In this document: in pieces, positions 1 to 64,000 of the stretch | How positions within the stretch are numbered: the first letter of the stretch is position 1 | Layout of the letters: every line of letters starts with the position of its first letter | Source of the DNA: an uncultured Eubacteriales bacterium | GTDB taxonomy: Bacteria > Acidobacteriota > Aminicenantia > Aminicenantales > Aminicenantaceae | Direction of reading: 5' to 3' | DNA: 64,000 bases | NCBI GenBank assembly: GCA_964633715.1 | Contig: CAZWHQ010000012.1 | Coordinates: 8,062 to 72,061 of the forward strand | Notes under the pieces: generated by a model | The model's database searches: none | What the model saw: only the letters and a program-made list of their open reading frames with translations | Told to the model about the DNA's origin: nothing | Translations under genes and position numbers: made by a program

Positions 1-611
1 AGCAGGTTTTCCGGAGAGAGGGGCTGGCCAAAAACCTCTTTCAACCTGGCATAGACTTCAGGAAAAAAATTGTTCACTCCGCTGGAATAATAGTGATCGA
101 GTTCTTCTTGAGTGGCGGTAAAAATTCCCCGTATCACAATTCCACTGACATTTTCAGGATAGGTCTCGGCATAGGCTAAGGCAAGTGTGGATCCCCAGGA
201 TCCTCCAAAAAGGATAATTTGTTTACACTCCATGTGCTTGCGCAGTGTTTCAATATCTTCGACAAGATCCCAGGTTGTGTTTTCCCGAAGCTCGAGAAAA
301 GGCTTTGACAGCCCGGTCCCCCTCTGATCATGGAGAATGATATGAAAAGCCTCTGGATTAAAAAACCGGCGGTAATAGGGAGAGATACGCGCCCCCGGTC
401 CCCCGTGCAGGACAAAAACAGGGATCCCTTCAGGATTCCCACAGGCCTCATAATAAATTTCATGTAGATCTGAAACTTGCAGAGTATCGGTGAGATAGGG
501 CTTTATGTTTGGCCAGAGCGCTGTTGTTTCCTCTGACACAGACTCAGAGCAGCCCGTCAAAATTAAGGGAATGGAAATTAAAACAAAAAACACGTGCAGA
601 TGTTTTTTCAT
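1..611 (-). CDS. pip: Proline iminopeptidase (S33 alpha/beta hydrolase), 5'-partial at window edge; lipoprotein-type signal
   Basis: Minus-strand translation from the ATG at 611 gives MKKHLHVFFVLISIPLILTGCSE...HGGPG...GGSWGSTLALAYA (nucleophile elbow GGSWG). The ORF runs off the left edge. The listed 176..463 ORF is a wrong frame of the same region. Confidence 0.8.
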   Translation of the reverse strand, partial: MKKHLHVFFVLISIPLILTGCSESVSEETTALWPNIKPYLTDTLQVSDLHEIYYEACGNPEGIPVFVLHGGPGARISPYYRRFFNPEAFHIILHDQRGTGLSKPFLELRENTTWDLVEDIETLRKHMECKQIILFGGSWGSTLALAYAETYPENVSGIVIRGIFTATQEELDHYYSSGVNNFFPEVYARLKEVFGQPLSPENL

Positions 612-660
612 TCTTTTTCTCCTGGAAAAACCGACAATCCCATTTTTATCCTTTTTGCTG

Positions 661-666
661 TATAAT
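661..666 (+). promoter_or_regulatory. Sigma70-like -10 hexamer TATAAT with adjacent TG, upstream of the M28-M19 gene
   Basis: gcTGTATAATgg lies about 50 nt upstream of the ATG at 715. The RBS AAGGGAG sits 8 nt before the start. Confidence 0.45.
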
Positions 667-714
667 GGCAAATTAAATCATATGATTTATCCAAATCACA
701 AAGGGAGTCTCTCA

Positions 715-3342
715 ATGAAAAAGATCTCTATCTCTATTGTTCTCTGTTTGCTTTTATTTGGATTGCCGGGGTATACCCAGGTCAAACCGGATGGACAAAA
801 AGCGATGGAACATCTCCGGTTTCTTGCATCAGATGTGATGAAAGGCCGAAAATCCACTACGCCGGAATACCAAAAAGCCGCTGAATATGTAGCAGAAAAG
901 ATGAGAGAGTATGCACTGGAGCCTGGCGGAGAGGCCGGCACTTACTTTCAGCAGGTCGAATTTAAGAATTGGAGAAACTTTACTCCACCAATCCGCCTGG
1001 ATATCCTTCATCCTACAACCATAAAATTATTTCCGGGACGAAATGCAGATTTTTCACCGATGAACAACACAGGTTCTGGAATAGTGAGAGGGCCTCTTGT
1101 TTTTGCCGGTTACGGCCTGGTTTCAGAAAAAAACAACTGGGATGACTACAAAGATCTCGATGTGCAGGGAAAAATTGTGCTTATTATCCCAGATGCACCT
1201 GAATTTTTGAAAGATCTTACGATTGAAGAAAAGTCAATAGAGACAAAGATTAAAACAGCCGTTAAAAAAGAAGCAAAGGGTGTCATCTTCATGAACATAG
1301 GGGCTAGGATTCGCAGTCCCAGGCAAAAACAGGACGATAATACAGAGACCTGGCCAGAGGACTTTCTGATCTTCTCAGCAAATACATCCGCACTCGACCG
1401 GTTTTTTTATTTGAATAATCTCAGCTGGCGCACAATGGTCAGCCACACTCTAAGAGAGAAAAAATCTTTTACTTCCGAACTGGACATAGAGGTCGAAATG
1501 GAAGCCCATTTCACCCTAGAGGACAGGACGGCTCCCAATGTCATCGGTATCCTTCCAGGACAACACCCAAAACTTAAGGACGAGTGTATTATTATCGGCG
1601 CCCATCTCGATCATCTGGGCATCAATATGGACGGCCTGATTTACAATGGAGCTGATGACAACGCCTCTGGTGTAGCCGTTATTTTGGAACTGGCTCGGGT
1701 GTTCAACCTGAATCATTTCAGCCCGGAAAGGACTCTTGTATTTGCAGCCTGGGCCGGTGAGGAACTCGGCCTTGTCGGATCGAGGTACTATACAGAGCAT
1801 CCCCTGTTCCCTCTAGAAAAGACCGCTGTTTATATGAACATGGACATGGTCGGCTGCGGGGATGAGGATCTGTTTGTGGGAGGCATGTGGGAATTTTCTG
1901 ACTTATATGACCTTATCAAACAAAACCTGACTGAAGATTTAAATTCAAAACTCCGCTACCGATTAAATTACCGGGGTTCAGACCACAGTTCCTTTATCGG
2001 AAAGGGCGTTACGTCTATCAGTCTAAGATCAGGTAATCCTCTCACACGCGAACTGGATGATGAACATCCTGAATACCACTACCCAGGAGATACTCCAGAC
2101 ATTATCCAGCCGGAACTCCTTCAATTGGCCACAGAGTACCACCAAGAAGTTATCTCCTTCCTGGCCAACACAAAAGACAATCTCTTCGATCCCATACACC
2201 ACACGAATTTTATTCATAAAGATTCAACTCTTGTCGATATGCACTGCGATACAATCGGAAGGTTTCTTGCTGGCCAGGATCTCACTTTGGATAACTCCCG
2301 GGGGCACATCGATATTCCAAAGCTCCAAAAGGGAGCTGTAGATTTGCAGGTTTTTGCATGTTATGTCGGCCCTCCACAAAATGAAGTGCAGAAGAACCAG
2401 GCGGCCAAACGCGCCTTTGATCAGATCGATGCCGTTTTTCAACTGGTCGAAGAAAATCCCGACGACCTTCTCCTGGTCCTTGACCCAACCGATCTCAGGC
2501 TGCTTCGCGGGACCAGAAAAACCGGCGTTTTAATTGGCATCGAGGGCGGATACGCGATCGAAAACGATCTTCGACTCCTGCGCAATTTCTACCGCAACGG
2601 CGTCAGGTTGATGACATTGACGCACTGGACACATACAGATTGGGCCGATGCATCGGGTGATCCAGAGACGACATACGGAGGGCTCACAGAGTTTGGCGAA
2701 AAAGTTGTGAAAGAAATGAATAAACTCGGCATGATTATCGATGTCTCCCATGCCCATGACGAAACCTTTTGGGATGTGATTGAACTCACAGACTCTCCTA
2801 TTGTCGCCTCTCATTCCTGCGCCCGCGCTCTTTCCGATCACCACCGGAACATGTCAGACGAGATGCTCAAAGCCCTGGCAAAAAATGGCGGTGTCATCGG
2901 CATCAACTTTTACCCCGGATTCCTTAACGCTGAAAACAGCGAAAAACTTGCAGATCTCAGAACTGAACTCTTAGAAAAACACGGTCTTCCTGAGGAATCC
3001 AGGGAATTCATCAAAGCCGATGCAGAGAAAAGAAAAAAATTCAACGCCGAATACAAGATTAAATCCGAAGAACTCAGGAAGATTCTTCCTCCAATTGATG
3101 TCAAAACAGTTGTGGACCATATCGATCACGTCGTCGAAGTTACAGGCAAGACAGATTATGTTGGATTGGGATCTGATTTTGACGGCATCGGGAGCACTCC
3201 TATGGGGCTGGAGAACGCGGGAAATATGGCGAATATCACAGCTGAACTCGTGAAACGAGGATACAAGGACACCGATATCAGAAAGATCCTCGGTGACAAT
3301 TTCTTGAGAGTTTTCCGGAGAGTGAGCAGCAAAAATAATTAA
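715..3342 (+). CDS. Fused secreted peptidase: N-terminal M28 aminopeptidase with PA domain and C-terminal M19 membrane-dipeptidase domain
   Basis: The start is moved to the ATG at 715 (MKKISISIVLCLLLFGLPGYTQ signal peptide, RBS). The ATG at 505 would overlap pip. M28 motifs are GADDNASGVAVILELARVF, EELGLVGS and HSSF. M19 motifs are VDMHCDT, GIEGG, HWTHTDWADASG, IIDVSHAHDETFWDVIE, SHSCARAL and GLGSDFDGIG. Confidence 0.8.
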   Translation: MKKISISIVLCLLLFGLPGYTQVKPDGQKAMEHLRFLASDVMKGRKSTTPEYQKAAEYVAEKMREYALEPGGEAGTYFQQVEFKNWRNFTPPIRLDILHPTTIKLFPGRNADFSPMNNTGSGIVRGPLVFAGYGLVSEKNNWDDYKDLDVQGKIVLIIPDAPEFLKDLTIEEKSIETKIKTAVKKEAKGVIFMNIGARIRSPRQKQDDNTETWPEDFLIFSANTSALDRFFYLNNLSWRTMVSHTLREKKSFTSELDIEVEMEAHFTLEDRTAPNVIGILPGQHPKLKDECIIIGAHLDHLGINMDGLIYNGADDNASGVAVILELARVFNLNHFSPERTLVFAAWAGEELGLVGSRYYTEHPLFPLEKTAVYMNMDMVGCGDEDLFVGGMWEFSDLYDLIKQNLTEDLNSKLRYRLNYRGSDHSSFIGKGVTSISLRSGNPLTRELDDEHPEYHYPGDTPDIIQPELLQLATEYHQEVISFLANTKDNLFDPIHHTNFIHKDSTLVDMHCDTIGRFLAGQDLTLDNSRGHIDIPKLQKGAVDLQVFACYVGPPQNEVQKNQAAKRAFDQIDAVFQLVEENPDDLLLVLDPTDLRLLRGTRKTGVLIGIEGGYAIENDLRLLRNFYRNGVRLMTLTHWTHTDWADASGDPETTYGGLTEFGEKVVKEMNKLGMIIDVSHAHDETFWDVIELTDSPIVASHSCARALSDHHRNMSDEMLKALAKNGGVIGINFYPGFLNAENSEKLADLRTELLEKHGLPEESREFIKADAEKRKKFNAEYKIKSEELRKILPPIDVKTVVDHIDHVVEVTGKTDYVGLGSDFDGIGSTPMGLENAGNMANITAELVKRGYKDTDIRKILGDNFLRVFRRVSSKNN

Positions 3343-3354
3343 CAAAAAAACCAC

Positions 3355-4719
3355 ATGAAAAACCAAACTGACGACAACGGCTTGAAGCGCAAATTGGGGC
3401 TGTTTCCTACGACCAATATCGTCGTAGCCAACATGATTGGCGCGGGCATCTTTACGACTTCAGGGCTGCTCATGATGGATTTACTCAATCCAGTTTTGAT
3501 GATTTCACTTTGGATTGTTGGAGGAATCATAGCCCTCTGCGGGGCATTGGCCTATGGTGAACTCGGCGCAGCCATCCCCCAAGCAGGCGGAGAATACACT
3601 TTTCTCTCAAAATTATACAATCCCATTCTTGGTTTTTTGAGTGGGTGGGTATCATTTTTTGTCGGCTTTTCGGCACCCATCGCAGCCTCGGCTATTGGAT
3701 TCACAGAATATTTCACCCGCGCATTTCCAGGATTCTTGAAGTTTGGTATTTTCGGCGAAACAGTGGAAACCTTAATCCTCAAAAAGTTTTATGCCATTCT
3801 TATCATCGTCATTTTTACCGTTATCCATATGAGAGGTCTGGAACTTGGAACCAAGGTTCAAAATTCTTTAACTGTTTTAAAAGTGGCCCTGATCGTGGGA
3901 CTGGTCTTTTTTGGTTTTTTGTTGGGGAATGGGGATATGAATCATTTCTCCCTCGGAAGTGTTTTTAATTTCGACTTTTCTGGCTGGAAAACGATCGGTC
4001 TCTCACTCATGTGGATTATGTTCGCCTACGCCGGATGGAATGCCTCCGCCTATATCGGCTCTGAAATTAAAAATCCTGCTAAAAATCTTCCACGATCGCT
4101 CCTGCTCGGAACCGGGATTGTCTTATTCCTCTATATCTGTCTCAACTTTTTCTATGTCTATGCCGTTCCCCCTGCCGATATGGGAGGTGTCATTTCGATC
4201 GGAGGGCTCGCAGTCGGCAATCTCTTCGGAAAATCCTTTGAAAGCCTGCTGTCGGTCTTGATTTCATTTGCTCTATTTTCGTCCTTAAGTGCCTTTATTA
4301 TTCTGGGCCCCCGCGTGTACTATTCAATGGCCAGGGACCGCGCTTTTTTCAAATTTGCAGGTGAAGTCCATCCCAAGTTTGGCGTTCCATCCAAATCGAT
4401 TTTACTGCAGGGAGGAATAGCGGTTGTGATGGTTCTCTTCGGTACCTTCGACCAGCTGCTCACCTATATGGGATTTTCTCTAGGAATTTTTCCGATTCTG
4501 GCTGTTCTTGGAGTATTTAAATTGAGACGGACCAACAAAAGTGTCACCAAACTCCCAGGATTTCCTGTCACCTCTCTGGTGTACATTGTTGCAGGTGTCT
4601 GCATTCTTGTTCTGGCCTATTTTGAACGCCCCATCGAATCATCGATCGCAATAGGAACGGTCCTGACTGGAATCCCAGCCTACTTCTTGTTTAAGAAGAC
4701 ATATAAAGACCAAGAGTAG
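3355..4719 (+). CDS. APC superfamily amino-acid permease
   Basis: 454 aa with 12 predicted TM segments. The N-terminus TTNIVVANMIGAGIFTTSGL is typical of the APC/LAT family. The start lies 13 nt after the upstream stop. Confidence 0.85.
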   Translation: MKNQTDDNGLKRKLGLFPTTNIVVANMIGAGIFTTSGLLMMDLLNPVLMISLWIVGGIIALCGALAYGELGAAIPQAGGEYTFLSKLYNPILGFLSGWVSFFVGFSAPIAASAIGFTEYFTRAFPGFLKFGIFGETVETLILKKFYAILIIVIFTVIHMRGLELGTKVQNSLTVLKVALIVGLVFFGFLLGNGDMNHFSLGSVFNFDFSGWKTIGLSLMWIMFAYAGWNASAYIGSEIKNPAKNLPRSLLLGTGIVLFLYICLNFFYVYAVPPADMGGVISIGGLAVGNLFGKSFESLLSVLISFALFSSLSAFIILGPRVYYSMARDRAFFKFAGEVHPKFGVPSKSILLQGGIAVVMVLFGTFDQLLTYMGFSLGIFPILAVLGVFKLRRTNKSVTKLPGFPVTSLVYIVAGVCILVLAYFERPIESSIAIGTVLTGIPAYFLFKKTYKDQE

Positions 4720-4720
4720 A

Positions 4721-4748
4721 TGAATTAGAGGTGAATTAGAGGGACATC
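4721..4748 (+). repeat. Tandem short repeat TGAATTAGAGG/TGAATTAGAGGGACATC (REP-like unit, copy A)
   Basis: It sits directly after the permease stop TAG. The same 17-mer recurs at 9560 and, inverted, at 26835. Its core AATT..GGGACA..TC resembles the 27-bp unit of the 26718-26830 palindrome. Confidence 0.7.
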
Positions 4749-6137
4749 AGATTCTCAAGTGAATCGATAGCTTCCTCATATTCTCCGACAATGGTGTAAA
4801 TCGACGCCAAGTTTAAAACATATCGAGGCCCATCAAAGGCATCTTTAGACAGGGGAAACATCTCGACAGAACGGAGCCCTTCCTGCACAGCCTCGTCCTT
4901 CCGGTCAAGATAGGCGTAAAGAAGACCAAAAGAGGAGCGAAACCGGGGATCCTGCGGATTCTTTTGAACCAAGTCCTCGATTATAAGAAGTGCCGTTTGG
5001 GCAAACTTCCGCATGTTTTGGATATCATTCATCAAATAATAGGTGGACGCCAGAGCCATGTCTGTGGGGATATAAAACGTGTTCCCCACAAACGCGTTAT
5101 AGGGCAGAGCCTCTAACCGTTCGATGACATCGTTATTTTTTTTTCAAGAAGTCCTTGAATGTACCAGGAGTAATCGGTCAACTGAAGATCGGGCAACTGG
5201 AGAAGGAGAGCAAGCGATGCATCCAAATCTCCTCTTGCCAGGATCGGAAGCCTTGTCTTCGCAAGAAGAGGAAAGAAATATTTCGGATCGATGGAGATCG
5301 CTCTATCAAACCAGATTTCTGCCTCGTCATATTGGCGCAAACACACATAACTCCGACCTATCTGGTAGGCCAGATCGGCATTCAAAGGGCTGAGTTTAAA
5401 AGAATCCTCAAGAATGGCCGTAGATTCATCCCACCGTCCCTGGCGGCGGAGGATATATCCTAAATAGGTATAGGGCAAATTCGGCCTGGCCTTATGCACC
5501 TCCTCAAAAATTTCAAGGGCACGATTTTAATCTTGAAATCCACGGTAGTAGTAAAATCCCAAAGCCAGTTTTGCATCGGGAAGATCGGGATCGATCTCAA
5601 GCGCCCTGTAATCCGCTTCCCTTGCCTTTTCCAGCCGCTCTTCAGTCCGGTCCACACCGTTAGAGTAGGCCCATTGGTGCGTGATGGAGAGAGTGACGTA
5701 GGCAAAGGAGAAATTGGGATCCAGATCGATAGCTTTGTTCAATAATTCTACTGTTTCATTATAATCGGCAAGATTGGACGTGTTCCAGGCATATCCGGCC
5801 AGCTGTCTTGCTTGGAGATAATAATCACAACGGCAGCGGCCAGAATTCCCCAGCGCTTCTGGAAAGAGATCGTTTGACTCTTTGTTGTTCCCTGGATTTC
5901 CGGAGCCTGGTATTCGACTATGGGCAAAAAATGTTCCAGAGATCTCAGCTCGGCCGCTAAAAGTCCGGGATTGTCAAACCGTTCTTCTTTTCTCTTTTTT
6001 AAGCACCTTAAGATCAGCTGGGCGACCTCATAGGGAATTTGAGAATTGAAACCACGAGGATCCGGAGGCACTTCAGTTTTTTGTTTCGAAGCAATTTCAG
6101 CCGCAGAATCTCCTATAAAGGGCTTTGTCCCTGTCAA
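4736..6137 (-). pseudogene. Decayed paralog of the TPR-sensor Ser/Thr kinases (kinase C-lobe tail + TM + TPR repeats), 5'-truncated and split into four frames
   Basis: ORFs 5748..6137, 5527..5742, 5113..5499 and 4736..5089 are collinear with the kinase tail, TM (WGILAAAVVIIIS) and TPR region of the 11350..14475 protein. The catalytic N-lobe is absent. The last codons MSL* are supplied by the repeat at 4732-4748. Confidence 0.7.
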
Positions 6138-6220
6138 ACTTAAGGCTTTTTGAGAGTTGACTTATTTCAATTTTTCTGCTTTAAATTGACGACATGGTCT
6201 GTCTAAATCAATCTGAGAGA

Positions 6221-9200
6221 ATGACAAATAAAAAGAGGTCTTTTTTCCCCGTCCACATGTTATTTTTGATTGCTGGAATTTTTCTGTTTTCCTTTTTCTG
6301 CTCTTTAAAAAATCAACCTCCATCCGCTTCTGAAAGACGTTGGTTTTTTGGATTTGACAAAGCCATTCGAGGGGAAACGATCTCTTATCATTCCCCCATT
6401 CCCGAGGCCAAAGCAGCATTAATCGTAAGATCTATTGATAAAGATCGCTTCATCGAGTGGACAACGGAACCCCTCCCGGAAATCATTACAGGAGATTCGA
6501 TTACGTTTGTTTGGTTGGCTGGAATTGATGTCAATACAGACAGCCATATCTATGATTTTTTTATAAACGAAAAAAAATGGTTCTCTTTTTCCAATCCAAT
6601 TGATCAAAAAAATGAAGACTGGCAGCTGAAGGGAAATCACGGTGTAAACCTGGAATATCACGTCACATCGATCGATAAATACAACGATTTTATGGGATTC
6701 ATGTTTCTTCATATCCCAAAATCCTTGTTTCCATCAGGACAATCCCTGCATCTCCGCGTCCAAGGAGAAAGCGCCAAAAGCCAGAGCTGGTTTATGATCT
6801 TCCAGTTTCAGGTCAAGCCTCAATTGACACTATTTAGTGAACAGGCCGTGCTCCGCAGGTCCGAAAAACCAAATCAAACAATACGGCTTGAAATCGTCCA
6901 TCTCGACAATCCTGCCCAAGCAACAGTGAGAGCGGGAGACCAGATTTTGGACTCTCCATTGAAACTGGGGCATAATGTTCTCCGTATAGGGATTCCTGCT
7001 GTGCACAGATCAAAATCTTTCACAGTGCAAGTGGATATTCCGGGAAATGACTCTTTAGTCGAACATATTTTCATTCATCCTGTAAGGCATAAGGACATCT
7101 ATCTTCTTCACCATTCCCACGTCGATATCGGATACACACATATTCAAGAAGAAGTGAAAAACATCCAAACCAAAAATCTCGAACTGGCCATCGATCTGGC
7201 CTCTCAAACACAGAGTTTTCCAAAGGAATCTCAATTTAAGTGGAATACAGAAGTGATGTGGCCCATAGATGTATTCAAAGATTATGCTTCGGCGGAGAGC
7301 CAGGACAATCTGATCTCTGCCGTTCAAAATGGATCTATAGGACTGGATGCCCTCTATGCCAACGTGCTGACCGGTTTGTGCCATCCTGAAGAGTTGATAC
7401 ACCTTTTGGATAGTGCACGATTTGCGGCCCAAAAATATGGTGTGAACGTCGACGCCGCCATGATTACTGATATTCCAGGATACACATGGGGACTCGTCCC
7501 GGTACTTGCGCAGAGCGGAATTAAATATCTCTCAATCGGGACGAACTCGAGCCACCGCATCGGCCACATCCTTTCCGAATGGGCGGACCGTCCCTTTTAC
7601 TGGATGTCCCCTTCCGGGCAAGAAAAAGTTCTTTGCTGGGTGCATGGAAAAGGATATTCCTGGTTCCATACAGGTCTTGGGTATTCCAGACTCGACAAAC
7701 GGCTTCAAGAAACTCCCATTTTTGAGTATTTATCCGAACTTGAAACCAATAACTACCCCTACGACATCATTGCAGTCCGCTATAACATCGGCTCGGACAA
7801 TGGCCCTCCGGATCCGGAGCTGTCAAATACGGTTAAAGCCTGGAACGAAAAATACATTTCTCCAAAAATGATCATTGCCACAACCAGCGAAATGTTCCAT
7901 GCTTTTGAGGATAAATACAGCAAAAAGCTTCCCGTTTTCAGGGGGGATTTTACAGGGTATTGGGAAGATGGAGCTGCCTCTTCGGCACGAGAGACAACAC
8001 TTACACGAAAGGCTGCCGAACGCCTCGTCCAAACAGAAATCCTGTGGTCTCTGCTCTCCCCGCACACCTTTCCTTCGGAAGTTGTGGAAGAGACATGGCA
8101 AAATATCCTCCTGTATGATGAGCACACATGGGGCTCATGGAACAGTATTAGCGCTCCGGACTCCGATTTCACTTTAAAACAGTGGGAGACAAAACAATCT
8201 TATGCTTTAAATGCCGATCGGCTCTCCAGACAATTGAAAAAGAATATTAGTGGAATCCCTGAAGACAGCTCGGACAAAATAGAATCCTTGGATGTATTCA
8301 ACACCACATCCTGGGAAAGGTCAGATATTGTTACAATCCCGGCCGATATTCCTGTGGAGGGAGATCGAGTGGTTGACGATGCCGGCCATCCCCTTCCATC
8401 CCAAAGGCTTTCCACCGGCGAATTGGCTGTTCTTTTAGAAGGGGTTCCTGCATTTGGAGCAAAAAGGGTGTTTTTCCAGGACCAAGCGGCCTACTCATGG
8501 GGACAAGCCCGAACGACAGGAACAGAACTCAGTAATGGATGGATTTCCCTTCAGATCGACAAGGCTTCAGGAGCTATCAAGGATTTTAGAACTAAAGATT
8601 TGGATACAAATCTGGCCGACAGACAAAACGGATCCGGTTTAAATGAATACCTCTATGTCGCTGGACGAAATCCAAAAAATCTCCTGAAGAACAAAAACGT
8701 TTCTCTCCAAATCAAAGACTCTGGTCCCCTTGTGGCCTCAATAACAATAGTCTCAGATGCTCCTGGATGCCGGTCCTTAGAACAGGAAATACGAGTTATT
8801 GCCGGTCTCAAACGTGTGGACATCCTTAACGTTATCGACAAACAGGACGTTCGCAAACCTGAGGGTGTTCATTTTGCTTTCCCGTTTTTTATCCCCGAGG
8901 GGCAGGTGCGTGTGGACATAGCCTGGGGGAACTACCGTCCGGAATACGACCAGCTGCCCGGCTCGAATAAAAACTATTTTAGTGTCCAACGCTGGGTGGA
9001 CATTTCCAATAAAAACTTCGGTATCACATGGATCAGCCCAGACACCCCCCTGATTGAAGTGGGAGAGATCGCATCCGATCCCACAGTGTTTGGATGGAAA
9101 ATAAGTGTGGATCCCACACAAACTATCTATTCCTATGTCATGAACAATTACTGGGAAACCAACTACAAGGCCTCACAGGAAGGCCCTGTAACATTCCGGT

Positions 9201-9562
9201 ATTCATTGACACCTCATTCCAACTTTGATCCCGTGGAAACGGAACGCTTTGCCATCGAACGTTGCCAACCTCTGATTGTTCTTCCTTCAGACAAAATAGT
9301 CCCTTCTTCATCTTTTCTCCAGCTGGATTCGTCAAATGTTTTAGTGACCTCGCTGAAACCCAGCAAAGACGGACAGGCCATCCTTTTAAGGCTTTATAAT
9401 CCCGGCGTAAGAACGGAAAGGTTACGGTTCATCTGGGGGAAGCAAAAACCCGAATCTCTTTATACAAGCAGCCCGTTTGAAGAAAAGGGAAAAAAAATCA
9501 CAGATACACTTCGTGTTCCAGCTTTTGGAATATTAACTCTCCGCGCCGAAAACTTTAAATGA
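6221..9562 (+). CDS. Secreted glycoside hydrolase, GH38 (alpha-mannosidase)-like catalytic domain with an extra N-terminal domain
   Basis: HHSHVDIGYTH resembles the GH38 HxHxDxGW metal-binding motif. It is a long 1110-aa ORF with an N-terminal hydrophobic signal. The start is chosen at ATG 6221 (ATG 6194 is the alternative). The stop TGA is part of the repeat at 9560. Confidence 0.55.
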   Translation: MTNKKRSFFPVHMLFLIAGIFLFSFFCSLKNQPPSASERRWFFGFDKAIRGETISYHSPIPEAKAALIVRSIDKDRFIEWTTEPLPEIITGDSITFVWLAGIDVNTDSHIYDFFINEKKWFSFSNPIDQKNEDWQLKGNHGVNLEYHVTSIDKYNDFMGFMFLHIPKSLFPSGQSLHLRVQGESAKSQSWFMIFQFQVKPQLTLFSEQAVLRRSEKPNQTIRLEIVHLDNPAQATVRAGDQILDSPLKLGHNVLRIGIPAVHRSKSFTVQVDIPGNDSLVEHIFIHPVRHKDIYLLHHSHVDIGYTHIQEEVKNIQTKNLELAIDLASQTQSFPKESQFKWNTEVMWPIDVFKDYASAESQDNLISAVQNGSIGLDALYANVLTGLCHPEELIHLLDSARFAAQKYGVNVDAAMITDIPGYTWGLVPVLAQSGIKYLSIGTNSSHRIGHILSEWADRPFYWMSPSGQEKVLCWVHGKGYSWFHTGLGYSRLDKRLQETPIFEYLSELETNNYPYDIIAVRYNIGSDNGPPDPELSNTVKAWNEKYISPKMIIATTSEMFHAFEDKYSKKLPVFRGDFTGYWEDGAASSARETTLTRKAAERLVQTEILWSLLSPHTFPSEVVEETWQNILLYDEHTWGSWNSISAPDSDFTLKQWETKQSYALNADRLSRQLKKNISGIPEDSSDKIESLDVFNTTSWERSDIVTIPADIPVEGDRVVDDAGHPLPSQRLSTGELAVLLEGVPAFGAKRVFFQDQAAYSWGQARTTGTELSNGWISLQIDKASGAIKDFRTKDLDTNLADRQNGSGLNEYLYVAGRNPKNLLKNKNVSLQIKDSGPLVASITIVSDAPGCRSLEQEIRVIAGLKRVDILNVIDKQDVRKPEGVHFAFPFFIPEGQVRVDIAWGNYRPEYDQLPGSNKNYFSVQRWVDISNKNFGITWISPDTPLIEVGEIASDPTVFGWKISVDPTQTIYSYVMNNYWETNYKASQEGPVTFRYSLTPHSNFDPVETERFAIERCQPLIVLPSDKIVPSSSFLQLDSSNVLVTSLKPSKDGQAILLRLYNPGVRTERLRFIWGKQKPESLYTSSPFEEKGKKITDTLRVPAFGILTLRAENFK

Positions 9563-9590
9563 ATTAGAGGGACATCTGAATTAGAGGGAC
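9560..9590 (+). repeat. Tandem REP-like repeat TGAATTAGAGGGACATC + TGAATTAGAGGGAC (copy B)
   Basis: Exact 17-mer match to copy A. It provides the stop codon of the GH38-like gene and, on the other strand, the MSL* end of the ABC fragment. Confidence 0.7.
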
Positions 9591-10037
9591 CAAAAGCAGA
9601 GCCGGGTGAATCATTCCGATCATTAACACGGGGATAACAAGGGCAAGGCCGGAGTCCATAATCAACACCACACCCGGACTGAACATCAGGTTGAGTGAAC
9701 GCATGTCATTGGTGGAACGGGCCATGATATCGCCGATGCGCTGCCGGCTGTGGAAGGTTTGGCTTTTTCCCAGAAGATTCAAGTAAAGCTCCTCCCGTGA
9801 GTCTCTCTCGACACGCTGAGCCAAAAATTCTCCCGAAAAGTTCCGCAAGACTCCGGTCAGACCTTCACTGAGAGCGGATCCAAGGATGACAAATACGGGA
9901 ACCATTAGGGCGGCAGTCTGGAATCCGGACTTTAAAATGACATCAAAGGCCTTTCCGACATAAAGCTGGATGTTGCTGTAGGCAAAATTGTTGACGACAG
10001 TACTGAAGAGCAGAATCAAAGCCGTGGAGGATTCCAC
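9564..10037 (-). pseudogene. ABC exporter transmembrane-domain fragment (TM1-TM3 only), 3'-truncated at the repeat
   Basis: RIGDIMARSTNDMRSLN matches the type I ABC exporter TMD motif (TGDLxSRxTNDV). It is only 157 aa with no NBD. It starts at GTG and ends in the repeat-encoded MSL*. Confidence 0.6.
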
Positions 10038-10534
10038 TTTTTGAGGGAGAACAGGGAAGTGATAGTAGGGGCAACTTTGGACGACAGATAATTACAGCAG
10101 ATGATCTCGATAGACGCTTCGGTTCAGGTACAAGTTCCAAATTCTTCAAGAATGAATTTATAATTCGAATTTATCTCGATAATACTGTTCATGGTTTATA
10201 CCACTATGTAACGGCTGTTTGGGCGCAGATATATGGCTACTAGGAAGATTCATGTTGTAATGAGTCGAATTTCAAGGACTTTTCGAATTATCTAGAGACA
10301 CTATCTGTTACCAAATCCTCAAAGCAGCCACCCTTCTTCCTGAGTAGGGGAGAAGCAGCTTTTCCTTTCCTATAGCTTTAGAAGCCCGATTAAGGGGGTT
10401 TAAAACCGGACAAAAGATTTTATTCAAACCGCAGTGTATCGACAGGATTTATCCTGACTGATAATTTGCCCATCTTGGTCATTAAAACTGAACCTCTCCA
10501 TCCTGTCTCTTTTAGTTTTACTCTGTTAAGGCCG

Positions 10535-10933
10535 TTATCTCAGCCAATTTTCCAGACGCAAATAATCGATGCGCTTAAACTCTTTTGTGTTATTAGTAAC
10601 AAAAATCAAGTTATAGGCTGTAGCTTGAGAGGCAAGTAATAAATCCATTGGTCCTATAGGAGTACCTTTCAATTCTAATTCTTCTCTAATTCTTCCATAG
10701 GAAGCTGCCTTTTGGTCGAAATCCAACAGGTTGAATGGTATAAGAAATTCAAGGATAGCGATTCTGTTTTGATGCGGATTTTGACTTCGTTCTGCTCCAT
10801 AATTGAGTTCAGCTATGGTAATTGACGAAATCGATATTTCATTTGGATGCTTTGAGCGAATATTTTCAAGGACTGCAGCAGGACGTTTATTGATTATGTA
10901 AATACAAATGTTTGTATCTAATAAGTATTTCAT
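10535..10933 (-). CDS. vapC: PIN-domain toxin VapC
   Basis: MKYLLDTNICIYIIN...D...E...D acidic PIN residues. It overlaps the upstream antitoxin by 4 nt (ATGA). Confidence 0.85.
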   Translation of the reverse strand: MKYLLDTNICIYIINKRPAAVLENIRSKHPNEISISSITIAELNYGAERSQNPHQNRIAILEFLIPFNLLDFDQKAASYGRIREELELKGTPIGPMDLLLASQATAYNLIFVTNNTKEFKRIDYLRLENWLR

Positions 10934-11166
10934 TGAATAGGTTCACGCTTTTCAAATGTCCCTTGATCCCTATTAAAATCAAAAAAATCGTTAGAGAATT
11001 TATTAAGGCTATCGAAAAGTGGCTGCCAAGGATCTTTATCCTTAGGAATGAGTATGACAACTCCATTGATTTTCTTAATATAGACTTCTTTTCCTGAAAG
11101 AGAATATTCTTTTGGAAGCCTTACGGCTTGGCTGCGACCGTTTAAGAATAATTTCGCTGTATCCAT
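10930..11166 (-). CDS. vapB: AbrB/SpoVT-type antitoxin VapB
   Basis: The internal ATG at 11166 gives MDTAKLFLNGRSQAVRLPKEYSL... (swapped-hairpin fold). A strong RBS GGGAGGT lies upstream. The longer listed ORF is an overextension. Confidence 0.8.
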   Translation of the reverse strand: MDTAKLFLNGRSQAVRLPKEYSLSGKEVYIKKINGVVILIPKDKDPWQPLFDSLNKFSNDFFDFNRDQGTFEKREPIQ

Positions 11167-11313
11167 TATATTACCTCCCTTGGTATATACCATAATATAT
11201 ACCACTTCTAAAAGATTCTCAAGCCCCGACGTACTAAATAGACGTAATTTTAATAGATAATTTCTCAATGAAAATTAGGCATATTAAGTTTTAATTATCT
11301 TTGGAAAATATGG

Positions 11314-11346
11314 ATATATCGCGAAATAATTAATTTCGCGATATAT
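11314..11346 (-). terminator. Perfect 14-bp stem / 5-nt loop hairpin immediately after the kinase-1 stop; likely intrinsic terminator
   Basis: ATATATCGCGAAAT-AATTA-ATTTCGCGATATAT, followed on the transcript strand by a U-rich stretch. Confidence 0.5.
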
Positions 11347-11349
11347 TGT

Positions 11350-14300
11350 TCATGGAACCTTCAATCCAGTCAGTCTCTTCTTCGCATCTTCAACATCGAG
11401 ACTACCAGGATCAGCATCTTTCCAGAGATCAAGGAATTTTTCGTAGTGTTCAATAGCTTTATCTATAAATCCTTTTTTCTCATACAATTTTGCTAATCTG
11501 AAGTGGTATTTTGGGTGAATAAGATATCGCTCTTCTGTATTTGGATCAAATGTAACTAACCGCTCATATTCCACAATGGCTTTTTCTATTTCTCCATTTT
11601 TCTGATACGCCCTAGCCAGGACATCCTTTATGAAGGGCACATTATGGGAGAGGATAAATTGTATTTGAGGAGGTCTTCCCAATTGCGATGCTTTCTCTAA
11701 AATGGCAACCGCTTGGTCAATCGAGCCTTCGGCAAGCAGTATCTCTCCTTGGAGTATGTCATAAGAGAATTTTGCCCTATTTTCATTTGAAGGATCTATT
11801 TCAGGTAGGAGCGACTTCATTTTGGCCAGTCTTGACTTTGCGGAATCGATTCGCCCTTGTTTCAAGTCTATTAATCCGAGATCGAAAGAGTAAAATGCTG
11901 TATTTCCTGGTTCAAATTGAGGCTCATATTCTAAGAAATAATCGAACCATTTTTTAAAGCTTTTCTGGCTAAGTTCAAGCTCGTCCAGTTCATAATAGAC
12001 AGATCCTTTCAGATTTTCAATCAGGGCAACAAACATCTCATTTCTGACCTCTTTGGCTAGGTCCAAAGCCATCTGAAATTCTAGAAGGGACTGTTTTAAG
12101 TTGCCAAGCCAGAAATGATAGAATCCTTTATATAAATATCCAAAGCTCTTTATCCAAGGAATTTGAAAAAAATTAATCTGCAGATCGAGCCATTTCATTG
12201 CTTCAGGATAATTCTCCTTTAATGCATAGATGTATCCGATGCTTAAGCGGGTTATGGGAAAATCCGGTTTAATTTCTAACGCCTCTTTATATTTCACAAT
12301 CGCCTCATCAAGCTTTCCCATCCTCAGATATACTTCGCCCAGGGAATCTATGGGATTGGCATTCCCAGGAGAGACAGTTACATACTTCTTAAAATATTCA
12401 ACTGCTGCCTCAAAATCGCCAATATTTGAATACGTGTAGGCAAGACTATTCATGGCCTCTCCATAGTTTGGATCAAGCTCCAGTGCCGACTGGAACACTT
12501 CTATGGCTTGGTTGAACATATTTAAGTCTTGATAAAATTTACCTAATTCGTAGTGAGCTCTCTTTTCTCCTGGGTATTTTGTCGCTATTTCTTTGAGAAA
12601 CTGAAGCTGCTTTTGTGGATTTTTCTCTACGTCTAATGCATACGATGCTTCGATATAAAGCCGTTCTTTATCGGAGGCATTCTCCGAATAAATTTTTGCC
12701 TTCTCTAAGGCTTCCTCATTCGATCTGGGGTCCGATATACTTCTATATACCTGTGCAAGGTAATAGTATGCCATAGCAAATGTAGAATCGTATTCTATGG
12801 CCTTCTCGAGGAATTGAACGGCCTCATTAAAATAGTATTCTTCAAATGCCTCTCTTCCTTTTAAAAAGTAGTTGTACGCTTCCATTGAAGACGAAGTCAA
12901 TCCGGAAATCTGTGTTTTTACTTCACCCATCTTCTGGCTAGAGCTTCCAATATTTTGGATGATTTTATTGCTGAGTTCATCGATTTGCGTTTTTAGAATG
13001 CTGTCAATGCCCTCGCCTCTTGAACTGGAACTCATCAAAAGGTTCTTTGTCTCCACATCTAATACCTTCACATCTGTGACAAACACATTACCGGCTTTGG
13101 TGTAGCTGCCCAGAACAATCGCAGCTATGCCATCTCTTTGACACAGTTCAAATCCGGAATCACTGTTTATAATCTCGACATCTTCTTTTCCTATTTGCTT
13201 AAGGAGATCTCGCATGCGCTCCCATGTTGTTACATGAAAATTCCCTGTCTGTTCAAGACTGGTTATCAGGAGATTGGGGATCGCTTTTTGTAAATAATCG
13301 TAGGTCTGGTCTCCGGTCTGATTTTCAAAGCTGATAACTGCGATGGAATTTTCAATTATTGGAGCAACTACAATTTTCTTTTTTGGAAGAAGCTTCAGCG
13401 TTAAAACGATGACAATAATGGAAGCAAGGACAATCAGGAAAGGAATTAGAGTTTTTTTCAGGCCAAAGGTCACAGTAATCTCTTTTGATGTTAGAGGCTT
13501 CTTATGCGGGATGGTTCTTCCGGTTGTTGGCAAGCCTTCCTCTATGCTTTTTATATCTTGAAGAACTTCATCTGCACTTTGAAATCTATTCTCTTTTGCT
13601 TTCTCCAAGCACTTTAGAATTACACGGCTGAAATCCTTTGGAATCTGAGGATTGAGTTCAATGGGATCTTTGGGCAGTTCTCCTTTGTGTTTCATGGCAA
13701 TGCTGAGTGGAGTATCTCCGTGGAAAGGAAGCTGCCCCGTCACCATCTCATACAGGATAACTCCCAATGAGTAGATATCAGAGCGAAAATCCACATCTTT
13801 GCCTTCGGCTTGTTCGGGACTCATATATTCAGGAGTTCCGATCATAATCCCGGATCCGGTGATACCTTTGCCTTTTACAGATCGAGCAATCCCGAAGTCC
13901 ATAATCCGGGCACTTCCATTATCATCGATCATGATGTTGTTCGGCTTGAGGTCTCGATGAACAATCCCAATTTTGTGAGCCTCAGATAAGCCCTTACATA
14001 TTTGTTTTCCTATCGAAAGAGCCCTGGACGTGCTCAGCGGTGCAGCCCTTCTGATGAAATTCTTCAAATCTCCACCGGAAACATATTCCATAGTAATATA
14101 ATATGTGTCTTTTTCCCTGTTCAGATCATACATCCGGCAGACATTTTTGTGGGAAATATCACGGGCTGTTTTAAGTTCATTTCTGAAACGCTCAATAGTA
14201 TTCTTATCCACTGCAATCTCAGGTAAAATAAGCTTAAGGGCAACTTTGGTGTTGATTTCTTTATCGAGCACTTTGTAGACTTTGCCCATTCCTCCTTTAC

Positions 14301-14475
14301 CCAATTCCTCAATAATCTGGTACCGTCCGGCAAAAGTAGAGCCTGTCGTGAGTTCTTGTTTGGGTGTTTCTAAAGTGACAGCATCTTTAAGATCAGGGAA
14401 GGGAGTCGCACACTTATTGCAGAATTTTGACTCGTTTGGATTTTCTGTTTGACACTTCGGGCATTCTATAGTCAT
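11350..14475 (-). CDS. Zinc-ribbon / Ser-Thr protein kinase / single TM / extracytoplasmic domain with C-terminal TPR repeats (kinase 1)
   Basis: N-terminal CPKCQTENP...CNKCATPF. Kinase motifs are GKGGMGKVYKV, HRDLKPNNIMID, DFGIAR and GTPEYMSPEQ. One TM (LIPFLIVLASIIVIVL). About 600 aa of TPR-rich sensor region. Confidence 0.9.
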   Translation of the reverse strand: MTIECPKCQTENPNESKFCNKCATPFPDLKDAVTLETPKQELTTGSTFAGRYQIIEELGKGGMGKVYKVLDKEINTKVALKLILPEIAVDKNTIERFRNELKTARDISHKNVCRMYDLNREKDTYYITMEYVSGGDLKNFIRRAAPLSTSRALSIGKQICKGLSEAHKIGIVHRDLKPNNIMIDDNGSARIMDFGIARSVKGKGITGSGIMIGTPEYMSPEQAEGKDVDFRSDIYSLGVILYEMVTGQLPFHGDTPLSIAMKHKGELPKDPIELNPQIPKDFSRVILKCLEKAKENRFQSADEVLQDIKSIEEGLPTTGRTIPHKKPLTSKEITVTFGLKKTLIPFLIVLASIIVIVLTLKLLPKKKIVVAPIIENSIAVISFENQTGDQTYDYLQKAIPNLLITSLEQTGNFHVTTWERMRDLLKQIGKEDVEIINSDSGFELCQRDGIAAIVLGSYTKAGNVFVTDVKVLDVETKNLLMSSSSRGEGIDSILKTQIDELSNKIIQNIGSSSQKMGEVKTQISGLTSSSMEAYNYFLKGREAFEEYYFNEAVQFLEKAIEYDSTFAMAYYYLAQVYRSISDPRSNEEALEKAKIYSENASDKERLYIEASYALDVEKNPQKQLQFLKEIATKYPGEKRAHYELGKFYQDLNMFNQAIEVFQSALELDPNYGEAMNSLAYTYSNIGDFEAAVEYFKKYVTVSPGNANPIDSLGEVYLRMGKLDEAIVKYKEALEIKPDFPITRLSIGYIYALKENYPEAMKWLDLQINFFQIPWIKSFGYLYKGFYHFWLGNLKQSLLEFQMALDLAKEVRNEMFVALIENLKGSVYYELDELELSQKSFKKWFDYFLEYEPQFEPGNTAFYSFDLGLIDLKQGRIDSAKSRLAKMKSLLPEIDPSNENRAKFSYDILQGEILLAEGSIDQAVAILEKASQLGRPPQIQFILSHNVPFIKDVLARAYQKNGEIEKAIVEYERLVTFDPNTEERYLIHPKYHFRLAKLYEKKGFIDKAIEHYEKFLDLWKDADPGSLDVEDAKKRLTGLKVP

Positions 14476-14499
14476 TTTCCCTCACAAGAATGTTTTTAT

Positions 14500-14529
14500 A
14501 AGGATATAAATTATGGAGGAAGGTGTCAA
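14500..14529 (-). promoter_or_regulatory. Conserved promoter element of the kinase paralogs (TTGACACC-N-AATTTATATCCTT)
   Basis: On the coding strand it reads TTGACACCTTCCTCCATAATTTATATCCTT, about 25 nt upstream of the ATG. Near-identical elements occur at 21378-21408 and 25244-25272. Confidence 0.55.
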
Positions 14530-14701
14530 TAATGTCTGAGTAGGGGAGAAGGGGTAAAATAAGGCAATTCTACCGAGATGGATTTGAAAAGGAATAGAAA
14601 TTGAGAAATATCTGTAGGGCAAAACGTCTTAAAAACTAGGAAAGATTAAAAAAGCAACTATATTTCAGTTGCATTTCTTTTTCAAAAATAATATATTCAT
14701 T

Positions 14702-14962
14702 ATGACAAAGCAAGATAAGTTACTAAACAGATTTTTATCGAAACCAAAAAATTTTACTTATAATGAAATGATAAAACTTCTAAAAGGATTCGGTTATCAG
14801 GAAGTAAGATCCGGAAAGACTTCTGGATCCCGTGTCGCCTTTATAAGCACAACTAAACACCATATAATTCGCCTACACAAACCTCATCCCAAAAATATAC
14901 TAAAGAAATATCAACTCGATTTAATAGAAGAAGAGTTGAAAAACCAGGACATTCTAAAATGA
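14702..14962 (+). CDS. hicA: HicA-family mRNA interferase toxin
   Basis: EMIKLLKGFGYQEVRSGKTSGSRVAF...HKPHP matches the HicA fold signature. The start is taken at ATG 14702 (the listed ORF begins at TTG 14669). It overlaps hicB by 4 nt. Confidence 0.7.
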   Translation: MTKQDKLLNRFLSKPKNFTYNEMIKLLKGFGYQEVRSGKTSGSRVAFISTTKHHIIRLHKPHPKNILKKYQLDLIEEELKNQDILK

Positions 14963-15312
14963 AAGATATTCTTAAACATGACGGTTTCATCGGATCTCTT
15001 CATTTCAGTGCAGCCGATGACTGTTTTTTTGGCAAGATTGAAGGAATTGATGACCTGATCACTTTTGAAGGGCAGGACGTCGATGGGCTTAAAAAGGCTT
15101 TTCTGGAAGCGATAGAAGACTACAAAGCACTTTGTATTCAAGCAAATAAACTTATGCATAAATCGTACAAAGGAAGTTTTAATGTTCGGATTGATCCTGA
15201 ATTGCATAAAAAAGCAGTTCAGAAATCTTTGATGATGGGGATATCATTGAACCAACTTGTTCAAAAAGCTATTGAGGAAGAGGTTAAGAATCAGTCCGTT
15301 GACACACTTTGA
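14959..15312 (+). CDS. hicB: HicB-family antitoxin with C-terminal RHH-like DNA-binding tail
   Basis: The size, the ATGA overlap with hicA, and the HicB-like N-domain (HDGFIGSLHFSAADDCFFGKIEGIDDLITFEG) support it. Confidence 0.7.
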   Translation: MKDILKHDGFIGSLHFSAADDCFFGKIEGIDDLITFEGQDVDGLKKAFLEAIEDYKALCIQANKLMHKSYKGSFNVRIDPELHKKAVQKSLMMGISLNQLVQKAIEEEVKNQSVDTL

Positions 15313-15364
15313 AGAGAAAACCTATGGGAAAGGAATATGATCGAAAACTAAACAAAAAGAGAAA

Positions 15365-15673
15365 ATGATGAGAGATATCTATGATGAAGTCAAAGATTTT
15401 TTCCGTGATAATCCTGATGTCGTTATATCTGAAGGGAAAAGTGCACAAGGACTCAAACATAATAACAAGATGTTTGTCATGTTTTATAAGGGAGATTTAA
15501 CGATTAAAGTCAAACCTGAAACGGCTGTAAAGCTCATTGATCAAGGAAAAGGATTTCCTTTTGATCCTGGAACAGGCGTACCAATGAAAGACAGAATCCT
15601 TATCCCTGCTTCCCTGAAAGGGAATTGGATTTCTCTATGTGAATTATCTCTGGAAGAAGTAAAAAGTAAATAA
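15365..15673 (+). CDS. TfoX N-terminal domain-like small protein
   Basis: KMFVMFYKGDLTIKVKPETAVKLIDQGKGFPFDPGTGVPMKDRILIP matches the TfoX_N pattern (MFGG..DG.mFAlv...LylK...pF). Confidence 0.45.
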   Translation: MMRDIYDEVKDFFRDNPDVVISEGKSAQGLKHNNKMFVMFYKGDLTIKVKPETAVKLIDQGKGFPFDPGTGVPMKDRILIPASLKGNWISLCELSLEEVKSK

Positions 15674-15720
15674 GAAATTCATCCACTCCATGATGAAACA
15701 CAACAGCTTTGAAATAACAC

Positions 15721-16935
15721 TTACACTATTAATCTCGGCATCAGCGGATTCAGCCATATCATCACTTTATAACTGGTAATTTCGGTCCATTCGGCTATGT
15801 CAACGGCAGTAATCTCCTCTTTTCCCTGAGTCCCCAGCAGGACAACTTCGTCTCCCATGGATACTCTGGAATCCGGTTTCAGCAGGACTTCCATATGGTT
15901 GGCAGACATATAAGCGACCACCGGACAGCGTTCACCATTGATCAGGACAAAGGTATTTCCCTGGGCGTTATAAGGGTACCCGTTGGAGTAACCAACCGGG
16001 ATAACGGCAATTTTCTCTTTAGTTTTGGCCACATAGGATTTGTTATACGAAACCTGATCTCCCGGGCGCAGGTTTCTGACCACCGCCACGCGGCTTTTAA
16101 GCTGTAAAACAGGCTTCAGTATTATTTCCTTAAATTTTTCCCTAACTTCCCGGGAAGGGTAATATCCGAATAAAAGCAGCCCGGGCCGGACCATATCCAG
16201 GTAAGACGACCTTTGAGAAAAGATTCCGGTAGAGCTCACGGCATGCTTTATTTCCAAAGAGATTCCCTCACTTTCCGCCTGCTGACAGAGGATTTGAAAG
16301 CGTTTGATCTGTACTTTATCCAACTCATCATCTTCACTCATTGCAGTGGAAATCCCTTTTATCCGAAGGCCTTTCCACCCAGCGACTTTCTTGATATAAG
16401 GCATAGCCTCGTAATAGGGGATTCCCATCCTGGCCATTCCCGTATCCACATGAATATGGACATCTGACCTTTTCCCTATCTTGAGTGCCGCGGCGTTCAG
16501 TTCCTGAGCCTTTCCGGTAAATATAGATTGAGATATGTTTTTCTTAATGAGAATCTCTGCAGCGTCCTCATGAAGCGGTCCGAAATTGTGAACAGGACAG
16601 GAAACACCTGCCTCTCTCAATTGGAGTGCTTCGGGGAGACTGACGACCATAAGAGCATCGACTTTTTGTTGATCCAAATAGCGGCCGACTTCCACCAGAC
16701 CATGGCCGTAGCCATTGCATTTAATAACACCCATGATGGGAACCTTGACGAATTTTCTTAACTGTTCCAGATTCCATCCCATATTCTCCAGCTTCAATTC
16801 GATCCAGACGTCATCATAAGAACTGTTCTGGTCTTTGCTTCCTAAAAGTGGTTTATCAAAGTCCATTCCGCCGGTCAGGTATGCAGCAGAGCTCACGCCG
16901 GCGAATGACAGGAAATCCCTTCTGTTTATTTTCAT
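15721..16935 (-). CDS. alr: Alanine racemase family (PLP) with twin-arginine (Tat) signal peptide; putative periplasmic broad-spectrum amino-acid racemase
   Basis: Start at ATG 16935 with a perfect GGAGG RBS. MKINRRDFLSFAGVSSAAYL is a Tat motif. VIKCNGYGHG contains the PLP-lysine motif. There is a C-terminal beta-domain. Confidence 0.8.
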   Translation of the reverse strand: MKINRRDFLSFAGVSSAAYLTGGMDFDKPLLGSKDQNSSYDDVWIELKLENMGWNLEQLRKFVKVPIMGVIKCNGYGHGLVEVGRYLDQQKVDALMVVSLPEALQLREAGVSCPVHNFGPLHEDAAEILIKKNISQSIFTGKAQELNAAALKIGKRSDVHIHVDTGMARMGIPYYEAMPYIKKVAGWKGLRIKGISTAMSEDDELDKVQIKRFQILCQQAESEGISLEIKHAVSSTGIFSQRSSYLDMVRPGLLLFGYYPSREVREKFKEIILKPVLQLKSRVAVVRNLRPGDQVSYNKSYVAKTKEKIAVIPVGYSNGYPYNAQGNTFVLINGERCPVVAYMSANHMEVLLKPDSRVSMGDEVVLLGTQGKEEITAVDIAEWTEITSYKVMIWLNPLMPRLIV

Positions 16936-16990
16936 TTTCCCTCCTCTACAAAAATAGACAAGCAGACCTATTAGACACAATCATACAATC

Positions 16991-17245
16991 TTGTACAACC
17001 GATTATCTCTGCTTATAAAGGACTTCATGAAATTGGTTTTTTTTGCCAACATCATTGCCATCCCTATTGCATATTTTTTTATGAACAGGCTAATCCATTT
17101 TATTTACACTTATCCCATAACGATTGGGGCCGAAGTTTTTATTGTTTGTGCTGTCCTTTCATTGCTGGTGGCCTTCATAACTGTTTCGTCTCAGACCATA
17201 AAATCGGCTTTATTGAATCCAGCAGACAGCTTGAGATACGAGTGA
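16991..17245 (+). pseudogene. Orphan C-terminal fragment of an FtsX/MacB-type ABC permease
   Basis: It ends ...LLNPADSLRYE, the canonical FtsX permease C-terminus. Only about 84 aa remain. It is a paralog of the fragment at 52058..52309. Confidence 0.6.
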
Positions 17246-17601
17246 AGCACTCATCAGAGGATCTCTGCTAAGAAACTAAAGATAAGGACTATAAATCTTA
17301 TTATTATCGGGACAGCAGGCTGGAACTGATGGGGATCTAACCCACGACCCCTTGGCTGCCAGTCATGCTTTCAGTATAGACCTTTCCCTTGTGTAACAAT
17401 ATCCTATGTCAATAACAAATTTACTAACGGTGCCCTCTGATAAGGTGTTTTGTTCTTCAGCGGTAGTTTGTAAGTTTTCTTTCCCTTACGAAGGACGCCA
17501 ATCCCAGCCTCGCTGAAGTTGAAGATACAAAGAAAAGGCGGTGGGATTGAAGGAATAATTCACTTTCCTGAAAAAATCTGAAAAATATCTTTTCCGGATC
17601 G

Positions 17602-18048
17602 TCAAATCTTCTCGAGTTTTTCGATATCGGCAAGGTCCTGTTTTCTTCCTGAAATGCGCTTGCAGTGTATCAGGTCCTGTTTTGATATAAAGAAGACAGA
17701 GATATCCCCATACTGCCCGGAAACGCGGTTTGGCCAGAAATTATTGAAATCCGTTCCCTTAATAGAGGTCAAAATGTCGATCCTCACTGGATCCATGCCC
17801 AATTGGATAATTTGGCCGGGTTCCATAAAATCTTTATCAGTCAGTTTGAGATCTTCAAAGCCAAAATCTTTGATGGCATCCAAAATATTCTTGGCATTTT
17901 TCTGGGTTTGCTCGATGAGGATATCGATATCTTTGGTATAGCGCGGCTCAGCGTAAAAACTGTAGGCAAATCCTCCGATTATTAAGTAGTGGACGTCATG
18001 CCTGTTTAATAACGCGATAAATTCTTTGAAATCCTTTTCGACTCTCAT
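17602..18048 (-). CDS. Nucleotidyltransferase-fold protein (DUF6036-like)
   Basis: LIIGGFAYSFYAEPRYTKDIDILI matches the hG[GS]x9-13DhD nucleotidyltransferase motif. Confidence 0.6.
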   Translation of the reverse strand: MRVEKDFKEFIALLNRHDVHYLIIGGFAYSFYAEPRYTKDIDILIEQTQKNAKNILDAIKDFGFEDLKLTDKDFMEPGQIIQLGMDPVRIDILTSIKGTDFNNFWPNRVSGQYGDISVFFISKQDLIHCKRISGRKQDLADIEKLEKI

Positions 18049-18181
18049 TTTTCAATTCATAATACATATCTCTCAGCTGTTGAAGCGCATCCAGCTTTTC
18101 TTCGGAAGTTTTGGACTTCCAGAAAGCTATGTCTTTTTTTTCGGCCTCTGCAAAAGATAATTTCCTCAGATTCTTTTCCAT
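17996..18181 (-). CDS. Small helical protein upstream of and overlapping the nucleotidyltransferase gene; possible antitoxin-like partner
   Basis: 61 aa, charged and helical (…EEKLDALQQLRDMYYELKN…). Same strand, 53-nt overlap with the NTase ORF. Confidence 0.35.
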   Translation of the reverse strand: MEKNLRKLSFAEAEKKDIAFWKSKTSEEKLDALQQLRDMYYELKNESRKGFQRIYRVIKQA

Positions 18182-18413
18182 ATTGTTATTCTACCAGAGC
18201 TCTTCATAATTCTCTATAATTCTTTATTCTCATTTCTTTATTCACATTGAAACTCCAATCCTAAATCTATAATGCCATTTCTGTGGGCGGCTAGATTTAT
18301 AAGAATTATTTATAAGAATTTCCTTTTTGTCTTTGCTCCGAATTCCTCATAAATTTCCTCAAAATCTACCCGCTGACAACTGAAATTAGAATTATCATAT
18401 CAAAACGGTAAGG

Positions 18414-18614
18414 TCAATGGCTCATAAAGCCAAACAACTTCCCCCTATGAGCATTGGCATAGAGTCCTGAGTTACGAATCATGACCTGGCCTTTATCGGG
18501 AATATGGGAGGTGACTCTGGCGATAAACTCCAGATAATCGATATGCTCTGAATCTGTGCTGTGCTTTCCGTATTGATAGATTACCTGCCCTTGGGCCTCA
18601 TCAAAGGAAAGCCG
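18414..18614 (-). mobile_element. Remnant 3' end of an IS91-family (HUH/Y2 rolling-circle) transposase gene
   Basis: EHIDYLEFIARVTSHIPDKGQVMIRNSGLYANAHRGK aligns with the IS91 TnpA C-terminus (…LEfIgR…P.…H.vRyyGlLAnahR). The upstream half of the listed ORF is an alternate frame of the TolB tail. Confidence 0.5.
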
Positions 18615-21353
18615 CTTGAGAGAATGGATCGGTCTTATCATGTACTCTTCCATATCCGGATATATCAAACAGCATCCTCGGCTTTCCCGGAATAATGTCT
18701 GGATAAGATTGAATATCAACGACCCATACATGGCTTTCGTTTGTATAGAAAAGATGTCTTCCATCCCCTGCCCAAAGCGGTTGGTATCCTCCATTTAGGG
18801 ATATCTTCTGACGGCCACCATCTGGACTCAATGACTGAACATAGACTTCATAAATTCCCGTTTCATTTGAGCGATATGCAAGCCAAAGGCCATCAGGAGA
18901 AAACTAGGGATATTTGAGATTAAAATTCGACGGCGAGAAAGGTTTTGCGCTCTTGTTCAGGATATCAAAAAGGAAAGCGGTATTGGAATCTCCTTGAATT
19001 TCCACAAACGTCAGCAAATCCCCTTCAGGAGACCATGAACCAGAATATTTTTCAGTATCATTTTTATAAAGAAGTTCCATCTTTTCGCCATCAGCTTGAA
19101 TTAAGTAAAGGTCAGATGCTACAGACTGAATCCAACTGAAGGCAAGCTGCTTTCCATCTGGAGGAACCCAATTCACATAAGAAGCCACCCCCTCCGATGT
19201 TAACATGGTTGGGATATCTCGAGTGAGGTCATATACCCACAACCGTGGTTCGAGCCCCAAGGTCGTATAGGCAATCTTCTGACCATCAGGAGAAAGCCGG
19301 GGAGCAAAAAAATGTCCCTCTAAAGAGCCTATCGGTTGTTCTGTACCCATCTGATCCACCCAAACAAGGGAGTTTTTCTTGTCAGGGATAATTCCACCAG
19401 CTACATATACCAACTCTCCTGAATTTGAAATGCTGAATAATCCGGAGCCAATATCGGAAAAGAGATTCCCAAAGTTTAACGCCTGCATTACCCCAGAGAC
19501 GATCGGGACAGCACGTCCGATATTTTCAGGTTTATTAATGTCAAAAGGAACAACCATCAGAGTCCCCTGACGAATGAAGATAATATGTCCCGTCTGGATA
19601 TATCGGGCATCTGAGCCGTCCTTCAACAAAATCCTCCACTGATGGGTTTCGGGATCTAAAAAACCTATATCAGGATAGGGCTCATTTTTGGGGTACATGA
19701 TGGTAAATAGAATCCCTTTTCCCAAAGGAAGGACGTGAGGAAGCCGATGGCTGACTTCCTCCCGATTGCGATCTGGTATTGTCAATGGCTCCGTTTCACC
19801 GCTTCCAGCAGAAATGCTGGAAAGCCCTTTATCCCAATCCGAAGAAAATACGATCATTCCATCATCCCCCCAACTGACTCCAAAGGGCCGGGAGACTTCA
19901 CATAATTCCTGGGGGATGCCTCCTCCAACCTGCACCTTCCAGAGTTTATTTTCTGCCCAAAAGCCAACCCACTTGTCATCAGGAGACAGGAATGGGCTGC
20001 CTCCCCCTTCTGTTCCGGCGATGGGAGTAGCTTCCAGTTCGTCAAGTTGTCTAATAAAAAGCTGAGGTATTCGATTTGGTTCGCCATCATCCTTGAGCGC
20101 ACTATAAACAAGGAAATTTCCGTCCCGGGAAATGGCCATGGCAGTCCTGGTTGGCCGTTTAAGAGAATTAATTCTGTACGATCCCCCAAGGGAGTATCCC
20201 GGCCCTAACTTGATCACAGATCGAACTTGTAAAGTAGATAGTTCAATATTGGTAGATCTTTTCACCAAGGAACCGATAAGAATACCTGTAAGGATTAAAA
20301 CTGTTCCGCCTGCGATCATCCAGGCTATTGGAAAACGCTGCTTGGCAGAAAAATCTTCAGTAGGCAGGTCGGCCGGTTCAGCAATCTCGATCCGGGCGTC
20401 AGCAATATCGTGGAGACGCATCCTGGGGTCCTTCTGTAAACATCGGCGAAGAAGCGCCCTTATCCCTCGGGAAGTATTTGATGGAAGTACTGTCCAGTCT
20501 GGTTCGCCCTTTAAGACAAGAGCTAGAGTGTCTGATAGGGTTTCTCCTTGAAGCGGCCGTTTTCCTGATAGACATTCATAAAGTACACTTCCAAAGCCCC
20601 AATGTCAGTCCTTTTATCAACTGCATGGCTCCTGGCTTGCTCTGGGCTCATATAGGCAGCTGTGCCTAAAATAATGCCTGGCTGGGTCATCCGGTCTGTA
20701 AGAGTTGGGGACTTGGAGAGGTCAGTCGCTTTAGGTTCCTCTTGGAAGACTTTTGCCAATCCAAAATCGAGGATCTTAACCTTGCCTTCTGGAGATATCA
20801 TTATGTTTCCCGGTTTTAGATCCCGGTGGATGATTCCTTTTTCATGGGCCGATTCAAGACCCTCCGCTATCTGGCTGCATATTTCAAGAGCCTCGTCCAT
20901 AGGAAGCGGTCCTTTAATTATTCTTTCGGCTAAGGTTTTTCCTTCCACTAATTCCATCACAAGGAACTGCTGTCCATTAGACTTCTCAAGTCCATGGATT
21001 GTCGCGATGTTTTGATGGTTGAGCGATGCCAGTAGTCGGGCTTCCCTTTCGAACCGAGCCAATCGTTCCTTATCCAAAGCAAACGGTTGGGGGAGAACTT
21101 TGACGGCAACCTGACGTTTCAGGCTTGTGTCTTCTGCCAGGTAGACTTCTCCCATTCCTCCCTTACCTAGTTCGCTGATGATTTCGTATCTATTTGCTAA
21201 AGATGTTCCTGGCTTGAATTGAGGATAGGGAGTTTTAATAGTCTTTGTAACTTCAGGAGTATTGATTGACGAACTTAGGTCAGTCCCACAATCACCACAG
21301 AAATTCTTTGTATCAGGATTATCGGTATGACATTTCGGGCATTCGGTTCCCAT
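18601..21353 (-). pseudogene. Kinase 3: zinc-ribbon / Ser-Thr kinase / TM / TolB-like beta-propeller, disrupted by a -1 frameshift near 20605 and an in-frame TAG at 18904-18906
   Basis: Frame A (20523..21353) has the CPKCHTDNP zinc ribbon and kinase subdomains I-IX. The next reading frame continues with HWGFGSVLYECLSGKRPLQGET...CLQKDPRMRLHDIADARIEI (subdomains IX-XI) into the 505-aa ORF. Restoring one T in a homopolymer gives DIWGFGSV. After the TAG at 18904-18906 the same frame continues with FSPDGLWLAYRSNETGIYEV... to 18601. Confidence 0.75.
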
Positions 21354-21377
21354 CGTTCCTCTTTGCTATAGCGACAT

Positions 21378-21408
21378 AAGGATATAAATTTTAGTGAGCG
21401 GGTGTCAA
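21378..21408 (-). promoter_or_regulatory. Conserved kinase-paralog promoter element (copy upstream of kinase 3)
   Basis: AAGGATATAAATT-N11-GGTGTCAA on the plus strand, equivalent to TTGACACC…AATTTATATCCTT on the coding strand. Confidence 0.5.
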
Positions 21409-21521
21409 ATGAGAATACCGGCTCTAAATATTGTTAGGAAACAACCCCTTTCCAAAACATATGGGAAAAAATCAATTATCTCATTCAGAAATGCAGAAAA
21501 GAATTTCCCCGTTAAGATATA

Positions 21522-22052
21522 TCATTGAATGCCAGGAACTAGAGCACTTTTGCTTAGTTTCTCCAGAGTTTTTTGGATTTCCGCATCTGATTTTCCTTGA
21601 ATTTGAATCTTTTTATTAATCCCTAAAACCGTTCCAAGCACTGCACCAGCGACTCCGCCAATAGCTCCAAATGTGATATATTTTTGATTAGGCTCAAAAG
21701 ACCTAGATTGACTTTTTGTGGCTGACCCATAGAGTATGCCAGCTAACACTCCATAAATACCCACTTGCAATACCCTAGATTTTGTCACAATCGTGATCAT
21801 TTCCACTTCCTTTATCAGTATCTGCGATGAAATATCTGCATTTATTTCTGCAGACATTAACAATAACGAATCCTTTTTAACAGTGATGAGTTCACCTGTT
21901 ACTTGTTGACCATCATTTTTCTGAATCCTCAGTTTGGCTCCTTTTCTTACACTTCTGGACAAGTCTTGTGCCATCAAATTCCATGAAAACGCCACTAAAG
22001 AAAGAACAAGCAGCAGTGAAACGATTCCTTTTCTTTTTTCTCCTATAAGCAT
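21522..22052 (-). CDS. Secreted small protein with C-terminal glycine-zipper motif
   Basis: Start at ATG 22052 with a perfect AAGGAG RBS. Signal peptide MLIGEKRKGIVSLLLVLSLVAFSWNLMAQ. C-terminus AIGGVAGAVLGTVLG. It lies between kinases 2 and 3 on the same strand. Confidence 0.6.
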   Translation of the reverse strand: MLIGEKRKGIVSLLLVLSLVAFSWNLMAQDLSRSVRKGAKLRIQKNDGQQVTGELITVKKDSLLLMSAEINADISSQILIKEVEMITIVTKSRVLQVGIYGVLAGILYGSATKSQSRSFEPNQKYITFGAIGGVAGAVLGTVLGINKKIQIQGKSDAEIQKTLEKLSKSALVPGIQ

Positions 22053-22114
22053 TGAACTGTCTCCTTTGTGGATATACATGAAAAGTTAGAGCACCAAGCT
22101 CGGTAAACCTAAAT

Positions 22115-25100
22115 TCATTCTTTCAACCCAGCCAGTCTCTGCTTCGCGTCATCGACTTCAGGGAGGCCGGGATCGGCGTCTTTCCAGAGGTCTAGGAATT
22201 TCTCGTAATTCTCGATGGCAATGGTTTTGTCGCCCTGTTGTTCGTGAATCTTACCGAGCATATAAAAAGCCTTAGCATAAATATTGCCCCAATAAAGCCT
22301 GCCCCATGTCAAGGAAATTATCGTTTCATAATTCTCTTGGGCATTCTCTAAGTCTCCCGCCTTAAAGTTGGCAAAAGCCAAGGAATCGTAAAATAAAGCA
22401 TCAAATGTAGAGTGACCAGATTTTTGAGAGGGTAAAACGGACAATGTTTTCTTAAAATATTCAACAGCAAGCGAATAGTTGTTTTTCTTTTGCTCTATTC
22501 CTCCTTGCAAATGATAATAAAATCTTATGATTTTTTTGTATATTCCATTCTCAATAAATTCTTTTAGTTCATCTGCTGTTTCCTGAGCTTTATCAATAGA
22601 ATTCATCCCAATGTAGGCAAGTCCCTTCTGCCAAAGAGCGACTCTTTGCCTAGAAAGGCTTTCCGTCTCCAAGGCAAAATCCAAATACTTCTCATTTTCT
22701 TTCAAAGCTGAGCTAAAATCTCCAATTGAAAGATAATGTTCGCACAAATAAAGATGAGTATAGGATTCAGCTGAAGCATTTGAAGCTTGAATCGATAACT
22801 CACGCCTCTTTTCAATTTGTTCTTTTGATTCTCTAAATTTCCCTTCAGCCCGATATAATAATGACAAGCGGAACATACTTCCCCTAACATAGCCTTCATT
22901 CGAAGTATCGGCAAGTTTTTGGAATTCTTTTTCTGCTTCTAAAAAATCTCCTTTCAACAAGTAAATATCTCCAAAATAATAATAAATCCCATGATAAGTT
23001 GGGTCGAGGGAAAAGGCTTTGTTTGCTTCATTCAATGCAAGGTCAAATTCTCCCTGAGAAGCATAAATAGTGGATATTCGTCTGCGAAGAAATGCAGAAT
23101 CGGAAAAGCTTTTGGTATAATCTTCAAGTATTTCTCTGGCTTTATCATAAAGTCCTTTAGCTTCATACATAATTGACATTCCATTGTAGGTAACAGTAGA
23201 AGAGACTTTTTGCTTCATGTTCGCTTCATATGGTTTGATAGCCTTATCCCATTCTTCTATTTGAGAATATACCCATGCCAGGTTACTATTCGCCATCCTA
23301 TCATCAGGATAGAGTTCTAGTAGTTTGATATAAGCTTCAATACTTTTATCAAAGGTCTTCTCTGAAACATTGTAGAAATCTCCTTCGATGATATACCGCT
23401 CTCGCTCCGATATACGTTCTCTCAGTTCAAAAGCTTTCTGGATATAAACTTTTTCTTTATCTAAATTACGAAGATTGTAGGAAGCTGCTGCCATACTTCT
23501 GTAGGCCATTGCAATTCCTGGATCAAGGTCGACAGCTTTCTCCATAATTGCTATGCTATTCTCCCATTCCCGATTGCGAAAAAATTCTCTACCCTTGCTG
23601 TAAAACTTAAAAGCTTCAGGTATTGCGGTTGTAATTTCCCTTAACTCTTTGTTGATATCCTCTGCTATTAGTCTTGGAGATAGATCCAGGTCTGACTTGA
23701 TCTGGTTTGACACCTCGTCTACTTTGGAAATGATCTCTTCTTCTCCAATACATTCAATACGCAAAGAGTTTATAACCTCACCTGTCTGCTGACTTTGAAG
23801 CGATAAAGTGATGATGATGTTTTGCCCGGGTTTCAAGATGCTTCCACTTAAAGTGTGGGAAGCTCTTCCTTCGCTTGCAACTTTTACGAGATCTTCTTTG
23901 GTATATTTTTTGCCCTCATCCAGATTGAGCTTCTTTAAGATACTGTAGACCGTGTTTCCGTCTAACACATTGATGTATTTTGATTGAGCAAGCTTTATGA
24001 TGAGCAGTTCAGTGAGTCCCATTTCCCAGGCATCCAGGCTGCTATCGCTTGAGAGATTATCAAAGTAGAGGATAGCAAGGGATGGTTTTTCTGTTAGAGA
24101 TGGAATGAATTCTTTCTTTGGGATAAACTGCAAGATCATGAATGTGATGACGGCCAGAGCAATGATTCCAATTGTGGGGATTAGGAGTTTTTTTACTTTG
24201 AACTTTACTGTTATCTCCTTTGAAGTTACCGACTTTTTTTTCGATACAATCCTGTCAGTAGTAGGAATTCCTTTCTCAATATTCTCTAATTCAGACCGTA
24301 ATTCTTCTGCACTCTGATAACGGTTTTCCCTATCTTTTTCTAGACATTTCAAAATCAACTGGTTGAAGTCGTCTGGGATTCGCTCATTAAAATTCTTGGG
24401 AGCTTTTGGAGTTTCAGTCCTTTGTTTGACTCCAACAGTAATAGCGGAATCCCCTTCAAAGGGCACCCTGTCTGTCAGCATTTTGTAGAGGATAATTCCT
24501 AGAGAATAAATATCCGATCTCTGATCGACATCTTTTCCTTCAACTTGCTCAGGTGACATATATTCTGGAGTACCGATTATGGCTCCAGATCCTGTAATGC
24601 TTTTTCCTTTGACAGCCCTGGCAATACCAAAGTCCATAATCCTTACGTTCCCGCCCCTGTCGATCATGATATTGTTGGGTTTAAGGTCTCTGTGGATTAT
24701 CCCAAGGCTGTGTGCTTCCTTGAGTCCAGCACAAATTTGCTTGGCAATTGAAACGGCTTTTCCAACCGTAAGTTGTCCTGTCTGGCGAATCAATCCTTTT
24801 AAATCCTGTCCAGAGATGTATTCCATGGTGATGTAGTGGAGGTTCTTCTCTTCCCCCAAATCAAACATCGCACAGACATTCTTGTGCCTTATCTTTCGTG
24901 CAAACTTAAGTTCATTCCTGAATCGTTCAATAGTTTTTTTATCTGCTGCAATTTCAGGTTTGATGAGCTTTAAAGCAACTTCTTCTTTGACCTTAGTATC
25001 TTCTACTCTATAAACTTTACCCATCCCTCCTTTACCCAGTTCTTCGATAATTTCGTACCTGTCAACGAAAGTACTTCCGCGAGTTAATGCTTCCGTAGAA

Positions 25101-25219
25101 GTTTCATATGTTTTGGTGAGGACTCCCTCTCTTGCATCAGGAAGAGGAGTGTCACACTCACCACAGAATTTCTGAGAATCAGGATTATCTGTGTGACACT
25201 TAGGGCATGTTGTGCTCAT
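22115..25219 (-). CDS. Zinc-ribbon / Ser-Thr protein kinase / TM / TPR-repeat sensor (kinase 2), paralog of kinase 1
   Basis: CPKCHTDNP...CGEC. Kinase motifs GKGGMGKVYRV, HRDLKPNNIMID, DFGIAR and GTPEYMSPEQ. A TM segment and a long TPR region. The C-terminus DLWKDADPG..DAKQRLAGLKE parallels kinase 1. Confidence 0.9.
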   Translation of the reverse strand: MSTTCPKCHTDNPDSQKFCGECDTPLPDAREGVLTKTYETSTEALTRGSTFVDRYEIIEELGKGGMGKVYRVEDTKVKEEVALKLIKPEIAADKKTIERFRNELKFARKIRHKNVCAMFDLGEEKNLHYITMEYISGQDLKGLIRQTGQLTVGKAVSIAKQICAGLKEAHSLGIIHRDLKPNNIMIDRGGNVRIMDFGIARAVKGKSITGSGAIIGTPEYMSPEQVEGKDVDQRSDIYSLGIILYKMLTDRVPFEGDSAITVGVKQRTETPKAPKNFNERIPDDFNQLILKCLEKDRENRYQSAEELRSELENIEKGIPTTDRIVSKKKSVTSKEITVKFKVKKLLIPTIGIIALAVITFMILQFIPKKEFIPSLTEKPSLAILYFDNLSSDSSLDAWEMGLTELLIIKLAQSKYINVLDGNTVYSILKKLNLDEGKKYTKEDLVKVASEGRASHTLSGSILKPGQNIIITLSLQSQQTGEVINSLRIECIGEEEIISKVDEVSNQIKSDLDLSPRLIAEDINKELREITTAIPEAFKFYSKGREFFRNREWENSIAIMEKAVDLDPGIAMAYRSMAAASYNLRNLDKEKVYIQKAFELRERISERERYIIEGDFYNVSEKTFDKSIEAYIKLLELYPDDRMANSNLAWVYSQIEEWDKAIKPYEANMKQKVSSTVTYNGMSIMYEAKGLYDKAREILEDYTKSFSDSAFLRRRISTIYASQGEFDLALNEANKAFSLDPTYHGIYYYFGDIYLLKGDFLEAEKEFQKLADTSNEGYVRGSMFRLSLLYRAEGKFRESKEQIEKRRELSIQASNASAESYTHLYLCEHYLSIGDFSSALKENEKYLDFALETESLSRQRVALWQKGLAYIGMNSIDKAQETADELKEFIENGIYKKIIRFYYHLQGGIEQKKNNYSLAVEYFKKTLSVLPSQKSGHSTFDALFYDSLAFANFKAGDLENAQENYETIISLTWGRLYWGNIYAKAFYMLGKIHEQQGDKTIAIENYEKFLDLWKDADPGLPEVDDAKQRLAGLKE

Positions 25220-25243
25220 CTTCCCTCCTACCTATGTGACAAT

Positions 25244-25272
25244 AGGGTATAAATTTAAGCGATGGGTGTCAA
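25244..25272 (-). promoter_or_regulatory. Conserved kinase-paralog promoter element (copy upstream of kinase 2)
   Basis: AGGGTATAAATTT-N10-GGTGTCAA is located about 25 nt upstream of the ATG at 25219, after an AGGAGGG RBS. Confidence 0.5.
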
Positions 25273-25439
25273 ACGGTAAAGATTACAGGGATTGAGAATT
25301 GGTCGGCAATCGATTCCAGACACACGATCCTAGGCTCAAAAAGGTATCTATGAGCACTTTTTGGATGGAAATGATGAAGAGGTAAGGGTATCCCCCTTAG
25401 AATTACAAGAAAATTAGAAACCACCCCTATAGTACATGT

Positions 25440-25520
25440 TTTGGAAAATAACGGGGAAACTTCAAAAAAGTGGAAAATTAGGGAAAAAATGGGAAATATA
25501 TGGGCGGGAGGTATGAAAAG
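25440..25520. repeat. Phased G-tract/A-tract repeats (GGGAAAA-like units every ~10-11 bp)
   Basis: ggaaaataac ggggaaacttcaaaaaa gtggaaaatta gggaaaaaat gggaaatatat gggcgggagg lies in the 460-bp intergenic region upstream of kinase 2. Only spurious ORFs are listed there. Confidence 0.4.
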
Positions 25521-25681
25521 AGTAACTCCCATTCCAAGGTACAAAATTCCCCATAGGGGGGGTCGTTTCTTCTGGTTGTGGCCCTTTTATCCTTGGCTGA
25601 TATGGGAACTGCTGTAGTGTACAATACAATGAGAAGGCAAAAAGAAAGGGCAAAGATTGGCGGTCTCCTTGCCCGTATGGG

Positions 25682-26344
25682 TTACTGTTTCAGTTGTTCA
25701 ATCAAATTCTGATTGCAGAGGACACAGGACAGGACAAGTCCTGCCTTGCCCCATACGTTGGCCCCGCATATCGGGCAAGTGTATTTTGTTCTCTGGCCTT
25801 GTTTTGTCGGTTGGGGGGTAGGTGGTGCTCCTGGTTCCTGGGGGTCAGGGCTTCCAAGGTTCTCAGTAAGGTATGGAAAGAAGCAATCCTCTGGAAGCTT
25901 TACGACTGCGTTCCATGTCGCCCCTTCTCTGATTATTGCTTGAGTGCAATTCTGCCCCGTGCACTTGGTGGGCTCTTTCACGTTGATGTTTTTCAATCCC
26001 AGATCGTGGGCTTTTGAAGCGAACTCCTGATTGTGATATCCGTTCCGGGTTTTCTTCCCGTGGTAATGTTGCCAGAGGTGTATCATTTCATGAACAAGTA
26101 CACCCATGAGGTGTACAATGTCTTTCGACTGCATGAGGTTTGCATTTAAAGCGATTTCTGAGACTTTGGCCCTGTTCTTAATCCATTTCTCTGCGACAAA
26201 ATATCCACCCAGGATATTGGCGTTTCGTGTCAATGACAGCATAGGGGTTTGAAGGATGCCCCCAAAAAGAGTTGAATTGAGATAGTCAAAAGAGTTCTGG
26301 AAGGCCGTCGATTGTTCGATGGTTGGTTTAATTGTAATGTTCAT
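25682..26344 (-). CDS. SprT-like zinc metalloprotease domain protein with C-terminal zinc ribbon
   Basis: HEMIHLWQ is an HExxH motif. The C-terminus has CPICGANVWGK…CVLC (a Cys4 ribbon). Confidence 0.6.
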   Translation of the reverse strand: MNITIKPTIEQSTAFQNSFDYLNSTLFGGILQTPMLSLTRNANILGGYFVAEKWIKNRAKVSEIALNANLMQSKDIVHLMGVLVHEMIHLWQHYHGKKTRNGYHNQEFASKAHDLGLKNINVKEPTKCTGQNCTQAIIREGATWNAVVKLPEDCFFPYLTENLGSPDPQEPGAPPTPQPTKQGQRTKYTCPICGANVWGKAGLVLSCVLCNQNLIEQLKQ

Positions 26345-26420
26345 TACATTCTATTCCTTTGTTTTTTGATTCTCGAGCGCGAGTCTTCGATGATATGGAT
26401 TTTATCTTCGTCGAAGTCGT

Positions 26421-26693
26421 CTAGAACGTAGGCGTTGGAAGGGCACCCTTTCTGACATAGATGTCTGCATTCCGGAGCCCGTAGCTTACTCTTTTAATCT
26501 TTTTAATTTTGGTATGTACTCCTTCGGTAAATGCATTTGTTGTTCGATTATCAAAGTAATTGAGTATCTGATTTTTCCATCTCCGCAGCATATTCCTCCA
26601 GCAGAGTATCGCACCATCATCTGAGACCCTCATGGCCGCAATCACCATATCTAAGACCTTCTCGCCTTGTTTGCGATCCTCTGCTCTGTACAT
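26421..26693 (-). mobile_element. ISL3-family transposase gene remnant (C-terminal ~90 codons only)
   Basis: …ILNYFDNRTTNAFTEGVHTKIKKIKRVSYGLRNADIYVRK is a typical ISL3 TnpA C-terminus (TNg.tEg.N.KIK.iKR..yG.RN). The N-terminal 300+ codons are missing and replaced by the palindrome. Confidence 0.7.
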
Positions 26694-26717
26694 CTCTCTC
26701 AGCTTCTCTTTGACCCA

Positions 26718-26830
26718 TTAATTGGGGACAGTCCCTACTTTTTATAATTGGGGACAGTCCCTACTTTTTAATTGAAAAAGTGGGGACTGTCCCCAATTAT
26801 AAAAAGTAGGGACTGTCCCCAATTAATTAA
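26718..26830. repeat. 113-bp near-perfect palindrome built from four copies of a 27-bp unit (two direct, then two inverted): BIME/MITE-like element
   Basis: TTAATTGGGGACAGTCCCTACTTTTTATAATTGGGGACAGTCCCTACTTTTTAATTG | AAAAAGTGGGGACTGTCCCCAATTATAAAAAGTAGGGACTGTCCCCAATTAATTAA. There is one mismatch between the arms. Each unit contains the mini-palindrome GGGGAC(A/T)GTCCCC. Confidence 0.85.
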
Positions 26831-26834
26831 GGTT

Positions 26835-26850
26835 GATGTCCCTCTTATTT
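26835..26850 (-). repeat. Inverted copy C of the REP-like unit directly after the dctM stop
   Basis: The minus strand reads TAA ATAAGAGGGACATC, compared with TGA ATTAGAGGGACATC at 9560. It continues straight into the palindrome. Confidence 0.6.
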
Positions 26851-28150
26851 AAAATCCGAATAGTCTCGGCAGGAACAAACTGATCTGAGGGATATAGGTA
26901 ACAATAAGAAGTGCTATAACCATGGCCAGATAGAGAGGGATCAGGGGTTTTAAAACTTTTGATATGCTCGTCCCGGCTATCCCGCAACCTACAAAAAGAA
27001 CACTCCCTACAGGTGGTGTACAGAGGCCGATGCAGAGATTTAAGACCAAAATGATGCCGAAATGAACGGGATCAACTCCCAGTTTGATCGCTACAGGCAG
27101 GAAGATAGGAGTAAATATTAGAACAGCGGGTGTGATGTCAATAAACGTCCCCATGATCAGCAAAAAAAGATTGATGATCAGAAGCACAACGATGGGTGAA
27201 TTCGAGAGGGATATTAAGGCAGAGCTGATCCCCTGAGGGATATTCTCGTAGGATATAAGCCAGGACATGGCCATTGAGGCTGCAACAAGAAGCAGGACCA
27301 CGGCTGTTGTCGTTGAAGAACCGAGCAGGATTTTAGGCAGTTCCCTCCATTTAATTTCTTTATACACAAGGACTGAGAGGATAAATGCGTACAGAACGGC
27401 AATAGCACTGGCTTCGGTGGCCGTAAAATACCCTCCAACAATACCACCAATGACAAGAATGATCATAAAGAGGCTTGGTAGAGCATCGAAAAATTTGAGC
27501 CACGCTTCCTTGAACTTGACTCGATCAAAGGTTGGATAGTTTCGTCTGAAAGCAATCGCTCCTGACACAGCCATCAGGGAGACTCCGATGAGAATACCGG
27601 GGAGATATCCAGCAAGGAAGAGAGCTCCAATCGACACACCTCCAGACGCGAGTGAATAGACAATCAAAATATTGCTGGGAGGAATAATAAGTCCTGTTGT
27701 AGCTGAGGTGATATTGACGGCTGCACTGTAGTTCAGATCGTATCCTTCTTTTTTCATCATAGGAATCATAAATCCGCCAATCGCGGCAGATGTGGCGACA
27801 GCTGATCCGGAAATGGAACCAAAAAGCATCGCTGCCATAGTGTGCACAAAGGCCAAACCTCCAGGCAGCATCCCCACAAATACTTTTGCGAATTCTATCA
27901 ATCGTCTGGCAATCCCTCCCCTGTTCATGAGCTGACCTGAGAGGATAAAAAAAGGTATAGCGAGAAGAGCGAAACTGTCTAATCCAGTGGCCATCCTCTG
28001 GGCGACCGTTGTCAGAGCAGGCCCCATTTTTATCCCGAGCAGTAAAGTGGACACCGTCGCCAGACCAATACTAAAGGATATGGGTACGCCTATCAGAAGG
28101 AGAAAAATAAAACTTATTGCGAGGACTAAGATATGAAGGACTTCCATCAC
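26849..28150 (-). CDS. dctM: TRAP transporter large permease subunit
   Basis: 433 aa, polytopic, typical DctM length and hydrophobicity. 4-nt overlap with dctQ. Confidence 0.9.
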   Translation of the reverse strand: MMEVLHILVLAISFIFLLLIGVPISFSIGLATVSTLLLGIKMGPALTTVAQRMATGLDSFALLAIPFFILSGQLMNRGGIARRLIEFAKVFVGMLPGGLAFVHTMAAMLFGSISGSAVATSAAIGGFMIPMMKKEGYDLNYSAAVNITSATTGLIIPPSNILIVYSLASGGVSIGALFLAGYLPGILIGVSLMAVSGAIAFRRNYPTFDRVKFKEAWLKFFDALPSLFMIILVIGGIVGGYFTATEASAIAVLYAFILSVLVYKEIKWRELPKILLGSSTTTAVVLLLVAASMAMSWLISYENIPQGISSALISLSNSPIVVLLIINLFLLIMGTFIDITPAVLIFTPIFLPVAIKLGVDPVHFGIILVLNLCIGLCTPPVGSVLFVGCGIAGTSISKVLKPLIPLYLAMVIALLIVTYIPQISLFLPRLFGF

Positions 28151-28689
28151 AGGGCTCCTGCTCTTTGGTCCAAACTCTCCGGATTATTTTGGTCTTCAAA
28201 GGAGATGTCCTTCTGTTTTTTCTGAATCTCAAATAGAAATAAAAGAGAGTAAAACATCAGGAGCAGTCCACTCAGCGGAAGCACAAGATAGACATATCCC
28301 AGTTTGATGCGTAAAACGGCCGATATCTGATTGAGGGTAAGCGTTATAATCACCAAGCGAACACCGCCAAAAACCATCACAAAAAGAGAAAAAACAAGAA
28401 TCGAAACTTCGATGAGACATTCGGCCAGGTGTTTGGTTCTTTTGGTGAATTGATTGACCAGAACATCGATGGCCAGATGTTTCTTTCGTCCCGCCACATA
28501 ACTGGCGCCCAATAATCCGATCCAAATGAGCAGATACCTGGCCAATTCTTCCGTAAAGGAACTTGGATTCTTCAATACAAAGCGTGTGAAGACCTGCCAC
28601 AAGACATTGACTACATTGGCTGCCATGAGAACAATAAGGATCCATTCCAAAACTTTATCGACGGCTTGTTTAATATTCTGGAGCCTCAT
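28147..28689 (-). CDS. dctQ: TRAP transporter small permease subunit
   Basis: 180 aa with 4 TM segments. ATGA overlaps on both sides. Confidence 0.75.
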   Translation of the reverse strand: MRLQNIKQAVDKVLEWILIVLMAANVVNVLWQVFTRFVLKNPSSFTEELARYLLIWIGLLGASYVAGRKKHLAIDVLVNQFTKRTKHLAECLIEVSILVFSLFVMVFGGVRLVIITLTLNQISAVLRIKLGYVYLVLPLSGLLLMFYSLLFLFEIQKKQKDISFEDQNNPESLDQRAGAL

Positions 28690-29687
28690 TTGACGTTTTT
28701 TATTTGCTGGATAAGGGTGTCGATCTCTGGGAAAGCCCTAAAATTATCATACATGGATTGAACTTTTTCTATAAATTCGCTTTTATCTGGATAGTGAATC
28801 TCCACTCCGGCTTCCTGGACACTTTTCAGTGCCAGCCGAGTGGCCTCTTTCCACAACTTTTTTTGTAGCTGGGCACATTCTTCGACCGCATCCTGTAGGA
28901 TCTGTTTTTCTTCCGTGGACAGATCTTTCCAGGATTGTGTGCTGATCAAGAGGACATCGGGCACTCCTGTGTGCTCATCGAGAGAATAAAACTTGCAGAC
29001 TTCATAATGCCGGGAGAGAAAAAAGCTTGGGGGATTGTTTTCTGCCCCATCCACAACTCCCTGTTGGAGAGCAGAATACAGTTCTCCCCAGGAAATAGGT
29101 GTTGGAGATCCCCCCATGGCTTGAACCATTTTGATGGACGTGGGACTCTCCTGGGTCCGAATTTTTAATCCCGCTAGATCACCAGGATTTAGGATGGGTT
29201 TTTCTTTGGAGTAAAAGCTGCGGGTGCCCGCATCAAAGTAGCACAACCCACGGAGCCAGAATTCTTCTCCCTCTAAAAGCAACTTCTTCCCAACCTCACC
29301 TTCCAGAACTTGAAAACGGTGTTCCTCATCCCTAAATATGTAGGGAAGGCTCAAAACACTCATGGCCGGTACAAATCCTTCCAACACACTGCAGGAAACT
29401 TTTGTCATATCGAGGCTGCCGATTTGAAGCAGTTCCAAACATTCCCGCTCGGAACCCAACTGCTCGGAGGGATAGATATCGATCCTCATTTGGCCTTCTG
29501 ATTTTTCTCCCACTTGTTTCGCCATAAACTCCATGGCTTTATGAACAGAATGAGAAGGATCCAGGCCGTGACCGAGTTTTAAAACTGTTATTCTCCGCTT
29601 TGGACTGCAGGAGAGAGAAAAAAGGAGAAGGAACAGAAACACTTTTAACTTCAACAAACTTATATATCTATTCACAATGGTATTCAC
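28686..29687 (-). CDS. dctP: TRAP transporter periplasmic solute-binding protein (DctP family), lipoprotein-type signal
   Basis: 333 aa. Signal peptide ends in LSCS. DctP-like fold length. It is in an operon with dctQM. Confidence 0.85.
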   Translation of the reverse strand: MNTIVNRYISLLKLKVFLFLLLFSLSCSPKRRITVLKLGHGLDPSHSVHKAMEFMAKQVGEKSEGQMRIDIYPSEQLGSERECLELLQIGSLDMTKVSCSVLEGFVPAMSVLSLPYIFRDEEHRFQVLEGEVGKKLLLEGEEFWLRGLCYFDAGTRSFYSKEKPILNPGDLAGLKIRTQESPTSIKMVQAMGGSPTPISWGELYSALQQGVVDGAENNPPSFFLSRHYEVCKFYSLDEHTGVPDVLLISTQSWKDLSTEEKQILQDAVEECAQLQKKLWKEATRLALKSVQEAGVEIHYPDKSEFIEKVQSMYDNFRAFPEIDTLIQQIKNVK

Positions 29688-30685
29688 TTTGAGAGAGGAT
29701 GGATCACCTCAGCGTGAATTTTCCCCATTTCGGAAACCAGCACATCGAACATGTCCTCTCCCTTGTACATGCCAATAATGGATCCACCTGATCCGGCAAA
29801 TTTTGCGGAGGCTCCACACCGTCGTGCAGTCTGGATGAGCTCCTTGTTGGCCTCGCTGATGAACATGATTTTTGATCTCAGATCGAAGTTCAGATTCATA
29901 AGATTAAAAAATTTGTTCCAATCTCCCTGTTTTAAGGCAGAAAATCCTGCTTCAGCCAGCTCAGCTAAAGACTTGAGGGTGGAAAGGATGTTTTTGTCTC
30001 CACTCTCATATCCTTTACGGATATCGTTTAAAACTTTCCCCGAAATCTTGCCCAGATCAGATTTATAGGCCAAGTAAAAATCTGGAAGAAGCGACAGGTC
30101 AAGATTTTTGTAAATGCCGTGGCCCGTCTTTTTAATGAGGCTCTTTTTCAAATCCATGTACACACATCCTTCATACACTTGAACAACACGGTCCATGTAT
30201 CCTGCATTGATCCCCAATTCCTTTAATTCGGCATCGAGGATAAGAGAGGGTTGGAAGTCCTTAGGAATATCCACATCATAGAATTCCATTAAGGCCCGCA
30301 GAGCGGCCGTAATGATCGCACTCGATCCGCCCAGGCCGATCTGACGGGGTATAGTGGTTTTATACTGAATGGAAAAATTTTTGTTTTCCAACTCAATATT
30401 ATGAAGCCGGCAGTAGTCACTGAATTTTTTAATCGTGGCTTTTATAAGGCGGGTTCCTCCGTAATATCCAAAAAGTTGGGTAGCCTCCACAAGGTTATCT
30501 ATATTTTTATATAAATTTTTTTCTGTATCAGAAGGCACTATTCTCAACTCGGATGATTCTTCTAGGAACACTTGGGCAGAAAAATTTTTTATGTTAAGGG
30601 CAATAATTTTACCGAAATAGCCATCCGAGGGATTGCCCAGAAGCCCGGCTCGGGCAAAAGCTCGCGTCTCAATAGCCATTATCAC
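29684..30685 (-). CDS. GHMP-family sugar kinase, glucuronokinase-like
   Basis: The N-terminus RAFARAGLLGNPSDGYFG resembles plant glucuronokinase. The GHMP ATP motif is PRQIGLGGSSA. The start is GTG 30685 or ATG 30679. Confidence 0.65.
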   Translation of the reverse strand: MIMAIETRAFARAGLLGNPSDGYFGKIIALNIKNFSAQVFLEESSELRIVPSDTEKNLYKNIDNLVEATQLFGYYGGTRLIKATIKKFSDYCRLHNIELENKNFSIQYKTTIPRQIGLGGSSAIITAALRALMEFYDVDIPKDFQPSLILDAELKELGINAGYMDRVVQVYEGCVYMDLKKSLIKKTGHGIYKNLDLSLLPDFYLAYKSDLGKISGKVLNDIRKGYESGDKNILSTLKSLAELAEAGFSALKQGDWNKFFNLMNLNFDLRSKIMFISEANKELIQTARRCGASAKFAGSGGSIIGMYKGEDMFDVLVSEMGKIHAEVIHPLSK

Positions 30686-31538
30686 TCTTCAGAACAGAAA
30701 GAACGCCTCTCACATAACCGACCGATTCCGCGGCTCCGGCTAAAGGATCTTTGCTATCTTTTTCATATTCGAGGGAAGCGATTCCCGCATATTTGATTTT
30801 GAGCAAAGTCCCAATGAATTGGGGAATGTTTATGACTCCCCGGCCGACTTCCACAGTGCTTCCTTCCTTGGTCGAAGCCGACACATCTTTAAAATGGACA
30901 TCGAGCAGGCGGTCGGCATACTTCAAGGCAGAATCAGACGGATTGACTCCCGAACGCTGAGTATGGCCAATATCAATGCAGAGTCCCATCCGCAAATCCA
31001 GGCTTTTTATTTTTTCATAAACACTCTCCGGAGTCGGATAGAGCTCGTCTCCGGGACCATGGTTATGGATGGCCACCCGGATATTGTATTCTTTCACTTT
31101 ATTTTCGACCAGTTCCAAGAGCTCGTGATTGGGAACACCTATGATCACTCGCATGCCGGCAGCCTTGGCATAGTCAAAAGCCCTCTTGACCTCCTCTTCA
31201 TTCTTCATATAAACCACACCACAGCCGTAGAGATCGAGACCGGCATCCTCAACTTTTTGGGCAACAGTCCTAATTTCTGATTCCGTGCTTTCCATAGGCA
31301 GATGAAAGTCTTTCAAACAAATACGGGTCAATCCCAATCTCTTCGTCATTGCCAGGGTTTTTTCCAGATCAAACTCCCTGAACGTATAGGAGGCCATCCC
31401 CAATTTTAATGCTGTCCCGCCGGATTCAGCCCGCTGCCCCTTGTGCTTCGAAAAGGACTCAAGTTGTGATGAAAATGATGCCGCCATCACCCCCGTTCCG
31501 GTCAGTTTAAAAAATTCCCGTCTTGTGGTTTTAGTCAT
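30669..31538 (-). CDS. Xylose-isomerase-like TIM-barrel sugar (phosphate) isomerase/epimerase with Tat signal
   Basis: Start ATG 31538 with an AAGGAGAG RBS. MTKTTRREFFKLTGTGVMAASFSS is a Tat motif. The TIM-barrel AP-endonuclease/xylose isomerase fold signature includes HNHGP. Confidence 0.75.
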   Translation of the reverse strand: MTKTTRREFFKLTGTGVMAASFSSQLESFSKHKGQRAESGGTALKLGMASYTFREFDLEKTLAMTKRLGLTRICLKDFHLPMESTESEIRTVAQKVEDAGLDLYGCGVVYMKNEEEVKRAFDYAKAAGMRVIIGVPNHELLELVENKVKEYNIRVAIHNHGPGDELYPTPESVYEKIKSLDLRMGLCIDIGHTQRSGVNPSDSALKYADRLLDVHFKDVSASTKEGSTVEVGRGVINIPQFIGTLLKIKYAGIASLEYEKDSKDPLAGAAESVGYVRGVLSVLKSDNGY

Positions 31539-31651
31539 GGATCCACTCTCCTTGAACCGATTCCCCATTGAAATCAAATTTTAGTCTTCCTGTCAACCTT
31601 AATATTGACCCAAAGGAGATTTTTAATATACTAAGAAAGGAGAAATGAAGT

Positions 31652-32470
31652 ATGCAAATTAAAAGAGTACTTTATAATCTGTGCAGAAATAGAAATTTAG
31701 TCCTTTTAATTTCTATATTCCTCCTATTGGCGGTATGTGGAAAAGAAAAACCAGTCAACCCTGAATCCTTTTCGGCCCAAGAACTCAACACTCTGACAGC
31801 AGAGGAAAAAGCGGAAGAGTGGACACTTCTCTTTGACGGCAAAACATTCAACGGCTGGCGTGGAATAGGTTTGGAAAACATCCCGGAGGGACACTGGACC
31901 ATAGAAGACGGCGCCATCAAAAAGATCCCCTCCGGCAAAGTTTCCCTCCAGGAAGACGGGCAGCCTCTCGTAGGCGGAGATATAATGACAACCGAGACAT
32001 TCGAGGACTTCGAGCTCTATTGGGAATGGAAGATTGTCCCAGCTGGAAACAGCGGAATCAAATACAATGTCTCCGAAAACATGTCGGCTTCGAATCCTCC
32101 GCCTCATGGGGCACTCGGATTTGAATACCAGATTCTCGATGACGATCTCCACAGCGACGGACAAAGAGGGGGACGGTATACGGCGTCCGCCCTCTATGAT
32201 CTTGTGGAACCTATAGGAAAAGAGCTGAAACCTGTTGGAGAATTTAATACGTCCCAGATTATTATGAAGGGGCAGCACGGTGAACACTGGCTCAACGGCA
32301 CCAAGGTTTTAGAATATGACATGGACACAGATGAATTTAAAGCTCTGGTCGCCAAAAGCAAATATAAAGACTATGAGGGATTTGCGGACAAACGCAGCGG
32401 TCACATCGTTATTCAAGACCACACTTCAGCAGCCTGGTTCCGCAACATCAAAATCCGAATATTCAAATAA
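31652..32470 (+). CDS. DUF1080 (3-keto-disaccharide hydrolase-like, LamG/concanavalin fold) lipoprotein
   Basis: WTLLFDGKTFNGWRGIG…WTIEDGAIK…IQDHTSAAWFRNIKI is the characteristic DUF1080 start and end. A lipobox cysteine is present. Confidence 0.7.
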   Translation: MQIKRVLYNLCRNRNLVLLISIFLLLAVCGKEKPVNPESFSAQELNTLTAEEKAEEWTLLFDGKTFNGWRGIGLENIPEGHWTIEDGAIKKIPSGKVSLQEDGQPLVGGDIMTTETFEDFELYWEWKIVPAGNSGIKYNVSENMSASNPPPHGALGFEYQILDDDLHSDGQRGGRYTASALYDLVEPIGKELKPVGEFNTSQIIMKGQHGEHWLNGTKVLEYDMDTDEFKALVAKSKYKDYEGFADKRSGHIVIQDHTSAAWFRNIKIRIFK

Positions 32471-32480
32471 GGGGGAAAAT

Positions 32481-33821
32481 ATGAGTCAAAAAACAATCAC
32501 ACGAAGAAATTTTTTAAAAACGGTTTCAACAGGAGCAGTGGCGGCATCTGTTGTTCGACTGCCGACCTCAAGCTACGGAAAAATCCTTGGAGCCAACGAC
32601 CGCATTCGCGTTGGAATTGTCGGTTTTTCGGACAGGGCCCGGAATTCACTCATCCCCGCTTTTCTGGGAAGTGCAGAAGAACTCAATTTTGAAATTACTG
32701 CTGTCTCAGATATCTGGAACCGGAGGCGGGAAGAAGGAAAGGCTTTCCTGGAAGAAAAAACAGGCAATCCTGTGGCTGTTTTGCGCAACAACGAGGAGCT
32801 CTATGACTCAAATACAGTCGATGCTGTCATCATCAGCACCGCTGATTTTCAGCATGCCCTTCACTGCATACAAGGAGTCGAAGCAGGAAAAGATGTCTAT
32901 GTAGAAAAACCTTTCGCTAACAGCATGGCCGATGCTCGGGATGCCCTGAAAACCGTGTCAAAATCAGATAAAATCGTACAGATCGGAACCCAGCGGAGAA
33001 GCGCGGCCAACTACATCCAGGCCGACAGATTTATCCGGTCCGGCCGCTTTGGGGATATTGTGGCTGTGGAGATGACCTGGAATGTCAATCAACCCGGACG
33101 CTGGCGCAGACCTAAATTGGTCGAGGACCTCCGAGAAGACGATGTGGATTGGAAACGCTATCTTATGAACCGTCCATTCGAAGCATGGGATCCCAGAAAA
33201 TACATCGAATACCGCCTTTTCTGGCCTTACTCTTCTGGTATACCAGGTCAGTGGATGGTTCACCAGATCGACACGGTCCATTGGTTCACAGACCTTCCCC
33301 ATCCACGCAGTGTGGTGGTCAACGGCGGAATTTATCTCTGGAAAGACGGCCGCAAAAATTTTGACACCCTGACGGCCGTATTTGATTACGGTCCTCTTAA
33401 AGACACAACAAAAGGTTTCCAAGTTATTTATGTCTCACGGCAAACGAATTCAGCCGGCGGCGTTAAAGAGCTCTATTTTTCTAACGGAGGAACCCTCAAT
33501 CTGCTGAACAATACCATCACGCCCGAGGGTGGTTTAACCCAGGGAATGGCTGCAGCCATGGGGATGGAAGAAAACAGACTTCCCGAGATGTCCATCGCCG
33601 AAGCAGTAGGTGTCGAAACAGCAGCCGATACAGGAACGGACGACGCCACATCCGCCCACATGCGGAATTGGATGGAGTGTGTACGGAGCCGGAAAACACC
33701 AAATGCCGATATCCATGCCGCCTACAATCATTCCGTTGCGCTTAACATGACCATAGCAGCCATGCACTCAGGGAAACGCGTCACATTCAACGAGTCCAAA
33801 CAAGAGGTCATTATCAGCTAA
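32481..33821 (+). CDS. Gfo/Idh/MocA-family NAD(P)-dependent oxidoreductase with Tat signal
   Basis: Start ATG 32481 (MSQKTITRRNFLKTVSTGAVAAS). The Rossmann motif is VGIVGFSDRARN. The listed 32316 start would overlap the upstream gene. Confidence 0.85.
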   Translation: MSQKTITRRNFLKTVSTGAVAASVVRLPTSSYGKILGANDRIRVGIVGFSDRARNSLIPAFLGSAEELNFEITAVSDIWNRRREEGKAFLEEKTGNPVAVLRNNEELYDSNTVDAVIISTADFQHALHCIQGVEAGKDVYVEKPFANSMADARDALKTVSKSDKIVQIGTQRRSAANYIQADRFIRSGRFGDIVAVEMTWNVNQPGRWRRPKLVEDLREDDVDWKRYLMNRPFEAWDPRKYIEYRLFWPYSSGIPGQWMVHQIDTVHWFTDLPHPRSVVVNGGIYLWKDGRKNFDTLTAVFDYGPLKDTTKGFQVIYVSRQTNSAGGVKELYFSNGGTLNLLNNTITPEGGLTQGMAAAMGMEENRLPEMSIAEAVGVETAADTGTDDATSAHMRNWMECVRSRKTPNADIHAAYNHSVALNMTIAAMHSGKRVTFNESKQEVIIS

Positions 33822-33921
33822 AATCTTTAATTTTGCCTATCCTCATATAGAATTAGACCTTTCTATTTTTTTTTAAAAAGACTTGACAAAAACCTAGTTT
33901 GGCTTATCTTATAAATATGTG

Positions 33922-33947
33922 TTTATATAAATAGGTTTTTATATAAA
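33922..33947 (+). promoter_or_regulatory. Candidate ArsR operator: two copies of the 10-bp palindrome TTTATATAAA separated by 6 bp, just upstream of the arsR start
   Basis: gTTTATATAAAtaggttTTTATATAAAagg lies 10 nt before the ATG at 33959. A TTGACA -35-like hexamer is at 33883. Confidence 0.45.
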
Positions 33948-33958
33948 AGGTTATTGAT

Positions 33959-34303
33959 ATGGATGACGCACAGCAACTGCAGCTTCTCTTCCATACTCTG
34001 GGAGATGCCAACAGGCTTAAAATTATCAAGTTCATCGGAAAGGAAGAAAGATCCGTTTCCGAGATTGTAGAATCTATAGGACTATCTCAGCCCCTGGTTT
34101 CACACCATCTGAGAATTCTCCGGGAAAGAGAAATCTTGGAGACAAAACGAAACGGGCCCTTCATTTACTACAAATTGAAAAACGAGAAATTACTCGGTGC
34201 TCTGGGATTATTCTTAGAGATAGCCAGTACGGTAAAAAGCAGGACACCGTTTGAACCAATGTTTTGCTGTCCTCCCAAGTGGAGTACAAAAATAAAAAAA
34301 TGA
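33959..34303 (+). CDS. ArsR/SmtB-family metal-responsive transcriptional repressor
   Basis: The HTH is LGDANRLKIIKFIGKEERSVSEIVESIGLSQPLVSHHLRILRE. A C-terminal Cys pair (MFCCPP) is a possible metal site. Confidence 0.85.
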   Translation: MDDAQQLQLLFHTLGDANRLKIIKFIGKEERSVSEIVESIGLSQPLVSHHLRILREREILETKRNGPFIYYKLKNEKLLGALGLFLEIASTVKSRTPFEPMFCCPPKWSTKIKK

Positions 34304-34319
34304 TGAGGAGGTTAAGGAT

Positions 34320-34793
34320 ATGAATTATAACGGAAAGACAACAGGACCAAAGGAAAAGCAAATGTGGGAACACATGATGGAATGCTGCTGTTCGGAAATG
34401 TCGGACGAAGAGAAGAAAAAATGGAAGGCAGAAATTCCTAATATGAAGCAGCATATGATGGAATACGGCTGGGGCCATAAAATGGGCATGATGATAGGTC
34501 ACAAACATGGGAAGATGGGAAGCTTCATGCCTATGGAAATGTGCAAGGATATGATGTCCTCTCTACATCAAAGCCATAGGGTTGCGAATCTGGCTACTCC
34601 TGAGGTTCAGGGCTTATTCGAAGACTGGGTGGAACAAATCGAGCAGGAGATGGTGGATTATCTAAAGAACAAAGATTCTGTTGAAGTCCACGAGGTGGCA
34701 AATCATTTCAAAATATCTAAAGAGAGCACATATTACTTCCTGACCAGACTGGCTCAGAAAGAAAAGATAAAGCTGAAAGTCAATAAAGAGTAA
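34320..34793 (+). CDS. Met/His/Cys-rich putative metal-binding protein with C-terminal winged-helix-like domain
   Basis: Metal-binding-like motifs are ECCCSEM, HMMEYGWGHKMGMMIGHKHGKMGSFMPMEMCKDMM and repeated MxxM/HxxM. The last ~45 aa (VEVHEVANHFKISKESTYYFLTRLAQKEKIKL) are FeoC/wHTH-like. It lies 16 nt downstream of arsR. Confidence 0.5.
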   Translation: MNYNGKTTGPKEKQMWEHMMECCCSEMSDEEKKKWKAEIPNMKQHMMEYGWGHKMGMMIGHKHGKMGSFMPMEMCKDMMSSLHQSHRVANLATPEVQGLFEDWVEQIEQEMVDYLKNKDSVEVHEVANHFKISKESTYYFLTRLAQKEKIKLKVNKE

Positions 34794-34811
34794 GACTAAT
34801 TCAGTACTTTC

Positions 34812-35891
34812 TCAAGCTGAGTGAATAGAACGGATCGGCTGTGTAAAACACTCGGGAAAACTTGGTACATTCAACAGGGTTGAACAAGAGAGCATCATTA
34901 ACTGAATGGATAAAATAGACATTCTTTCTATTTTTTTTTGAGCCAGCTCGCGCTGGATGATGTGATATTGAACGGCCATCGAGTGCCCCACTTCCCTCGA
35001 CCAATAGGCCGCACTGTGTCCTCCTTTAGACTGGCCATAGGTAAAGGGGATATTGTTGTCCTCCAAAATCCGAATAAAATTTCGTGCGCCTCTGATCAAA
35101 CCGTCTTCTGTCCCACAGTCGATATAGATATGAGGCAGTTTCTCTTTAGGAATCTGAAGGACCAACTTGTAAGAATCATAGATATCACAATCTGCTTCAG
35201 TTAGAAAGATCTGCCCTTTCGGGGAGCGGTCCACCTGGCTGGAGAAACCTTCGATGGCTATGTTCGGATCCGGTTTATCGGACATCCGTTCCTCCCACAT
35301 CACCCAGGGTTTCTCCCCTTTTTTCAGCCGTTCTTTTTGGCTCTGGGCATATCCGATAACACCGCTGTGGCTCCCGATTGAACAGAACAATTCCGGATGC
35401 CTTAGCCCGAGCACAATCGCCCCATATCCGCCCATCGAAAGCCCATTTATGGCCCGGCCTTCTCTAGCATTGATTGTCCTGTATGAGTCATCCACGTGAG
35501 GTATTAAATCTTTGATAATATAGTCTTCCCAGTTATTTTTTTGGCCCTCTTCATTTTTGGCCCAGTTGACATACCAGGAGTTTCCCACGTCCGGCATAAC
35601 CACGATGAGATCATAATTAGATGCATATCTGGGAGCCCCAAGAGCTGCCCACGCCCTGTAATTGCTGGTCAGTCCATGAAGAAGGTAAAGAACAGGATAG
35701 CTTGTTTTTGTGGTTTCATAATCTTCCGGCAGATAGATGTTGTATTTCATCGTTCTGTTCACTGATTCAGAATAAAAATCGACAGTTTTAACCTCTCCGG
35801 TAGCAGGCAGCACACAAACAAAAACAAAACCCAATATTAAAGCAAACGTCCATATTGACTGTGGATAAACACGTGTTTGGCTGTTCCTCAT
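34812..35891 (-). CDS. Secreted esterase (esterase D / enterochelin-esterase-like alpha/beta hydrolase)
   Basis: Start ATG 35891 with an AGGAGGG RBS and a signal peptide. Motifs PVLYLLHGL and GLSMGGYGA (nucleophile elbow GxSxG). Confidence 0.7.
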   Translation of the reverse strand: MRNSQTRVYPQSIWTFALILGFVFVCVLPATGEVKTVDFYSESVNRTMKYNIYLPEDYETTKTSYPVLYLLHGLTSNYRAWAALGAPRYASNYDLIVVMPDVGNSWYVNWAKNEEGQKNNWEDYIIKDLIPHVDDSYRTINAREGRAINGLSMGGYGAIVLGLRHPELFCSIGSHSGVIGYAQSQKERLKKGEKPWVMWEERMSDKPDPNIAIEGFSSQVDRSPKGQIFLTEADCDIYDSYKLVLQIPKEKLPHIYIDCGTEDGLIRGARNFIRILEDNNIPFTYGQSKGGHSAAYWSREVGHSMAVQYHIIQRELAQKKIERMSILSIQLMMLSCSTLLNVPSFPECFTQPIRSIHSA

Positions 35892-35913
35892 TTTCCCTCC
35901 TAACAAAATAAAC

Positions 35914-37233
35914 CTATTCTTTATCTATTTTCAGGATTGTTTTCAACAACACATTAGCCCCGTTGACAACATCCGACATGTGCGAGAATTCTTTTGGAGA
36001 ATGGCTGACTCCTCCGACACTTGGGATAAAGATCATCCCCGTAGGAGCAATCTTAGCCATATCCTGCGCATCATGGCCGGCACCGGAGGGCATAAATTGT
36101 GATGTCAATCCCAGTTCTTCAGCCGATTCTGCAATTTTTTTTCTTATAGCCGGGTCGGTAGGAGCCGGAACAGCCATGGCATCGATGGGGTCAAAAAAGA
36201 TTTTTGTGCCTGTTTTTTTCGATAAAAGGGCTGCTTCTTCTTCAATTTTCCTGTAGAGAGTTTGGATTTTATCAGCAGACAGGTCCCGGAGTTCCAGACT
36301 CATGACCACTTTTCCAGGTATGACGTTGGGCGCCCCCGGTTCAGCATGGATTCGTCCGACTGTTCCAACTTGACTGCCCTCGACACCGGTGACAACCCTG
36401 TTTACGGCTAGGATCAAGTGCGCCGCTGTCAATAAAGCATCCTGTCTCACATTCATAGGCGTCGTTCCAGCATGATTCGCATATCCCTCGATGCTCACAT
36501 CCCACCATGCAATCCCCACGATCCCCTCGACAACACCTATATCGATGTTTTTCGTCTCCAGAATGCGTCCCTGTTCGATATGGATTTCTAGGAAAGCCAA
36601 GATATCTCCTTTTTTACGTTTAACACTGTCCAGACTGTCCGGATCCCCTCCCAGAGCCTGAATCCCCTCCAGGACGGTTTTGCCGCTGTGGCTTTTTTCC
36701 GTGAGAGCTTCAGAAGTCAAGGTTCCATTCATCGCTCGGCTTCCAACAAGCCCCCCCTCTTCATCCGTAAACACAATCACCTCTAGAGGATGCCGGGTTT
36801 GGAGATTGTTCTCAACAAGCACTTGGACACACTCGATAGCACTCAGGACACCAACAGTCCCATCATATTTTCCACCGTTCGGGACGGTATCGATATGTGA
36901 TCCGGACAGGATCACGGGCAGAGATTTTTCTCTCCCCTCCCGTCTCCCCACCATGTTTCCCGCTGCATCAATCCTCACATCCAAACCTGCGGCCTCCATG
37001 AGGACTAAAATATATTTTCTTGCGGCAATGTCTTCGTCGCTATAGGCCACACGGTGGACACCGCCTTCAGAGGTTTTTCCAAATTCCGCCAGTTCAAAAA
37101 TGTGTTTCTCTATTCTTTTTGCATTAACCCTTAATTCTTTCATTGGTTGTCCTTTCTCACACAAGTATAAAACCGGACTGGCCATCAGAAGTAAAAATAG
37201 CCCAAGGAAAAGTCGTCGACAAAAATTGTACAT
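35914..37233 (-). CDS. M20-family amidohydrolase (allantoate amidohydrolase / N-carbamoyl-amino-acid hydrolase type) with signal peptide
   Basis: SGSHIDTVPNGGKYDGTVGVLSAIE and a C-terminal dimerization domain. RBS GGGGAGG. Confidence 0.75.
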   Translation of the reverse strand: MYNFCRRLFLGLFLLLMASPVLYLCEKGQPMKELRVNAKRIEKHIFELAEFGKTSEGGVHRVAYSDEDIAARKYILVLMEAAGLDVRIDAAGNMVGRREGREKSLPVILSGSHIDTVPNGGKYDGTVGVLSAIECVQVLVENNLQTRHPLEVIVFTDEEGGLVGSRAMNGTLTSEALTEKSHSGKTVLEGIQALGGDPDSLDSVKRKKGDILAFLEIHIEQGRILETKNIDIGVVEGIVGIAWWDVSIEGYANHAGTTPMNVRQDALLTAAHLILAVNRVVTGVEGSQVGTVGRIHAEPGAPNVIPGKVVMSLELRDLSADKIQTLYRKIEEEAALLSKKTGTKIFFDPIDAMAVPAPTDPAIRKKIAESAEELGLTSQFMPSGAGHDAQDMAKIAPTGMIFIPSVGGVSHSPKEFSHMSDVVNGANVLLKTILKIDKE

Positions 37234-37244
37234 CCCTGCCTCCC

Positions 37245-38570
37245 CTATATTTTAACCAGCTCTTCGATGGCAAACGGCTGTTCCTGCTCGATACTCCGGC
37301 GGGCTGCAACACCGATCAAAATAGAGAGAACGCCATCCCGACTTCCCGCCCCCTGTTCCAGAAGATCATCCCCGGGATTCCGGAAGATTCTATCCTGCAT
37401 GATCTGGTCCGCACCCCAATGGCTTCCTCCTTGCCCAGATTCCAGGCTAAACGTCAAAGTGTCTTTGAAATTTCTGGTGAGGCGAAAATCCGCAAGACTC
37501 TCGACCTTCCATGGTTGGTTATGGTAAACACGCGCATCGAGCCGTCCCTTTGTCCCATTAAATCCCACAGAATATCCCTCATAGGGCATAAATGCGTTCA
37601 AAGAATAACTCATTGTCACACGGTTGTGGTACTGGACCTGGACGTTCATGGTGTCCCAGATGTTGATTCTCTTCCGAAAAACACAGGCATCACGGATGTA
37701 CCCATCGGCAGATTCGGCCTTTACGTAGAGATTCATTAAATGCTCATCCTGTGTGATATCCCAGAAGAATTCACACGAATCCTTATAGGGACAGGTCATA
37801 CAGCGGCCGCTCCGGGCTGTTCCGTTAAAGCCATACTTACGCAATTCCCCGTAAGCATTCACTTCTACAGGTTCAGCAGCCAACCACCAATTCATGAGGT
37901 CATAGTGATGAGTAGCCTTGTGCACAAGAAGAGAGCCTGAAAACTGCTTGAATCCATGCCAGCGTCGGAAATAAGAGGCCCCGTGATAGACATCCAGATA
38001 GTAGTTAAAATCTACAGATGTGATCTCTCCAATCTCCCGGGACAAGAGAATCTCCTTGATTTTGACCGCATCCGGATTGTACCGGTAATTAAATGTCACA
38101 ACGAGGTTCTTTCCTGTCCTTTTTTCTGTATCGATAATCTTCTGCGCCAAAGTCTCATCAGTGGCAAGGGGTTTTTCTGTAATCACGTCACACCCCATCT
38201 CCATCGCCAGACAGATATACTTGGCATGAAAGCAGTCCATGGTGGTCACAATCACTGTTTCAGGTTGTGTGTCTTTGACCATTTTATGAAAATCTGTGTA
38301 AGTTGGACATGTCGCCCCCATATAACGTTTTGAGTATTCCAACCGGATTGGATTGATGTCACAAAGCCCGACCATTTCCAGCACATCGCCGTAATCCTGC
38401 AGCAGTGTTTTTCCCCACAGTGAAGATCCTCTGATCCCAGTGCCAACCAGGGCAATCCTTTTCTTCTTGACCGGTTGGGCAAAAAGAAGGTTCCCTTTGT
38501 TCACCAGGGAATATCCGGTCACACCCAAGGCAGCCCCCACCGAAGTGGACAAAAACTTACGTCGACTCAA
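37245..38570 (-). CDS. Gfo/Idh/MocA-family oxidoreductase with Tat signal (second copy)
   Basis: MSRRKFLSTSVGAALGVTGYS is a Tat motif and IALVGTGIRG a Rossmann motif. It starts at TTG preceded by a T10 tract. Confidence 0.8.
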   Translation of the reverse strand: MSRRKFLSTSVGAALGVTGYSLVNKGNLLFAQPVKKKRIALVGTGIRGSSLWGKTLLQDYGDVLEMVGLCDINPIRLEYSKRYMGATCPTYTDFHKMVKDTQPETVIVTTMDCFHAKYICLAMEMGCDVITEKPLATDETLAQKIIDTEKRTGKNLVVTFNYRYNPDAVKIKEILLSREIGEITSVDFNYYLDVYHGASYFRRWHGFKQFSGSLLVHKATHHYDLMNWWLAAEPVEVNAYGELRKYGFNGTARSGRCMTCPYKDSCEFFWDITQDEHLMNLYVKAESADGYIRDACVFRKRINIWDTMNVQVQYHNRVTMSYSLNAFMPYEGYSVGFNGTKGRLDARVYHNQPWKVESLADFRLTRNFKDTLTFSLESGQGGSHWGADQIMQDRIFRNPGDDLLEQGAGSRDGVLSILIGVAARRSIEQEQPFAIEELVKI

Positions 38571-38633
38571 TTTTTTTTTTAGATTTTGTCACAAACGCCT
38601 CCCCATTCAAAATATATCCTTACACTTTAGGTA

Positions 38634-38668
38634 GCTTCTATCACAGGAAAAAAGGGATGTCAAAACCA
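38634..38668 (-). promoter_or_regulatory. Conserved sigma70-like promoter element TTGACATCC-N-TTTTTTCCTGTGATAGAAGC (copy 1)
   Basis: 33-bp near-identity with 45675-45708. Coding-strand TTGACA, a 17-18 nt spacer, then TAGAAG/TATAAG with upstream TG. Confidence 0.5.
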
Positions 38669-38685
38669 AGGGTGAAGGAGGATTT

Positions 38686-39549
38686 TTAGTCCTGAGCTAG
38701 CTCAAGGATGTTGGTCAAAGGACTGTATGTATTTTCAAGTCGGGAGAGAAATGGGCGAAAAGATGCTTCGATCACAAAAGGAAGGCCATCCTGCCAAGGG
38801 ATTCGACGGAAATCCTCTTCCAGAGCTTGTATTTCAGCCAGGAAAGCTCCTCTCCACTCATCATCTCCTGGTTTTACTGGAGGTGAATCCAACTGAGGAA
38901 CCTGGTTTTTTAGTATAGACAGTATTAAATGGTTTATCCTCTCGACCATATTTATTTCACGTTCCTCTAGGTTTTCTTCTCTGTCCCACTCATCAAATCT
39001 CCACTCTCTATCACTCTGGACAAGCTGAAAACCCGGACCGTCTCCGGGAGATTTCCCGAGCATGGAATAATAGGAAAGAATGTAAATATACATATACTCC
39101 CCTAAACCCATCTTAACGTCAAGGAGAGCCTGACTGCGTTGCGCATAGTAATCACCAATCCCGGGGATCAGACTAAAAGCCGCTCTGAATGCGTGAAAAA
39201 CTTGACCTGGTTTCCTGTTTTCTTTTCTTTGATTTTCACGATTCCGGATTTCGTCGAGAACGGAAATGGAGTCATCCAACCTGTCACGGGCAGGAACCGT
39301 AATTTCTCTGACATAAAGAAAGTCTTCCATTCGCTCAAAGGAGATGCGCCCATCTGAAGGAGGTGTATATTCTTCAATTTCACCATAGAGGTTTTTTAGA
39401 GAATCCGTCAATTCTCCTGTTTCTTCGAATTTATAGACCAAGTCTTTTACAAAGAAAAATCCTAGAGTCAGCAGAACCAGCAGAATAACCACAATGGCTC
39501 CGCAGCCAATACCACAACCAATGAGCCATTTTTTTGTGGACTTTTCCAT
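38686..39549 (-). CDS. Membrane-anchored hypothetical protein
   Basis: N-terminal TM (LIGCGIGCGAIVVILLVLLTLGFFF) followed by an acidic soluble domain. No family recognised. Confidence 0.5.
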   Translation of the reverse strand: MEKSTKKWLIGCGIGCGAIVVILLVLLTLGFFFVKDLVYKFEETGELTDSLKNLYGEIEEYTPPSDGRISFERMEDFLYVREITVPARDRLDDSISVLDEIRNRENQRKENRKPGQVFHAFRAAFSLIPGIGDYYAQRSQALLDVKMGLGEYMYIYILSYYSMLGKSPGDGPGFQLVQSDREWRFDEWDREENLEEREINMVERINHLILSILKNQVPQLDSPPVKPGDDEWRGAFLAEIQALEEDFRRIPWQDGLPFVIEASFRPFLSRLENTYSPLTNILELAQD

Positions 39550-39557
39550 CCTTCACC

Positions 39558-40661
39558 TCAAGATGCAGTTAATTCCGCCAGTGCTTTATTTAAGTTGTTT
39601 AGACCGATTTTAATTTTCTCAGGCTCACCACCAAATCCCAACCTGAAATGTGTTGGATCCATCTCGAAACATCTCCCGGGAACGACAAACGTTTTATATT
39701 TATTTGCGAGAAGCCGGTAAAGTCTTTCCGGATCAATGGCCATTTGGCCCTTTATTCGAGGGAAACCCACGACTCCTGCCTCTGGATAAATCCACTCGAA
39801 ATTTTCCTGTTGATTGATCCAGTCGGCAGCGATGCCTCGATTTTTTTCGATCCGCTGTTTGGCTTTGTCCACAAATCGTTTTTTTTCGGTGAGCACCCGG
39901 GACGCAATCTCTTCACTGAGAGCATTATTCGCAATGCTGACCTGCTCCCGGACAGCCAGAGCCGTATTGAGAACATTTTGATCCAATGTGGCCAGCCATC
40001 CCGTTCGTAATCCAGGCAGTCCGTAAGATTTAGAGAGACTCGAGATGCTGATCACCTTTGGACTCAAGGTGGCCGCAGGAGGAAGTGGATCCTTAAAATC
40101 CATATCCCTGTAGGTTTCGTCAAAAAGAATATAAATATCTTTGGATTCGGCCATGTCGATTATTTTTTGGAGTTCCCCGCTTGAAATTTTCGAACCTGTA
40201 GGATTGTTGGGATGAGTCAGGCTGATCAGTTTTGTTTGAGGTGTGATCTTTTCCTTGATTTCTTCTCCAATTGGCCTGAATTTGTTGTCATACTTTAGAG
40301 TATAGAGGTCTACATTACATCCTAACGATCGGGGCACTTCATAGTTTGAGGGATAATTTGGGTGTTCAACTATTACATGGTCGCCCGGTTTGATAAGAGA
40401 TGCGGCAATCACAAAATTGGCCTCACTTGCACCGGTTGTGACGATGATGTGTTCCGGTGATAATCCGGGATAGGATAAAGCGATGATCTCTCGTAAATCG
40501 GGCCGGCCTTTGTGGTATCCATATCTTAGTAAAATATCGTTCAGGTCGATATCGAGGTGCCGTACGCCGAGTGTTTTTACCGCACTCTCCCCGATGTCAT
40601 ATTCGATCTCATATTGATAGGTATCAAACCAGTCCTCTAATTCCATCCTTTGAAACCACAT
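39558..40661 (-). CDS. PLP-dependent aminotransferase, class I/II fold
   Basis: SLSKSYGLPGLRTGW is the Schiff-base lysine motif. HPNNPTG is present. An AGGAG RBS precedes the start. Confidence 0.8.
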   Translation of the reverse strand: MWFQRMELEDWFDTYQYEIEYDIGESAVKTLGVRHLDIDLNDILLRYGYHKGRPDLREIIALSYPGLSPEHIIVTTGASEANFVIAASLIKPGDHVIVEHPNYPSNYEVPRSLGCNVDLYTLKYDNKFRPIGEEIKEKITPQTKLISLTHPNNPTGSKISSGELQKIIDMAESKDIYILFDETYRDMDFKDPLPPAATLSPKVISISSLSKSYGLPGLRTGWLATLDQNVLNTALAVREQVSIANNALSEEIASRVLTEKKRFVDKAKQRIEKNRGIAADWINQQENFEWIYPEAGVVGFPRIKGQMAIDPERLYRLLANKYKTFVVPGRCFEMDPTHFRLGFGGEPEKIKIGLNNLNKALAELTAS

Positions 40662-40673
40662 GAATCCAGTCTC

Positions 40674-41573
40674 CTATATATTGTGTGAATTGATGAATGT
40701 GAGAATATGCTGACGCAGCTGTTTGCTTGAAAGAGCCCCTGTCCAGTGCCCTTTGTCCAACACAAAAACAGGATGTTCGCCATAACTTTCCTTCTGCCTT
40801 TTATACCGGAACAGCTGATCGTATCTGGCCAGCAATGGAAAAACATTGTCGCTGTTGACTTTTTTAAAATCCTTCTCAAAATCTAACTTTTCATTGACGA
40901 TTTCCCACTGTTCATGCACAATTTTGGCCATTCTATTGTAAGCAGATGTCATAAAGACATCACTCAGAGATGCCCCTGCACACAAAGGGATGTAGACATC
41001 AGCAGTGTTGAAATAGGTCCTGTGGAGATTAGCCGCTAAACCACCCAGGCTGACTCCAGCAACAAACACTTGGCCTCGTCCCTCTGATTTTATGTATTTG
41101 ACCAGAAAATCGATCAATTTCGCACAAACAGAGAGCATAGCAATAAAACTTGTCAAGTGTCCCATCCGTTTGGCATATTTTAGGATGGAACCCTTGTGAA
41201 AGGGTGCACGAAGAGCGATGAGGTTTGCCTCTATAGGTTCCCGCGAAGACACAAAAATATCTCGGAATGTATTCTTTATATACCAATGAAAATCAAAAGG
41301 ACGTTCAAGGTTCCCATGATGATAGATGATAGTGGGATAATCCGTTCCTTTCCACTGGTGGATTAAAAATGCCGGATTCATGACCCCAGCTTCTGTTTCA
41401 GCCTCCACTTCATATTTTCCCTCGCCCAATATCGTGGGAACTTTTAGTTTGATTTTTTTGAGATGCTCCACATAGGTGGAACTCTCTATACTCTTGGAAA
41501 AAACTTTGTTATTGATCAGAAGAACTTCAGTGCTCCTGATGGAAATGTGATCTATCAAGGCATGGATATTCAT
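40674..41573 (-). CDS. Alpha/beta-hydrolase fold protein of unknown specificity
   Basis: GVSLGG is a nucleophile elbow. It lies upstream of and co-directional with the aminotransferase. Confidence 0.5.
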   Translation of the reverse strand: MNIHALIDHISIRSTEVLLINNKVFSKSIESSTYVEHLKKIKLKVPTILGEGKYEVEAETEAGVMNPAFLIHQWKGTDYPTIIYHHGNLERPFDFHWYIKNTFRDIFVSSREPIEANLIALRAPFHKGSILKYAKRMGHLTSFIAMLSVCAKLIDFLVKYIKSEGRGQVFVAGVSLGGLAANLHRTYFNTADVYIPLCAGASLSDVFMTSAYNRMAKIVHEQWEIVNEKLDFEKDFKKVNSDNVFPLLARYDQLFRYKRQKESYGEHPVFVLDKGHWTGALSSKQLRQHILTFINSHNI

Positions 41574-41806
41574 TTTTACATAAGGCCAGTCCTGTTTAAG
41601 ATCATTTCATTTTAAAGAATTCTGAAACTTAAATAAAGACACGTCTTTTGGAAAGCATCCCATTTCCCGCGATTTCAAGAAAGAATTCTCCGCAAAGTGA
41701 TAAGAAATCACGAAAATGAGGAAACTTCCCAATTGAGTTGGCTTGACTTTTTGAGAAGGTGGTGGTAATTCAGATTCTTTAAAAGATCGGATATTTGGAG
41801 GAATAA

Positions 41807-43474
41807 ATGGCCAAAAAAACTCACTTCTACCTATCTATTTTTATAGTGATTTTTCTTCTTTTTCCCGGCTGTACAAGCAAAACTTCTGGGATAGAAGAAG
41901 CTCTAGCAAGTATCTCGTTGGAGGATTTTAAAAAAGACATAAAAATTCTCTCCTCGGACGAATTCGAAGGCCGCTCTCCCGCTTCTAAGGGAGAAGAGCT
42001 GACCATTGAGTTCTTGAAAAACGAGTTCCAGGCCCTGGGACTTGAACCGGGAAATAAGGGCAGTTTTTTCCAGGAAGTTCCACTGGTCAAGATTACTTCG
42101 ATTCCCTCCAAAACTCTGGAAATTTCGGGACAGAATACTTCTCATACATTCCGATACGGCGATGAATATGTCGGCACAACCAAACAAGTTGTTGATGAGG
42201 TTTCCCTTAGAGATTCAGAGATGATTTATGTCGGTTACGGCATTGTCGCACCGGAATACGGTTGGAATGACTATGAGGGTATCGATGTGAAGGGAAAAAC
42301 CGTCGTCATTCAGGTGAATGATCCCGGATTCGCGACGCAAGATCCAGATCTTTTTAACGGCCGCGCCATGACCTATTACGGCCGGTGGACCTACAAATAC
42401 GAAGAAGCTGCACGCCAGGGAGCGGCAGGCGCTCTCATCATTCATGAAACCGAACCTGCTGCCTACGGTTGGGATGTCGTGTTTAATGGCTGGACCGGGC
42501 CTCAGTTTAATTTGGAGAATAAGGACAACAAGATGTCCACTTGTGCCGTCGAAGGATGGATCACTTTGGAGACTGCTCACCGGATATTCGAGCAGGCCGG
42601 ACTTGACTTCGATGAGTCAAAGAGGGCCGCTGCCAATTTAGGATTCAAGCCCGTTCCCATGGAACTGACCGCCAATTTAACATTAAAAAACAGCATCGAG
42701 TACTCTCGATCCAATAACGTTATTGCCGTCCTGCCAGGTTCAGAACGGCCGGATGAAGTGATTTTCTACACAGCCCATTGGGATCATTTCGGAATCGACA
42801 CTTCCCTGGAAGGGGATCAGATCTTCAATGGAGCATTGGATAACGCGACCGGAACTGCAGCCCTTATCCAACTGGCCGAAGCATTCCTGAAGCTGAAAAC
42901 ACCTCCCGCCCGCTCGATAGCCTTCATGGCCGTTACCGCTGAAGAACAGGGATTGCTTGGCTCTCTATATTACGCCACTCATCCCATCTATCCCAAGACG
43001 AAGACCGTTGCCTCCATCAATATGGATGCTCTCAACATCTATGGGAAAATGAACGATATCACGGTCATTGGCTACGGACAATCTGAACTGGACGACTACG
43101 TGGAAACCGCTGCCGCAAAGCAGGGACGACGTGTTCGACCTGATCCTAAGCCTGAAAGAGGCTCTTTTTTCCGCTCGGATCATTTCAGTTTTGCCAAACA
43201 GGGCATTCCCGCCCTCTATACAGGCGCAGGGATCGATCATGTAGAGCATGGAGAAGCATGGACACTTGAAAAAAGAGATGCCTATATCGCTGAAAAATAC
43301 CACAAGCCTTCGGATAATTACGATCCTAATTGGGACCTTTCCGGCGCGATTGATGACCTGCGTTTGCTGTTTAATATTGCTCACAAGTTAAGCATGGAAT
43401 CCTCTTTTCCAAACTGGAAAGAAGGAAGTGAGTTCAAAGCTAAAAGAGATGCCGATATGTCCGAAAAAAAATAA
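41807..43474 (+). CDS. M28-family aminopeptidase with PA domain, lipoprotein
   Basis: Lipobox LFPGCTS. It is collinear with the N-terminal half of the 715..3342 protein. DNATGTAALIQLAEAF is a zinc-ligand region. Confidence 0.8.
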   Translation: MAKKTHFYLSIFIVIFLLFPGCTSKTSGIEEALASISLEDFKKDIKILSSDEFEGRSPASKGEELTIEFLKNEFQALGLEPGNKGSFFQEVPLVKITSIPSKTLEISGQNTSHTFRYGDEYVGTTKQVVDEVSLRDSEMIYVGYGIVAPEYGWNDYEGIDVKGKTVVIQVNDPGFATQDPDLFNGRAMTYYGRWTYKYEEAARQGAAGALIIHETEPAAYGWDVVFNGWTGPQFNLENKDNKMSTCAVEGWITLETAHRIFEQAGLDFDESKRAAANLGFKPVPMELTANLTLKNSIEYSRSNNVIAVLPGSERPDEVIFYTAHWDHFGIDTSLEGDQIFNGALDNATGTAALIQLAEAFLKLKTPPARSIAFMAVTAEEQGLLGSLYYATHPIYPKTKTVASINMDALNIYGKMNDITVIGYGQSELDDYVETAAAKQGRRVRPDPKPERGSFFRSDHFSFAKQGIPALYTGAGIDHVEHGEAWTLEKRDAYIAEKYHKPSDNYDPNWDLSGAIDDLRLLFNIAHKLSMESSFPNWKEGSEFKAKRDADMSEKK

Positions 43475-43483
43475 ATAATAAGA

Positions 43484-43729
43484 TTGTTTCAAAAAATATT
43501 TTTCGAAAACTCATCCGGGATCAAACTGTGTGGAATTCTCTCCACACCCTCTTCTGAAAAACAAGAGACGATTTTTTTACTTTGCCACGGTTTTTCAACA
43601 AGCAAGGATGGCCGAACCAACACCCGGCTTGAAAAGACTCTCAATGACGGCGGGCTGGCCACTTTTCGCTTCGATTTTTTTGGACATGGAGAGTGCGGAC
43701 CATATCTAATCTCAGCCCAGAGATTTTGA
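43484..43729 (+). pseudogene. N-terminal fragment of an alpha/beta hydrolase (dienelactone-hydrolase/BAAT-like), truncated before the catalytic serine
   Basis: …FLLCHGFSTSKDG…FDFFGHGEC then a stop. Only 81 aa. Confidence 0.5.
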
Positions 43730-43788
43730 TAAAATGATCCGCCTGATTTCTGATTTTGTTTTGACCCACTCAAAAGATCGGATAATTT

Positions 43789-45630
43789 TTATTTGATTAT
43801 AATCTGCTTTTTATCGTTGCCCGCTTTTTGAGTTTTAACGGACACTTTCAAAAAGGGCTCTCCCTGTCCTTCTTTCACGCGCAAGATATAAGTCGTTTTT
43901 GCACTTGAGGCATACCCTTGGATTTGCCCGAGTTCGACTTTTTTCTCACCGTACAGAATCTCCACGTTCTCACTGGGTTCAATCTCGAGAAGCACAGGTT
44001 TGGCGATTCTCAAAGCCAACGCTTGTTCGGTAGCCGTAGGGAGGAAACCCAGATTGTCGACTTCAAGGTCCAGTTGAAAGATGCCCCCCTTTTTATCTGT
44101 GATTTTTGTCTCCCCAATCTGAACCTTTGGGGCAAGCGTGGCCAGATAGATTGTGAAGTTGTTCCCCATCTCACATTCCTTCTGTACCAGCTCTCCTTCG
44201 GGTGGACTCATCCTGTTTCTCTTCCATCCTCCGATTTCCACCTCACCGAGTGTCGGGTGATCAAAGGAATGCCAGTCGACGAATAATTTCCCATCCATTT
44301 CTTCGTCATTCCACTTGAACCGCTCTTCATCCGAAACGTTTCCATCCTTGTTATAATCCGGAGTCGCCCAGTGTTCATCGGCCATCGAGAAAATCCCAAA
44401 GAGATTATAAGTGGTTTCCAACGAGCTCCCCCAGGCAAAATAGCCACGGTCAAAGGACTCGTTTTCCCCACAGCCGCAGAAATCAAAATTTGTTTCCCGC
44501 CTCGTCACCTCAGGATACATTCCCTCTGGAGCGTTTTTGATATGTCCATCCTTATCCCTGTAGATCTGTGAGGCTTTTCTGTTCCCGGTCCCTGGTGGAT
44601 AATTCCAATGAAACACAGATGTGGCCAGATCCCAACCGGAGTATTCGAGGCTTCTGGCTCCAATGACCTGGAAGAGTCTCAAATCTCCCTGGTTCGGAAA
44701 GTCACTATCAGCCATTGTCGTTGGAGGTCGAAGGATGACTCGTCCACAGCAGTGATGCTGTAGATAGAGGACAATGTTGGGATGGCCGGCCACAAAATCC
44801 ACCTCTGCTCTGGTGATAGTTTCCTCAAGTGGATAATTTCCGCCACCGCTTTGAACGGTCTGAGGCCTCCAGTTGCCTGGATAATTCCGATTGGACAAAA
44901 ATCTCGTCCGGAAACTGTCCTCATTAATTTTTCCATCCCCATCATTATCGAAACCCTCACTGTAGGTCGTATAATATGTCCCGCCTATCTCATCGGGGGC
45001 TTTCCTGACCAATACCCTTGGATCCTTGTCCGATATCTTCATGGTTCCTTCGGGATCCTTTTTCCTCATCTGGACAATAAAACCATCTCCGTCCACATCT
45101 TCGGGAGGATCTTCGTCAAACAATCCGTCCCCGTCATTGTCAACAGGATTAGGATCTTCTCCGGCCGGTTTTCCGGTCAGGTAGGCCTCGGCCCCATCCA
45201 CATCAAGCCTGGGAACAATGTACCAGACAAGATTGTCGACCATTTTTGTAACTTTTTCGTCTTTCCCATAATTTTCAAGCAAATGCCAGATGGTGTAGGC
45301 ACACGACATGGACGCAATGACTTCACTGGAATGAATCTGGTTGAGAAAATAACCCGGTTTATCTTCAGCTTGGCCCGTCTTAGGATTGTTGATGACCAAC
45401 ATCCAAACATCCCTCCCCATCTGAGAGGAACACAGCGATTGAAGCTCCGTCAGCTGAGGAAAAGCAGCATGTACGTCTTTCAGAAAATTTGTAAGCTCAG
45501 CGTATTCATAATAATGGAAAAAATCATACGTTCCGAGAGCCTTGACCTGATTAACCTTTCCATCTCCTGCTCCCAGCAATAAGGGCAGGACAAGCATAAT
45601 GCCTAAAAATAAAACAAATATTTTCCTCAT
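43789..45630 (-). CDS. M14-family zinc carboxypeptidase-like protein with Asp-rich calcium-binding-type repeats, secreted
   Basis: Start ATG 45630 with a strong GGAGAGGAGGG RBS. Signal peptide. IHSSEV is an HxxE zinc motif. DNDGDGLFDEDPPEDVDGDG and FDNDGDGKINED are Ca-binding-like repeats. Confidence 0.55.
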   Translation of the reverse strand: MRKIFVLFLGIMLVLPLLLGAGDGKVNQVKALGTYDFFHYYEYAELTNFLKDVHAAFPQLTELQSLCSSQMGRDVWMLVINNPKTGQAEDKPGYFLNQIHSSEVIASMSCAYTIWHLLENYGKDEKVTKMVDNLVWYIVPRLDVDGAEAYLTGKPAGEDPNPVDNDGDGLFDEDPPEDVDGDGFIVQMRKKDPEGTMKISDKDPRVLVRKAPDEIGGTYYTTYSEGFDNDGDGKINEDSFRTRFLSNRNYPGNWRPQTVQSGGGNYPLEETITRAEVDFVAGHPNIVLYLQHHCCGRVILRPPTTMADSDFPNQGDLRLFQVIGARSLEYSGWDLATSVFHWNYPPGTGNRKASQIYRDKDGHIKNAPEGMYPEVTRRETNFDFCGCGENESFDRGYFAWGSSLETTYNLFGIFSMADEHWATPDYNKDGNVSDEERFKWNDEEMDGKLFVDWHSFDHPTLGEVEIGGWKRNRMSPPEGELVQKECEMGNNFTIYLATLAPKVQIGETKITDKKGGIFQLDLEVDNLGFLPTATEQALALRIAKPVLLEIEPSENVEILYGEKKVELGQIQGYASSAKTTYILRVKEGQGEPFLKVSVKTQKAGNDKKQIIIK

Positions 45631-45674
45631 AGAATCCCTCCTCTCCACAAGTGATAAAAATCTCTGTATGCTAG

Positions 45675-45708
45675 AGCTTATATCACAGGAAAAAAATGGA
45701 TGTCAAAG
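45675..45708 (-). promoter_or_regulatory. Conserved sigma70-like promoter element (copy 2) upstream of the M14 gene
   Basis: The coding strand reads TTGACATCCATTTTTTTCCTGTGATATAAGC, with -35 TTGACA and an extended -10 TGaTATAAG. Confidence 0.5.
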
Positions 45709-45770
45709 AAAAGCCGGGAATTGAAATGTTTAGGCAGGAACGGACAGAAATGCCCAAAGAAGAAAACCAA

Positions 45771-45962
45771 CTATTTGAAACCTTTTAGCGCTCTTGCGGG
45801 CAGAAAAATAATCGTTTTAAATAGGTCTAAAACAGCCGTGACCGTGATCCCTATCAGGCGAAAAGGAATTAAAAGAATCCAGACAATGGGATAGAGAAAA
45901 AGCGCCAAAAGCGCAAGAGGCCAACACAGCACCAAGAGAATAAACCACAATAAAATTTTCAT
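45771..45962 (-). CDS. Small two-TM membrane protein
   Basis: 63 aa, very hydrophobic. The RBS GAGGAG lies 9 nt upstream. The overlapping plus-strand ORF is basic and low-complexity. Confidence 0.35.
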   Translation of the reverse strand: MKILLWFILLVLCWPLALLALFLYPIVWILLIPFRLIGITVTAVLDLFKTIIFLPARALKGFK

Positions 45963-46083
45963 GTTTTGCTCTTCTCCTCACTCTATTATACGAAATATAA
46001 ATGGAAAAGATTACCCCCCTTGAAGGAATTGTGATAATAATAGTAGAATTGAAGTCTCAAAAAATTGAAAGGAGGCCAATCCC

Positions 46084-46269
46084 ATGGCTTATGAAATGAA
46101 ATGCCCCTTGTGTGGTCAAGAAATGTCCGTTGACGTCGAATCAGAGGCCGAAGCCCTCGAGCTCATTCTTAAAGAAGGCATCAAACATGTGCAGGAGGCA
46201 CACAAAGATCTGCCAATGGATGAAGCAATGCTGAAACAGCTGATCCAGACAAATATGAAAAAGACATAA
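46084..46269 (+). CDS. DUF1059-family small protein
   Basis: MAYEMKCPLCGQEMSV…HVQEAHKDLPMDEAMLKQL matches the DUF1059 (YjdC-like) consensus. RBS AAGGAGG. Confidence 0.6.
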   Translation: MAYEMKCPLCGQEMSVDVESEAEALELILKEGIKHVQEAHKDLPMDEAMLKQLIQTNMKKT

Positions 46270-46346
46270 TCTTCACAGACTTAAATCAGATTTTTACAAA
46301 ATTGAATCAGCATAAAAAAATATATCAAACAAAAAGGAAAACGGTT

Positions 46347-48497
46347 ATGAAAACCAAACCTATACTCTTCATATTTTTAGCTTTGCTTCTGTTTTTAGCT
46401 CCTTCATACGGACTTTGTCAATCCGGCAGTTCCTTTAAAACACCGCTGTCTCCGGACATCCTTAACCTTCTCGTCAACGAGATCTCCGGACAGATCATCT
46501 TCAACAATGAAGTGATTCTTGCAGGAGCGCCATGGATCAGAGATGCGTCAGAGTTTTCAGACACTTTCTATGAATCAATAAAAATGATCGAGATCGCTAA
46601 GAGTTATGGGATCGAGACCATCCGCATAGACCAATTCAAGCGCAACAGGGAATTCAGCTATGCATTTGAGGGAGAATTCTGGATCGTCAAGCCTGAAAAA
46701 AAACTTGTCGCCCGCCTAGAAGCTGACGCCGCCCTTGTTGCCAGCGGATCATCGTCTGTAGATATTACCGGAGACCTTATCTATATTCCACCGCTCCAAG
46801 GACAAGAGATTAAAGCTCTAGAGGAAGCCGGGATCCAAGAACGATATGATGGGAAGATCGCATTGATGTGGTCCCATGCTAGAGGAGGTCTCGCCAAAGC
46901 CTTGGACGCAGCTGGAGTTAAAGGTGTCATTTCCTTTCGAGCTCAGGACCGCTATCTTGATCCCGATCAGGTCGTCTATTCAGGGGGGTCATACTCAGGA
47001 ATGGACAATTTAAAATTCGGATTTACGATCTCATGGCGGCAGTGGACACAGCTCCTTGAAGACATAGAAAAGGGAAGAAAAATCACAGTCAGAGGGAAAA
47101 CCCGGATCGAAAATTTTCCGGATAGAATTGAGAACGTCTTCGCCTGGATCCCAGGGACTGAACCCGATAAAAAGGGGATCATATTTTCAGGGCATCTCTA
47201 TGAGGGATACACTAAGCGCGGGGCCAACGACAATATGAGTGGAGTTGTGGTGCAGTTGGAAATTCTAAGGGCCCTTGCCAAACTCATTGAAAAGGGCTTT
47301 CTTCCACAACCACGAAGAACAATCTATTTTCTCTGGCCCAATGAGATATCTGGCACATACGAGCATTTTGTGCAGCATCCAGGATTTACAGATAAAATCA
47401 GCACAAATATCAATATGGATATGGTGGGCGAAGGTTTGCGAAAAAATAACGGCATACTGACAGTGAGTGAAAGCCCGAACCATCTTCCCAGTTATTTGGA
47501 CGGATTGTGCGAATCCATATGCAATTATGTCTGGCGTATGAACGATATCGTGTATCTCCCCGACTCTCCACGAAACCGGTATGGGCAGATTTTTCCAGTT
47601 CCCATTTGGGAGAAAAACGGATCAAGAGATGCCTTCCGCTATGATATCCAACCCCCATCGGGTGGAAGCGACCACATATGTTTCAATAATCCCTCCGTTT
47701 CCGTACCTGGACTCGGTTTCTGTGCCTGGCCTGACCAGTGGTATCATGCCGACGTCGACACTCCCGACAAATCCGATCCGACTCAACTGAAAAGGATGGC
47801 ATTTATCGGTGCTGCCATGGCATGGGTGACGGCCAACTGCACGGATGAGGTCTTAGCCGTTCTTCTCGATGAGGTTTCGGATTTTGGGTACGAACGAGTT
47901 GCGAGACAAGAACTTTCCCGATCCATGCAACTTATCAATCATGCAGAAGCCAAAACTCTTCAGGATTCAACTTCGAGAGCTCTGAGTCTCCTCAGCTTTG
48001 CATGCAACCGTGAATTAGAGGCCATCCAAAAAACGGAAGATATCTTCACTGGATCCGAAAAAGCCAAACATCTGGTCAACAGTCATGTCCAGCAGTGGAT
48101 ACAGTACGAAAGGGCGCTAAGAGATTTACTGATGGAATACAGCCGCTTCCAAGCTCAAAGACAAGGCGCAAAAATCCCTTCGGAACCGGAAATCACCGAA
48201 CTGGAAAAATCATATCTCAAAGTGGTCCCCGTTCTTCTCCCGAATATAAAGGGCCAAAAATTTAATCTCAACCAGACCGGCAAGTACGGTGAATTCATGA
48301 AGGAAAATCCCGACTTCAACAAAGAGCTCAAGCTGGACCGCAGACAGCAGAGATCCATTCTCAACTATATCAACGGCCGCCGGTCAATAACAAAAATTCG
48401 CAGTTGTGTTGTGGCCGAATCAGGTAACGATATAGATTTTAACGCACTGCTCAAATATCTCGACTTCCTCAAAACAATCGACTGGATTACCTATTAA
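46347..48497 (+). CDS. Secreted M28-like peptidase with PA domain (DUF4910-type)
   Basis: Start ATG 46347 (MKTKPILFIFLALLLFLAPSYG). ANDNMSGVVVQLEILRALAKL parallels the M28 ADDNASG zinc-ligand region. Confidence 0.6.
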   Translation: MKTKPILFIFLALLLFLAPSYGLCQSGSSFKTPLSPDILNLLVNEISGQIIFNNEVILAGAPWIRDASEFSDTFYESIKMIEIAKSYGIETIRIDQFKRNREFSYAFEGEFWIVKPEKKLVARLEADAALVASGSSSVDITGDLIYIPPLQGQEIKALEEAGIQERYDGKIALMWSHARGGLAKALDAAGVKGVISFRAQDRYLDPDQVVYSGGSYSGMDNLKFGFTISWRQWTQLLEDIEKGRKITVRGKTRIENFPDRIENVFAWIPGTEPDKKGIIFSGHLYEGYTKRGANDNMSGVVVQLEILRALAKLIEKGFLPQPRRTIYFLWPNEISGTYEHFVQHPGFTDKISTNINMDMVGEGLRKNNGILTVSESPNHLPSYLDGLCESICNYVWRMNDIVYLPDSPRNRYGQIFPVPIWEKNGSRDAFRYDIQPPSGGSDHICFNNPSVSVPGLGFCAWPDQWYHADVDTPDKSDPTQLKRMAFIGAAMAWVTANCTDEVLAVLLDEVSDFGYERVARQELSRSMQLINHAEAKTLQDSTSRALSLLSFACNRELEAIQKTEDIFTGSEKAKHLVNSHVQQWIQYERALRDLLMEYSRFQAQRQGAKIPSEPEITELEKSYLKVVPVLLPNIKGQKFNLNQTGKYGEFMKENPDFNKELKLDRRQQRSILNYINGRRSITKIRSCVVAESGNDIDFNALLKYLDFLKTIDWITY

Positions 48498-48499
48498 AA

Positions 48500-50188
48500 A
48501 TGAAACGCAGTTCTCTTTTCACTCTGCTGCTCATTATCTCTGTTGTTTTTCTTTCCTTTTATCTGAAAAATAAAATCTCACCTACCGAAAAAAATAAAAT
48601 CCAAACTAGAGTCGATAAAATCTTTGAAAACTGGGATAAATCCGATTCACCCGGCGCTGCTCTTGCGGTTGTCAAAGGAAAAAAGGTCGTTTATGCACAG
48701 GGATACGGCTCGGCAAATTTAGAATACGATATACCGATTACACCAGAGACCATTTTTCATGTGGCCTCCATTTCAAAACAGTTTACAGCCTTTGCCATAA
48801 CCAAACTGGCCGATGCGGGAAACTTATCTCTGGATGACGATATCCGGCTCCATCTTCCCGACATTCCCGATTTCGGAAAAACCATTACGATCCGCCACCT
48901 TATCCACCATATCTCGGGTTTACGGGACCAGTGGGAACTTTTGGCTATGGCCGGATGGCGACTGGATGACGTGATCACAAAAAATCACATACTCAAAATG
49001 GTCCGGCGCCAGAAGGATCTCAATTTCGATCCCGGTGAGGAATACCTGTACTGCAACACCGGTTATACACTTCTTGCCGAAATTGTCGAGAGAGTCACGA
49101 AAAAAAGTTTCCGTGACTGGACTTTGGAAAATATTTTTAAACCTCTGAGCATGACCAACACACAGTTTTTTGACGATCATGAAAGAATAGTAAAAAACAG
49201 AGCCTATTCCTATTCCCCACAGGAAAAAGGATTTAGAAAAAGAGTGTTGAGCTTTGCCAATGTGGGCGCGACAAGCCTCTTTACGACTGCTGAGGATATG
49301 GCTAAATGGGTGCAAAACTTCGACAGCCAAATCATCGGCAATGATGCGGTTTTAAAACAGATGCACGAACAAGGGTCGTTAAACAGCGGTGAAACGCTCA
49401 ACTATGCATTTGGGCTGTCTATAGGAGAATACAAAGGACTCAAAACTGTCGGCCACGGCGGTTCGGATGCTGGATTCAGGAGCCATGTTGTGCGATTCCC
49501 CGAAGAGGATTTTGCCGTCATCGTTCTCTCCAACCTTTCCTCAATCAACACAAGCCGTTTGGCGATGCAGGTGGCCGACCTTTATCTGGCAAAAAAGATC
49601 AAAGAAAAAAAACTGCCCAAAAAGAAAGCCGAACGGGCAAGCATCGAACTCGATCCAAAAATTCTCACGGCTTATGAAGGCCTGTATAAAATCCGCCCGG
49701 ATTATGCCCTCACCATAAAAATACAAAACGGCCAACTGTTTATCCAAGGAACTGGTGGGAGTCAACACATCCTCTATCCAGAATCAGAGACATTATTTTT
49801 CAGGGAGAATGACGATTTTGAGATTTTATTTACTATCAACAATGTCGGAGATATTACAAAAATCACGGTTCTGGACAATGGAAGAAAGATCGAAGGGACA
49901 AAGTTTATCCCCATCCATCTCAATCCTGAGCAGATAGCCGAATACACCGGAGAATATTACAGCCCTGAACTGGATACATTTTACAGGATTGTTTGGGTAG
50001 AAGACCGTCTTGTCGCCACACACCGGAAACATGACGATATTCCCTTAACAAAAATTACTCCGGATTATTATTCCGGGACAGAATGGTTCTTCAGGACGCT
50101 CCATTTCACACGAGATGAGAGCAACAGCATCGATGGATTTATGGTCACAGGAAGCCGAGTCCGCAATCTCCGTTTCACAAAAAAATAA
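48500..50188 (+). CDS. Serine hydrolase of the beta-lactamase / S12 D-aminopeptidase family with C-terminal extra domain
   Basis: SISKQ is the SxxK motif, YCNTGY the YxN motif, and HGGSD the KTG-like motif. The start is 3 nt after the upstream stop. Confidence 0.8.
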   Translation: MKRSSLFTLLLIISVVFLSFYLKNKISPTEKNKIQTRVDKIFENWDKSDSPGAALAVVKGKKVVYAQGYGSANLEYDIPITPETIFHVASISKQFTAFAITKLADAGNLSLDDDIRLHLPDIPDFGKTITIRHLIHHISGLRDQWELLAMAGWRLDDVITKNHILKMVRRQKDLNFDPGEEYLYCNTGYTLLAEIVERVTKKSFRDWTLENIFKPLSMTNTQFFDDHERIVKNRAYSYSPQEKGFRKRVLSFANVGATSLFTTAEDMAKWVQNFDSQIIGNDAVLKQMHEQGSLNSGETLNYAFGLSIGEYKGLKTVGHGGSDAGFRSHVVRFPEEDFAVIVLSNLSSINTSRLAMQVADLYLAKKIKEKKLPKKKAERASIELDPKILTAYEGLYKIRPDYALTIKIQNGQLFIQGTGGSQHILYPESETLFFRENDDFEILFTINNVGDITKITVLDNGRKIEGTKFIPIHLNPEQIAEYTGEYYSPELDTFYRIVWVEDRLVATHRKHDDIPLTKITPDYYSGTEWFFRTLHFTRDESNSIDGFMVTGSRVRNLRFTKK

Positions 50189-50379
50189 TCCCTTCACATT
50201 TTTTGAATTTCCTAAAGGATTGGGCACATCTAGGTCCACTCCATTACAGCTATTTTGATATTCACACGCACAAATTCCAAACTCTAAATAATTTCTTTTA
50301 AATTCTTTAAATTTTAAACAACTTTTTTGGATTTTACACGTCTTAATATATAAATGCCTTTTGCATACAAATAGGAGAA

Positions 50380-50718
50380 ATGGACATGAAACTTTTATCC
50401 AGGGCTGAAGAGATTTGCCTCATCTCCGTTTATAAACTCGACGGGAACGCCTACGGTGTAACAATTAGAGAACAAATCCACAAAGATATCGGTTTTTATT
50501 GGTCTTTTGGCGTCATCTACAAAACCTTAAAAAAGTTGAATTACAAAAAATATGTCCATAAAATAACCAGCTCTCCTCTTTCCGAACGGGGAGGCCGGAG
50601 CCGTTATTTTTATGAAATCACCTCGGAAGGACAGTCTGCCCTCAAAGAGATCAGAAGGCTTCAATCCTCATTATGGAAAGGCGTTTTAAGCCCTTCGTTT
50701 GAAAAAAAGGCGGATTGA
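50380..50718 (+). CDS. PadR-family transcriptional regulator
   Basis: ICLISVYKLDGNAYGVTIREQIHKD…YKTLKKLNYKKYV is a winged helix of PadR type. Confidence 0.8.
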   Translation: MDMKLLSRAEEICLISVYKLDGNAYGVTIREQIHKDIGFYWSFGVIYKTLKKLNYKKYVHKITSSPLSERGGRSRYFYEITSEGQSALKEIRRLQSSLWKGVLSPSFEKKAD

Positions 50719-52309
50719 AACATTAAAACAATATCCACGCCCTCCGCTTATTGCCCGGGTTATGCTGAGAGTTTTAAGAAGTGGGGATGAATATCATGAA
50801 GTCGCCGATGATATCCAGGAAGTCTACAAACAGCTTATGGAAACAGGGCCTAAATGGAAGGCCAGGTTATGGTACTTTTTCAGGGTCGTCGAATCTATTC
50901 CCAGCTTTGTTTCAGATATTATTTATTGGCGGATCTTAATGCTTAATAACTATCCTGAACTATTCATAAATGTAGCCGACACCGAGATATATGTTCATTA
51001 TTATCATCCTATTACTCGATTCATCTAGCTACATTGTGATTGAAACATTTTCCAAAACTTTTTCTAAGAATAAGTCGGCCAAATTTACCTTCCAGGCAAG
51101 CCGATCTCACTGCATCAGCTTCGTTGTAGCCTGTTCGCGGTACATTAGTACAGCTTCACAGGCCACTGCCTCGCAACTACAGCAACCTCGACTTGTGAAT
51201 AATCCAGGCTATTTAAAAATCGCTATTAGAAACTTTAAGCGGCATAAAGGCTATTCATTTATCAATCTGGCGGGTTTTGCGATCGGGATGATGTGCTGTC
51301 TTCTTATCTTCCTCTATATCCGGCATGAAACCAGCTATGATAATTACCACAAGGATGGAGACCGCGTTTACCGCATTGTGCAAGATATCAGAACCCAGAC
51401 TTCCAACAGAGTTTTTGCTCCTATTTCACCTATGGTTGGTCCGACACTCAAAGCAGATTTCCCACAGGTCGAACAATCCGTACGTGTCATCACTGCTGGG
51501 AGTCGGCTGGTCAGAAAGGAAGATGTGTATTTTTACGAAGACCTCTTCATGTGGGCCGATCAAGAGCTTTTTGATGTCCTGACGATCCCCTTTATCCGGG
51601 GAAATCCCCAGGACGCCTTATCCCGTCCTCAGACCGTAGTTATCACAAAACGAATGGCAGAGAAATACTTCGGTCATGGCGAAGCAATGGAACAATTATT
51701 GACGATCAATCAACAGGATTATGAAGTGACTGGAGTTTTGGCCAATCCTCCTGAAAACACCCATTTGAAGTATGATTTGATTGCCTCATTGGAGACTCTG
51801 GCCGACTGGAACGAGATGAACAATTGGTATTCAACCATGTTTTACACCTATTTGAAACTCCGTCCCAATGTCGATGTGGATGAATTCAGTCTTCAGGTCA
51901 GCCATATTGCAGATAAATACATCGGAGATTTTATATCGAGTCGGGGATCGGAGTACTATTATTTCCTTCAACCTGTTTCCGACATACACCTCAAGTCCAA
52001 CATAAGCTACGAAGCCGAACCAAAGAAATTGGCATTCGTAAGGTACTGGGAGCCTCTGTGCCAGGAATTTTTATTATGCTGTCCAAACAGTTTATAAAAT
52101 GGGTGTTGGTTGCCAATTGTATCGCCTGGCCCCTCGCTTATTATTTCCTGCACGAGTGGCTGAAGAGTTTTGCCTTGAGTGCAAAAATCGATATTTACAC
52201 TTTTCTTTTGTCGGGTTTACTTGTTTTATTTTTGGCTTTGTTGACTGTCAGTTTCCAAACCGTCAGAGCGGCCACGGCCAATCCCTCGGATTCCCTACGC
52301 TACGAATAA
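50699..52309 (+). pseudogene. Degraded ADOP/MacB-type (FtsX) ABC permease gene split over three frames with an internal deletion
   Basis: 50699..51028 is the permease prefix domain (YPRPPLIARVMLRVL…ARLWYFFRVV). 50991..52097 has the first TM (AIRNFKRHKGYSFINLAGFAIGMMC) and a MacB-type periplasmic domain. 52058..52309 has the terminal TMs ending NPSDSLRYE. The total is far shorter than the 800+ aa of intact homologs. Confidence 0.65.
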
Positions 52310-52559
52310 ATACTTTACTGTTGCTCTCCAGCCCTTTAACGAGGAAAACCTGGTTGAGTTTAACTCAAACATGTGAGACTATACATTCAAGGAAGGAGAC
52401 ATGAATCCTCGCAAGAATAAAGGGGTATCAAGGCATGAATTCCTCAAAACTGCGGGCACATCGTCGAGCATGAAACAGGGCCAACTTCATGGAGAGCACC
52501 AAAGGCTGTTTGGAGGGACTCCCTAAAATGGGTCGGGGATTGTAAACAAAGAGGTGAAT

Positions 52560-54152
52560 ATGGGACAGACAAATAATACCCTAAACCGTCGGGACTTCAT
52601 TAAAATAACGGCTGCGGCTGGAATCACAACCCTTTTGCCGAGCTGCCGGTCAGAGTCAGCCAAAAAAAACAAACAACGGCCTAACGTGCTGTTTGTCATT
52701 GTCGACGACCTCAGGCCCGAACTGGGATGTTACGGCAATCCGGAAATAAAAACCCCGAATTTTGACAAGCTGGCCGGAGAAGGGATTTTCTTTGCGCAGA
52801 CTCACTGCCAAGCTGCGGCCTGCGCGCCCTCCCGAGCCAGTGTTATGCTGGGCATGAGGCCCGACTCCACCCGGGTGTGGAGCCTGGGCGAAAAGTTCCG
52901 GGAGATCAATCCAAACTATGTCACCATGCCCCAGCATTTTTTTAAACACGGCTACCACACTGTCTCCATGGGAAAAATCTTCCACAACCACATGCCCGAT
53001 CGTTTATCTTTTGTAGAACCGGACTTGAAGCCAACTGAGTACATGACCCCTGAGATGATCGACCGGGATGCAGAATCCTTCTATTATGACGAAGAATTAA
53101 ACGAGGAACTGGCCCAAGTCAGAGAACGGAGGCTTAAAAAGAATCCCAATGCTTATGCCGACGGTTGGGCTTATGGACGCTCCTGGGAAAGTTCAGATGC
53201 CCCCGATAACGCTTTTTATGATGGTGCGCAAACAGACCTGGCCATAGAAAAGTTGAAAGAATTAAAAGAGAAAGACAAGCCCTTTTATTTCGCATTGGGC
53301 TACTTCCGGCCGCACTTGCCCTTTGTCGCCCCTAAGAAATATTGGGACCTCTATGACCGGCAAAAACTTCCGTTGGCCGACAATCCCTATCTACCTAAGG
53401 ATTCTCCGATTATGGCCATAAATTCCGCTTACGAACTCAAGGCCTGCTATGATCTAGAGTGGGTTAAGCACCCCTCGGTCGAACAAATTCCAGAGGAAAC
53501 CGCCCGACTTTTGAAGCATGGTTATTATGCATCCGTCAGCTATGTGGATGCCTGTCTAGGCCGCCTGATGGATGGATTAAAGGAGCTGGGATTGGATAAA
53601 AATACGATTGTGGTTGTCTGGGGCGATCATGGTTGGAAACTTGGAGAACACGGTAGCTGGTGCAAACAGACGAACTACAACGTCGACACACGAGTTCCTT
53701 TGATTATTCGAACACCAGACATGACGGTTACAGGACAATCCTGCGAACAGCTTACAGAGCTTGTTGACCTCTTCCCCACACTCTGTGATCTAACGGGAAT
53801 TGAAATTCCAGACTATATGGAAGGATCGAGCCTCAAGCCGTTGCTCAATAATCCGGATTCGAAAATAAAGAACGCGGCCTTCAGCCAATATGTACGGCGG
53901 CCCAAGAATTCGCCCGATGGAAAGCGTTATATGGGATACTCAATGGTGACCAAACAGTATCACTATGTGGAGTGGTATCACTGGGATCACGACACAAAAA
54001 CCGCCGGCGAGCTGGCCGCTCTCGAACTCTATAACACCCAAACAGATCCAGGTGAAAACATCAATATAGCCGGGATTCCGGAAAATAAGGACGTTGTCCA
54101 ACAGCTGGCCCAGCAAATAAAGGCGGGCTGGAGAGCCGCGCGAATGCGTTAG
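52560..54152 (+). CDS. Cys-type sulfatase (formylglycine-dependent) with Tat signal
   Basis: Start ATG 52560 with an AAGAGG RBS. NRRDFIKITAAAGITTLLPSC is a Tat motif. CAPSRASVMLGMRP is the C-x-P-x-R FGly motif. GDHGW is present. Confidence 0.85.
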   Translation: MGQTNNTLNRRDFIKITAAAGITTLLPSCRSESAKKNKQRPNVLFVIVDDLRPELGCYGNPEIKTPNFDKLAGEGIFFAQTHCQAAACAPSRASVMLGMRPDSTRVWSLGEKFREINPNYVTMPQHFFKHGYHTVSMGKIFHNHMPDRLSFVEPDLKPTEYMTPEMIDRDAESFYYDEELNEELAQVRERRLKKNPNAYADGWAYGRSWESSDAPDNAFYDGAQTDLAIEKLKELKEKDKPFYFALGYFRPHLPFVAPKKYWDLYDRQKLPLADNPYLPKDSPIMAINSAYELKACYDLEWVKHPSVEQIPEETARLLKHGYYASVSYVDACLGRLMDGLKELGLDKNTIVVVWGDHGWKLGEHGSWCKQTNYNVDTRVPLIIRTPDMTVTGQSCEQLTELVDLFPTLCDLTGIEIPDYMEGSSLKPLLNNPDSKIKNAAFSQYVRRPKNSPDGKRYMGYSMVTKQYHYVEWYHWDHDTKTAGELAALELYNTQTDPGENINIAGIPENKDVVQQLAQQIKAGWRAARMR

Positions 54153-54161
54153 AATCTAAAA

Positions 54162-55082
54162 TCAGATCTTATCTTCCCCCTCTCTGATTTGATTTTTCTT
54201 TAATAAACCAAAAAGAAAAAGTTTCATGAAAAATAATCCAAACAGAATTGGAATGAGGCGATTTACGAAAGAGACCAAAAGGCTTGCTCCCAGTAATCTC
54301 TCTGGAGTCGCATAATTCGAAAAGATTAAAAGAATAGTGCTTTCCCTGGTACCCAGGCCCGAGGGAGTTAGGGGAAGCATAGAAGCCAGAATGGACAGGG
54401 GAACAAGGCGCAATAGGACACCAAACGGAACCTCTATATCCAGAGCCGTAAAGAGAAGATACGTATTGAGCAGTTTTAAACCCTCAAACCCCAAGGAATA
54501 AAAAAAAAGAAGGGAGAGTGTTTTAGAATTCAATCTATCAATAATTTCCTTATTCTTTAAAAAAATCTTAATGAGTCTTTTAAGAAGAGGGACCAACATC
54601 AGAAAAAGGAAAAACAATAGACCAAGATAGTATCTTTGCTTTAAGGCAAATTGATCGAAAAGCCATCCCACAAAAACAAAAAAAGACAAAGCAGCAGCAC
54701 TTAGAGCGTATCCAAACAGAACAGAAGTCAGACCTTTGGGATAGGAGAGATGATGTCTCTTTTTCAGATAGGCAATCCTGGTCAATTCTCCACCTTTAAG
54801 GGGAAGAATTCCCTTTAAAGGAATACTCCCTATTCTGAGGATAAAGGCTTCCTTAAAAGAAAGAGGGCAGTCCAAGATTCTCAGTATCTCCCTCTGTCTA
54901 CCTGGTGAGAAAAAGACATACATAAACAGACATACCAGAATACTCAAAGAAACCAATTTAACGTCAGCCTGTCCAAAAACGATAAGAGCTTCTGAAAATT
55001 CTATTTTAGAGAAAATGATCACAAAGAGGACAATGGTTAAAACCCAGGGGAAAGCAAATTTTATAGTTTTTTTAAAATTCAT
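54162..55082 (-). CDS. UPF0104 / lysyl-PG-synthase-TM-like flippase-like membrane protein
   Basis: 306 aa with 8 or more TM segments. The architecture is that of the flippase-like domain found with lipid-modifying enzymes. Confidence 0.55.
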   Translation of the reverse strand: MNFKKTIKFAFPWVLTIVLFVIIFSKIEFSEALIVFGQADVKLVSLSILVCLFMYVFFSPGRQREILRILDCPLSFKEAFILRIGSIPLKGILPLKGGELTRIAYLKKRHHLSYPKGLTSVLFGYALSAAALSFFVFVGWLFDQFALKQRYYLGLLFFLFLMLVPLLKRLIKIFLKNKEIIDRLNSKTLSLLFFYSLGFEGLKLLNTYLLFTALDIEVPFGVLLRLVPLSILASMLPLTPSGLGTRESTILLIFSNYATPERLLGASLLVSFVNRLIPILFGLFFMKLFLFGLLKKNQIREGEDKI

Positions 55083-55098
55083 AAATTCGAATGTTTTT

Positions 55099-56187
55099 TT
55101 ATTTTATGTGTTTTTGTCTCCGGTAATATTTTTTATTGAGATGATAATAAAGGACATTGACTAAAGTGGGTAGAGAAAAATTATAAATCAGATTCAATTC
55201 TAAACGGTGATGATGCCAGCAATCTTGGCACTCAGGAAGATTAACAAGCTCCCAGGCTTTTCTAAATCCATCTTTGATGACGTTCACTGGATTATCCCTA
55301 TCGATGGCATAGTAACAAGGAACGAGCTGTCCATCGGGCTGGATGCGCCCAAATATTCGACCTGCAGTGCACGGCAAATCACCAAAGTTTGGAAATTTAT
55401 TCAAATAGTTGAGCATAACCATGGATTGATCCATGGGATTATAGAATTTTCCCTGGCCAGAAAAAATGTCGTTGAAGATAGAATCTGTGCCAAATCTTTG
55501 TAGAACTCCAATAAATTGTCTTAAATTTCTTGTCTTTCTTATCTCTTTTAAGAAATCCAATAATTCCGCTAGCTGCTCTTGAGAAGGACCTAGCTCAGGC
55601 AGATCACAGAGAGGTTGGAAACTCACAAAAGCGCGTGTGTCCATAGCCTTACCTAAGGCAAAAGTAAGGCTCTCCACTGTTGTGTACTTGTTAATCACAG
55701 AAACAATTAAACATCGCCAGTTGTTTTTTTTTACCACATTCAAGGCCTTCATTATCTGTAAGAAAGAACCCTCTCCCCGAGCTCTTTCATGCGCGTTTAA
55801 ATCACCATCCAAGCTGACTTGAATCATATCCGCAGAGGCGGCTTTTAATTCCTTTTCCATCTGGGGTAGCAATAAACCGTTTGTCGTGTACTGAACCCAC
55901 ATCCCCAGTTTTTTTGCCTTGACTATAAGTTCGGGCAAATGTGGGATTAATAGAGGTTCTCCACCTGTAAAAGAGACAATTTTGCAGCCTGCTTCATGGA
56001 TTTCATCCAAAATCCTGAAGTGCTCCTCCTGCCCCAACTCTTCTGTCTCTTCACTCGCATAGCAGTGCGGACAATTAAGATTGCACTTATGAGTCAGCTC
56101 AAAGGCCATCGCCAGCGGATATCTCTTTCCAATAAATTTGCAGGCCAGAAGGCGTGTTCCCAAGATAAACATCGTTTTTAATTTCAT
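55099..56187 (-). CDS. Radical SAM enzyme with C-terminal Cys-rich SPASM/twitch-like region
   Basis: CNLNCPHCYA is a CxxxCxxC motif. C-terminal cysteines are in LPCTAGRIF…VPCYYAI…LPECQDCW. About 360 aa, like anSME or peptide-modifying rSAMs. Confidence 0.7.
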   Translation of the reverse strand: MKLKTMFILGTRLLACKFIGKRYPLAMAFELTHKCNLNCPHCYASEETEELGQEEHFRILDEIHEAGCKIVSFTGGEPLLIPHLPELIVKAKKLGMWVQYTTNGLLLPQMEKELKAASADMIQVSLDGDLNAHERARGEGSFLQIMKALNVVKKNNWRCLIVSVINKYTTVESLTFALGKAMDTRAFVSFQPLCDLPELGPSQEQLAELLDFLKEIRKTRNLRQFIGVLQRFGTDSIFNDIFSGQGKFYNPMDQSMVMLNYLNKFPNFGDLPCTAGRIFGRIQPDGQLVPCYYAIDRDNPVNVIKDGFRKAWELVNLPECQDCWHHHRLELNLIYNFSLPTLVNVLYYHLNKKYYRRQKHIK

Positions 56188-56238
56188 GACAACTCTAACT
56201 TTTTCCTATTCAAATAATAGACATTTTCTTTTATTTAG

Positions 56239-57720
56239 TTATTTAAATTTCGACATCTTCCAGTAAAAATCCAGCTTTTTGGAGGTTTCGTGGTAAGCGA
56301 CAAAATCCTCATCCTTTTTGGACAGATCTTCTTGGGAAAAGACCATCTCCAGATAACCTAAGAACTTTCTCCTAAACTCTGAAAAAGAACGGATCTTCAA
56401 AGTTGATCTTAATAAAAAAGAGGGCCGGGAATGATAGCTCACATAAGCCCCCTTAGCCATGCGGTCAATCTGTTCATTGGTAAGTTCTGTCCAAGGCCGG
56501 GGAAGGGGTCTATCCACTTCTTTTCCAAGTATCCATTCTCTCCAGTAGTCTTCCCCTGTATCCTCCTTCATCTGTTTCCACAAGGAAGTCAAAGGTTTAG
56601 CCAAACACTTGGAAAACTGAACATAATCCAGGTCAAGTTCCTTGGCAAATTTCACCGTCCTTTTAACAGTTTTTTTCGTTTCTCCCGGCGCCCCGACCAA
56701 AAAAAAGCCGAGAGCTTTTATCCCCAATTCTTTGGTTTTTCCTATCGTCTTCCTTATTTGATCAAAAGTGATATCCTTCCCTAACTTATCCATCACAGCT
56801 TGAGAGCCCGTCTCCAATCCATAATAGATCCTGCCACATCCGGCATCCTTCATCTCCTGCAATAACTCAGCATCGATATCCACCCGGGACCTGCAGGCCC
56901 AGAGAAGGTCAAGATTCTTTTTTTTTATCCCCCGGCAGATTTCTATCGTTCTTTTCCTGTCGATGGTGAAGTCATAGTCAAATATGTCTATCTCCCGAAT
57001 GCCGTATTTATTAAAACACTCTTCCATTTCACCCAAAACCGTCTCTGGACTCCGCGGATTAAAGGCTGTTTGACCCGCCTCGCAGAAGCTGCAGGAATAA
57101 GGACAGCCTAAACTGGTCACCATTACCGTAAAATTTTTCCTCTCTGTAGGAAACTCGGCATAGAGGTCATTGGGAAGAAGATCTCTGGCTGGATGAGGAA
57201 ACTTATCAAAGTCGACCGGCTGGGTTGGATTTATCCTGATCTCGCCATTGTCCTTATAGACCAAACCCACTACCTCCTCCAATTTTCTCTTGCCTTCCAG
57301 CACAGATAATAGCTGTGGGATTGTGTCTAGGGCATGCTCTATCACGCCAAAATCTATCTCGGAGTGGCTCAGAGACTCCCGAGGATAGACACGGAGATTA
57401 TACCCTCCGATGACAACTTTTGTTTTGAGCTCTTTTTTCAGATACCTAATCCATTCCAGAGTTTCAGGAAACATATAGGTGGTCATCATAAAACCCATAA
57501 TATCCGGCTTAAAGCTCTTCAGTTTATCTAAAACTTCTTCCTTGGAGAGCTTTAGCGTCCGGGCATCGATGAGAGTCACCCGGTGACCTGCTTGCCGGGC
57601 AATGGCAGCAACCCAGGCCAGGCTTAATGGAGGAAACATTCCAAAATATTTTTGGACAATCCGCAAATTTTCCTCATGAACTTTGTATTTAAAGGGATTG
57701 AAAATCAGAGCGAACCGCAT
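56239..57720 (-). CDS. B12-binding-domain radical SAM enzyme (class B)
   Basis: The N-terminal cobalamin-binding Rossmann region is MRFALIFNPF…PPLSLAWVAAIARQAGHRVTLID. VTSLGCPYSCSFCEAG is the CxxxCxxC motif. Confidence 0.8.
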   Translation of the reverse strand: MRFALIFNPFKYKVHEENLRIVQKYFGMFPPLSLAWVAAIARQAGHRVTLIDARTLKLSKEEVLDKLKSFKPDIMGFMMTTYMFPETLEWIRYLKKELKTKVVIGGYNLRVYPRESLSHSEIDFGVIEHALDTIPQLLSVLEGKRKLEEVVGLVYKDNGEIRINPTQPVDFDKFPHPARDLLPNDLYAEFPTERKNFTVMVTSLGCPYSCSFCEAGQTAFNPRSPETVLGEMEECFNKYGIREIDIFDYDFTIDRKRTIEICRGIKKKNLDLLWACRSRVDIDAELLQEMKDAGCGRIYYGLETGSQAVMDKLGKDITFDQIRKTIGKTKELGIKALGFFLVGAPGETKKTVKRTVKFAKELDLDYVQFSKCLAKPLTSLWKQMKEDTGEDYWREWILGKEVDRPLPRPWTELTNEQIDRMAKGAYVSYHSRPSFLLRSTLKIRSFSEFRRKFLGYLEMVFSQEDLSKKDEDFVAYHETSKKLDFYWKMSKFK

Positions 57721-57721
57721 T

Positions 57722-59296
57722 CTAAATTTTTGTGAATATTCTTTTCCAAATTAAATAACCATTCAGGAATATACTCAATAAAATCAAGGGAACAATAAAT
57801 TGGGTTAACAGTCGTATTTTGCCTCCCATTGCGTAAGTTGTAATAAACCAATAATCTAGGCAAGTGTTTCTTATAAAATCTTCGCCTTTGCCTTCATAGG
57901 AAATATTTTCTCGAATGGCAGAAATTGTCTGCTTTAGGTGTAAAGGCCAAAGTTCAAAAAGCGCAATTACGGATGAATATTTTGGCTCAAAGACAAAATC
58001 CTGGCTGTCATCGATTCCTTGTCCAGTCATAACATTGACGTAATCCAATCCAACCGCTAAAAACTGGATCAAAAAGCTTAATCCCACGAGAAGGACGACC
58101 ATAACGAGGAGTAATTTCTTTTTATTCTTATATATTTTTTCAATAACCGTACCCATGGGCAAAAGCAAAAAGACACTTATCGTAACCATGTGCCTGGGCC
58201 CCCAACTGTAGCCTCCATCCCAGCCTTCGTGCCTTGAATAGAATAAAAGGTAAATGAGAGGGATGGACAGAAACAGCAGAGCCTCAACTCGAAAACGTTT
58301 CATAAAACTCTTAATTCCGAAGAAAAAAAGCAGAAGACTGGGGGCATAGACAAAAAGCCCCTTACCCGGACTCAATAACTGTCCGACTATTCCTTCGTAA
58401 ATGGGATTCGTGAACAATTGAATTTTGCTTCCATATCCCGTTTCCCAAATGGACCCGAATCTCATGAAGTTATAACCCAGGACAAGGAAGGTAAATACGG
58501 TTAAGGGCATAACAAATACAATGAAGCGATGTATTGCACCTTTGAGGTCTATTTTTTCTCTGTGCAATAAATACAGCAAATAAAGGAGCAGTAAAGGCGT
58601 CACTATAATCGAGGCATGTCTTGTGGACACAGAAAATCCAAGGGCTATTCCAGAAAACAGCAACCACTTCATCTCTCCCGTTTGTTTATAACGATACAAA
58701 GCAAAACAAGAAAAAAACAGTAAAAATGAAACTAAAGGCTGCTCAAAAAAATATTTGGTGTACGACCAAGCCAGGGTTGTCAAACCATAGATCAGACAGA
58801 CAAAAAAACCCACCTGTGGAGAAAATTTGAGCCTCTTCACAAATAAAAAAATTAAAACGCACATCAAGGCTGTTATGAGTGGAGAAAAAACAAGCACTGT
58901 GGCTTGAAGGCCATTCAAATCTGAACCAAAAACAGCCCTGCCTAACAAAAACAGGGGGACAGCGGCCAGGGATTGCCCAAAGCCATATTTGGCATAGACA
59001 TATCCGTTTGGACCAATCTTACCCAGGGGAGTATCTGTGCCCGGTTGACTTTCGCTCTGTGTATGATTGGCACCATAAGGCTGACCATCAGGCCAATAAG
59101 TAAATCGGCCATCCAAAACAAAGTTTTGAGTCACAAAATAGAGGGCCTGATCATGCATGACATAAAAATGTCCGGCCATGGTCAGCACATAAATGGATAG
59201 GAAAAAGAAAAACAGGATTATTCCTATTGGAATGTTTTTATAAAACTTTTGTTTTAAGAAGTTTAGTGTCACTCTCATCGCTATTATCGCATTCAA
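57722..59296 (-). CDS. Polytopic GT-C-fold glycosyltransferase-like membrane protein (ArnT/PMT-like)
   Basis: 524 aa with about 12-13 TM segments and a large loop after TM1. Its stop lies 1 nt before the B12-rSAM start. Confidence 0.5.
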   Translation of the reverse strand: MNAIIAMRVTLNFLKQKFYKNIPIGIILFFFFLSIYVLTMAGHFYVMHDQALYFVTQNFVLDGRFTYWPDGQPYGANHTQSESQPGTDTPLGKIGPNGYVYAKYGFGQSLAAVPLFLLGRAVFGSDLNGLQATVLVFSPLITALMCVLIFLFVKRLKFSPQVGFFVCLIYGLTTLAWSYTKYFFEQPLVSFLLFFSCFALYRYKQTGEMKWLLFSGIALGFSVSTRHASIIVTPLLLLYLLYLLHREKIDLKGAIHRFIVFVMPLTVFTFLVLGYNFMRFGSIWETGYGSKIQLFTNPIYEGIVGQLLSPGKGLFVYAPSLLLFFFGIKSFMKRFRVEALLFLSIPLIYLLFYSRHEGWDGGYSWGPRHMVTISVFLLLPMGTVIEKIYKNKKKLLLVMVVLLVGLSFLIQFLAVGLDYVNVMTGQGIDDSQDFVFEPKYSSVIALFELWPLHLKQTISAIRENISYEGKGEDFIRNTCLDYWFITTYAMGGKIRLLTQFIVPLILLSIFLNGYLIWKRIFTKI

Positions 59297-59378
59297 TTAT
59301 CCACTGCCAACAGAAAGACATAAAATGGATAAATTGAAAAATCCAATTTTGCTCATATTTTGCCGTTTTAAAGAAGAG

Positions 59379-60347
59379 TTATTTATCTTCAGGTTCGAGA
59401 TAGATCCGGGCGTTGGGCAAAATATCCTTGATCTCCTTTTCAATACTGTTGTTTATTTTTTCCAACTCCTCAACGATAAGCCCATCCTTGTATTCAATCT
59501 CTACAACAATCAGGACATCATCGGAACTGAGATGCATACTTTTTAATCTGATCACTCGTACGACATCATCAAAATCATTCACAGCTTTAATGACTTGAGC
59601 TCGTTTGAGGGCTGATACTCCTTCTCCGATGAGCAGTTTTTTCGTTTCCACAGCCAGAAAAAAAGCAAACACCATGAGAAGTGTTCCAATCACGATGGAG
59701 GCCATGGCATCGATAATGAGTGCCCCGGTTACCTGAACAAGCGCGATGGCCACAGCGGCAATCACCAAACCCACAAGCGCAAGAGAGTCCTCAAAAAGCA
59801 CAGTCAGAGTCGTTGGATCTTTGCTGTCCCGTATGGCACAAAAAAAGTTGGCATGTTTTTCTTTTTTCATTTCTGTTTTGATAGTTTGAATAGCCATCCG
59901 GAGTGCAATACTCTCGAAAAAAGCGGCCACGGCGATGGCCAGATAGGCCAGCCACACATTTGTAATCGGTTCGGGATGAATCAGTTTATGATAGCCTTCT
60001 CTTATGGAGAGGCCACCGGCGACAGCAAAAAGGATAATCGCCACCATAAAAGACCAGAAAAACTGTTCTTTTCCATGTCCAAAAGGATGACCGGCATCGG
60101 GTTTTCTGCGACTTGCTTTTAATCCAATGAGAAGCAGAATTTGGTTAAAGGTATCGGAGACCGAGTGATAGGCCTCGGCCAGCATCGAGGAAGAGCTGCT
60201 GAGCAGTGCGGCGGCCAATTTAAAAACAGCAATACAGAGGTTGGCGATCAAGGCGGCAATAACAGCTCTTTTACTCTTGTGTTGCATTTTTTTTAAGCCA
60301 TTAATCAGGAATATACCGTGGATATGTGTTTTTTGCCTTTTCGGCAT
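59379..60347 (-). CDS. Cation diffusion facilitator (CDF) family metal efflux transporter
   Basis: AYHSVSDTF is a TM2 metal site. Six TM segments plus a C-terminal cytoplasmic domain. The probable start is the internal ATG near 60287, which avoids overlap with the upstream gene. Confidence 0.8.
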   Translation of the reverse strand: MPKRQKTHIHGIFLINGLKKMQHKSKRAVIAALIANLCIAVFKLAAALLSSSSSMLAEAYHSVSDTFNQILLLIGLKASRRKPDAGHPFGHGKEQFFWSFMVAIILFAVAGGLSIREGYHKLIHPEPITNVWLAYLAIAVAAFFESIALRMAIQTIKTEMKKEKHANFFCAIRDSKDPTTLTVLFEDSLALVGLVIAAVAIALVQVTGALIIDAMASIVIGTLLMVFAFFLAVETKKLLIGEGVSALKRAQVIKAVNDFDDVVRVIRLKSMHLSSDDVLIVVEIEYKDGLIVEELEKINNSIEKEIKDILPNARIYLEPEDK

Positions 60348-61071
60348 TTTTTAGATCGATGTCGCAGGTGAGAAAAGGCTTGTCGGCTGATGTGACACCT
60401 AAAACACGACCATCGGGATTGATAATCCAACCTTTCCCTCCCAGCTCAGCCGGATTCCCTTTGGAAGCCACACGGTTAGACGAAAGAGAATAGGCTCCGG
60501 ACACAACTGCAGCTGCCTGGCCGGCCACCAGCCATTTGTCCAATGTGTTTTTTGGCGTCGCGCGTGGACAGACCACAATATGAGCTCCCTGCTTTCCGTA
60601 TTGGCGGGAGCGCTCGAAAAACCAAATCCCTGAACAGATGAGAAATCCCACAGAGACAGGACCACTCTGAGCAGTCTTAAATTCCCCATCCCCACGGGAA
60701 TACCAGGTAGCTTCCCAATAGCCCTCTTCATCGGGAAGATAAAATTTATCATGGGCCCCTTGGTATCCATTTTTTATATCCCATATAAATCCCTGATTGA
60801 GACGAACAAAACCGTTTTCTTTTGGATTAGACCCCAGAACACATGCAGGAGCCAGTTCTTCACACCGTTCCAACCACCTCTTGTGGGCTTCCAAGCTCTC
60901 CTTCCAGAGTCGGGGATCAAAGCGATTTCGCCAAAAAAGCCATGGATAAAACGGCATTTCCGGCAGCAAAACGAAGTCGCTTTTTTCTTTTTGGACAAAA
61001 TCGACCAGCCTGTTCCAATCTCTGGTAAAATCTTCTTTAGAATCATTCATCTCACATACTGTGACTCTCAT
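60301..61071 (-). CDS. Carbon-nitrogen hydrolase (nitrilase superfamily) protein
   Basis: The Glu-Lys-Cys triad context includes LLPEMPF and GFLICSGIWF (catalytic Cys). Confidence 0.7.
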   Translation of the reverse strand: MRVTVCEMNDSKEDFTRDWNRLVDFVQKEKSDFVLLPEMPFYPWLFWRNRFDPRLWKESLEAHKRWLERCEELAPACVLGSNPKENGFVRLNQGFIWDIKNGYQGAHDKFYLPDEEGYWEATWYSRGDGEFKTAQSGPVSVGFLICSGIWFFERSRQYGKQGAHIVVCPRATPKNTLDKWLVAGQAAAVVSGAYSLSSNRVASKGNPAELGGKGWIINPDGRVLGVTSADKPFLTCDIDLKNAEKAKNTYPRYIPD

Positions 61072-61223
61072 CAGTCTTGTCCAATAGTTCTTTTCGACTA
61101 TTTAAACGAAATTCAAAGAATTTGACAAGTTTTTTGATTACGGCATGCTAATTGATATAGCCTAATTTTTCCCCTATAATACTTTCCATAACATTCATGA
61201 AAATTCAAGTCAGAGGAGGTATT

Positions 61224-61790
61224 ATGAAAAAAATACTGATTATCCTATCTATATTTCTGATCGTCTCCGGCGCTTCTGCCCAAACCGGAAAATTCCTAGG
61301 CGGATTCAACCTCTCCAAGTATCACTCCACAGACAAAACCACCTCTCAAAAATTTGGCTATTGGGGAGGTATCGGTTTTGAATGGGGTGGATTAATTGGC
61401 GGTGAATTTGATATCCTCTACTTCCAGAAAGGCGCCACTGTTAAAATCGGTGGTCAAGACATCGATTTTACACTGTCAGAGTTGTTGTTCCCTGCAATGA
61501 TCAAAATAAAATTTCTGCCCGGAACGTCTCCATATATCTTTGGAGGAGGGGAACTTGGATTGGTTCTCTCATATAAATCTTCAGGTGCTGCAGCTCTGGC
61601 CGGAATGGACGTCGTAAAAAATTTGGATTATGGCCTAATTTTTGGAGCCGGATTTGAAATCTGGTTCGGCAATATAGGAATTTTACTTGAAGGCCGCTGC
61701 CACTATGGATTGGCACCTATGGGGGAAGGAACTGGATTCGATTTCAAGACAAACTCGATCGCTTTCATGCTCGGTTTTATTTTCTTTTAG
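61224..61790 (+). CDS. Outer-membrane beta-barrel protein (OmpA-like/OmpW-like small porin)
   Basis: Start ATG 61224 with an AGAGGAGG RBS. Signal peptide MKKILIILSIFLIVSGASAQ. Alternating amphipathic beta strands. C-terminal aromatic FF. A TATAAT -10 hexamer is at 61176. Confidence 0.6.
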   Translation: MKKILIILSIFLIVSGASAQTGKFLGGFNLSKYHSTDKTTSQKFGYWGGIGFEWGGLIGGEFDILYFQKGATVKIGGQDIDFTLSELLFPAMIKIKFLPGTSPYIFGGGELGLVLSYKSSGAAALAGMDVVKNLDYGLIFGAGFEIWFGNIGILLEGRCHYGLAPMGEGTGFDFKTNSIAFMLGFIFF

Positions 61791-61798
61791 GAAGTTCA

Positions 61799-64000
61799 GT
61801 GAAAAAATCTGCATTCCATACCCTTTTGATCCTTTTTTTGGTCAGTTTATGTTTTCTTCTCTCCACAGCCCCCATACACGCCGGTGAGATAATACCCCTC
61901 ATCCAGTACCTGGATTACGCTCGGGCATCGGCCGATTGGACCTGGGATCACTATGACGATGTGATCGAGAGATGGAAGGAAAGTTTTGACCCAAAAAATG
62001 TATTTGGCTACCGCGCCCCGGGAGGTCTGCTGGAAATGGCGGTCATTTATGCCTTTCTTTTTGAAAAGGAAAAGGATGAAGCCCACGCCTTGCGCGTCAA
62101 AAAAGTCCTTATCACTTATGGAGACTACAGAACGATGTACCCCGATTCGGTCAGACAGCAACGGCCGGACTATGCTGATGGTGTACCCGCACTCCCTGAT
62201 TTTTTTACAACCATGCGCTATATCCGTGCCTATGACACACTGAACCGCTTTAATCAATTCAATCCAAAGGAAAAAACAAAGATCGAAGAGATCATTGCGG
62301 AAAGCATGACCTATTTGTTGAGAACACAGGAGTGGGGGCCCATGAACCGCACCGCACTCCGGGCTGAAACATTGGCCTGGGCCGTCCGTGCCCTCCCGAA
62401 TCATCCTCAAGCAAAATACTGGGAGATGCAGAGAAAAGCTTTGGGGGATGACAACTGGGGGAATTGGGAGATCGAAGACGCCACAATCTACCATGCGGTC
62501 TGGCTGTATGCCCTTCTGGGTTATGCCGATGTTCTTGGACAGCAGGATCAACTGCTGAAAACACCGGAGATGTACTATTATGCCCAATACTTCCTTCATC
62601 TGATGTGCCCCTCTAATATGATCCCTGATTTTGGTGACGCGAACTGGCTGTCCAACTGGAACCGGTACCTTGTGTATTTCGAGACCGCAGCCGCTTTCTA
62701 TAAGGATCCCCATCTGAAATGGGCCGCGGCAACTATAGCCAACACTTTTATCGACTTTGACAATCCTACAAGTGTTGGACTCGGATATCTTCTTCTGGAC
62801 TGTTTTCGTTGGGGAGACGACACGATCTATCCGTCACCTCCTTCCTCTCTGTCAAAAGAAGTTATGGAAGATGTTCAGGGAAAAAAGATCGTGTTCCGGA
62901 ATGGATGGGAGACAGATTCTACGTATTTGCTTCTCAATTACAGGGATGAAGGAGATGGAGGGCACAATTTCCGGGATTATTTAAGAGACACCATCCCCGT
63001 CGAGGAAGAAAAAATGACCCATGGGCACGCCGATGAAAACAGCATTGTCCTGCTCATGTCAGGAGGATCGGTTTTGCTCAGAGACGGCGGCTACAGAGAT
63101 TATATGCCCAGTGGTCCTTTTGGCGCCTACCGTCAGGATTATTTTCACAACCGCCTGTGTGTCAGAGCAGAAAAAATTTGGCTGGGACAAAAGCAGGGTG
63201 AATACCGTTACAGCATCCGCGACGCCATCCCTGGCCAGGCCGTTCTCGATTTTCTCCAAAACGCCGGATCCTATAGGATAGTCCGCACGCAAAAAGTCGA
63301 CTTTCTGACACTCTCGGACTTCGACTACAGCCGGACACGGTTGATCGATGAAAAGATGGGTTATGAATGGGACCGCATAATCACATTTATCAAAGAGCCC
63401 AATATTCTTGTGGTCTTCGATGTATTTAAAGGACAAAAAGAGGAGTACTTTACGCTCTGTAATCTTTGGCACACACGAAAAATTGTAGCCCAGGGCGACC
63501 ATTGGTACGACACTGTTTATGACAGGATCCAGAATCGGGAACTGTCCACAAATACTCATCTCCTCGTAGTCTTCCCCCAGACTTTTAACACTGTGGAAGG
63601 AGTGGAATCCGAAAAACGGCACTACCAGGATGAACTGGTCATTCATCAAACCAAAACCCAGCACTTCGAATTGGGAGAAACAGTCGGCTTTATCACCGTG
63701 TTGATCCCTCATCCATCCGGACTCTCCCCCAAAGAAATCGCCAAGAGTATCTCACTCCTCCAAGTTCAACCAAAGAGAGCTGGACTGGGCGTACAAATCT
63801 CTGTTGCTGGAAAACTTTACACAACAGCTGCCAAAACCGATTTGCGTCGGGATATAATCCGTGATTTCCGGCGCCCCAGGTACACCTACGAAGCCGGAAG
63901 GCTGAATATGGGAGAATTTGAAACAAACGGCGATTTCCTTTTTGCTGCTGAAGATGGGAACACCCTGAACTACACGATCGTCAATCTGACCAAGGCAAAC
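61799..64000 (+). CDS. Secreted heparinase II/III-like polysaccharide lyase, 3'-partial at window edge
   Basis: An uninterrupted plus-strand frame of 734 codons from GTG 61799 (KKSAFHTLLILFLVSLCFLLSTAPIHA signal). HGHADENSIVLLMSGGSVLL resembles the heparinase II/III C-domain motif. The N-terminal alpha/alpha-toroid region is alginate-lyase-like. It is not in the ORF track because it has no stop in the window. Confidence 0.65.
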   Translation, partial: MKKSAFHTLLILFLVSLCFLLSTAPIHAGEIIPLIQYLDYARASADWTWDHYDDVIERWKESFDPKNVFGYRAPGGLLEMAVIYAFLFEKEKDEAHALRVKKVLITYGDYRTMYPDSVRQQRPDYADGVPALPDFFTTMRYIRAYDTLNRFNQFNPKEKTKIEEIIAESMTYLLRTQEWGPMNRTALRAETLAWAVRALPNHPQAKYWEMQRKALGDDNWGNWEIEDATIYHAVWLYALLGYADVLGQQDQLLKTPEMYYYAQYFLHLMCPSNMIPDFGDANWLSNWNRYLVYFETAAAFYKDPHLKWAAATIANTFIDFDNPTSVGLGYLLLDCFRWGDDTIYPSPPSSLSKEVMEDVQGKKIVFRNGWETDSTYLLLNYRDEGDGGHNFRDYLRDTIPVEEEKMTHGHADENSIVLLMSGGSVLLRDGGYRDYMPSGPFGAYRQDYFHNRLCVRAEKIWLGQKQGEYRYSIRDAIPGQAVLDFLQNAGSYRIVRTQKVDFLTLSDFDYSRTRLIDEKMGYEWDRIITFIKEPNILVVFDVFKGQKEEYFTLCNLWHTRKIVAQGDHWYDTVYDRIQNRELSTNTHLLVVFPQTFNTVEGVESEKRHYQDELVIHQTKTQHFELGETVGFITVLIPHPSGLSPKEIAKSISLLQVQPKRAGLGVQISVAGKLYTTAAKTDLRRDIIRDFRRPRYTYEAGRLNMGEFETNGDFLFAAEDGNTLNYTIVNLTKAN

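Follow-up and report, generated by a model that had tools for sequence, protein, structure and literature searches.

We describe a pair of genes in the window, a stretch of 64,000 nucleotides from contig CAZWHQ010000012.1 of an uncultured bacterium assigned to the Aminicenantaceae. Behind a predicted sigma-70-type promoter lie arsR, coding for a winged-helix repressor, and a gene for a 157-residue Met/His/Cys-rich protein, which we call X. The TTGACA box, two palindromes 6 bp apart, arsR and the 157-residue open reading frame were all found where the original prediction had placed them. The features, in window coordinates, are as follows.

33883–33888, forward strand: −35 box TTGACA of the arsR promoter, a match to the sigma-70 consensus
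33905–33910, forward strand: −10 box TATCTT, predicted from consensus alone, after a 16-nt spacer; 10 of 12 sigma-70 consensus matches
33910–33927, no strand: operator inverted repeat 1, TATAAA-tatgtg-TTTATA, perfect
33922–33947, no strand: palindrome pair TTTATATAAA, at 33922–33931 and 33938–33947, with the 6-bp spacer TAGGTT
33926–33943, no strand: operator inverted repeat 2, TATAAA-taggtt-TTTATA, perfect
33942–33959, no strand: degenerate third repeat, TATAAA-aggtta-TTGATA, one mismatch, ending on the A of the arsR ATG
33959–34303, forward strand: arsR, 114 residues, ArsR/SmtB-family winged-helix repressor related to TsoR (Pfam, NCBIfam)
34250–34279, forward strand: ArsR C-terminal tail motif EPMFCCPPKW, putative ligand-sensing site (C103–C104 at 34265–34270)
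34305–34311, forward strand: ribosome-binding site GAGGAGG of the X gene, 8 nt before its ATG
34320–34793, forward strand: X, TsoA-like partner protein, 157 residues; open reading frame without interruption, ATG at 34320, TAA at 34791–34793
34320–34529, forward strand: X residues 1–70, variable Met/His/Cys-rich segment with ECCCSEM (CCC at 34383–34391)
34530–34595, forward strand: X residues 71–92, helix with the PMEMCKDMM motif (C75 at 34542–34544)
34596–34790, forward strand: X residues 93–157, winged-helix domain of ~64 residues (94–157; AF2 pLDDT > 90)

A putative operator array overlaps the arsR promoter

Of the 15 closest orthologous loci, 14 have the TTGACA box at −76 or −77 from the arsR ATG (the exception, L003, has TTTACA), and a TTGACA was also present, at −61 to −72, in five more distant loci. 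Operator repeat 1 begins on the last base of the −10 box (33910).

The two palindromes had been predicted to be the ArsR operator, and they do appear to belong to one, as part of a strongly conserved array that overlaps the promoter. The conserved unit of this array is not the TTTATATAAA palindrome alone but the inverted repeat TATAAA-N6-TTTATA; the palindromes are the junctions at which neighbouring repeats have half-sites in common. Repeat 2 lies 16 bp downstream of repeat 1 and shares such a junction with it, and corresponding sites were found at −49 (repeat 1) in 15 of 20 orthologous loci and at −33 (repeat 2) in 16 of 20. The third repeat continues the 16-bp register, so that the array runs from the −10 box to the arsR start codon, and it spans the arsR ribosome-binding site AAGG (33947–33950). 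In this −17 register L003 and L010 carry a perfect site; because a −17 site with at most one mismatch is present in no more than 5 of the 13 closest loci, the function of the third repeat in the window is uncertain.

Allowing at most one mismatch, TATAAA-N6-TTTATA has four matches in the whole window against 0.27 expected. Across 20 related loci, 42 sites were concentrated in 2.4 kb (the 120 nt upstream of each arsR), compared with two in the other 162 kb, and their offsets from the arsR ATG were fixed at −49, −33 and −17. The same motif is found upstream of an ArsR of only 36% identity (L037), and at L034 the 6-6-6 geometry of the operator is kept with a different half-site. By sequence and conservation, arsR is predicted to be autoregulated, having an inverted-repeat operator that overlaps its own promoter. 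An Rfam scan of 33500–35100 gave no match.

Exact copies of TTTATATAAA number four in the window (0.08 expected), the remaining two (12127 and 30506) being within long open reading frames. A regulon drawn from these extra copies and a near-site at 28770 was considered and dismissed as chance, all of them lying within such reading frames.

ArsR carries a cysteine-bearing tail and lacks the classical metal sites

The arsR product scored 52.1 bits against Pfam HTH_5 (PF01022, cut-off 22) and 76.2 bits against the NCBIfam ArsR/SmtB metalloregulator model NF033788 (cut-off 55), which confirms it as a true member of this family; its best solved relatives are SmtB, CzrA and NolR. Identity is 69–89% over the 15 closest loci and 49–59% in the five more distant ones. 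Alignment to SmtB showed that the classical α3N (CxC) and α5 (D/H/H/E) metal sites are absent: ELCVGDL is replaced by ERSVSEI and DHH by NEK, and the ligand positions hold neither Cys nor His.

A vicinal Cys pair had been predicted at the very end of ArsR; the pair is present (C103–C104) but stands 10 residues before the C-terminus, within the tail motif. The tail is kept as PMF(CC/CS/AC/TC)PPxW in 17 of 20 loci, and a third Cys five residues upstream (C-x4-CC) is found in 7 of the 21 orthologues tabulated. More widely, the ArsRs of seven of eight lineages have a C-terminal Cys motif, in the form of CC, CxC, a terminal C or WPPWxMMCRMM. The MMCRMM in the ArsR tails of L034 and L039 is similar to the MEMC(K/R)xMM motif of X itself. 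Three Spirochaetota loci lack the tail; their ArsRs are entirely free of Cys, whereas the X proteins of these loci retain the Met-rich region and Cys75, suggesting that X can carry the sensing function.

X joins a variable ligand-rich segment to a conserved winged helix

X contains 18 Met (11.5%), 9 His and 4 Cys (the CCC at residues 22–24 and C75), and its ligand-type motifs comprise MxxH, HxxM, MxM and MM together with His residues. Its sequence shows neither a signal peptide nor a membrane segment. For residues 1–70 the AF2 confidence is low and the Met fraction is 0.20, and across the family this N-terminal segment has a length of 48 to 118 residues and up to 7 Cys. The CCC cluster, to which the original prediction had drawn attention, is not a family constant (variants read CFC, CGC and SFF); the conserved cysteine is instead C75 of the near-invariant PxxMC motif, present in 67 of 69 sequences.

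Whereas the N-terminus varies in length and composition, the winged helix is nearly invariant, with an invariant acidic helix α1 (TPEVQGLFEDWVEQIE, net charge −7) followed by a basic helix–turn–helix and wing (+4). AF2 and Foldseek agree with the winged-helix tail that had been proposed, which is however ~64 rather than ~45 residues long; Foldseek matched it to small winged-helix domains with a TM-target of ~0.7 and an rmsd of 1.2–1.5 Å. A FeoC-like character was also proposed; the score against FeoC (PF09012) is 16.3 bits, below the cut-off of 21, and the match to HTH_DeoR (PF08220) is borderline at 22.1 bits (cut-off 21) and covers only 27 of 57 model positions. As modelled, the fold of the C-terminus is that of a generic small winged helix. 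Searches with X gave no Pfam or NCBIfam match to ArsD (PF06953), metallothionein or CpxP/Spy (LTxxQ), and a resemblance to the Spy/CpxP LTxxQ proteins was rejected as too weak (E = 0.22 to Spy among solved structures). PADLOC returned no defence or toxin–antitoxin model match, only a generic helix–turn–helix similarity to the winged helices of Csa3, CasR and CARF proteins.

The family has no Pfam entry of its own. A HMMER search of 1.84 billion representatives placed at least 352 clusters (at 50% identity) in the X superfamily, so that X, described beforehand as having no obvious counterpart, belongs to a widespread and uncharacterised family with one named, computationally defined relative, TsoA; such proteins probably help ArsR to handle thiol-loving metal(loid)s. 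In the sources, X homologues are labelled ‘hypothetical’, ‘HTH domain protein’ or ‘HTH transcriptional regulator’.

TsoR and TsoA belong to the ‘three selenoprotein operon’ (NF045707 and NF045695; Haft & Tolstoy 2025, cited in PMC13188914); TsoA is a computationally defined selenoprotein paired with the ArsR-type regulator TsoR. The two window proteins match the two Tso models, and in the window their genes are adjacent. TsoR is the closest named relative of the window ArsR (89.2 bits, model positions 2–92 of 99, under the equivalog cut-off of 115), and TsoA is the only named relative of X, whose last 77 residues align to model positions 67–143 of 144 (E = 1.5e-16; 61.1 bits, under the equivalog cut-off of 170). 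The N-terminal half of X does not match the TsoA model, and X differs from TsoA in having neither selenocysteine nor LULAxC, with no L(C/U)LAxC motif in its uninterrupted reading frame. Nor is X followed by tsoB- or tsoC-like genes, the next gene being convergent. None of 20 further X-superfamily members scanned exceeded 74 bits against the TsoA model, and a word-index search gave no match named TsoA.

The pair is kept together while its neighbours differ

The gap between arsR and X is 16 nt in the window and 4 nt in many orthologues, and in each of the 21 close loci X directly follows arsR; from this arrangement the two are predicted to form one operon. The same order is found in distant loci (L025–L027, the P0105 contig, L030–L031, L033, L034–L036 and L037–L038), and in L039–L040 a 79-residue gene lies between arsR and X. 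At L028 and L029 X has no detectable adjacent arsR, which counts against an obligate partner model.

Neighbours other than the pair itself differ between loci. In the window, the open reading frame after X (34812–35906) is on the opposite strand and convergent (its L005 counterpart is an esterase), the pair has no adjacent effector gene, and X itself would be the only regulated output of the operator. No arsenic, mercury or transporter genes were found near the pair in the window clade, and a tblastn search of the window, with ArsM, Acr3, ArsA, ArsD, ArsP, Trx and methyltransferases of related loci as queries, hit nothing but arsR itself. Assignment of a ligand therefore rests on distant relatives.

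Among these distant pairs, neighbouring genes code for arsenite methyltransferase, Acr3, ArsC, ArsD/ArsA, ArsP and MerR/MerA/MerT. The gene order at L025 is arsR, X, a methyltransferase, a 227-residue gene and ArsM (335 bits, cut-off 263); at L030 it is arsR, X, a small transmembrane protein, an MduS-like methyltransferase, an ArsR/ArsC fusion and Acr3; and at L012 and L039 arsR and X are followed by a methyltransferase. In all four, X stands at the operon head, ahead of the effectors. True ArsD and ArsA genes lie 1.8–3.9 kb upstream of the pair at L033. The only copper-related gene found codes for a CopD domain, ~0.65 kb upstream of the pair at L034 and L036, which are one lineage; CopA, CusCBA, CsoR or CueR context was found in none of ~30 loci. 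These two loci also carry msrA near the pair, on the opposite strand and ~1.6 kb upstream of arsR. As judged from sequence, the gene context points to arsenic and mercury rather than to the Cu(I)/Ag(I) ligands that had been assigned to X.

Comparison with known regulator–partner pairs

In copYZAB of Enterococcus hirae, CopZ is a small metal-binding protein that feeds ligand to the repressor CopY. As in the window pair, the repressor has a winged helix and a Cys-rich tail at its C-terminus and shares its transcript with a small protein, but CopY belongs to the BlaI/MecI family and CopZ has a ferredoxin-like MxCxxC fold without a winged helix, and the resemblance is functional only, without homology. 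ArsD of the R773 arsRDABC operon was initially taken for a secondary regulator and subsequently described as a chaperone for As(III). Here too the second gene after arsR codes for a small protein with vicinal cysteines; ArsD, however, has a thioredoxin-like fold and serves ArsA, whereas X has no ArsD match and no arsA is present. Since the L033 pair has true ArsD and ArsA upstream of it, X does not replace ArsD.

Precedent exists for C-terminal CC or CC+C sites that sense MAs(III) or As(III): AfArsR has a type 2 site made up of Cys95, Cys96 and Cys102, and SpArsR is MAs(III)-selective (PMC11868830). Both resemble the window ArsR in having a vicinal C-terminal Cys pair and no CVC site, SpArsR with two Cys as in the window and AfArsR with three as in the C-x4-CC orthologues. 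The window protein, however, has only C103 and C104, at positions not homologous to those of AfArsR; its pair lies in a Pro/Trp-rich tail ~15 residues past α5, rather than at the helix end; and the order is CC...C in AfArsR but C...CC in the orthologues with a third Cys. The similarity is at best convergent.

In SmtB/SmtA and AntR/AntC, an ArsR/SmtB repressor controls a small metal(loid)-sequestering or chaperoning protein (PMC12641948). SmtA and AntC have folds unrelated to that of X and no winged helix, and AntC serves the adjacent P-type ATPase AntA, whereas the window pair has no adjacent transporter. SdpR/SdpI offers an ArsR-family autorepressor that is set by its co-transcribed partner and not through a repressor ligand site (PMC2910880); the window ArsR scores 56 bits against SdpR, under the cut-off of 100, and SdpI, unlike the soluble X, is a polytopic membrane protein.

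Discussion

Our preferred reading, held tentatively and at somewhat less than even probability, is that the locus is a self-contained two-gene cassette in which an autoregulated, thiol-based ArsR and a partner, X, bind the same ligand and work together. ArsR dimers would bind the TATAAA-N6-TTTATA array at 16-bp spacing, a step argued from motif and conservation. As the array extends from the end of the −10 box to the ribosome-binding site, such binding would block RNA polymerase; it would repress arsR and X together. ArsR may sense its ligand through the C-terminal Cys pair of EPMFCCPPKW, and the ligand is presumably a thiophilic metal(loid), for which trivalent arsenic, methylarsenite or a mercury-type species seem likelier than copper. 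The weakest steps are those that concern X. It would be a dedicated partner of this ArsR clade rather than the final effector of resistance; the ligand of ArsR could be captured by the flexible N-terminus of X, rich in Met, Cys and His, and by its Met-flanked Cys75, the winged helix could dock to ArsR, to the operator or to both, and X might then hand the ligand on to the tail of ArsR or hold it jointly with that tail, and buffer it once induced, by a logic that can be likened to CopY/CopZ or ArsR/ArsD. The suggestion of a metal-buffering co-regulator, made in the original prediction, is a reasonable one. As the ArsR tail motif and the Cys content of X differ from lineage to lineage, it is not certain that all pairs coordinate their ligand by the same chemistry. 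Segments rich in Met, moreover, are classical ligands of Cu(I) and Ag(I) and poor binders of As(III), which counts against the ligand of the partner model. The ArsR tail is basic (+5) and helix α1 of X acidic (−7), but this apparent charge complementarity was dropped as evidence because it does not hold generally, the Spirochaetota ArsRs being tail-less and the L025 tail not basic.

X could instead be a stand-alone cytosolic metal(loid) sink of the metallothionein kind, as in the SmtB/SmtA arrangement, with ArsR sensing alone and the winged helix serving only folding or dimerisation. That X is the sole gene under the operator in the window clade would fit, as would its low-complexity N-terminus, rich in soft ligands (20% Met, up to 7 Cys) and varying in length as metal-binding tails do. 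We nevertheless regard this as somewhat unlikely: it is the winged helix and not the ligand-rich part that is most conserved, distant relatives keep X beside arsR at the operon head although real effectors follow, and the Spirochaetota ArsRs have no candidate ligand residues with which to sense alone. The winged helix is basic (+4) with exposed Lys and Tyr, so X could bind DNA independently. An improbable alternative is that X is a transcription factor in its own right, a second repressor or activator acting at the TTTATATAAA junctions or at distant sites with its N-terminus as sensor. The fold is a canonical winged helix with a borderline HTH_DeoR match, its structure matches the DNA-binding domain of DeoR as well as other winged helices that bind DNA, some sources name homologues as transcriptional regulators, and the operator has more half-sites than one dimer needs. 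Several ArsR/SmtB dimers per operator are normal, however; the promoters show no conserved second motif besides the ArsR-type repeats; helix α1 is strongly acidic; and the recognition-helix positions of X, which we take to be those that contact DNA in DeoR-type domains, read Ala-Tyr-Tyr-Phe.

With regard to the ligand, a buffering co-regulator specific for Cu(I)/Ag(I), the form in which the idea was put originally, would account for the Met and His motifs of X, which are of the kind that binds these ions in CusF, PcoC and CueO, and for the CopD-domain gene at L034 and L036. We judge it quite improbable, given that CopA, CusCBA, CsoR or CueR context was found in none of ~30 loci, the recurrence of arsenic, mercury and methyltransferase genes as neighbours, and the typically periplasmic location of Met-only Cu sites, X having no signal peptide. 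The pair might, finally, respond to oxidants or to reactive sulfur or selenium species by reversible oxidation of its vicinal Cys and Met-rich segment. Thiol switches exist in the ArsR family and the window ArsR matches a BigR-type model at 53 bits, the TsoA relative is a selenoprotein from an operon with a rhodanese/DsbD-like selenoprotein, and msrA is near the pair at L034 and L036. This is very unlikely, as the BigR score is far under the cut-off of 155 and the Cys positions differ, msrA lies on the opposite strand ~1.6 kb upstream of arsR, and arsenic and mercury genes are the commoner neighbours.

ArsR/SmtB repressors are usually regarded as one-protein sensors, and here a whole clade has a fixed partner. 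Extending the preferred reading of a cooperating ArsR and X, it is possible, although doubtful, that X and, by extension, TsoA are the ligand-sensing subunits of two-protein switches, in which the repressor gives DNA binding and a Cys tail, the two proteins coordinate the metal(loid) jointly or one hands it to the other, and widespread obligate co-sensors of ArsR gate methylation and efflux operons. The partner would then supply a Met-flanked Cys, or Sec in TsoA, and the class would span Aminicenantes, Spirochaetota, Thermodesulfobacteriota, NC10-like and other lineages. If X does share in sensing, this would account for signal response by ArsRs free of ligand residues, such as those of the Spirochaetota, would offer a first way into the function of the selenoprotein TsoA, and would mark the pair as the regulatory head of several operons for arsenic methylation and detoxification in uncultured anaerobes. 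Should X be nothing more than a sink, it would nonetheless represent a new kind of Met/Cys-rich protein that binds metal(loid)s in the cytosol. The conserved operator makes a promoter-reporter system testable at once.

An inverted-repeat array runs from the −10 box to the arsR start codon

The promoter box, palindrome pair, arsR and 157-aa open reading frame (ORF) of the original prediction were all present in the sequence where it had placed them. We refer to the 157-aa protein as X, and to promoter, operator repeats, arsR and X together as the cassette.

Features of the cassette and its flanks in the window
32316–33821, 501-aa ORF, upstream flank
33883–33888, plus strand, −35 box TTGACA
33905–33910, plus strand, −10-like TATCTT, 16 nt past TTGACA
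33910–33927 and 33926–33943, perfect TATAAA-N6-TTTATA repeats
33922–33931 and 33938–33947, two copies of the palindrome TTTATATAAA, 6 bp between
33942–33959, third TATAAA-N6-TTTATA repeat, one mismatch, overlapping the arsR ribosome-binding site and start codon
33959–34303, plus strand, arsR, 114 aa (HTH_5 and NF033788 matches)
34320–34793, plus strand, X, 157 aa, preceded by a GAGGAGG ribosome-binding site
34812–35906, minus strand, 364-aa ORF, convergent, downstream flank
35914–37233, minus strand, 439-aa ORF, convergent, downstream flank

The palindrome had been proposed as the operator and both copies do lie 6 bp apart, but the repeated unit is larger: an inverted repeat, TATAAA-N6-TTTATA, whose array begins on the final base of the −10 box and extends to the A of the arsR ATG, the palindromes being junctions between abutting repeats. 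The 64-kb window holds four exact palindrome copies against 0.08 expected, the remaining two within long ORFs, and four matches to the repeat with at most one mismatch against 0.27 expected. Rfam returned no RNA family at the cassette region.

Comparison with 20 related loci, non-redundant and drawn from genomes as well as metagenomes, located the motif upstream of arsR in 20/20, with 42 sites in 2,400 nt of upstream sequence versus 2 in the other 162 kb. Offsets relative to the arsR ATG were constant in the closest clade (−49, −33 and −17) and −63/−31 or −49/−17 elsewhere, giving a spacing of 16 or 32 bp. Locus L037 keeps the same motif upstream of an ArsR just 36% identical, and L034 retains the geometry with a different half-site, ATATGAG-N6-CTCATAT. 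This comparative evidence is strong for the array as a candidate autoregulatory operator, and autorepression through it, well supported by sequence conservation, is very probable. Because the 33942–33959 repeat covers the ribosome-binding site and start codon, repression might also act at translation initiation; alternatively, this one-mismatch copy may be a site decaying in the window lineage, L003 and L010 having a perfect repeat at the exact −17 register.

The ArsR tail holds its candidate sensor residues

The window repressor is a genuine member of the ArsR/SmtB family (HTH_5, 52 bits; NF033788, 76 bits against a cut-off of 55), best matched among specific models by TsoR (89 bits, under the cut-off of 115). 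Alignment to SmtB revealed no α3N or α5 ligands, and only the tail, EPMFCCPPKW, offers candidate sensor residues. The CC pair with which arsR was thought to end exists as C103-C104, but ten residues before the C-terminus. Orthologues keep the tail as PMF[CC/CS/AC/TC]PPxW, frequently adding a third Cys, five residues further upstream; more distant pairs end in WCCR, GCNC, QCQC, a terminal C or WPPWxMMCRMM, and three Spirochaetota ArsRs have neither the tail nor any Cys. C-terminal CC or CC+C sites are known MAs(III)/As(III) sites in SpArsR and AfArsR (PMC11868830); the Cys positions of the window ArsR are not homologous to theirs.

The WPPW-x-MMCRMM tails of the L034 (2964–3323) and L039 (4382–4741) repressors are closely like the PMEMC(K/R)xMM of the X encoded alongside, and repressor and partner may have a ligand-binding motif in common.

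X is a TsoA relative with a winged-helix domain

X contains 18 Met and 9 His, and its 4 Cys are the CCC of residues 22–24 and C75. It is Met/His/Cys-rich as predicted. The CCC is variable among 69 close sequences (CFC, CGC, SFF); C75 is kept in 67 of them, the winged-helix part is almost invariant, and Met makes up 20% of the N-terminal 48–118 residues. The predicted winged-helix C-terminus was borne out by AlphaFold2 (pLDDT above 90 at residues 94–157, low confidence elsewhere) and by Foldseek matches to small winged helices (5duk, Z-alpha, DeoR DNA-binding domain; TM-target ~0.7, weak E-values). Its α1 is strongly acidic (−7), and the helix-turn-helix plus wing basic (+4). Pfam gave borderline winged-helix matches alone (HTH_DeoR, 22.1 bits against a cut-off of 21), the FeoC match falling under cut-off.

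Residues 71–147 align to positions 67–143 of the NCBIfam model ‘LULAXC motif selenoprotein TsoA’ (E = 1.5e-16; 61 bits, under the cut-off of 170), Tso being, as cited in PMC13188914, the ‘three selenoprotein operon’ (Haft & Tolstoy 2025). X lacks Sec and the LULAxC motif, and neither tsoB nor tsoC follows it at the window locus, which makes it a TsoA relative and not TsoA itself. This computational selenoprotein family of 2025 is the sole named relative. The architecture, which joins a soft-ligand tail to a winged helix, is without a studied counterpart. A word-index search returned 72 close homologues, none with functional annotation, and exhaustive HMMER searching 352 representative clusters (E ≤ 1e-3). 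Family members that carry a source name are called ‘hypothetical’, ‘HTH domain-containing’ or ‘winged helix-turn-helix domain-containing’. The superfamily core, displayed by the minimal 104-aa form, comprises a Met-rich stretch that may be short or long, (F)NPMEMC(K/R)xMM, the helix ATPE(V/L)(Q/R)xLFE(D/E)W, and a helix-turn-helix plus wing.

arsR and X stay together in varying neighbourhoods

arsR is immediately upstream of X in 21/21 close loci, the gap frequently just 4 nt, while other neighbours vary (esterase, M20 peptidase, AbiEii, isochorismatase, MacB/PadR and others). It also directly precedes X at distant loci L025–27, L030–31, L033, L034–36, L037–38 and the P0105 contig, and with a 79-aa gene intervening at L039–40. 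L028/L029 depart from this pattern: the genes ahead of X encode a DGC-domain protein and a 75-aa membrane protein. A mobile two-gene module would fit these varying neighbourhoods.

The window's flanking ORFs have no evident tie to the cassette, their order being common to the closest relatives only; apparent counterparts of the 364-aa and 439-aa ORFs in L005 and L015 match Pfam Esterase and Peptidase_M20. G+C at 33800–34800 is 0.36–0.42, below the 0.48–0.52 of flanking genes, which may reflect Lys/Met-rich coding plus an AT-rich promoter, or foreign origin.

Ligand and role of X

Relatives place the pair among effector genes: arsR-X-methyltransferase-227-aa gene-ArsM at L025 (ArsM, 335 bits against a cut-off of 263); arsR-X-small TM protein-MduS-like methyltransferase-ArsR/LMW-phosphatase fusion-Acr3 at L030; arsR-X-methyltransferase at L012 and L039; ArsD and ArsA 1.8–3.9 kb upstream at L033; divergent arsR-ArsP-thioredoxin-like genes nearby at L002; and adjoining MerR, MerA and MerT at L037. 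The 64-kb window contains no homologues of these effectors. Together with the ArsR tail motifs, these contexts make thiol-based sensing of a soft metal(loid) somewhat probable, with arsenic or mercury types favoured over the Cu(I)/Ag(I) originally proposed. The sole copper-related gene seen encodes a CopD-domain protein and, in L034 and L036, lies ~0.65 kb upstream of arsR-X; the copper/silver version is improbable.

In that one Thermodesulfobacteriota-like lineage, MsrA (methionine sulfoxide reductase, PMSR; L034:864–1370 and L036:2525–3031, minus strand) and CopD-domain genes lie within ~2 kb upstream of arsR-X, a hint that is the only pointer to Met oxidation or copper; a redox-sensing role is very improbable. 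PEMT/ICMT-family membrane methyltransferases adjoin the pair in two close, otherwise unrelated loci (L009:4651–5340; L010:3232–3720, minus strand); with the soluble methyltransferases after X (L025, L012, L030, L039), they hint at a methylation chemistry link.

We propose that X would capture the ligand and act together with ArsR as its dedicated partner, an arrangement for which CopY/CopZ and ArsR/ArsD are functional models. The main rival, a stand-alone sink of the SmtB/SmtA kind, is unlikely, and an independent second transcription factor more doubtful still. Four observations favour the partner reading: X remains attached to arsR heading operons with real effectors, conservation in X falls on a macromolecule-binding domain and not on the ligand-rich part, certain partner ArsRs lack ligand residues, and certain ArsR tails bear the Met-flanked Cys motif of X. 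The whole chain of autorepression, thiol sensing and partnership is a tentative proposal, possible but short of probable. No support was found for a defence or toxin-antitoxin reading of the cassette.

An autoregulated ArsR-family sensor with a small accessory protein is an already known kind of system; the accessory family is widespread and uncharacterized, without its own Pfam family. Current understanding would be overturned only if the two-protein sensing model were true. The cassette offers a cheap, concrete experimental lead, as its promoter and two small proteins lend themselves to clear point mutants.

A third small gene in distant lineages

A small single-TM protein with the motif WGGxxW(I/V)FP(L/I)(I/V)G, ending in a SHOCT domain, coiled coil or zinc ribbon, accompanies X in five distant lineages; tblastn did not find it in the window or close relatives.

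Single-TM genes accompanying X
L028:3035–3262, directly upstream of X
L030:4368–4781
L034:3687–4055
L037:3855–4130, minus strand
L039:4748–4987, directly upstream of X, between arsR and X

The protein may belong to the arsR-X system as a membrane component.

Follow-up and report, generated by a model that had tools for sequence, protein, structure and literature searches.

What could two radical SAM enzymes do between a membrane glycosyltransferase and a flippase-like protein, when all four are encoded in one tight operon? The operon occupies positions 54162-59296 of a 64-kb stretch of DNA (here, the window) from an uncultured bacterium. The initial annotation had read it as a novel membrane-modification system, possibly one that methylates the alkyl chains of membrane-spanning lipids or cross-links them. 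We find that the modify-then-export logic of that proposal agrees with the data and that its hydrocarbon-chain chemistry is not supported. Most likely, the operon makes and exports a chemically unusual lipid-linked envelope sugar.

Operon architecture and surroundings

Four minus-strand open reading frames, separated by 1, 51 and 16 nt according to the ORF calls, form a single unit, as had been described. From first to last they encode a GT-C fold membrane glycosyltransferase (57722-59296; 524 aa, TTG start), a radical SAM enzyme with a B12-binding domain, hereafter the anchor (56239-57720; 493 aa), a small radical SAM enzyme with a Twitch-like, four-cysteine C-terminus (55099-56187; 362 aa) and a protein with the UPF0104, or MprF-flippase, domain (54162-55082; 306 aa). 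An alternative ATG start at 59278, the one called by JGI, gives a GT-C product of 518 aa. A promoter-like match on the same strand (59283-59310; TTGGCA-16-GATAAT with a TG extension) falls within the 82 nt that separate the GT-C gene from the CDF gene. Because the region holds 11 such matches against 13.4 expected from shuffling, and thus no excess, this is only a tentative candidate for the operon start. No Rfam elements were found.

The CDF exporter and the sulfatase on either side are separate units, in agreement with the initial annotation. The CDF gene does not keep its upstream position in the sister locus L007, and the sulfatase (52554-54152) is convergent with the operon on the opposite strand, ending 9 nt from it. 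A TAT signal and a CAPSR motif mark this sulfatase, and the latter implies that it needs formylglycine maturation. Also as annotated, neither a hopanoid cyclase nor polyprenyl genes were found nearby, and no precursor-peptide ORF lies in or beside the operon, whose gaps of at most 51 nt leave no ORF-sized space. The GT-C, UPF0104 and small radical SAM families have no members in the window other than the operon's three. GT2, GT9 and DegT proteins gave zero matches across the whole 64 kb, and the window holds no cytoplasmic glycosyltransferase, nucleotide-sugar enzyme or polyprenyl-phosphate GT2.

The four encoded proteins

The domain assignments made at the outset are borne out by Pfam and NCBIfam scores and, for the GT-C and B12-domain proteins, by AlphaFold2 models searched with Foldseek. 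The anchor scores 62.3 bits for the B12-binding domain and 79 bits for Radical_SAM in Pfam, and its CX3CX2C motif (C206/C210/C213) is invariant in 15 orthologues. HpnJ is its top NCBIfam match, nearly full length at 178 bits, far below the cutoff of 577.6; among PDB structures AprD4 matches best (95 bits, TM 0.67-0.73), and the model (pLDDT 77) resembles AprD4, QCMT, OxsB, TsrM and TokK. Identity to solved structures is 17-21%, and the likeness to HpnJ, AprD4 and OxsB is one of superfamily. These closest curated or solved relatives act on sugar rings, the substrate of AprD4 being an aminoglycoside sugar. HpnJ converts a lipid-borne glucosamine to a cyclitol (PMC13459092), and OxsB contracts the ring of a deoxyribose (PMC12931638). 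The domain suggests that the anchor uses cobalamin; AprD4 has been grouped with the non-B12 outliers of the B12-radical SAM superfamily (PMC12931638).

The small radical SAM enzyme (Radical_SAM, 83 bits in Pfam) carries C35-x3-C39-x2-C42, a GGEP motif at 75-78 and C-terminal cysteines at 273, 291, 320 and 323, all kept by 34-39 of the 39 family members, anchor-adjacent copies in other phyla among them. Its C-terminus had been called Cys-rich and SPASM-like. Conserved cysteines are indeed present, but they number only four (C273-x12-G-x4-C291 ... C320-x2-C323) and the SPASM domain PF13186 is not matched in Pfam; the pattern is Twitch-like, with one predicted auxiliary cluster. About 11 clusters alone reach at least 48% identity to this protein, and its scores against all curated NCBIfam families (about 53-83 bits) are far below the cutoffs. 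For both radical SAM enzymes the scores stay below cutoff in every curated family, HpnJ, Tes and anSME included, which leaves them outside the characterised non-lipid pathways. Both are soluble, lacking transmembrane segments.

The GT-C protein matches PMT_2 in Pfam (37.3 bits, cutoff 26.1) and not the ArnT NCBIfam model. With its model (pLDDT 75.5, pTM 0.82), 34 of the 37 top PDB matches, and all of ranks 1-33, are GT-C enzymes at TM of about 0.41-0.45, among them OST/STT3, Pmt4, AglB, PglB, ArnT, AftB, Emb and ALG9. These enzymes all use polyprenyl-(di)phosphate-linked donors. For this protein, first described as having 13 transmembrane segments, a crude hydropathy count gives nine strongly hydrophobic ones. 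The family has two conserved acidic columns, and in this protein both are offset by a single residue (D49 and E185). Close homologues are scarce: besides the protein's own entry there is just one, in L007 (85% identity), and beyond it identity drops to 31-34%. No characterised members were found of this GT-C subfamily or of the anchor and small radical SAM families.

The UPF0104 protein, with at least six predicted transmembrane segments, matches PF03706 (LPG_synthase_TM; 111.6 bits, cutoff 33.4) and the TIGR00374 flippase-like domain (80 bits, cutoff 43.2). It has no aminoacyl-PG synthase domain (28.8 bits for the MprF model, against 600) and no match to the HpnL model of NCBIfam. Precedents for the family are MprF, GpgF and HexF (PMC12713373) and the UPF0104 member of an archaeal trio (PMC5898192), all predicted to flip lipid-linked sugars or lipids with modified head groups, although for stand-alone UPF0104 proteins this activity is mostly a prediction and not a demonstrated one (PMC12713373; 10.1101/2025.07.29.667474).

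Co-localisation across phyla

The anchor family is present in 166 species genomes, at 62-91% identity across Omnitrophota, Desulfobacterota, Planctomycetota, Elusimicrobia and others, and more than 120 protein clusters reach at least 64% identity to the anchor. Partners were counted within 8 kb in 58 anchor loci with enough flanking sequence, from at least six phyla. A GT-C-type or UPF0104 protein occurs in 47 of the 58, an enrichment judged only against a rough expectation. Taken singly, GT-C-type proteins are found in 64% of loci, additional B12-domain radical SAM enzymes in 60%, UPF0104 in 25 (43%, and directly adjoining the anchor in 16 listed loci), heptosyltransferase-like GT9 proteins in 36%, small Twitch-type radical SAM enzymes in 16 (28%), ArnC-like GT2 in 22% and ArnB/PseC-like DegT aminotransferases in 12%. 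The GT2 partners match ArnC (the Und-P-Ara4FN transferase), PgfS and Dol-P-hexose transferases best, and the DegT partners PseC and ArnB. An AsnB-like amidotransferase and TPR-fused GT-C proteins also recur, and orthologues of the small radical SAM enzyme elsewhere adjoin PMT_2, DUF2079 or TPR proteins, UPF0104, GT2 and AsnB-like genes. These partners are carbohydrate enzymes and so point to a lipid carrier whose sugar or head group is modified, not to acyl-chain methylation or cross-linking.

The set of partners is variable. Five loci have none, and at least seven show the minimal pair of anchor and UPF0104 amid unrelated genes. Joint conservation of the four genes holds at the level of families, with all three partner families beside the anchor in six of the 58 loci; the exact order recurs solely in L007, from a closely related MAG at 85-91% identity, and all component families are present in five further loci. 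Across phyla the anchor retains 62-77% identity; in the same loci the values are only 25-45% for UPF0104 and 24-31% for the small radical SAM enzyme, and tblastn does not detect the GT-C protein. This pattern fits a fixed donor chemistry and variable acceptors. In L012, arrays of up to four TPR-fused GT-C genes lie on the flanks of the anchor.

Candidate pathway, competing readings and known relatives

We give an even chance to one specific scheme, in which the operon would tailor, flip and transfer a lipid-anchored cell-envelope sugar. On the cytoplasmic side of the membrane, a transferase encoded outside the operon would load a sugar onto a lipid carrier, either polyprenyl phosphate or a glycolipid; the window has no GT2, GT9, DegT or nucleotide-sugar enzyme, so this step would rely on genes elsewhere, and related loci have an ArnC-like GT2 or a GT9 adjoining the anchor. 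The HpnJ/AprD4-like anchor and the Twitch-type enzyme, both soluble, would then alter the polar or sugar moiety through radical chemistry, with C-methylation, ring contraction to a carbocycle, deoxygenation and dehydrogenation as candidate reactions. The UPF0104 protein would bring the resulting lipid to the outer leaflet, where the GT-C enzyme, with a periplasm-facing active site and lipid-linked donors, would transfer the modified sugar to LPS or lipid A, another glycan or a protein. In a close variant, the flipped glycolipid would itself be the end product, as in HpnIJKL or GpgSDF, and the GT-C enzyme would decorate it further. Substrate, step order and chemistry are what we infer from this assembly.

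That the radical SAM pair instead alters lipid hydrocarbon, by methylation, cyclisation or tail-to-tail or bridge coupling in the manner of Mss, Tes, Grs, Hbs, Gms, Hgm or Gmm, with UPF0104 redistributing the product, seems unlikely. The archaeal hgm-hbs arrangement does place a B12-domain enzyme beside a SPASM/Twitch one, and the minimal anchor-UPF0104 pair would suit a bulk membrane lipid. The hosts are all MAGs of uncultivated, presumably anaerobic lineages with predicted unusual lipids, and Mss, Tes and Hbs homologues occur in Omnitrophota and Planctomycetes MAGs (10.1101/2023.10.20.563219). The small enzyme, however, fails the published Hbs features, having no N-terminal COG4001 extension of about 100 aa, four C-terminal cysteines instead of 7-8, and 362 aa where at least 400 are expected. 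It scores 53 bits for Tes against a cutoff of 450, and GDGT-MAS (7tol) matches its radical SAM core alone, at 44 bits; the comparison covered these two and the Hbs features. Sugar enzymes and GT-C transferases, rather than fatty-acid, ether-lipid or isoprenoid genes, accompany the anchor, whose closest relatives act on sugar rings, and characterised UPF0104 proteins go with head-group, not tail, modifications (PMC12713373, PMC5898192).

A protein substrate is improbable as well. In this reading, a secreted or envelope protein, or a RiPP, would be altered by the radical SAM enzymes prior to export and glycosylated in the periplasm by the GT-C enzyme. TPR-fused GT-C neighbours are frequent (one cluster, c1, in 22 loci), and in Smithella and Syntrophaceae loci conserved secreted proteins and a C39 peptidase come after the UPF0104-anchor pair. 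Peptide- and protein-methylating B12-domain enzymes exist (ApyD, 131 bits, and QCMT, 57 bits, against the anchor) and SkfB is the best PDB match of the small enzyme, but these matches are no better than generic radical SAM core ones. The missing precursor ORF argues against this reading, as does the lack of a protease or ABC exporter in the window operon, and it leaves UPF0104 without a role. It is very doubtful that the four genes are chance neighbours with separate jobs, the small enzyme serving, for example, as an anSME for the sulfatase and the B12-domain enzyme in housekeeping. The sulfatase is close by and in need of maturation, and in L091 an FGE-sulfatase-domain gene adjoins PMT_2 and UPF0104 genes. 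Yet that sulfatase lies on the opposite strand, the small enzyme has four C-terminal cysteines, not seven or more, and no SPASM match, anSME is absent from its best 25 NCBIfam matches, and its family adjoins the anchor in sulfatase-free loci (16 of 58). Tight spacing and co-localisation across phyla also speak against chance.

The lipid-linked sugar pathway has several partial precedents. The hpn system likewise combines a B12-domain radical SAM enzyme (HpnJ, the anchor's top curated family), a UPF0104 membrane protein and a glycosyltransferase around the sugar head group of a lipid. Unlike it, the operon adds a periplasm-facing GT-C enzyme and a Twitch-type radical SAM enzyme, its anchor scores far below the HpnJ cutoff, its UPF0104 protein does not match the HpnL model, and the window lacks SHC, HpnH, HpnG, HpnI (GT2) and HpnK (deacetylase); HpnJ-model matches were seen only in SHC-positive genomes (10.1101/2025.07.29.667474). 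In the Arn (ArnB/ArnC/ArnD/ArnE-F/ArnT), Gtr and CsbB-GtcA-YfhO systems, a polyprenyl-phosphate sugar is made, tailored on the cytoplasmic side of the membrane, flipped, and transferred by a GT-C enzyme to a periplasmic acceptor. The ArnC-, ArnB- and PseC-like neighbours of the anchor's relatives and the structural match to ArnT recall this scheme, whereas the operon has two radical SAM enzymes in place of the Arn deformylase, UPF0104 as candidate flippase in place of an ArnE/F or GtrA type, a GT-C outside the ArnT family and, in the window, neither GT2 nor aminotransferase. Archaeal and bacterial tetraether-lipid radical SAM pairs (Hbs/Gms with Hgm/Gmm; Tes, Mss, GrsA/B; Cds) share the adjoining B12-domain and SPASM/Twitch-class enzymes and act on membrane lipids, and differ in the small enzyme and in the operon's glycan-enzyme partners. 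Cds reportedly contracts a lipid-linked hexose, as HpnJ does. UPF0104 is paired with GT-C or head-group-modifying enzymes, or both, in MprF, in GpgSDF and HexSDF, which have a cytoplasmic glycosyltransferase and a deacetylase but no GT-C, and in a predicted archaeal glycosylation trio of UPF0104 (arCOG00899), a PMT/STT3-like GT-C (MJ_1079) and an AglD-like GT2 (MJ_1080) (PMC5898192); all of these, unlike the operon, are without radical SAM enzymes. The operon would represent a pathway variant, pairing two radical SAM enzymes with a flippase-like protein and a GT-C enzyme, of a kind that nobody has yet characterised.

The operon and its surroundings

Four minus-strand genes, separated by only 1, 51 and 16 nt, make up the operon at 54162-59296. 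The first (57722-59296) encodes a GT-C protein recognized by the Pfam PMT_2 model (37.3 bits, cutoff 26.1), and the second (56239-57720) a 493-residue radical SAM enzyme with a B12-binding domain (PF02310, 62.3 bits against 32.1; PF04055 Radical_SAM, 79 bits), which served as the anchor for our comparative work. These are followed by a smaller radical SAM enzyme of 362 residues (55099-56187; Radical_SAM, 83 bits in Pfam) and an LPG_synthase_TM/UPF0104 protein (54162-55082), whose assignment is secured by PF03706 (111.6 against 33.4 bits), TIGR00374 (80 against 43.2 bits) and at least six hydrophobic segments. Pfam and NCBIfam therefore upheld the domain calls made for these ORFs in the initial annotation. 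Its exclusion of the flanking CDF and sulfatase genes from the operon is also sound: the sulfatase gene is convergent and, in the sister locus L007, a different gene on the opposite strand lies upstream of the GT-C gene. The upstream CN-hydrolase gene, like the CDF gene, is outside the unit.

The GT-C, UPF0104 and small radical SAM families are each represented in the 64-kb window by the operon member only, and no GT2, GT9 or DegT gene occurs there. The GC content of the operon (0.405, versus 0.441 for the remaining window) is compatible with horizontal acquisition; GC3 is 0.375 for the UPF0104 gene and 0.553 for the sulfatase gene. The end of the sulfatase gene (52554-54152, plus strand), whose product is of the Cys type (CAPSR) with a TAT signal, lies 9 nt from the operon. 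As listed, the CDF ORF (59379-60347) overlaps the CN-hydrolase gene (60301-61071) by 47 nt, an overlap that disappears in the JGI product, which starts at the internal Met21 and has 302 residues. Genes at 28-52 kb and 61-64 kb of the window encode peptidases, sugar catabolism enzymes, PadR and MacB-like proteins, none related to the operon. Further away, at 11350-25219, toxin-antitoxin genes of the HicAB and PIN types and a fragment of an ISL3 transposase accompany a cluster of three genes for Ser/Thr protein kinases, of which two have TPR regions. No riboswitch emerged when 50-64 kb was scanned with Rfam, and matches in a promoter and terminator scan did not rise above shuffled expectation.

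Family assignment of the four proteins

The anchor is a class B member of the radical SAM superfamily, combining a Rossmann-type B12-binding domain with a CX3CX2C core whose cysteines (C206, C210 and C213) are invariant. Its AlphaFold2 model (pLDDT 77) matched AprD4, QCMT (9CCB), OxsB, TsrM and TokK, with TM scores of 0.58-0.68 when normalized to the query. Cobalamin use by the anchor is predicted from the domain alone. The DxHxxG motif is absent, as expected for base-off binders, and AprD4, the best structural match, has been placed among the non-B12 outliers (PMC12931638). Among NCBIfam models, BchE (133 bits), AprD4 (109 bits) and the ladderane B12-radical SAM model (105 bits) also scored. 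The curated hopanoid models were rejected for both proteins: the anchor reaches 178 bits against a cutoff of 577.6 for the HpnJ model TIGR03471 and the UPF0104 protein has no match to HpnL (TIGR03476) at E <= 0.01. SHC, HpnH and HpnI were absent from Pfam and NCBIfam scans of window positions 28-64 kb and, judged by neighbourhoods only, the recurrent partners at 80 related loci belong to other families.

The initial annotation had described the Cys-rich tail of the small radical SAM enzyme as SPASM-like. Twitch domains were recognized by CX3CX2C with a C-terminal CX9-15GX4C ... CX2C, to which a full SPASM domain adds CX5CX3C ... C. The protein carries C35/C39/C42 and C273-x12-G286-x4-C291 ... 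C320-x2-C323, conserved in 34-39 of 39 aligned sequences; the description thus holds for a Twitch-like half with four conserved cysteines but not for a full SPASM domain, nor is there a match to PF13186. Judged from its sequence, the tail is a Twitch-like single-cluster motif. Radical SAM enzymes of about 330 residues that adjoin anchors in other phyla carry every one of these motifs in the same 39-sequence alignment, and therefore form one family with the window protein.

Whether the radical SAM pair could be placed in a characterized family, as the initial annotation had asked, was checked against NCBIfam: neither enzyme approaches any curated cutoff, and scores for the small one are at most 83 bits throughout. 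Pfam, NCBIfam and PADLOC scans of the four operon proteins and their neighbours gave no equivalog-level match for either enzyme, and no curated model for Mss, GrsA/B, Hgm/Gmm or Cds appeared among the matches listed. A prokaryotic viperin was also considered for the small enzyme and dismissed; pVip scores 82 bits on residues 25-176 (the radical SAM core) only, the NCBIfam viperin model reaches 67 bits where 180 are required, and the PADLOC defence scan of operon proteins and neighbours returned nothing beyond this core resemblance.

For the GT-C protein, the AlphaFold2 model (pLDDT 75.5, pTM 0.82) retrieved GT-C enzymes at all of Foldseek PDB ranks 1-33, including STT3, Pmt4, AglB, PglB, ArnT, AftB, EmbB and ALG9, and the modelled protein has the GT-C membrane fold. 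GT-C enzymes are expected to have a conserved acidic residue in their first periplasmic loop. The candidate column of the family holds Asp in 12 of 14 sequences, but His in the window protein and its sister, where Asp comes one position later (H48-D49), and a second conserved Glu is likewise displaced by one residue (E185-Q186). In the window protein and one close homologue, then, H-D replaces D-G and E-Q replaces S-E. Beyond its own entry and that one close homologue, relatives fall to 31-34% identity. The curated ArnT model has no match, and the LA_3751/LA_3752 family was discarded (NF047440, 64.5 bits against 200), as was a bifunctional MprF for the UPF0104 protein (28.8 bits against 600 for the model of MprF bearing the aminoacyl-PG synthase). 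Neither the GT-C nor the UPF0104 protein had a match at E <= 0.1 when PDB was searched by sequence.

A conserved anchor with variable partners

More than 120 clusters at least 64% identical to the 493-residue anchor over its full length were found among 5.8 billion proteins. Only about 11 clusters are at least 48% identical to the small radical SAM enzyme. Of 166 anchor relatives among 185,579 species genomes scanned, the best 80 are 62-91% identical and come without exception from MAGs or SAGs, labelled Omnitrophota, Planctomycetota, Elusimicrobia/Endomicrobiales, Chlamydiota, Auribacterota, 'Aminicenantes' and Desulfobacterota (Desulfosudaceae, Desulfarculaceae, Smithella, Desulfatiglandales). 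Two archaeal-labelled MAGs, 'Nanoarchaeum sp.' (L032, PNOQ01000030.1) and 'Bathyarchaeia' (P0087), carry the anchor at 66-67% identity; the neighbours in L032 (UPF0104, GT2 and a B12-radical SAM paralogue) are the families of the bacterial loci, and both contigs are probably mis-binned. The Omnitrophota MAG JAHJHM01 has two anchor-family copies on separate contigs (L033 and L041).

We surveyed 82 non-redundant loci by calling and clustering ORFs, building HMMs for recurrent clusters and annotating representatives; partners were counted out to 8 kb from the anchor, using the 58 loci whose flank extended to 6 kb or more. GT-C-type polytopic proteins, either PMT_2-like or TPR-fused, are the most frequent (64%), followed by further B12-radical SAM paralogues (60%), UPF0104 (43%), GT9 heptosyltransferase-like proteins (36%, often directly upstream), the small Twitch-type radical SAM enzyme (28%), GT2 (22%) and DegT-type aminotransferases (12%). 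A GT-C or UPF0104 protein lies near the anchor in 47 of the 58 and no partner at all in five. At least seven loci have a bare pair of anchor and UPF0104 amid unrelated genes. The GT2 partners best match ArnC (the Und-P-Ara4FN transferase), PgfS and Dol-P-hexose transferases, and the aminotransferases PseC and ArnB. All three partner types of the operon accompany the anchor in six loci: the window's own contig, one Omnitrophota chromosome and four of Desulfobacterales/Desulfosudaceae type, two named as such and one labelled only Thermodesulfobacteriota. The four genes do recur together, in identical order and at 85-91% identity, but only in L007, from an 'Aminicenantes' MAG.

Partner identity in anchor loci is 25-45% for UPF0104 and 24-31% for the small radical SAM enzyme, and the GT-C protein is undetectable by tblastn. 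The anchor, conserved far above its partners, is therefore much more strongly constrained than the genes around it, and wholesale recent transfer of the clusters fails to explain its conservation.

Individual loci add further detail. In two Desulfosudaceae-type loci (L001 and L006, 5236-8150), a GT9 protein of 461-496 residues and an overlapping B12-radical SAM paralogue precede the anchor cassette, which suggests several radical SAM tailoring steps on one glycoconjugate. AsnB-like glutamine amidotransferases stand beside both the anchor and small radical SAM families (L003, 12385-14316; L019, a 625-residue ORF; L092, 2810-4810, there with a DUF2079 membrane protein), a recurrence that hints at amidated sugar acids. 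The small radical SAM enzyme and the GT-C protein are both rare, yet occur in similar company. Relatives of the small radical SAM enzyme are found with GT2, a 593-residue protein without a Pfam match and two B12-radical SAM enzymes (L090); with GT2 and a radical SAM enzyme beside PMT_2, UPF0104 and an FGE-sulfatase-domain gene (L091); with AsnB-like, DUF2079 and radical SAM proteins (L092); with two TPR proteins (L093); or with only another radical SAM enzyme (L088). The FGE-sulfatase-domain gene of L091 (4212-5093) directly follows PMT_2 and UPF0104 on the same strand, with overlapping coordinates, next to the small radical SAM orthologue; the sulfatase links here and in the window may be coincidence or may reflect a tie to sulfated envelope glycans. 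In Smithella/Syntrophaceae MAGs (L085, 6864-~10500; L086, ~11500-15931; L068, 13376-17339), a conserved signal-peptide set (two DUF6160-like proteins of about 165 residues and two families without a Pfam match) and a Peptidase_C39 come after the UPF0104-anchor pair; they could be protein substrates or else a secretion module without relation to the pair.

Proposed pathway, alternatives and meaning

Both radical SAM enzymes lack transmembrane segments and require reduced Fe-S clusters, and therefore act in the cytoplasm. GT-C enzymes, including all structural matches found here, work at the external face of the membrane on polyprenyl-phosphate-linked donors. Stand-alone UPF0104 proteins (the MprF flippase domain) accompany head-group-modified lipids, as in GpgSDF, HexSDF and HpnL (PMC12713373), and those of archaea occur in a conserved trio whose other members are a PMT/STT3-like GT-C protein and an AglD-like GT2 (PMC5898192). 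Given this topology, the only compatible order would be one in which the two radical SAM enzymes tailor a lipid-anchored polar group in the cytoplasm, the UPF0104 protein flips the tailored lipid and the GT-C enzyme transfers after flipping. Methylation, ring contraction, deoxygenation and oxidation are candidate reactions; the window operon holds no priming transferase, which would be supplied from elsewhere. HpnJ, AprD4 and OxsB, the closest characterized relatives of the anchor, all act on sugar rings by radical rearrangement or deoxygenation (PMC13459092, PMC12931638), which fits the proposed order. So does the contrast of an invariant anchor with fast-evolving and often multiplied GT-C/TPR partners, a pattern that suits one fixed donor and many acceptors. 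The Arn/Gtr route follows the same logic, with the difference that radical SAM enzymes here replace the usual tailoring step. We give this reading of the operon an even chance of being correct. More tentatively, and with somewhat less than even confidence, we propose that the anchor family, which spans at least six mostly uncultivated phyla, may perform a single undescribed radical step on a lipid-linked envelope sugar, which would then be flipped by UPF0104 and distributed by diverse GT-C enzymes. The product may be, for example, a sugar that is carbocyclic (cyclitol-like) or C-alkylated and is borne by a polyprenyl or glycolipid carrier.

Modification of the hydrocarbon chains of membrane lipids, given as an example in the initial annotation, now appears unlikely. 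Hbs/Gms membership of the small radical SAM enzyme was rejected: Hbs/Gms enzymes have an AhbD-like SPASM domain with seven to eight C-terminal cysteines, an N-terminal COG4001 extension of about 100 residues and a length of at least 400 residues (10.1101/2023.10.20.563219), whereas this protein has 362 residues, a radical SAM motif from residue 35, four C-terminal cysteines and no such extension. Tes/GDGT-MAS was likewise rejected for it; NF045702 scores 53 bits, on the radical SAM core only, against a cutoff of 450, and 7tol 44 bits. Modification of proteins or RiPPs, coupled with protein glycosylation, is, in our estimation, quite improbable: the intergenic gaps leave no space for a precursor ORF, and the operon lacks a protease or ABC gene, in keeping with the earlier remark that it holds no RiPP precursor, which may be encoded at another site. 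That the genes are unrelated neighbours, or that the small radical SAM enzyme is an anSME for the adjacent Cys-type sulfatase, is very improbable indeed. An anSME would be expected to match a curated model and to have a complete SPASM domain carrying two auxiliary clusters; this enzyme has four C-terminal cysteines, no anSME among its best 25 NCBIfam matches and a gene on the opposite strand, and, lacking an anSME-type SPASM domain, is therefore not the maturase of the CAPSR sulfatase.

Returning to the tailoring of a lipid-anchored polar group, the logic of tailoring, flipping and GT-C transfer is already known, as are HpnJ-like enzymes paired with UPF0104 proteins. Neither the anchor family, nor the Twitch radical SAM family, nor their combination with GT-C and UPF0104 proteins is described in Pfam, NCBIfam or the literature searched. 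If the proposal is correct, radical SAM chemistry would join the Arn-, Gtr- and Agl-type lipid-linked sugar pathways, and the association of an HpnJ-like enzyme with UPF0104 would gain a second setting besides HpnJ/HpnL, aiding the assignment of function to both orphan families. The more specific proposal for the anchor would, if true, bring a new type of building block for envelope glycans and a pathway logic that is also new, in which radical SAM enzymes tailor the sugar while it is linked to a lipid. For heterologous expression, the four genes of the window are a handy minimal construct because of their compactness. On the main proposal, a highly conserved orphan family of B12-radical SAM enzymes in Omnitrophota, Desulfobacterota, Planctomycetota and Elusimicrobia would acquire a function, and uncultivated anaerobes would be predicted to carry a distinctive envelope sugar, perhaps resistant to acid or enzymes, that could serve as a biomarker.
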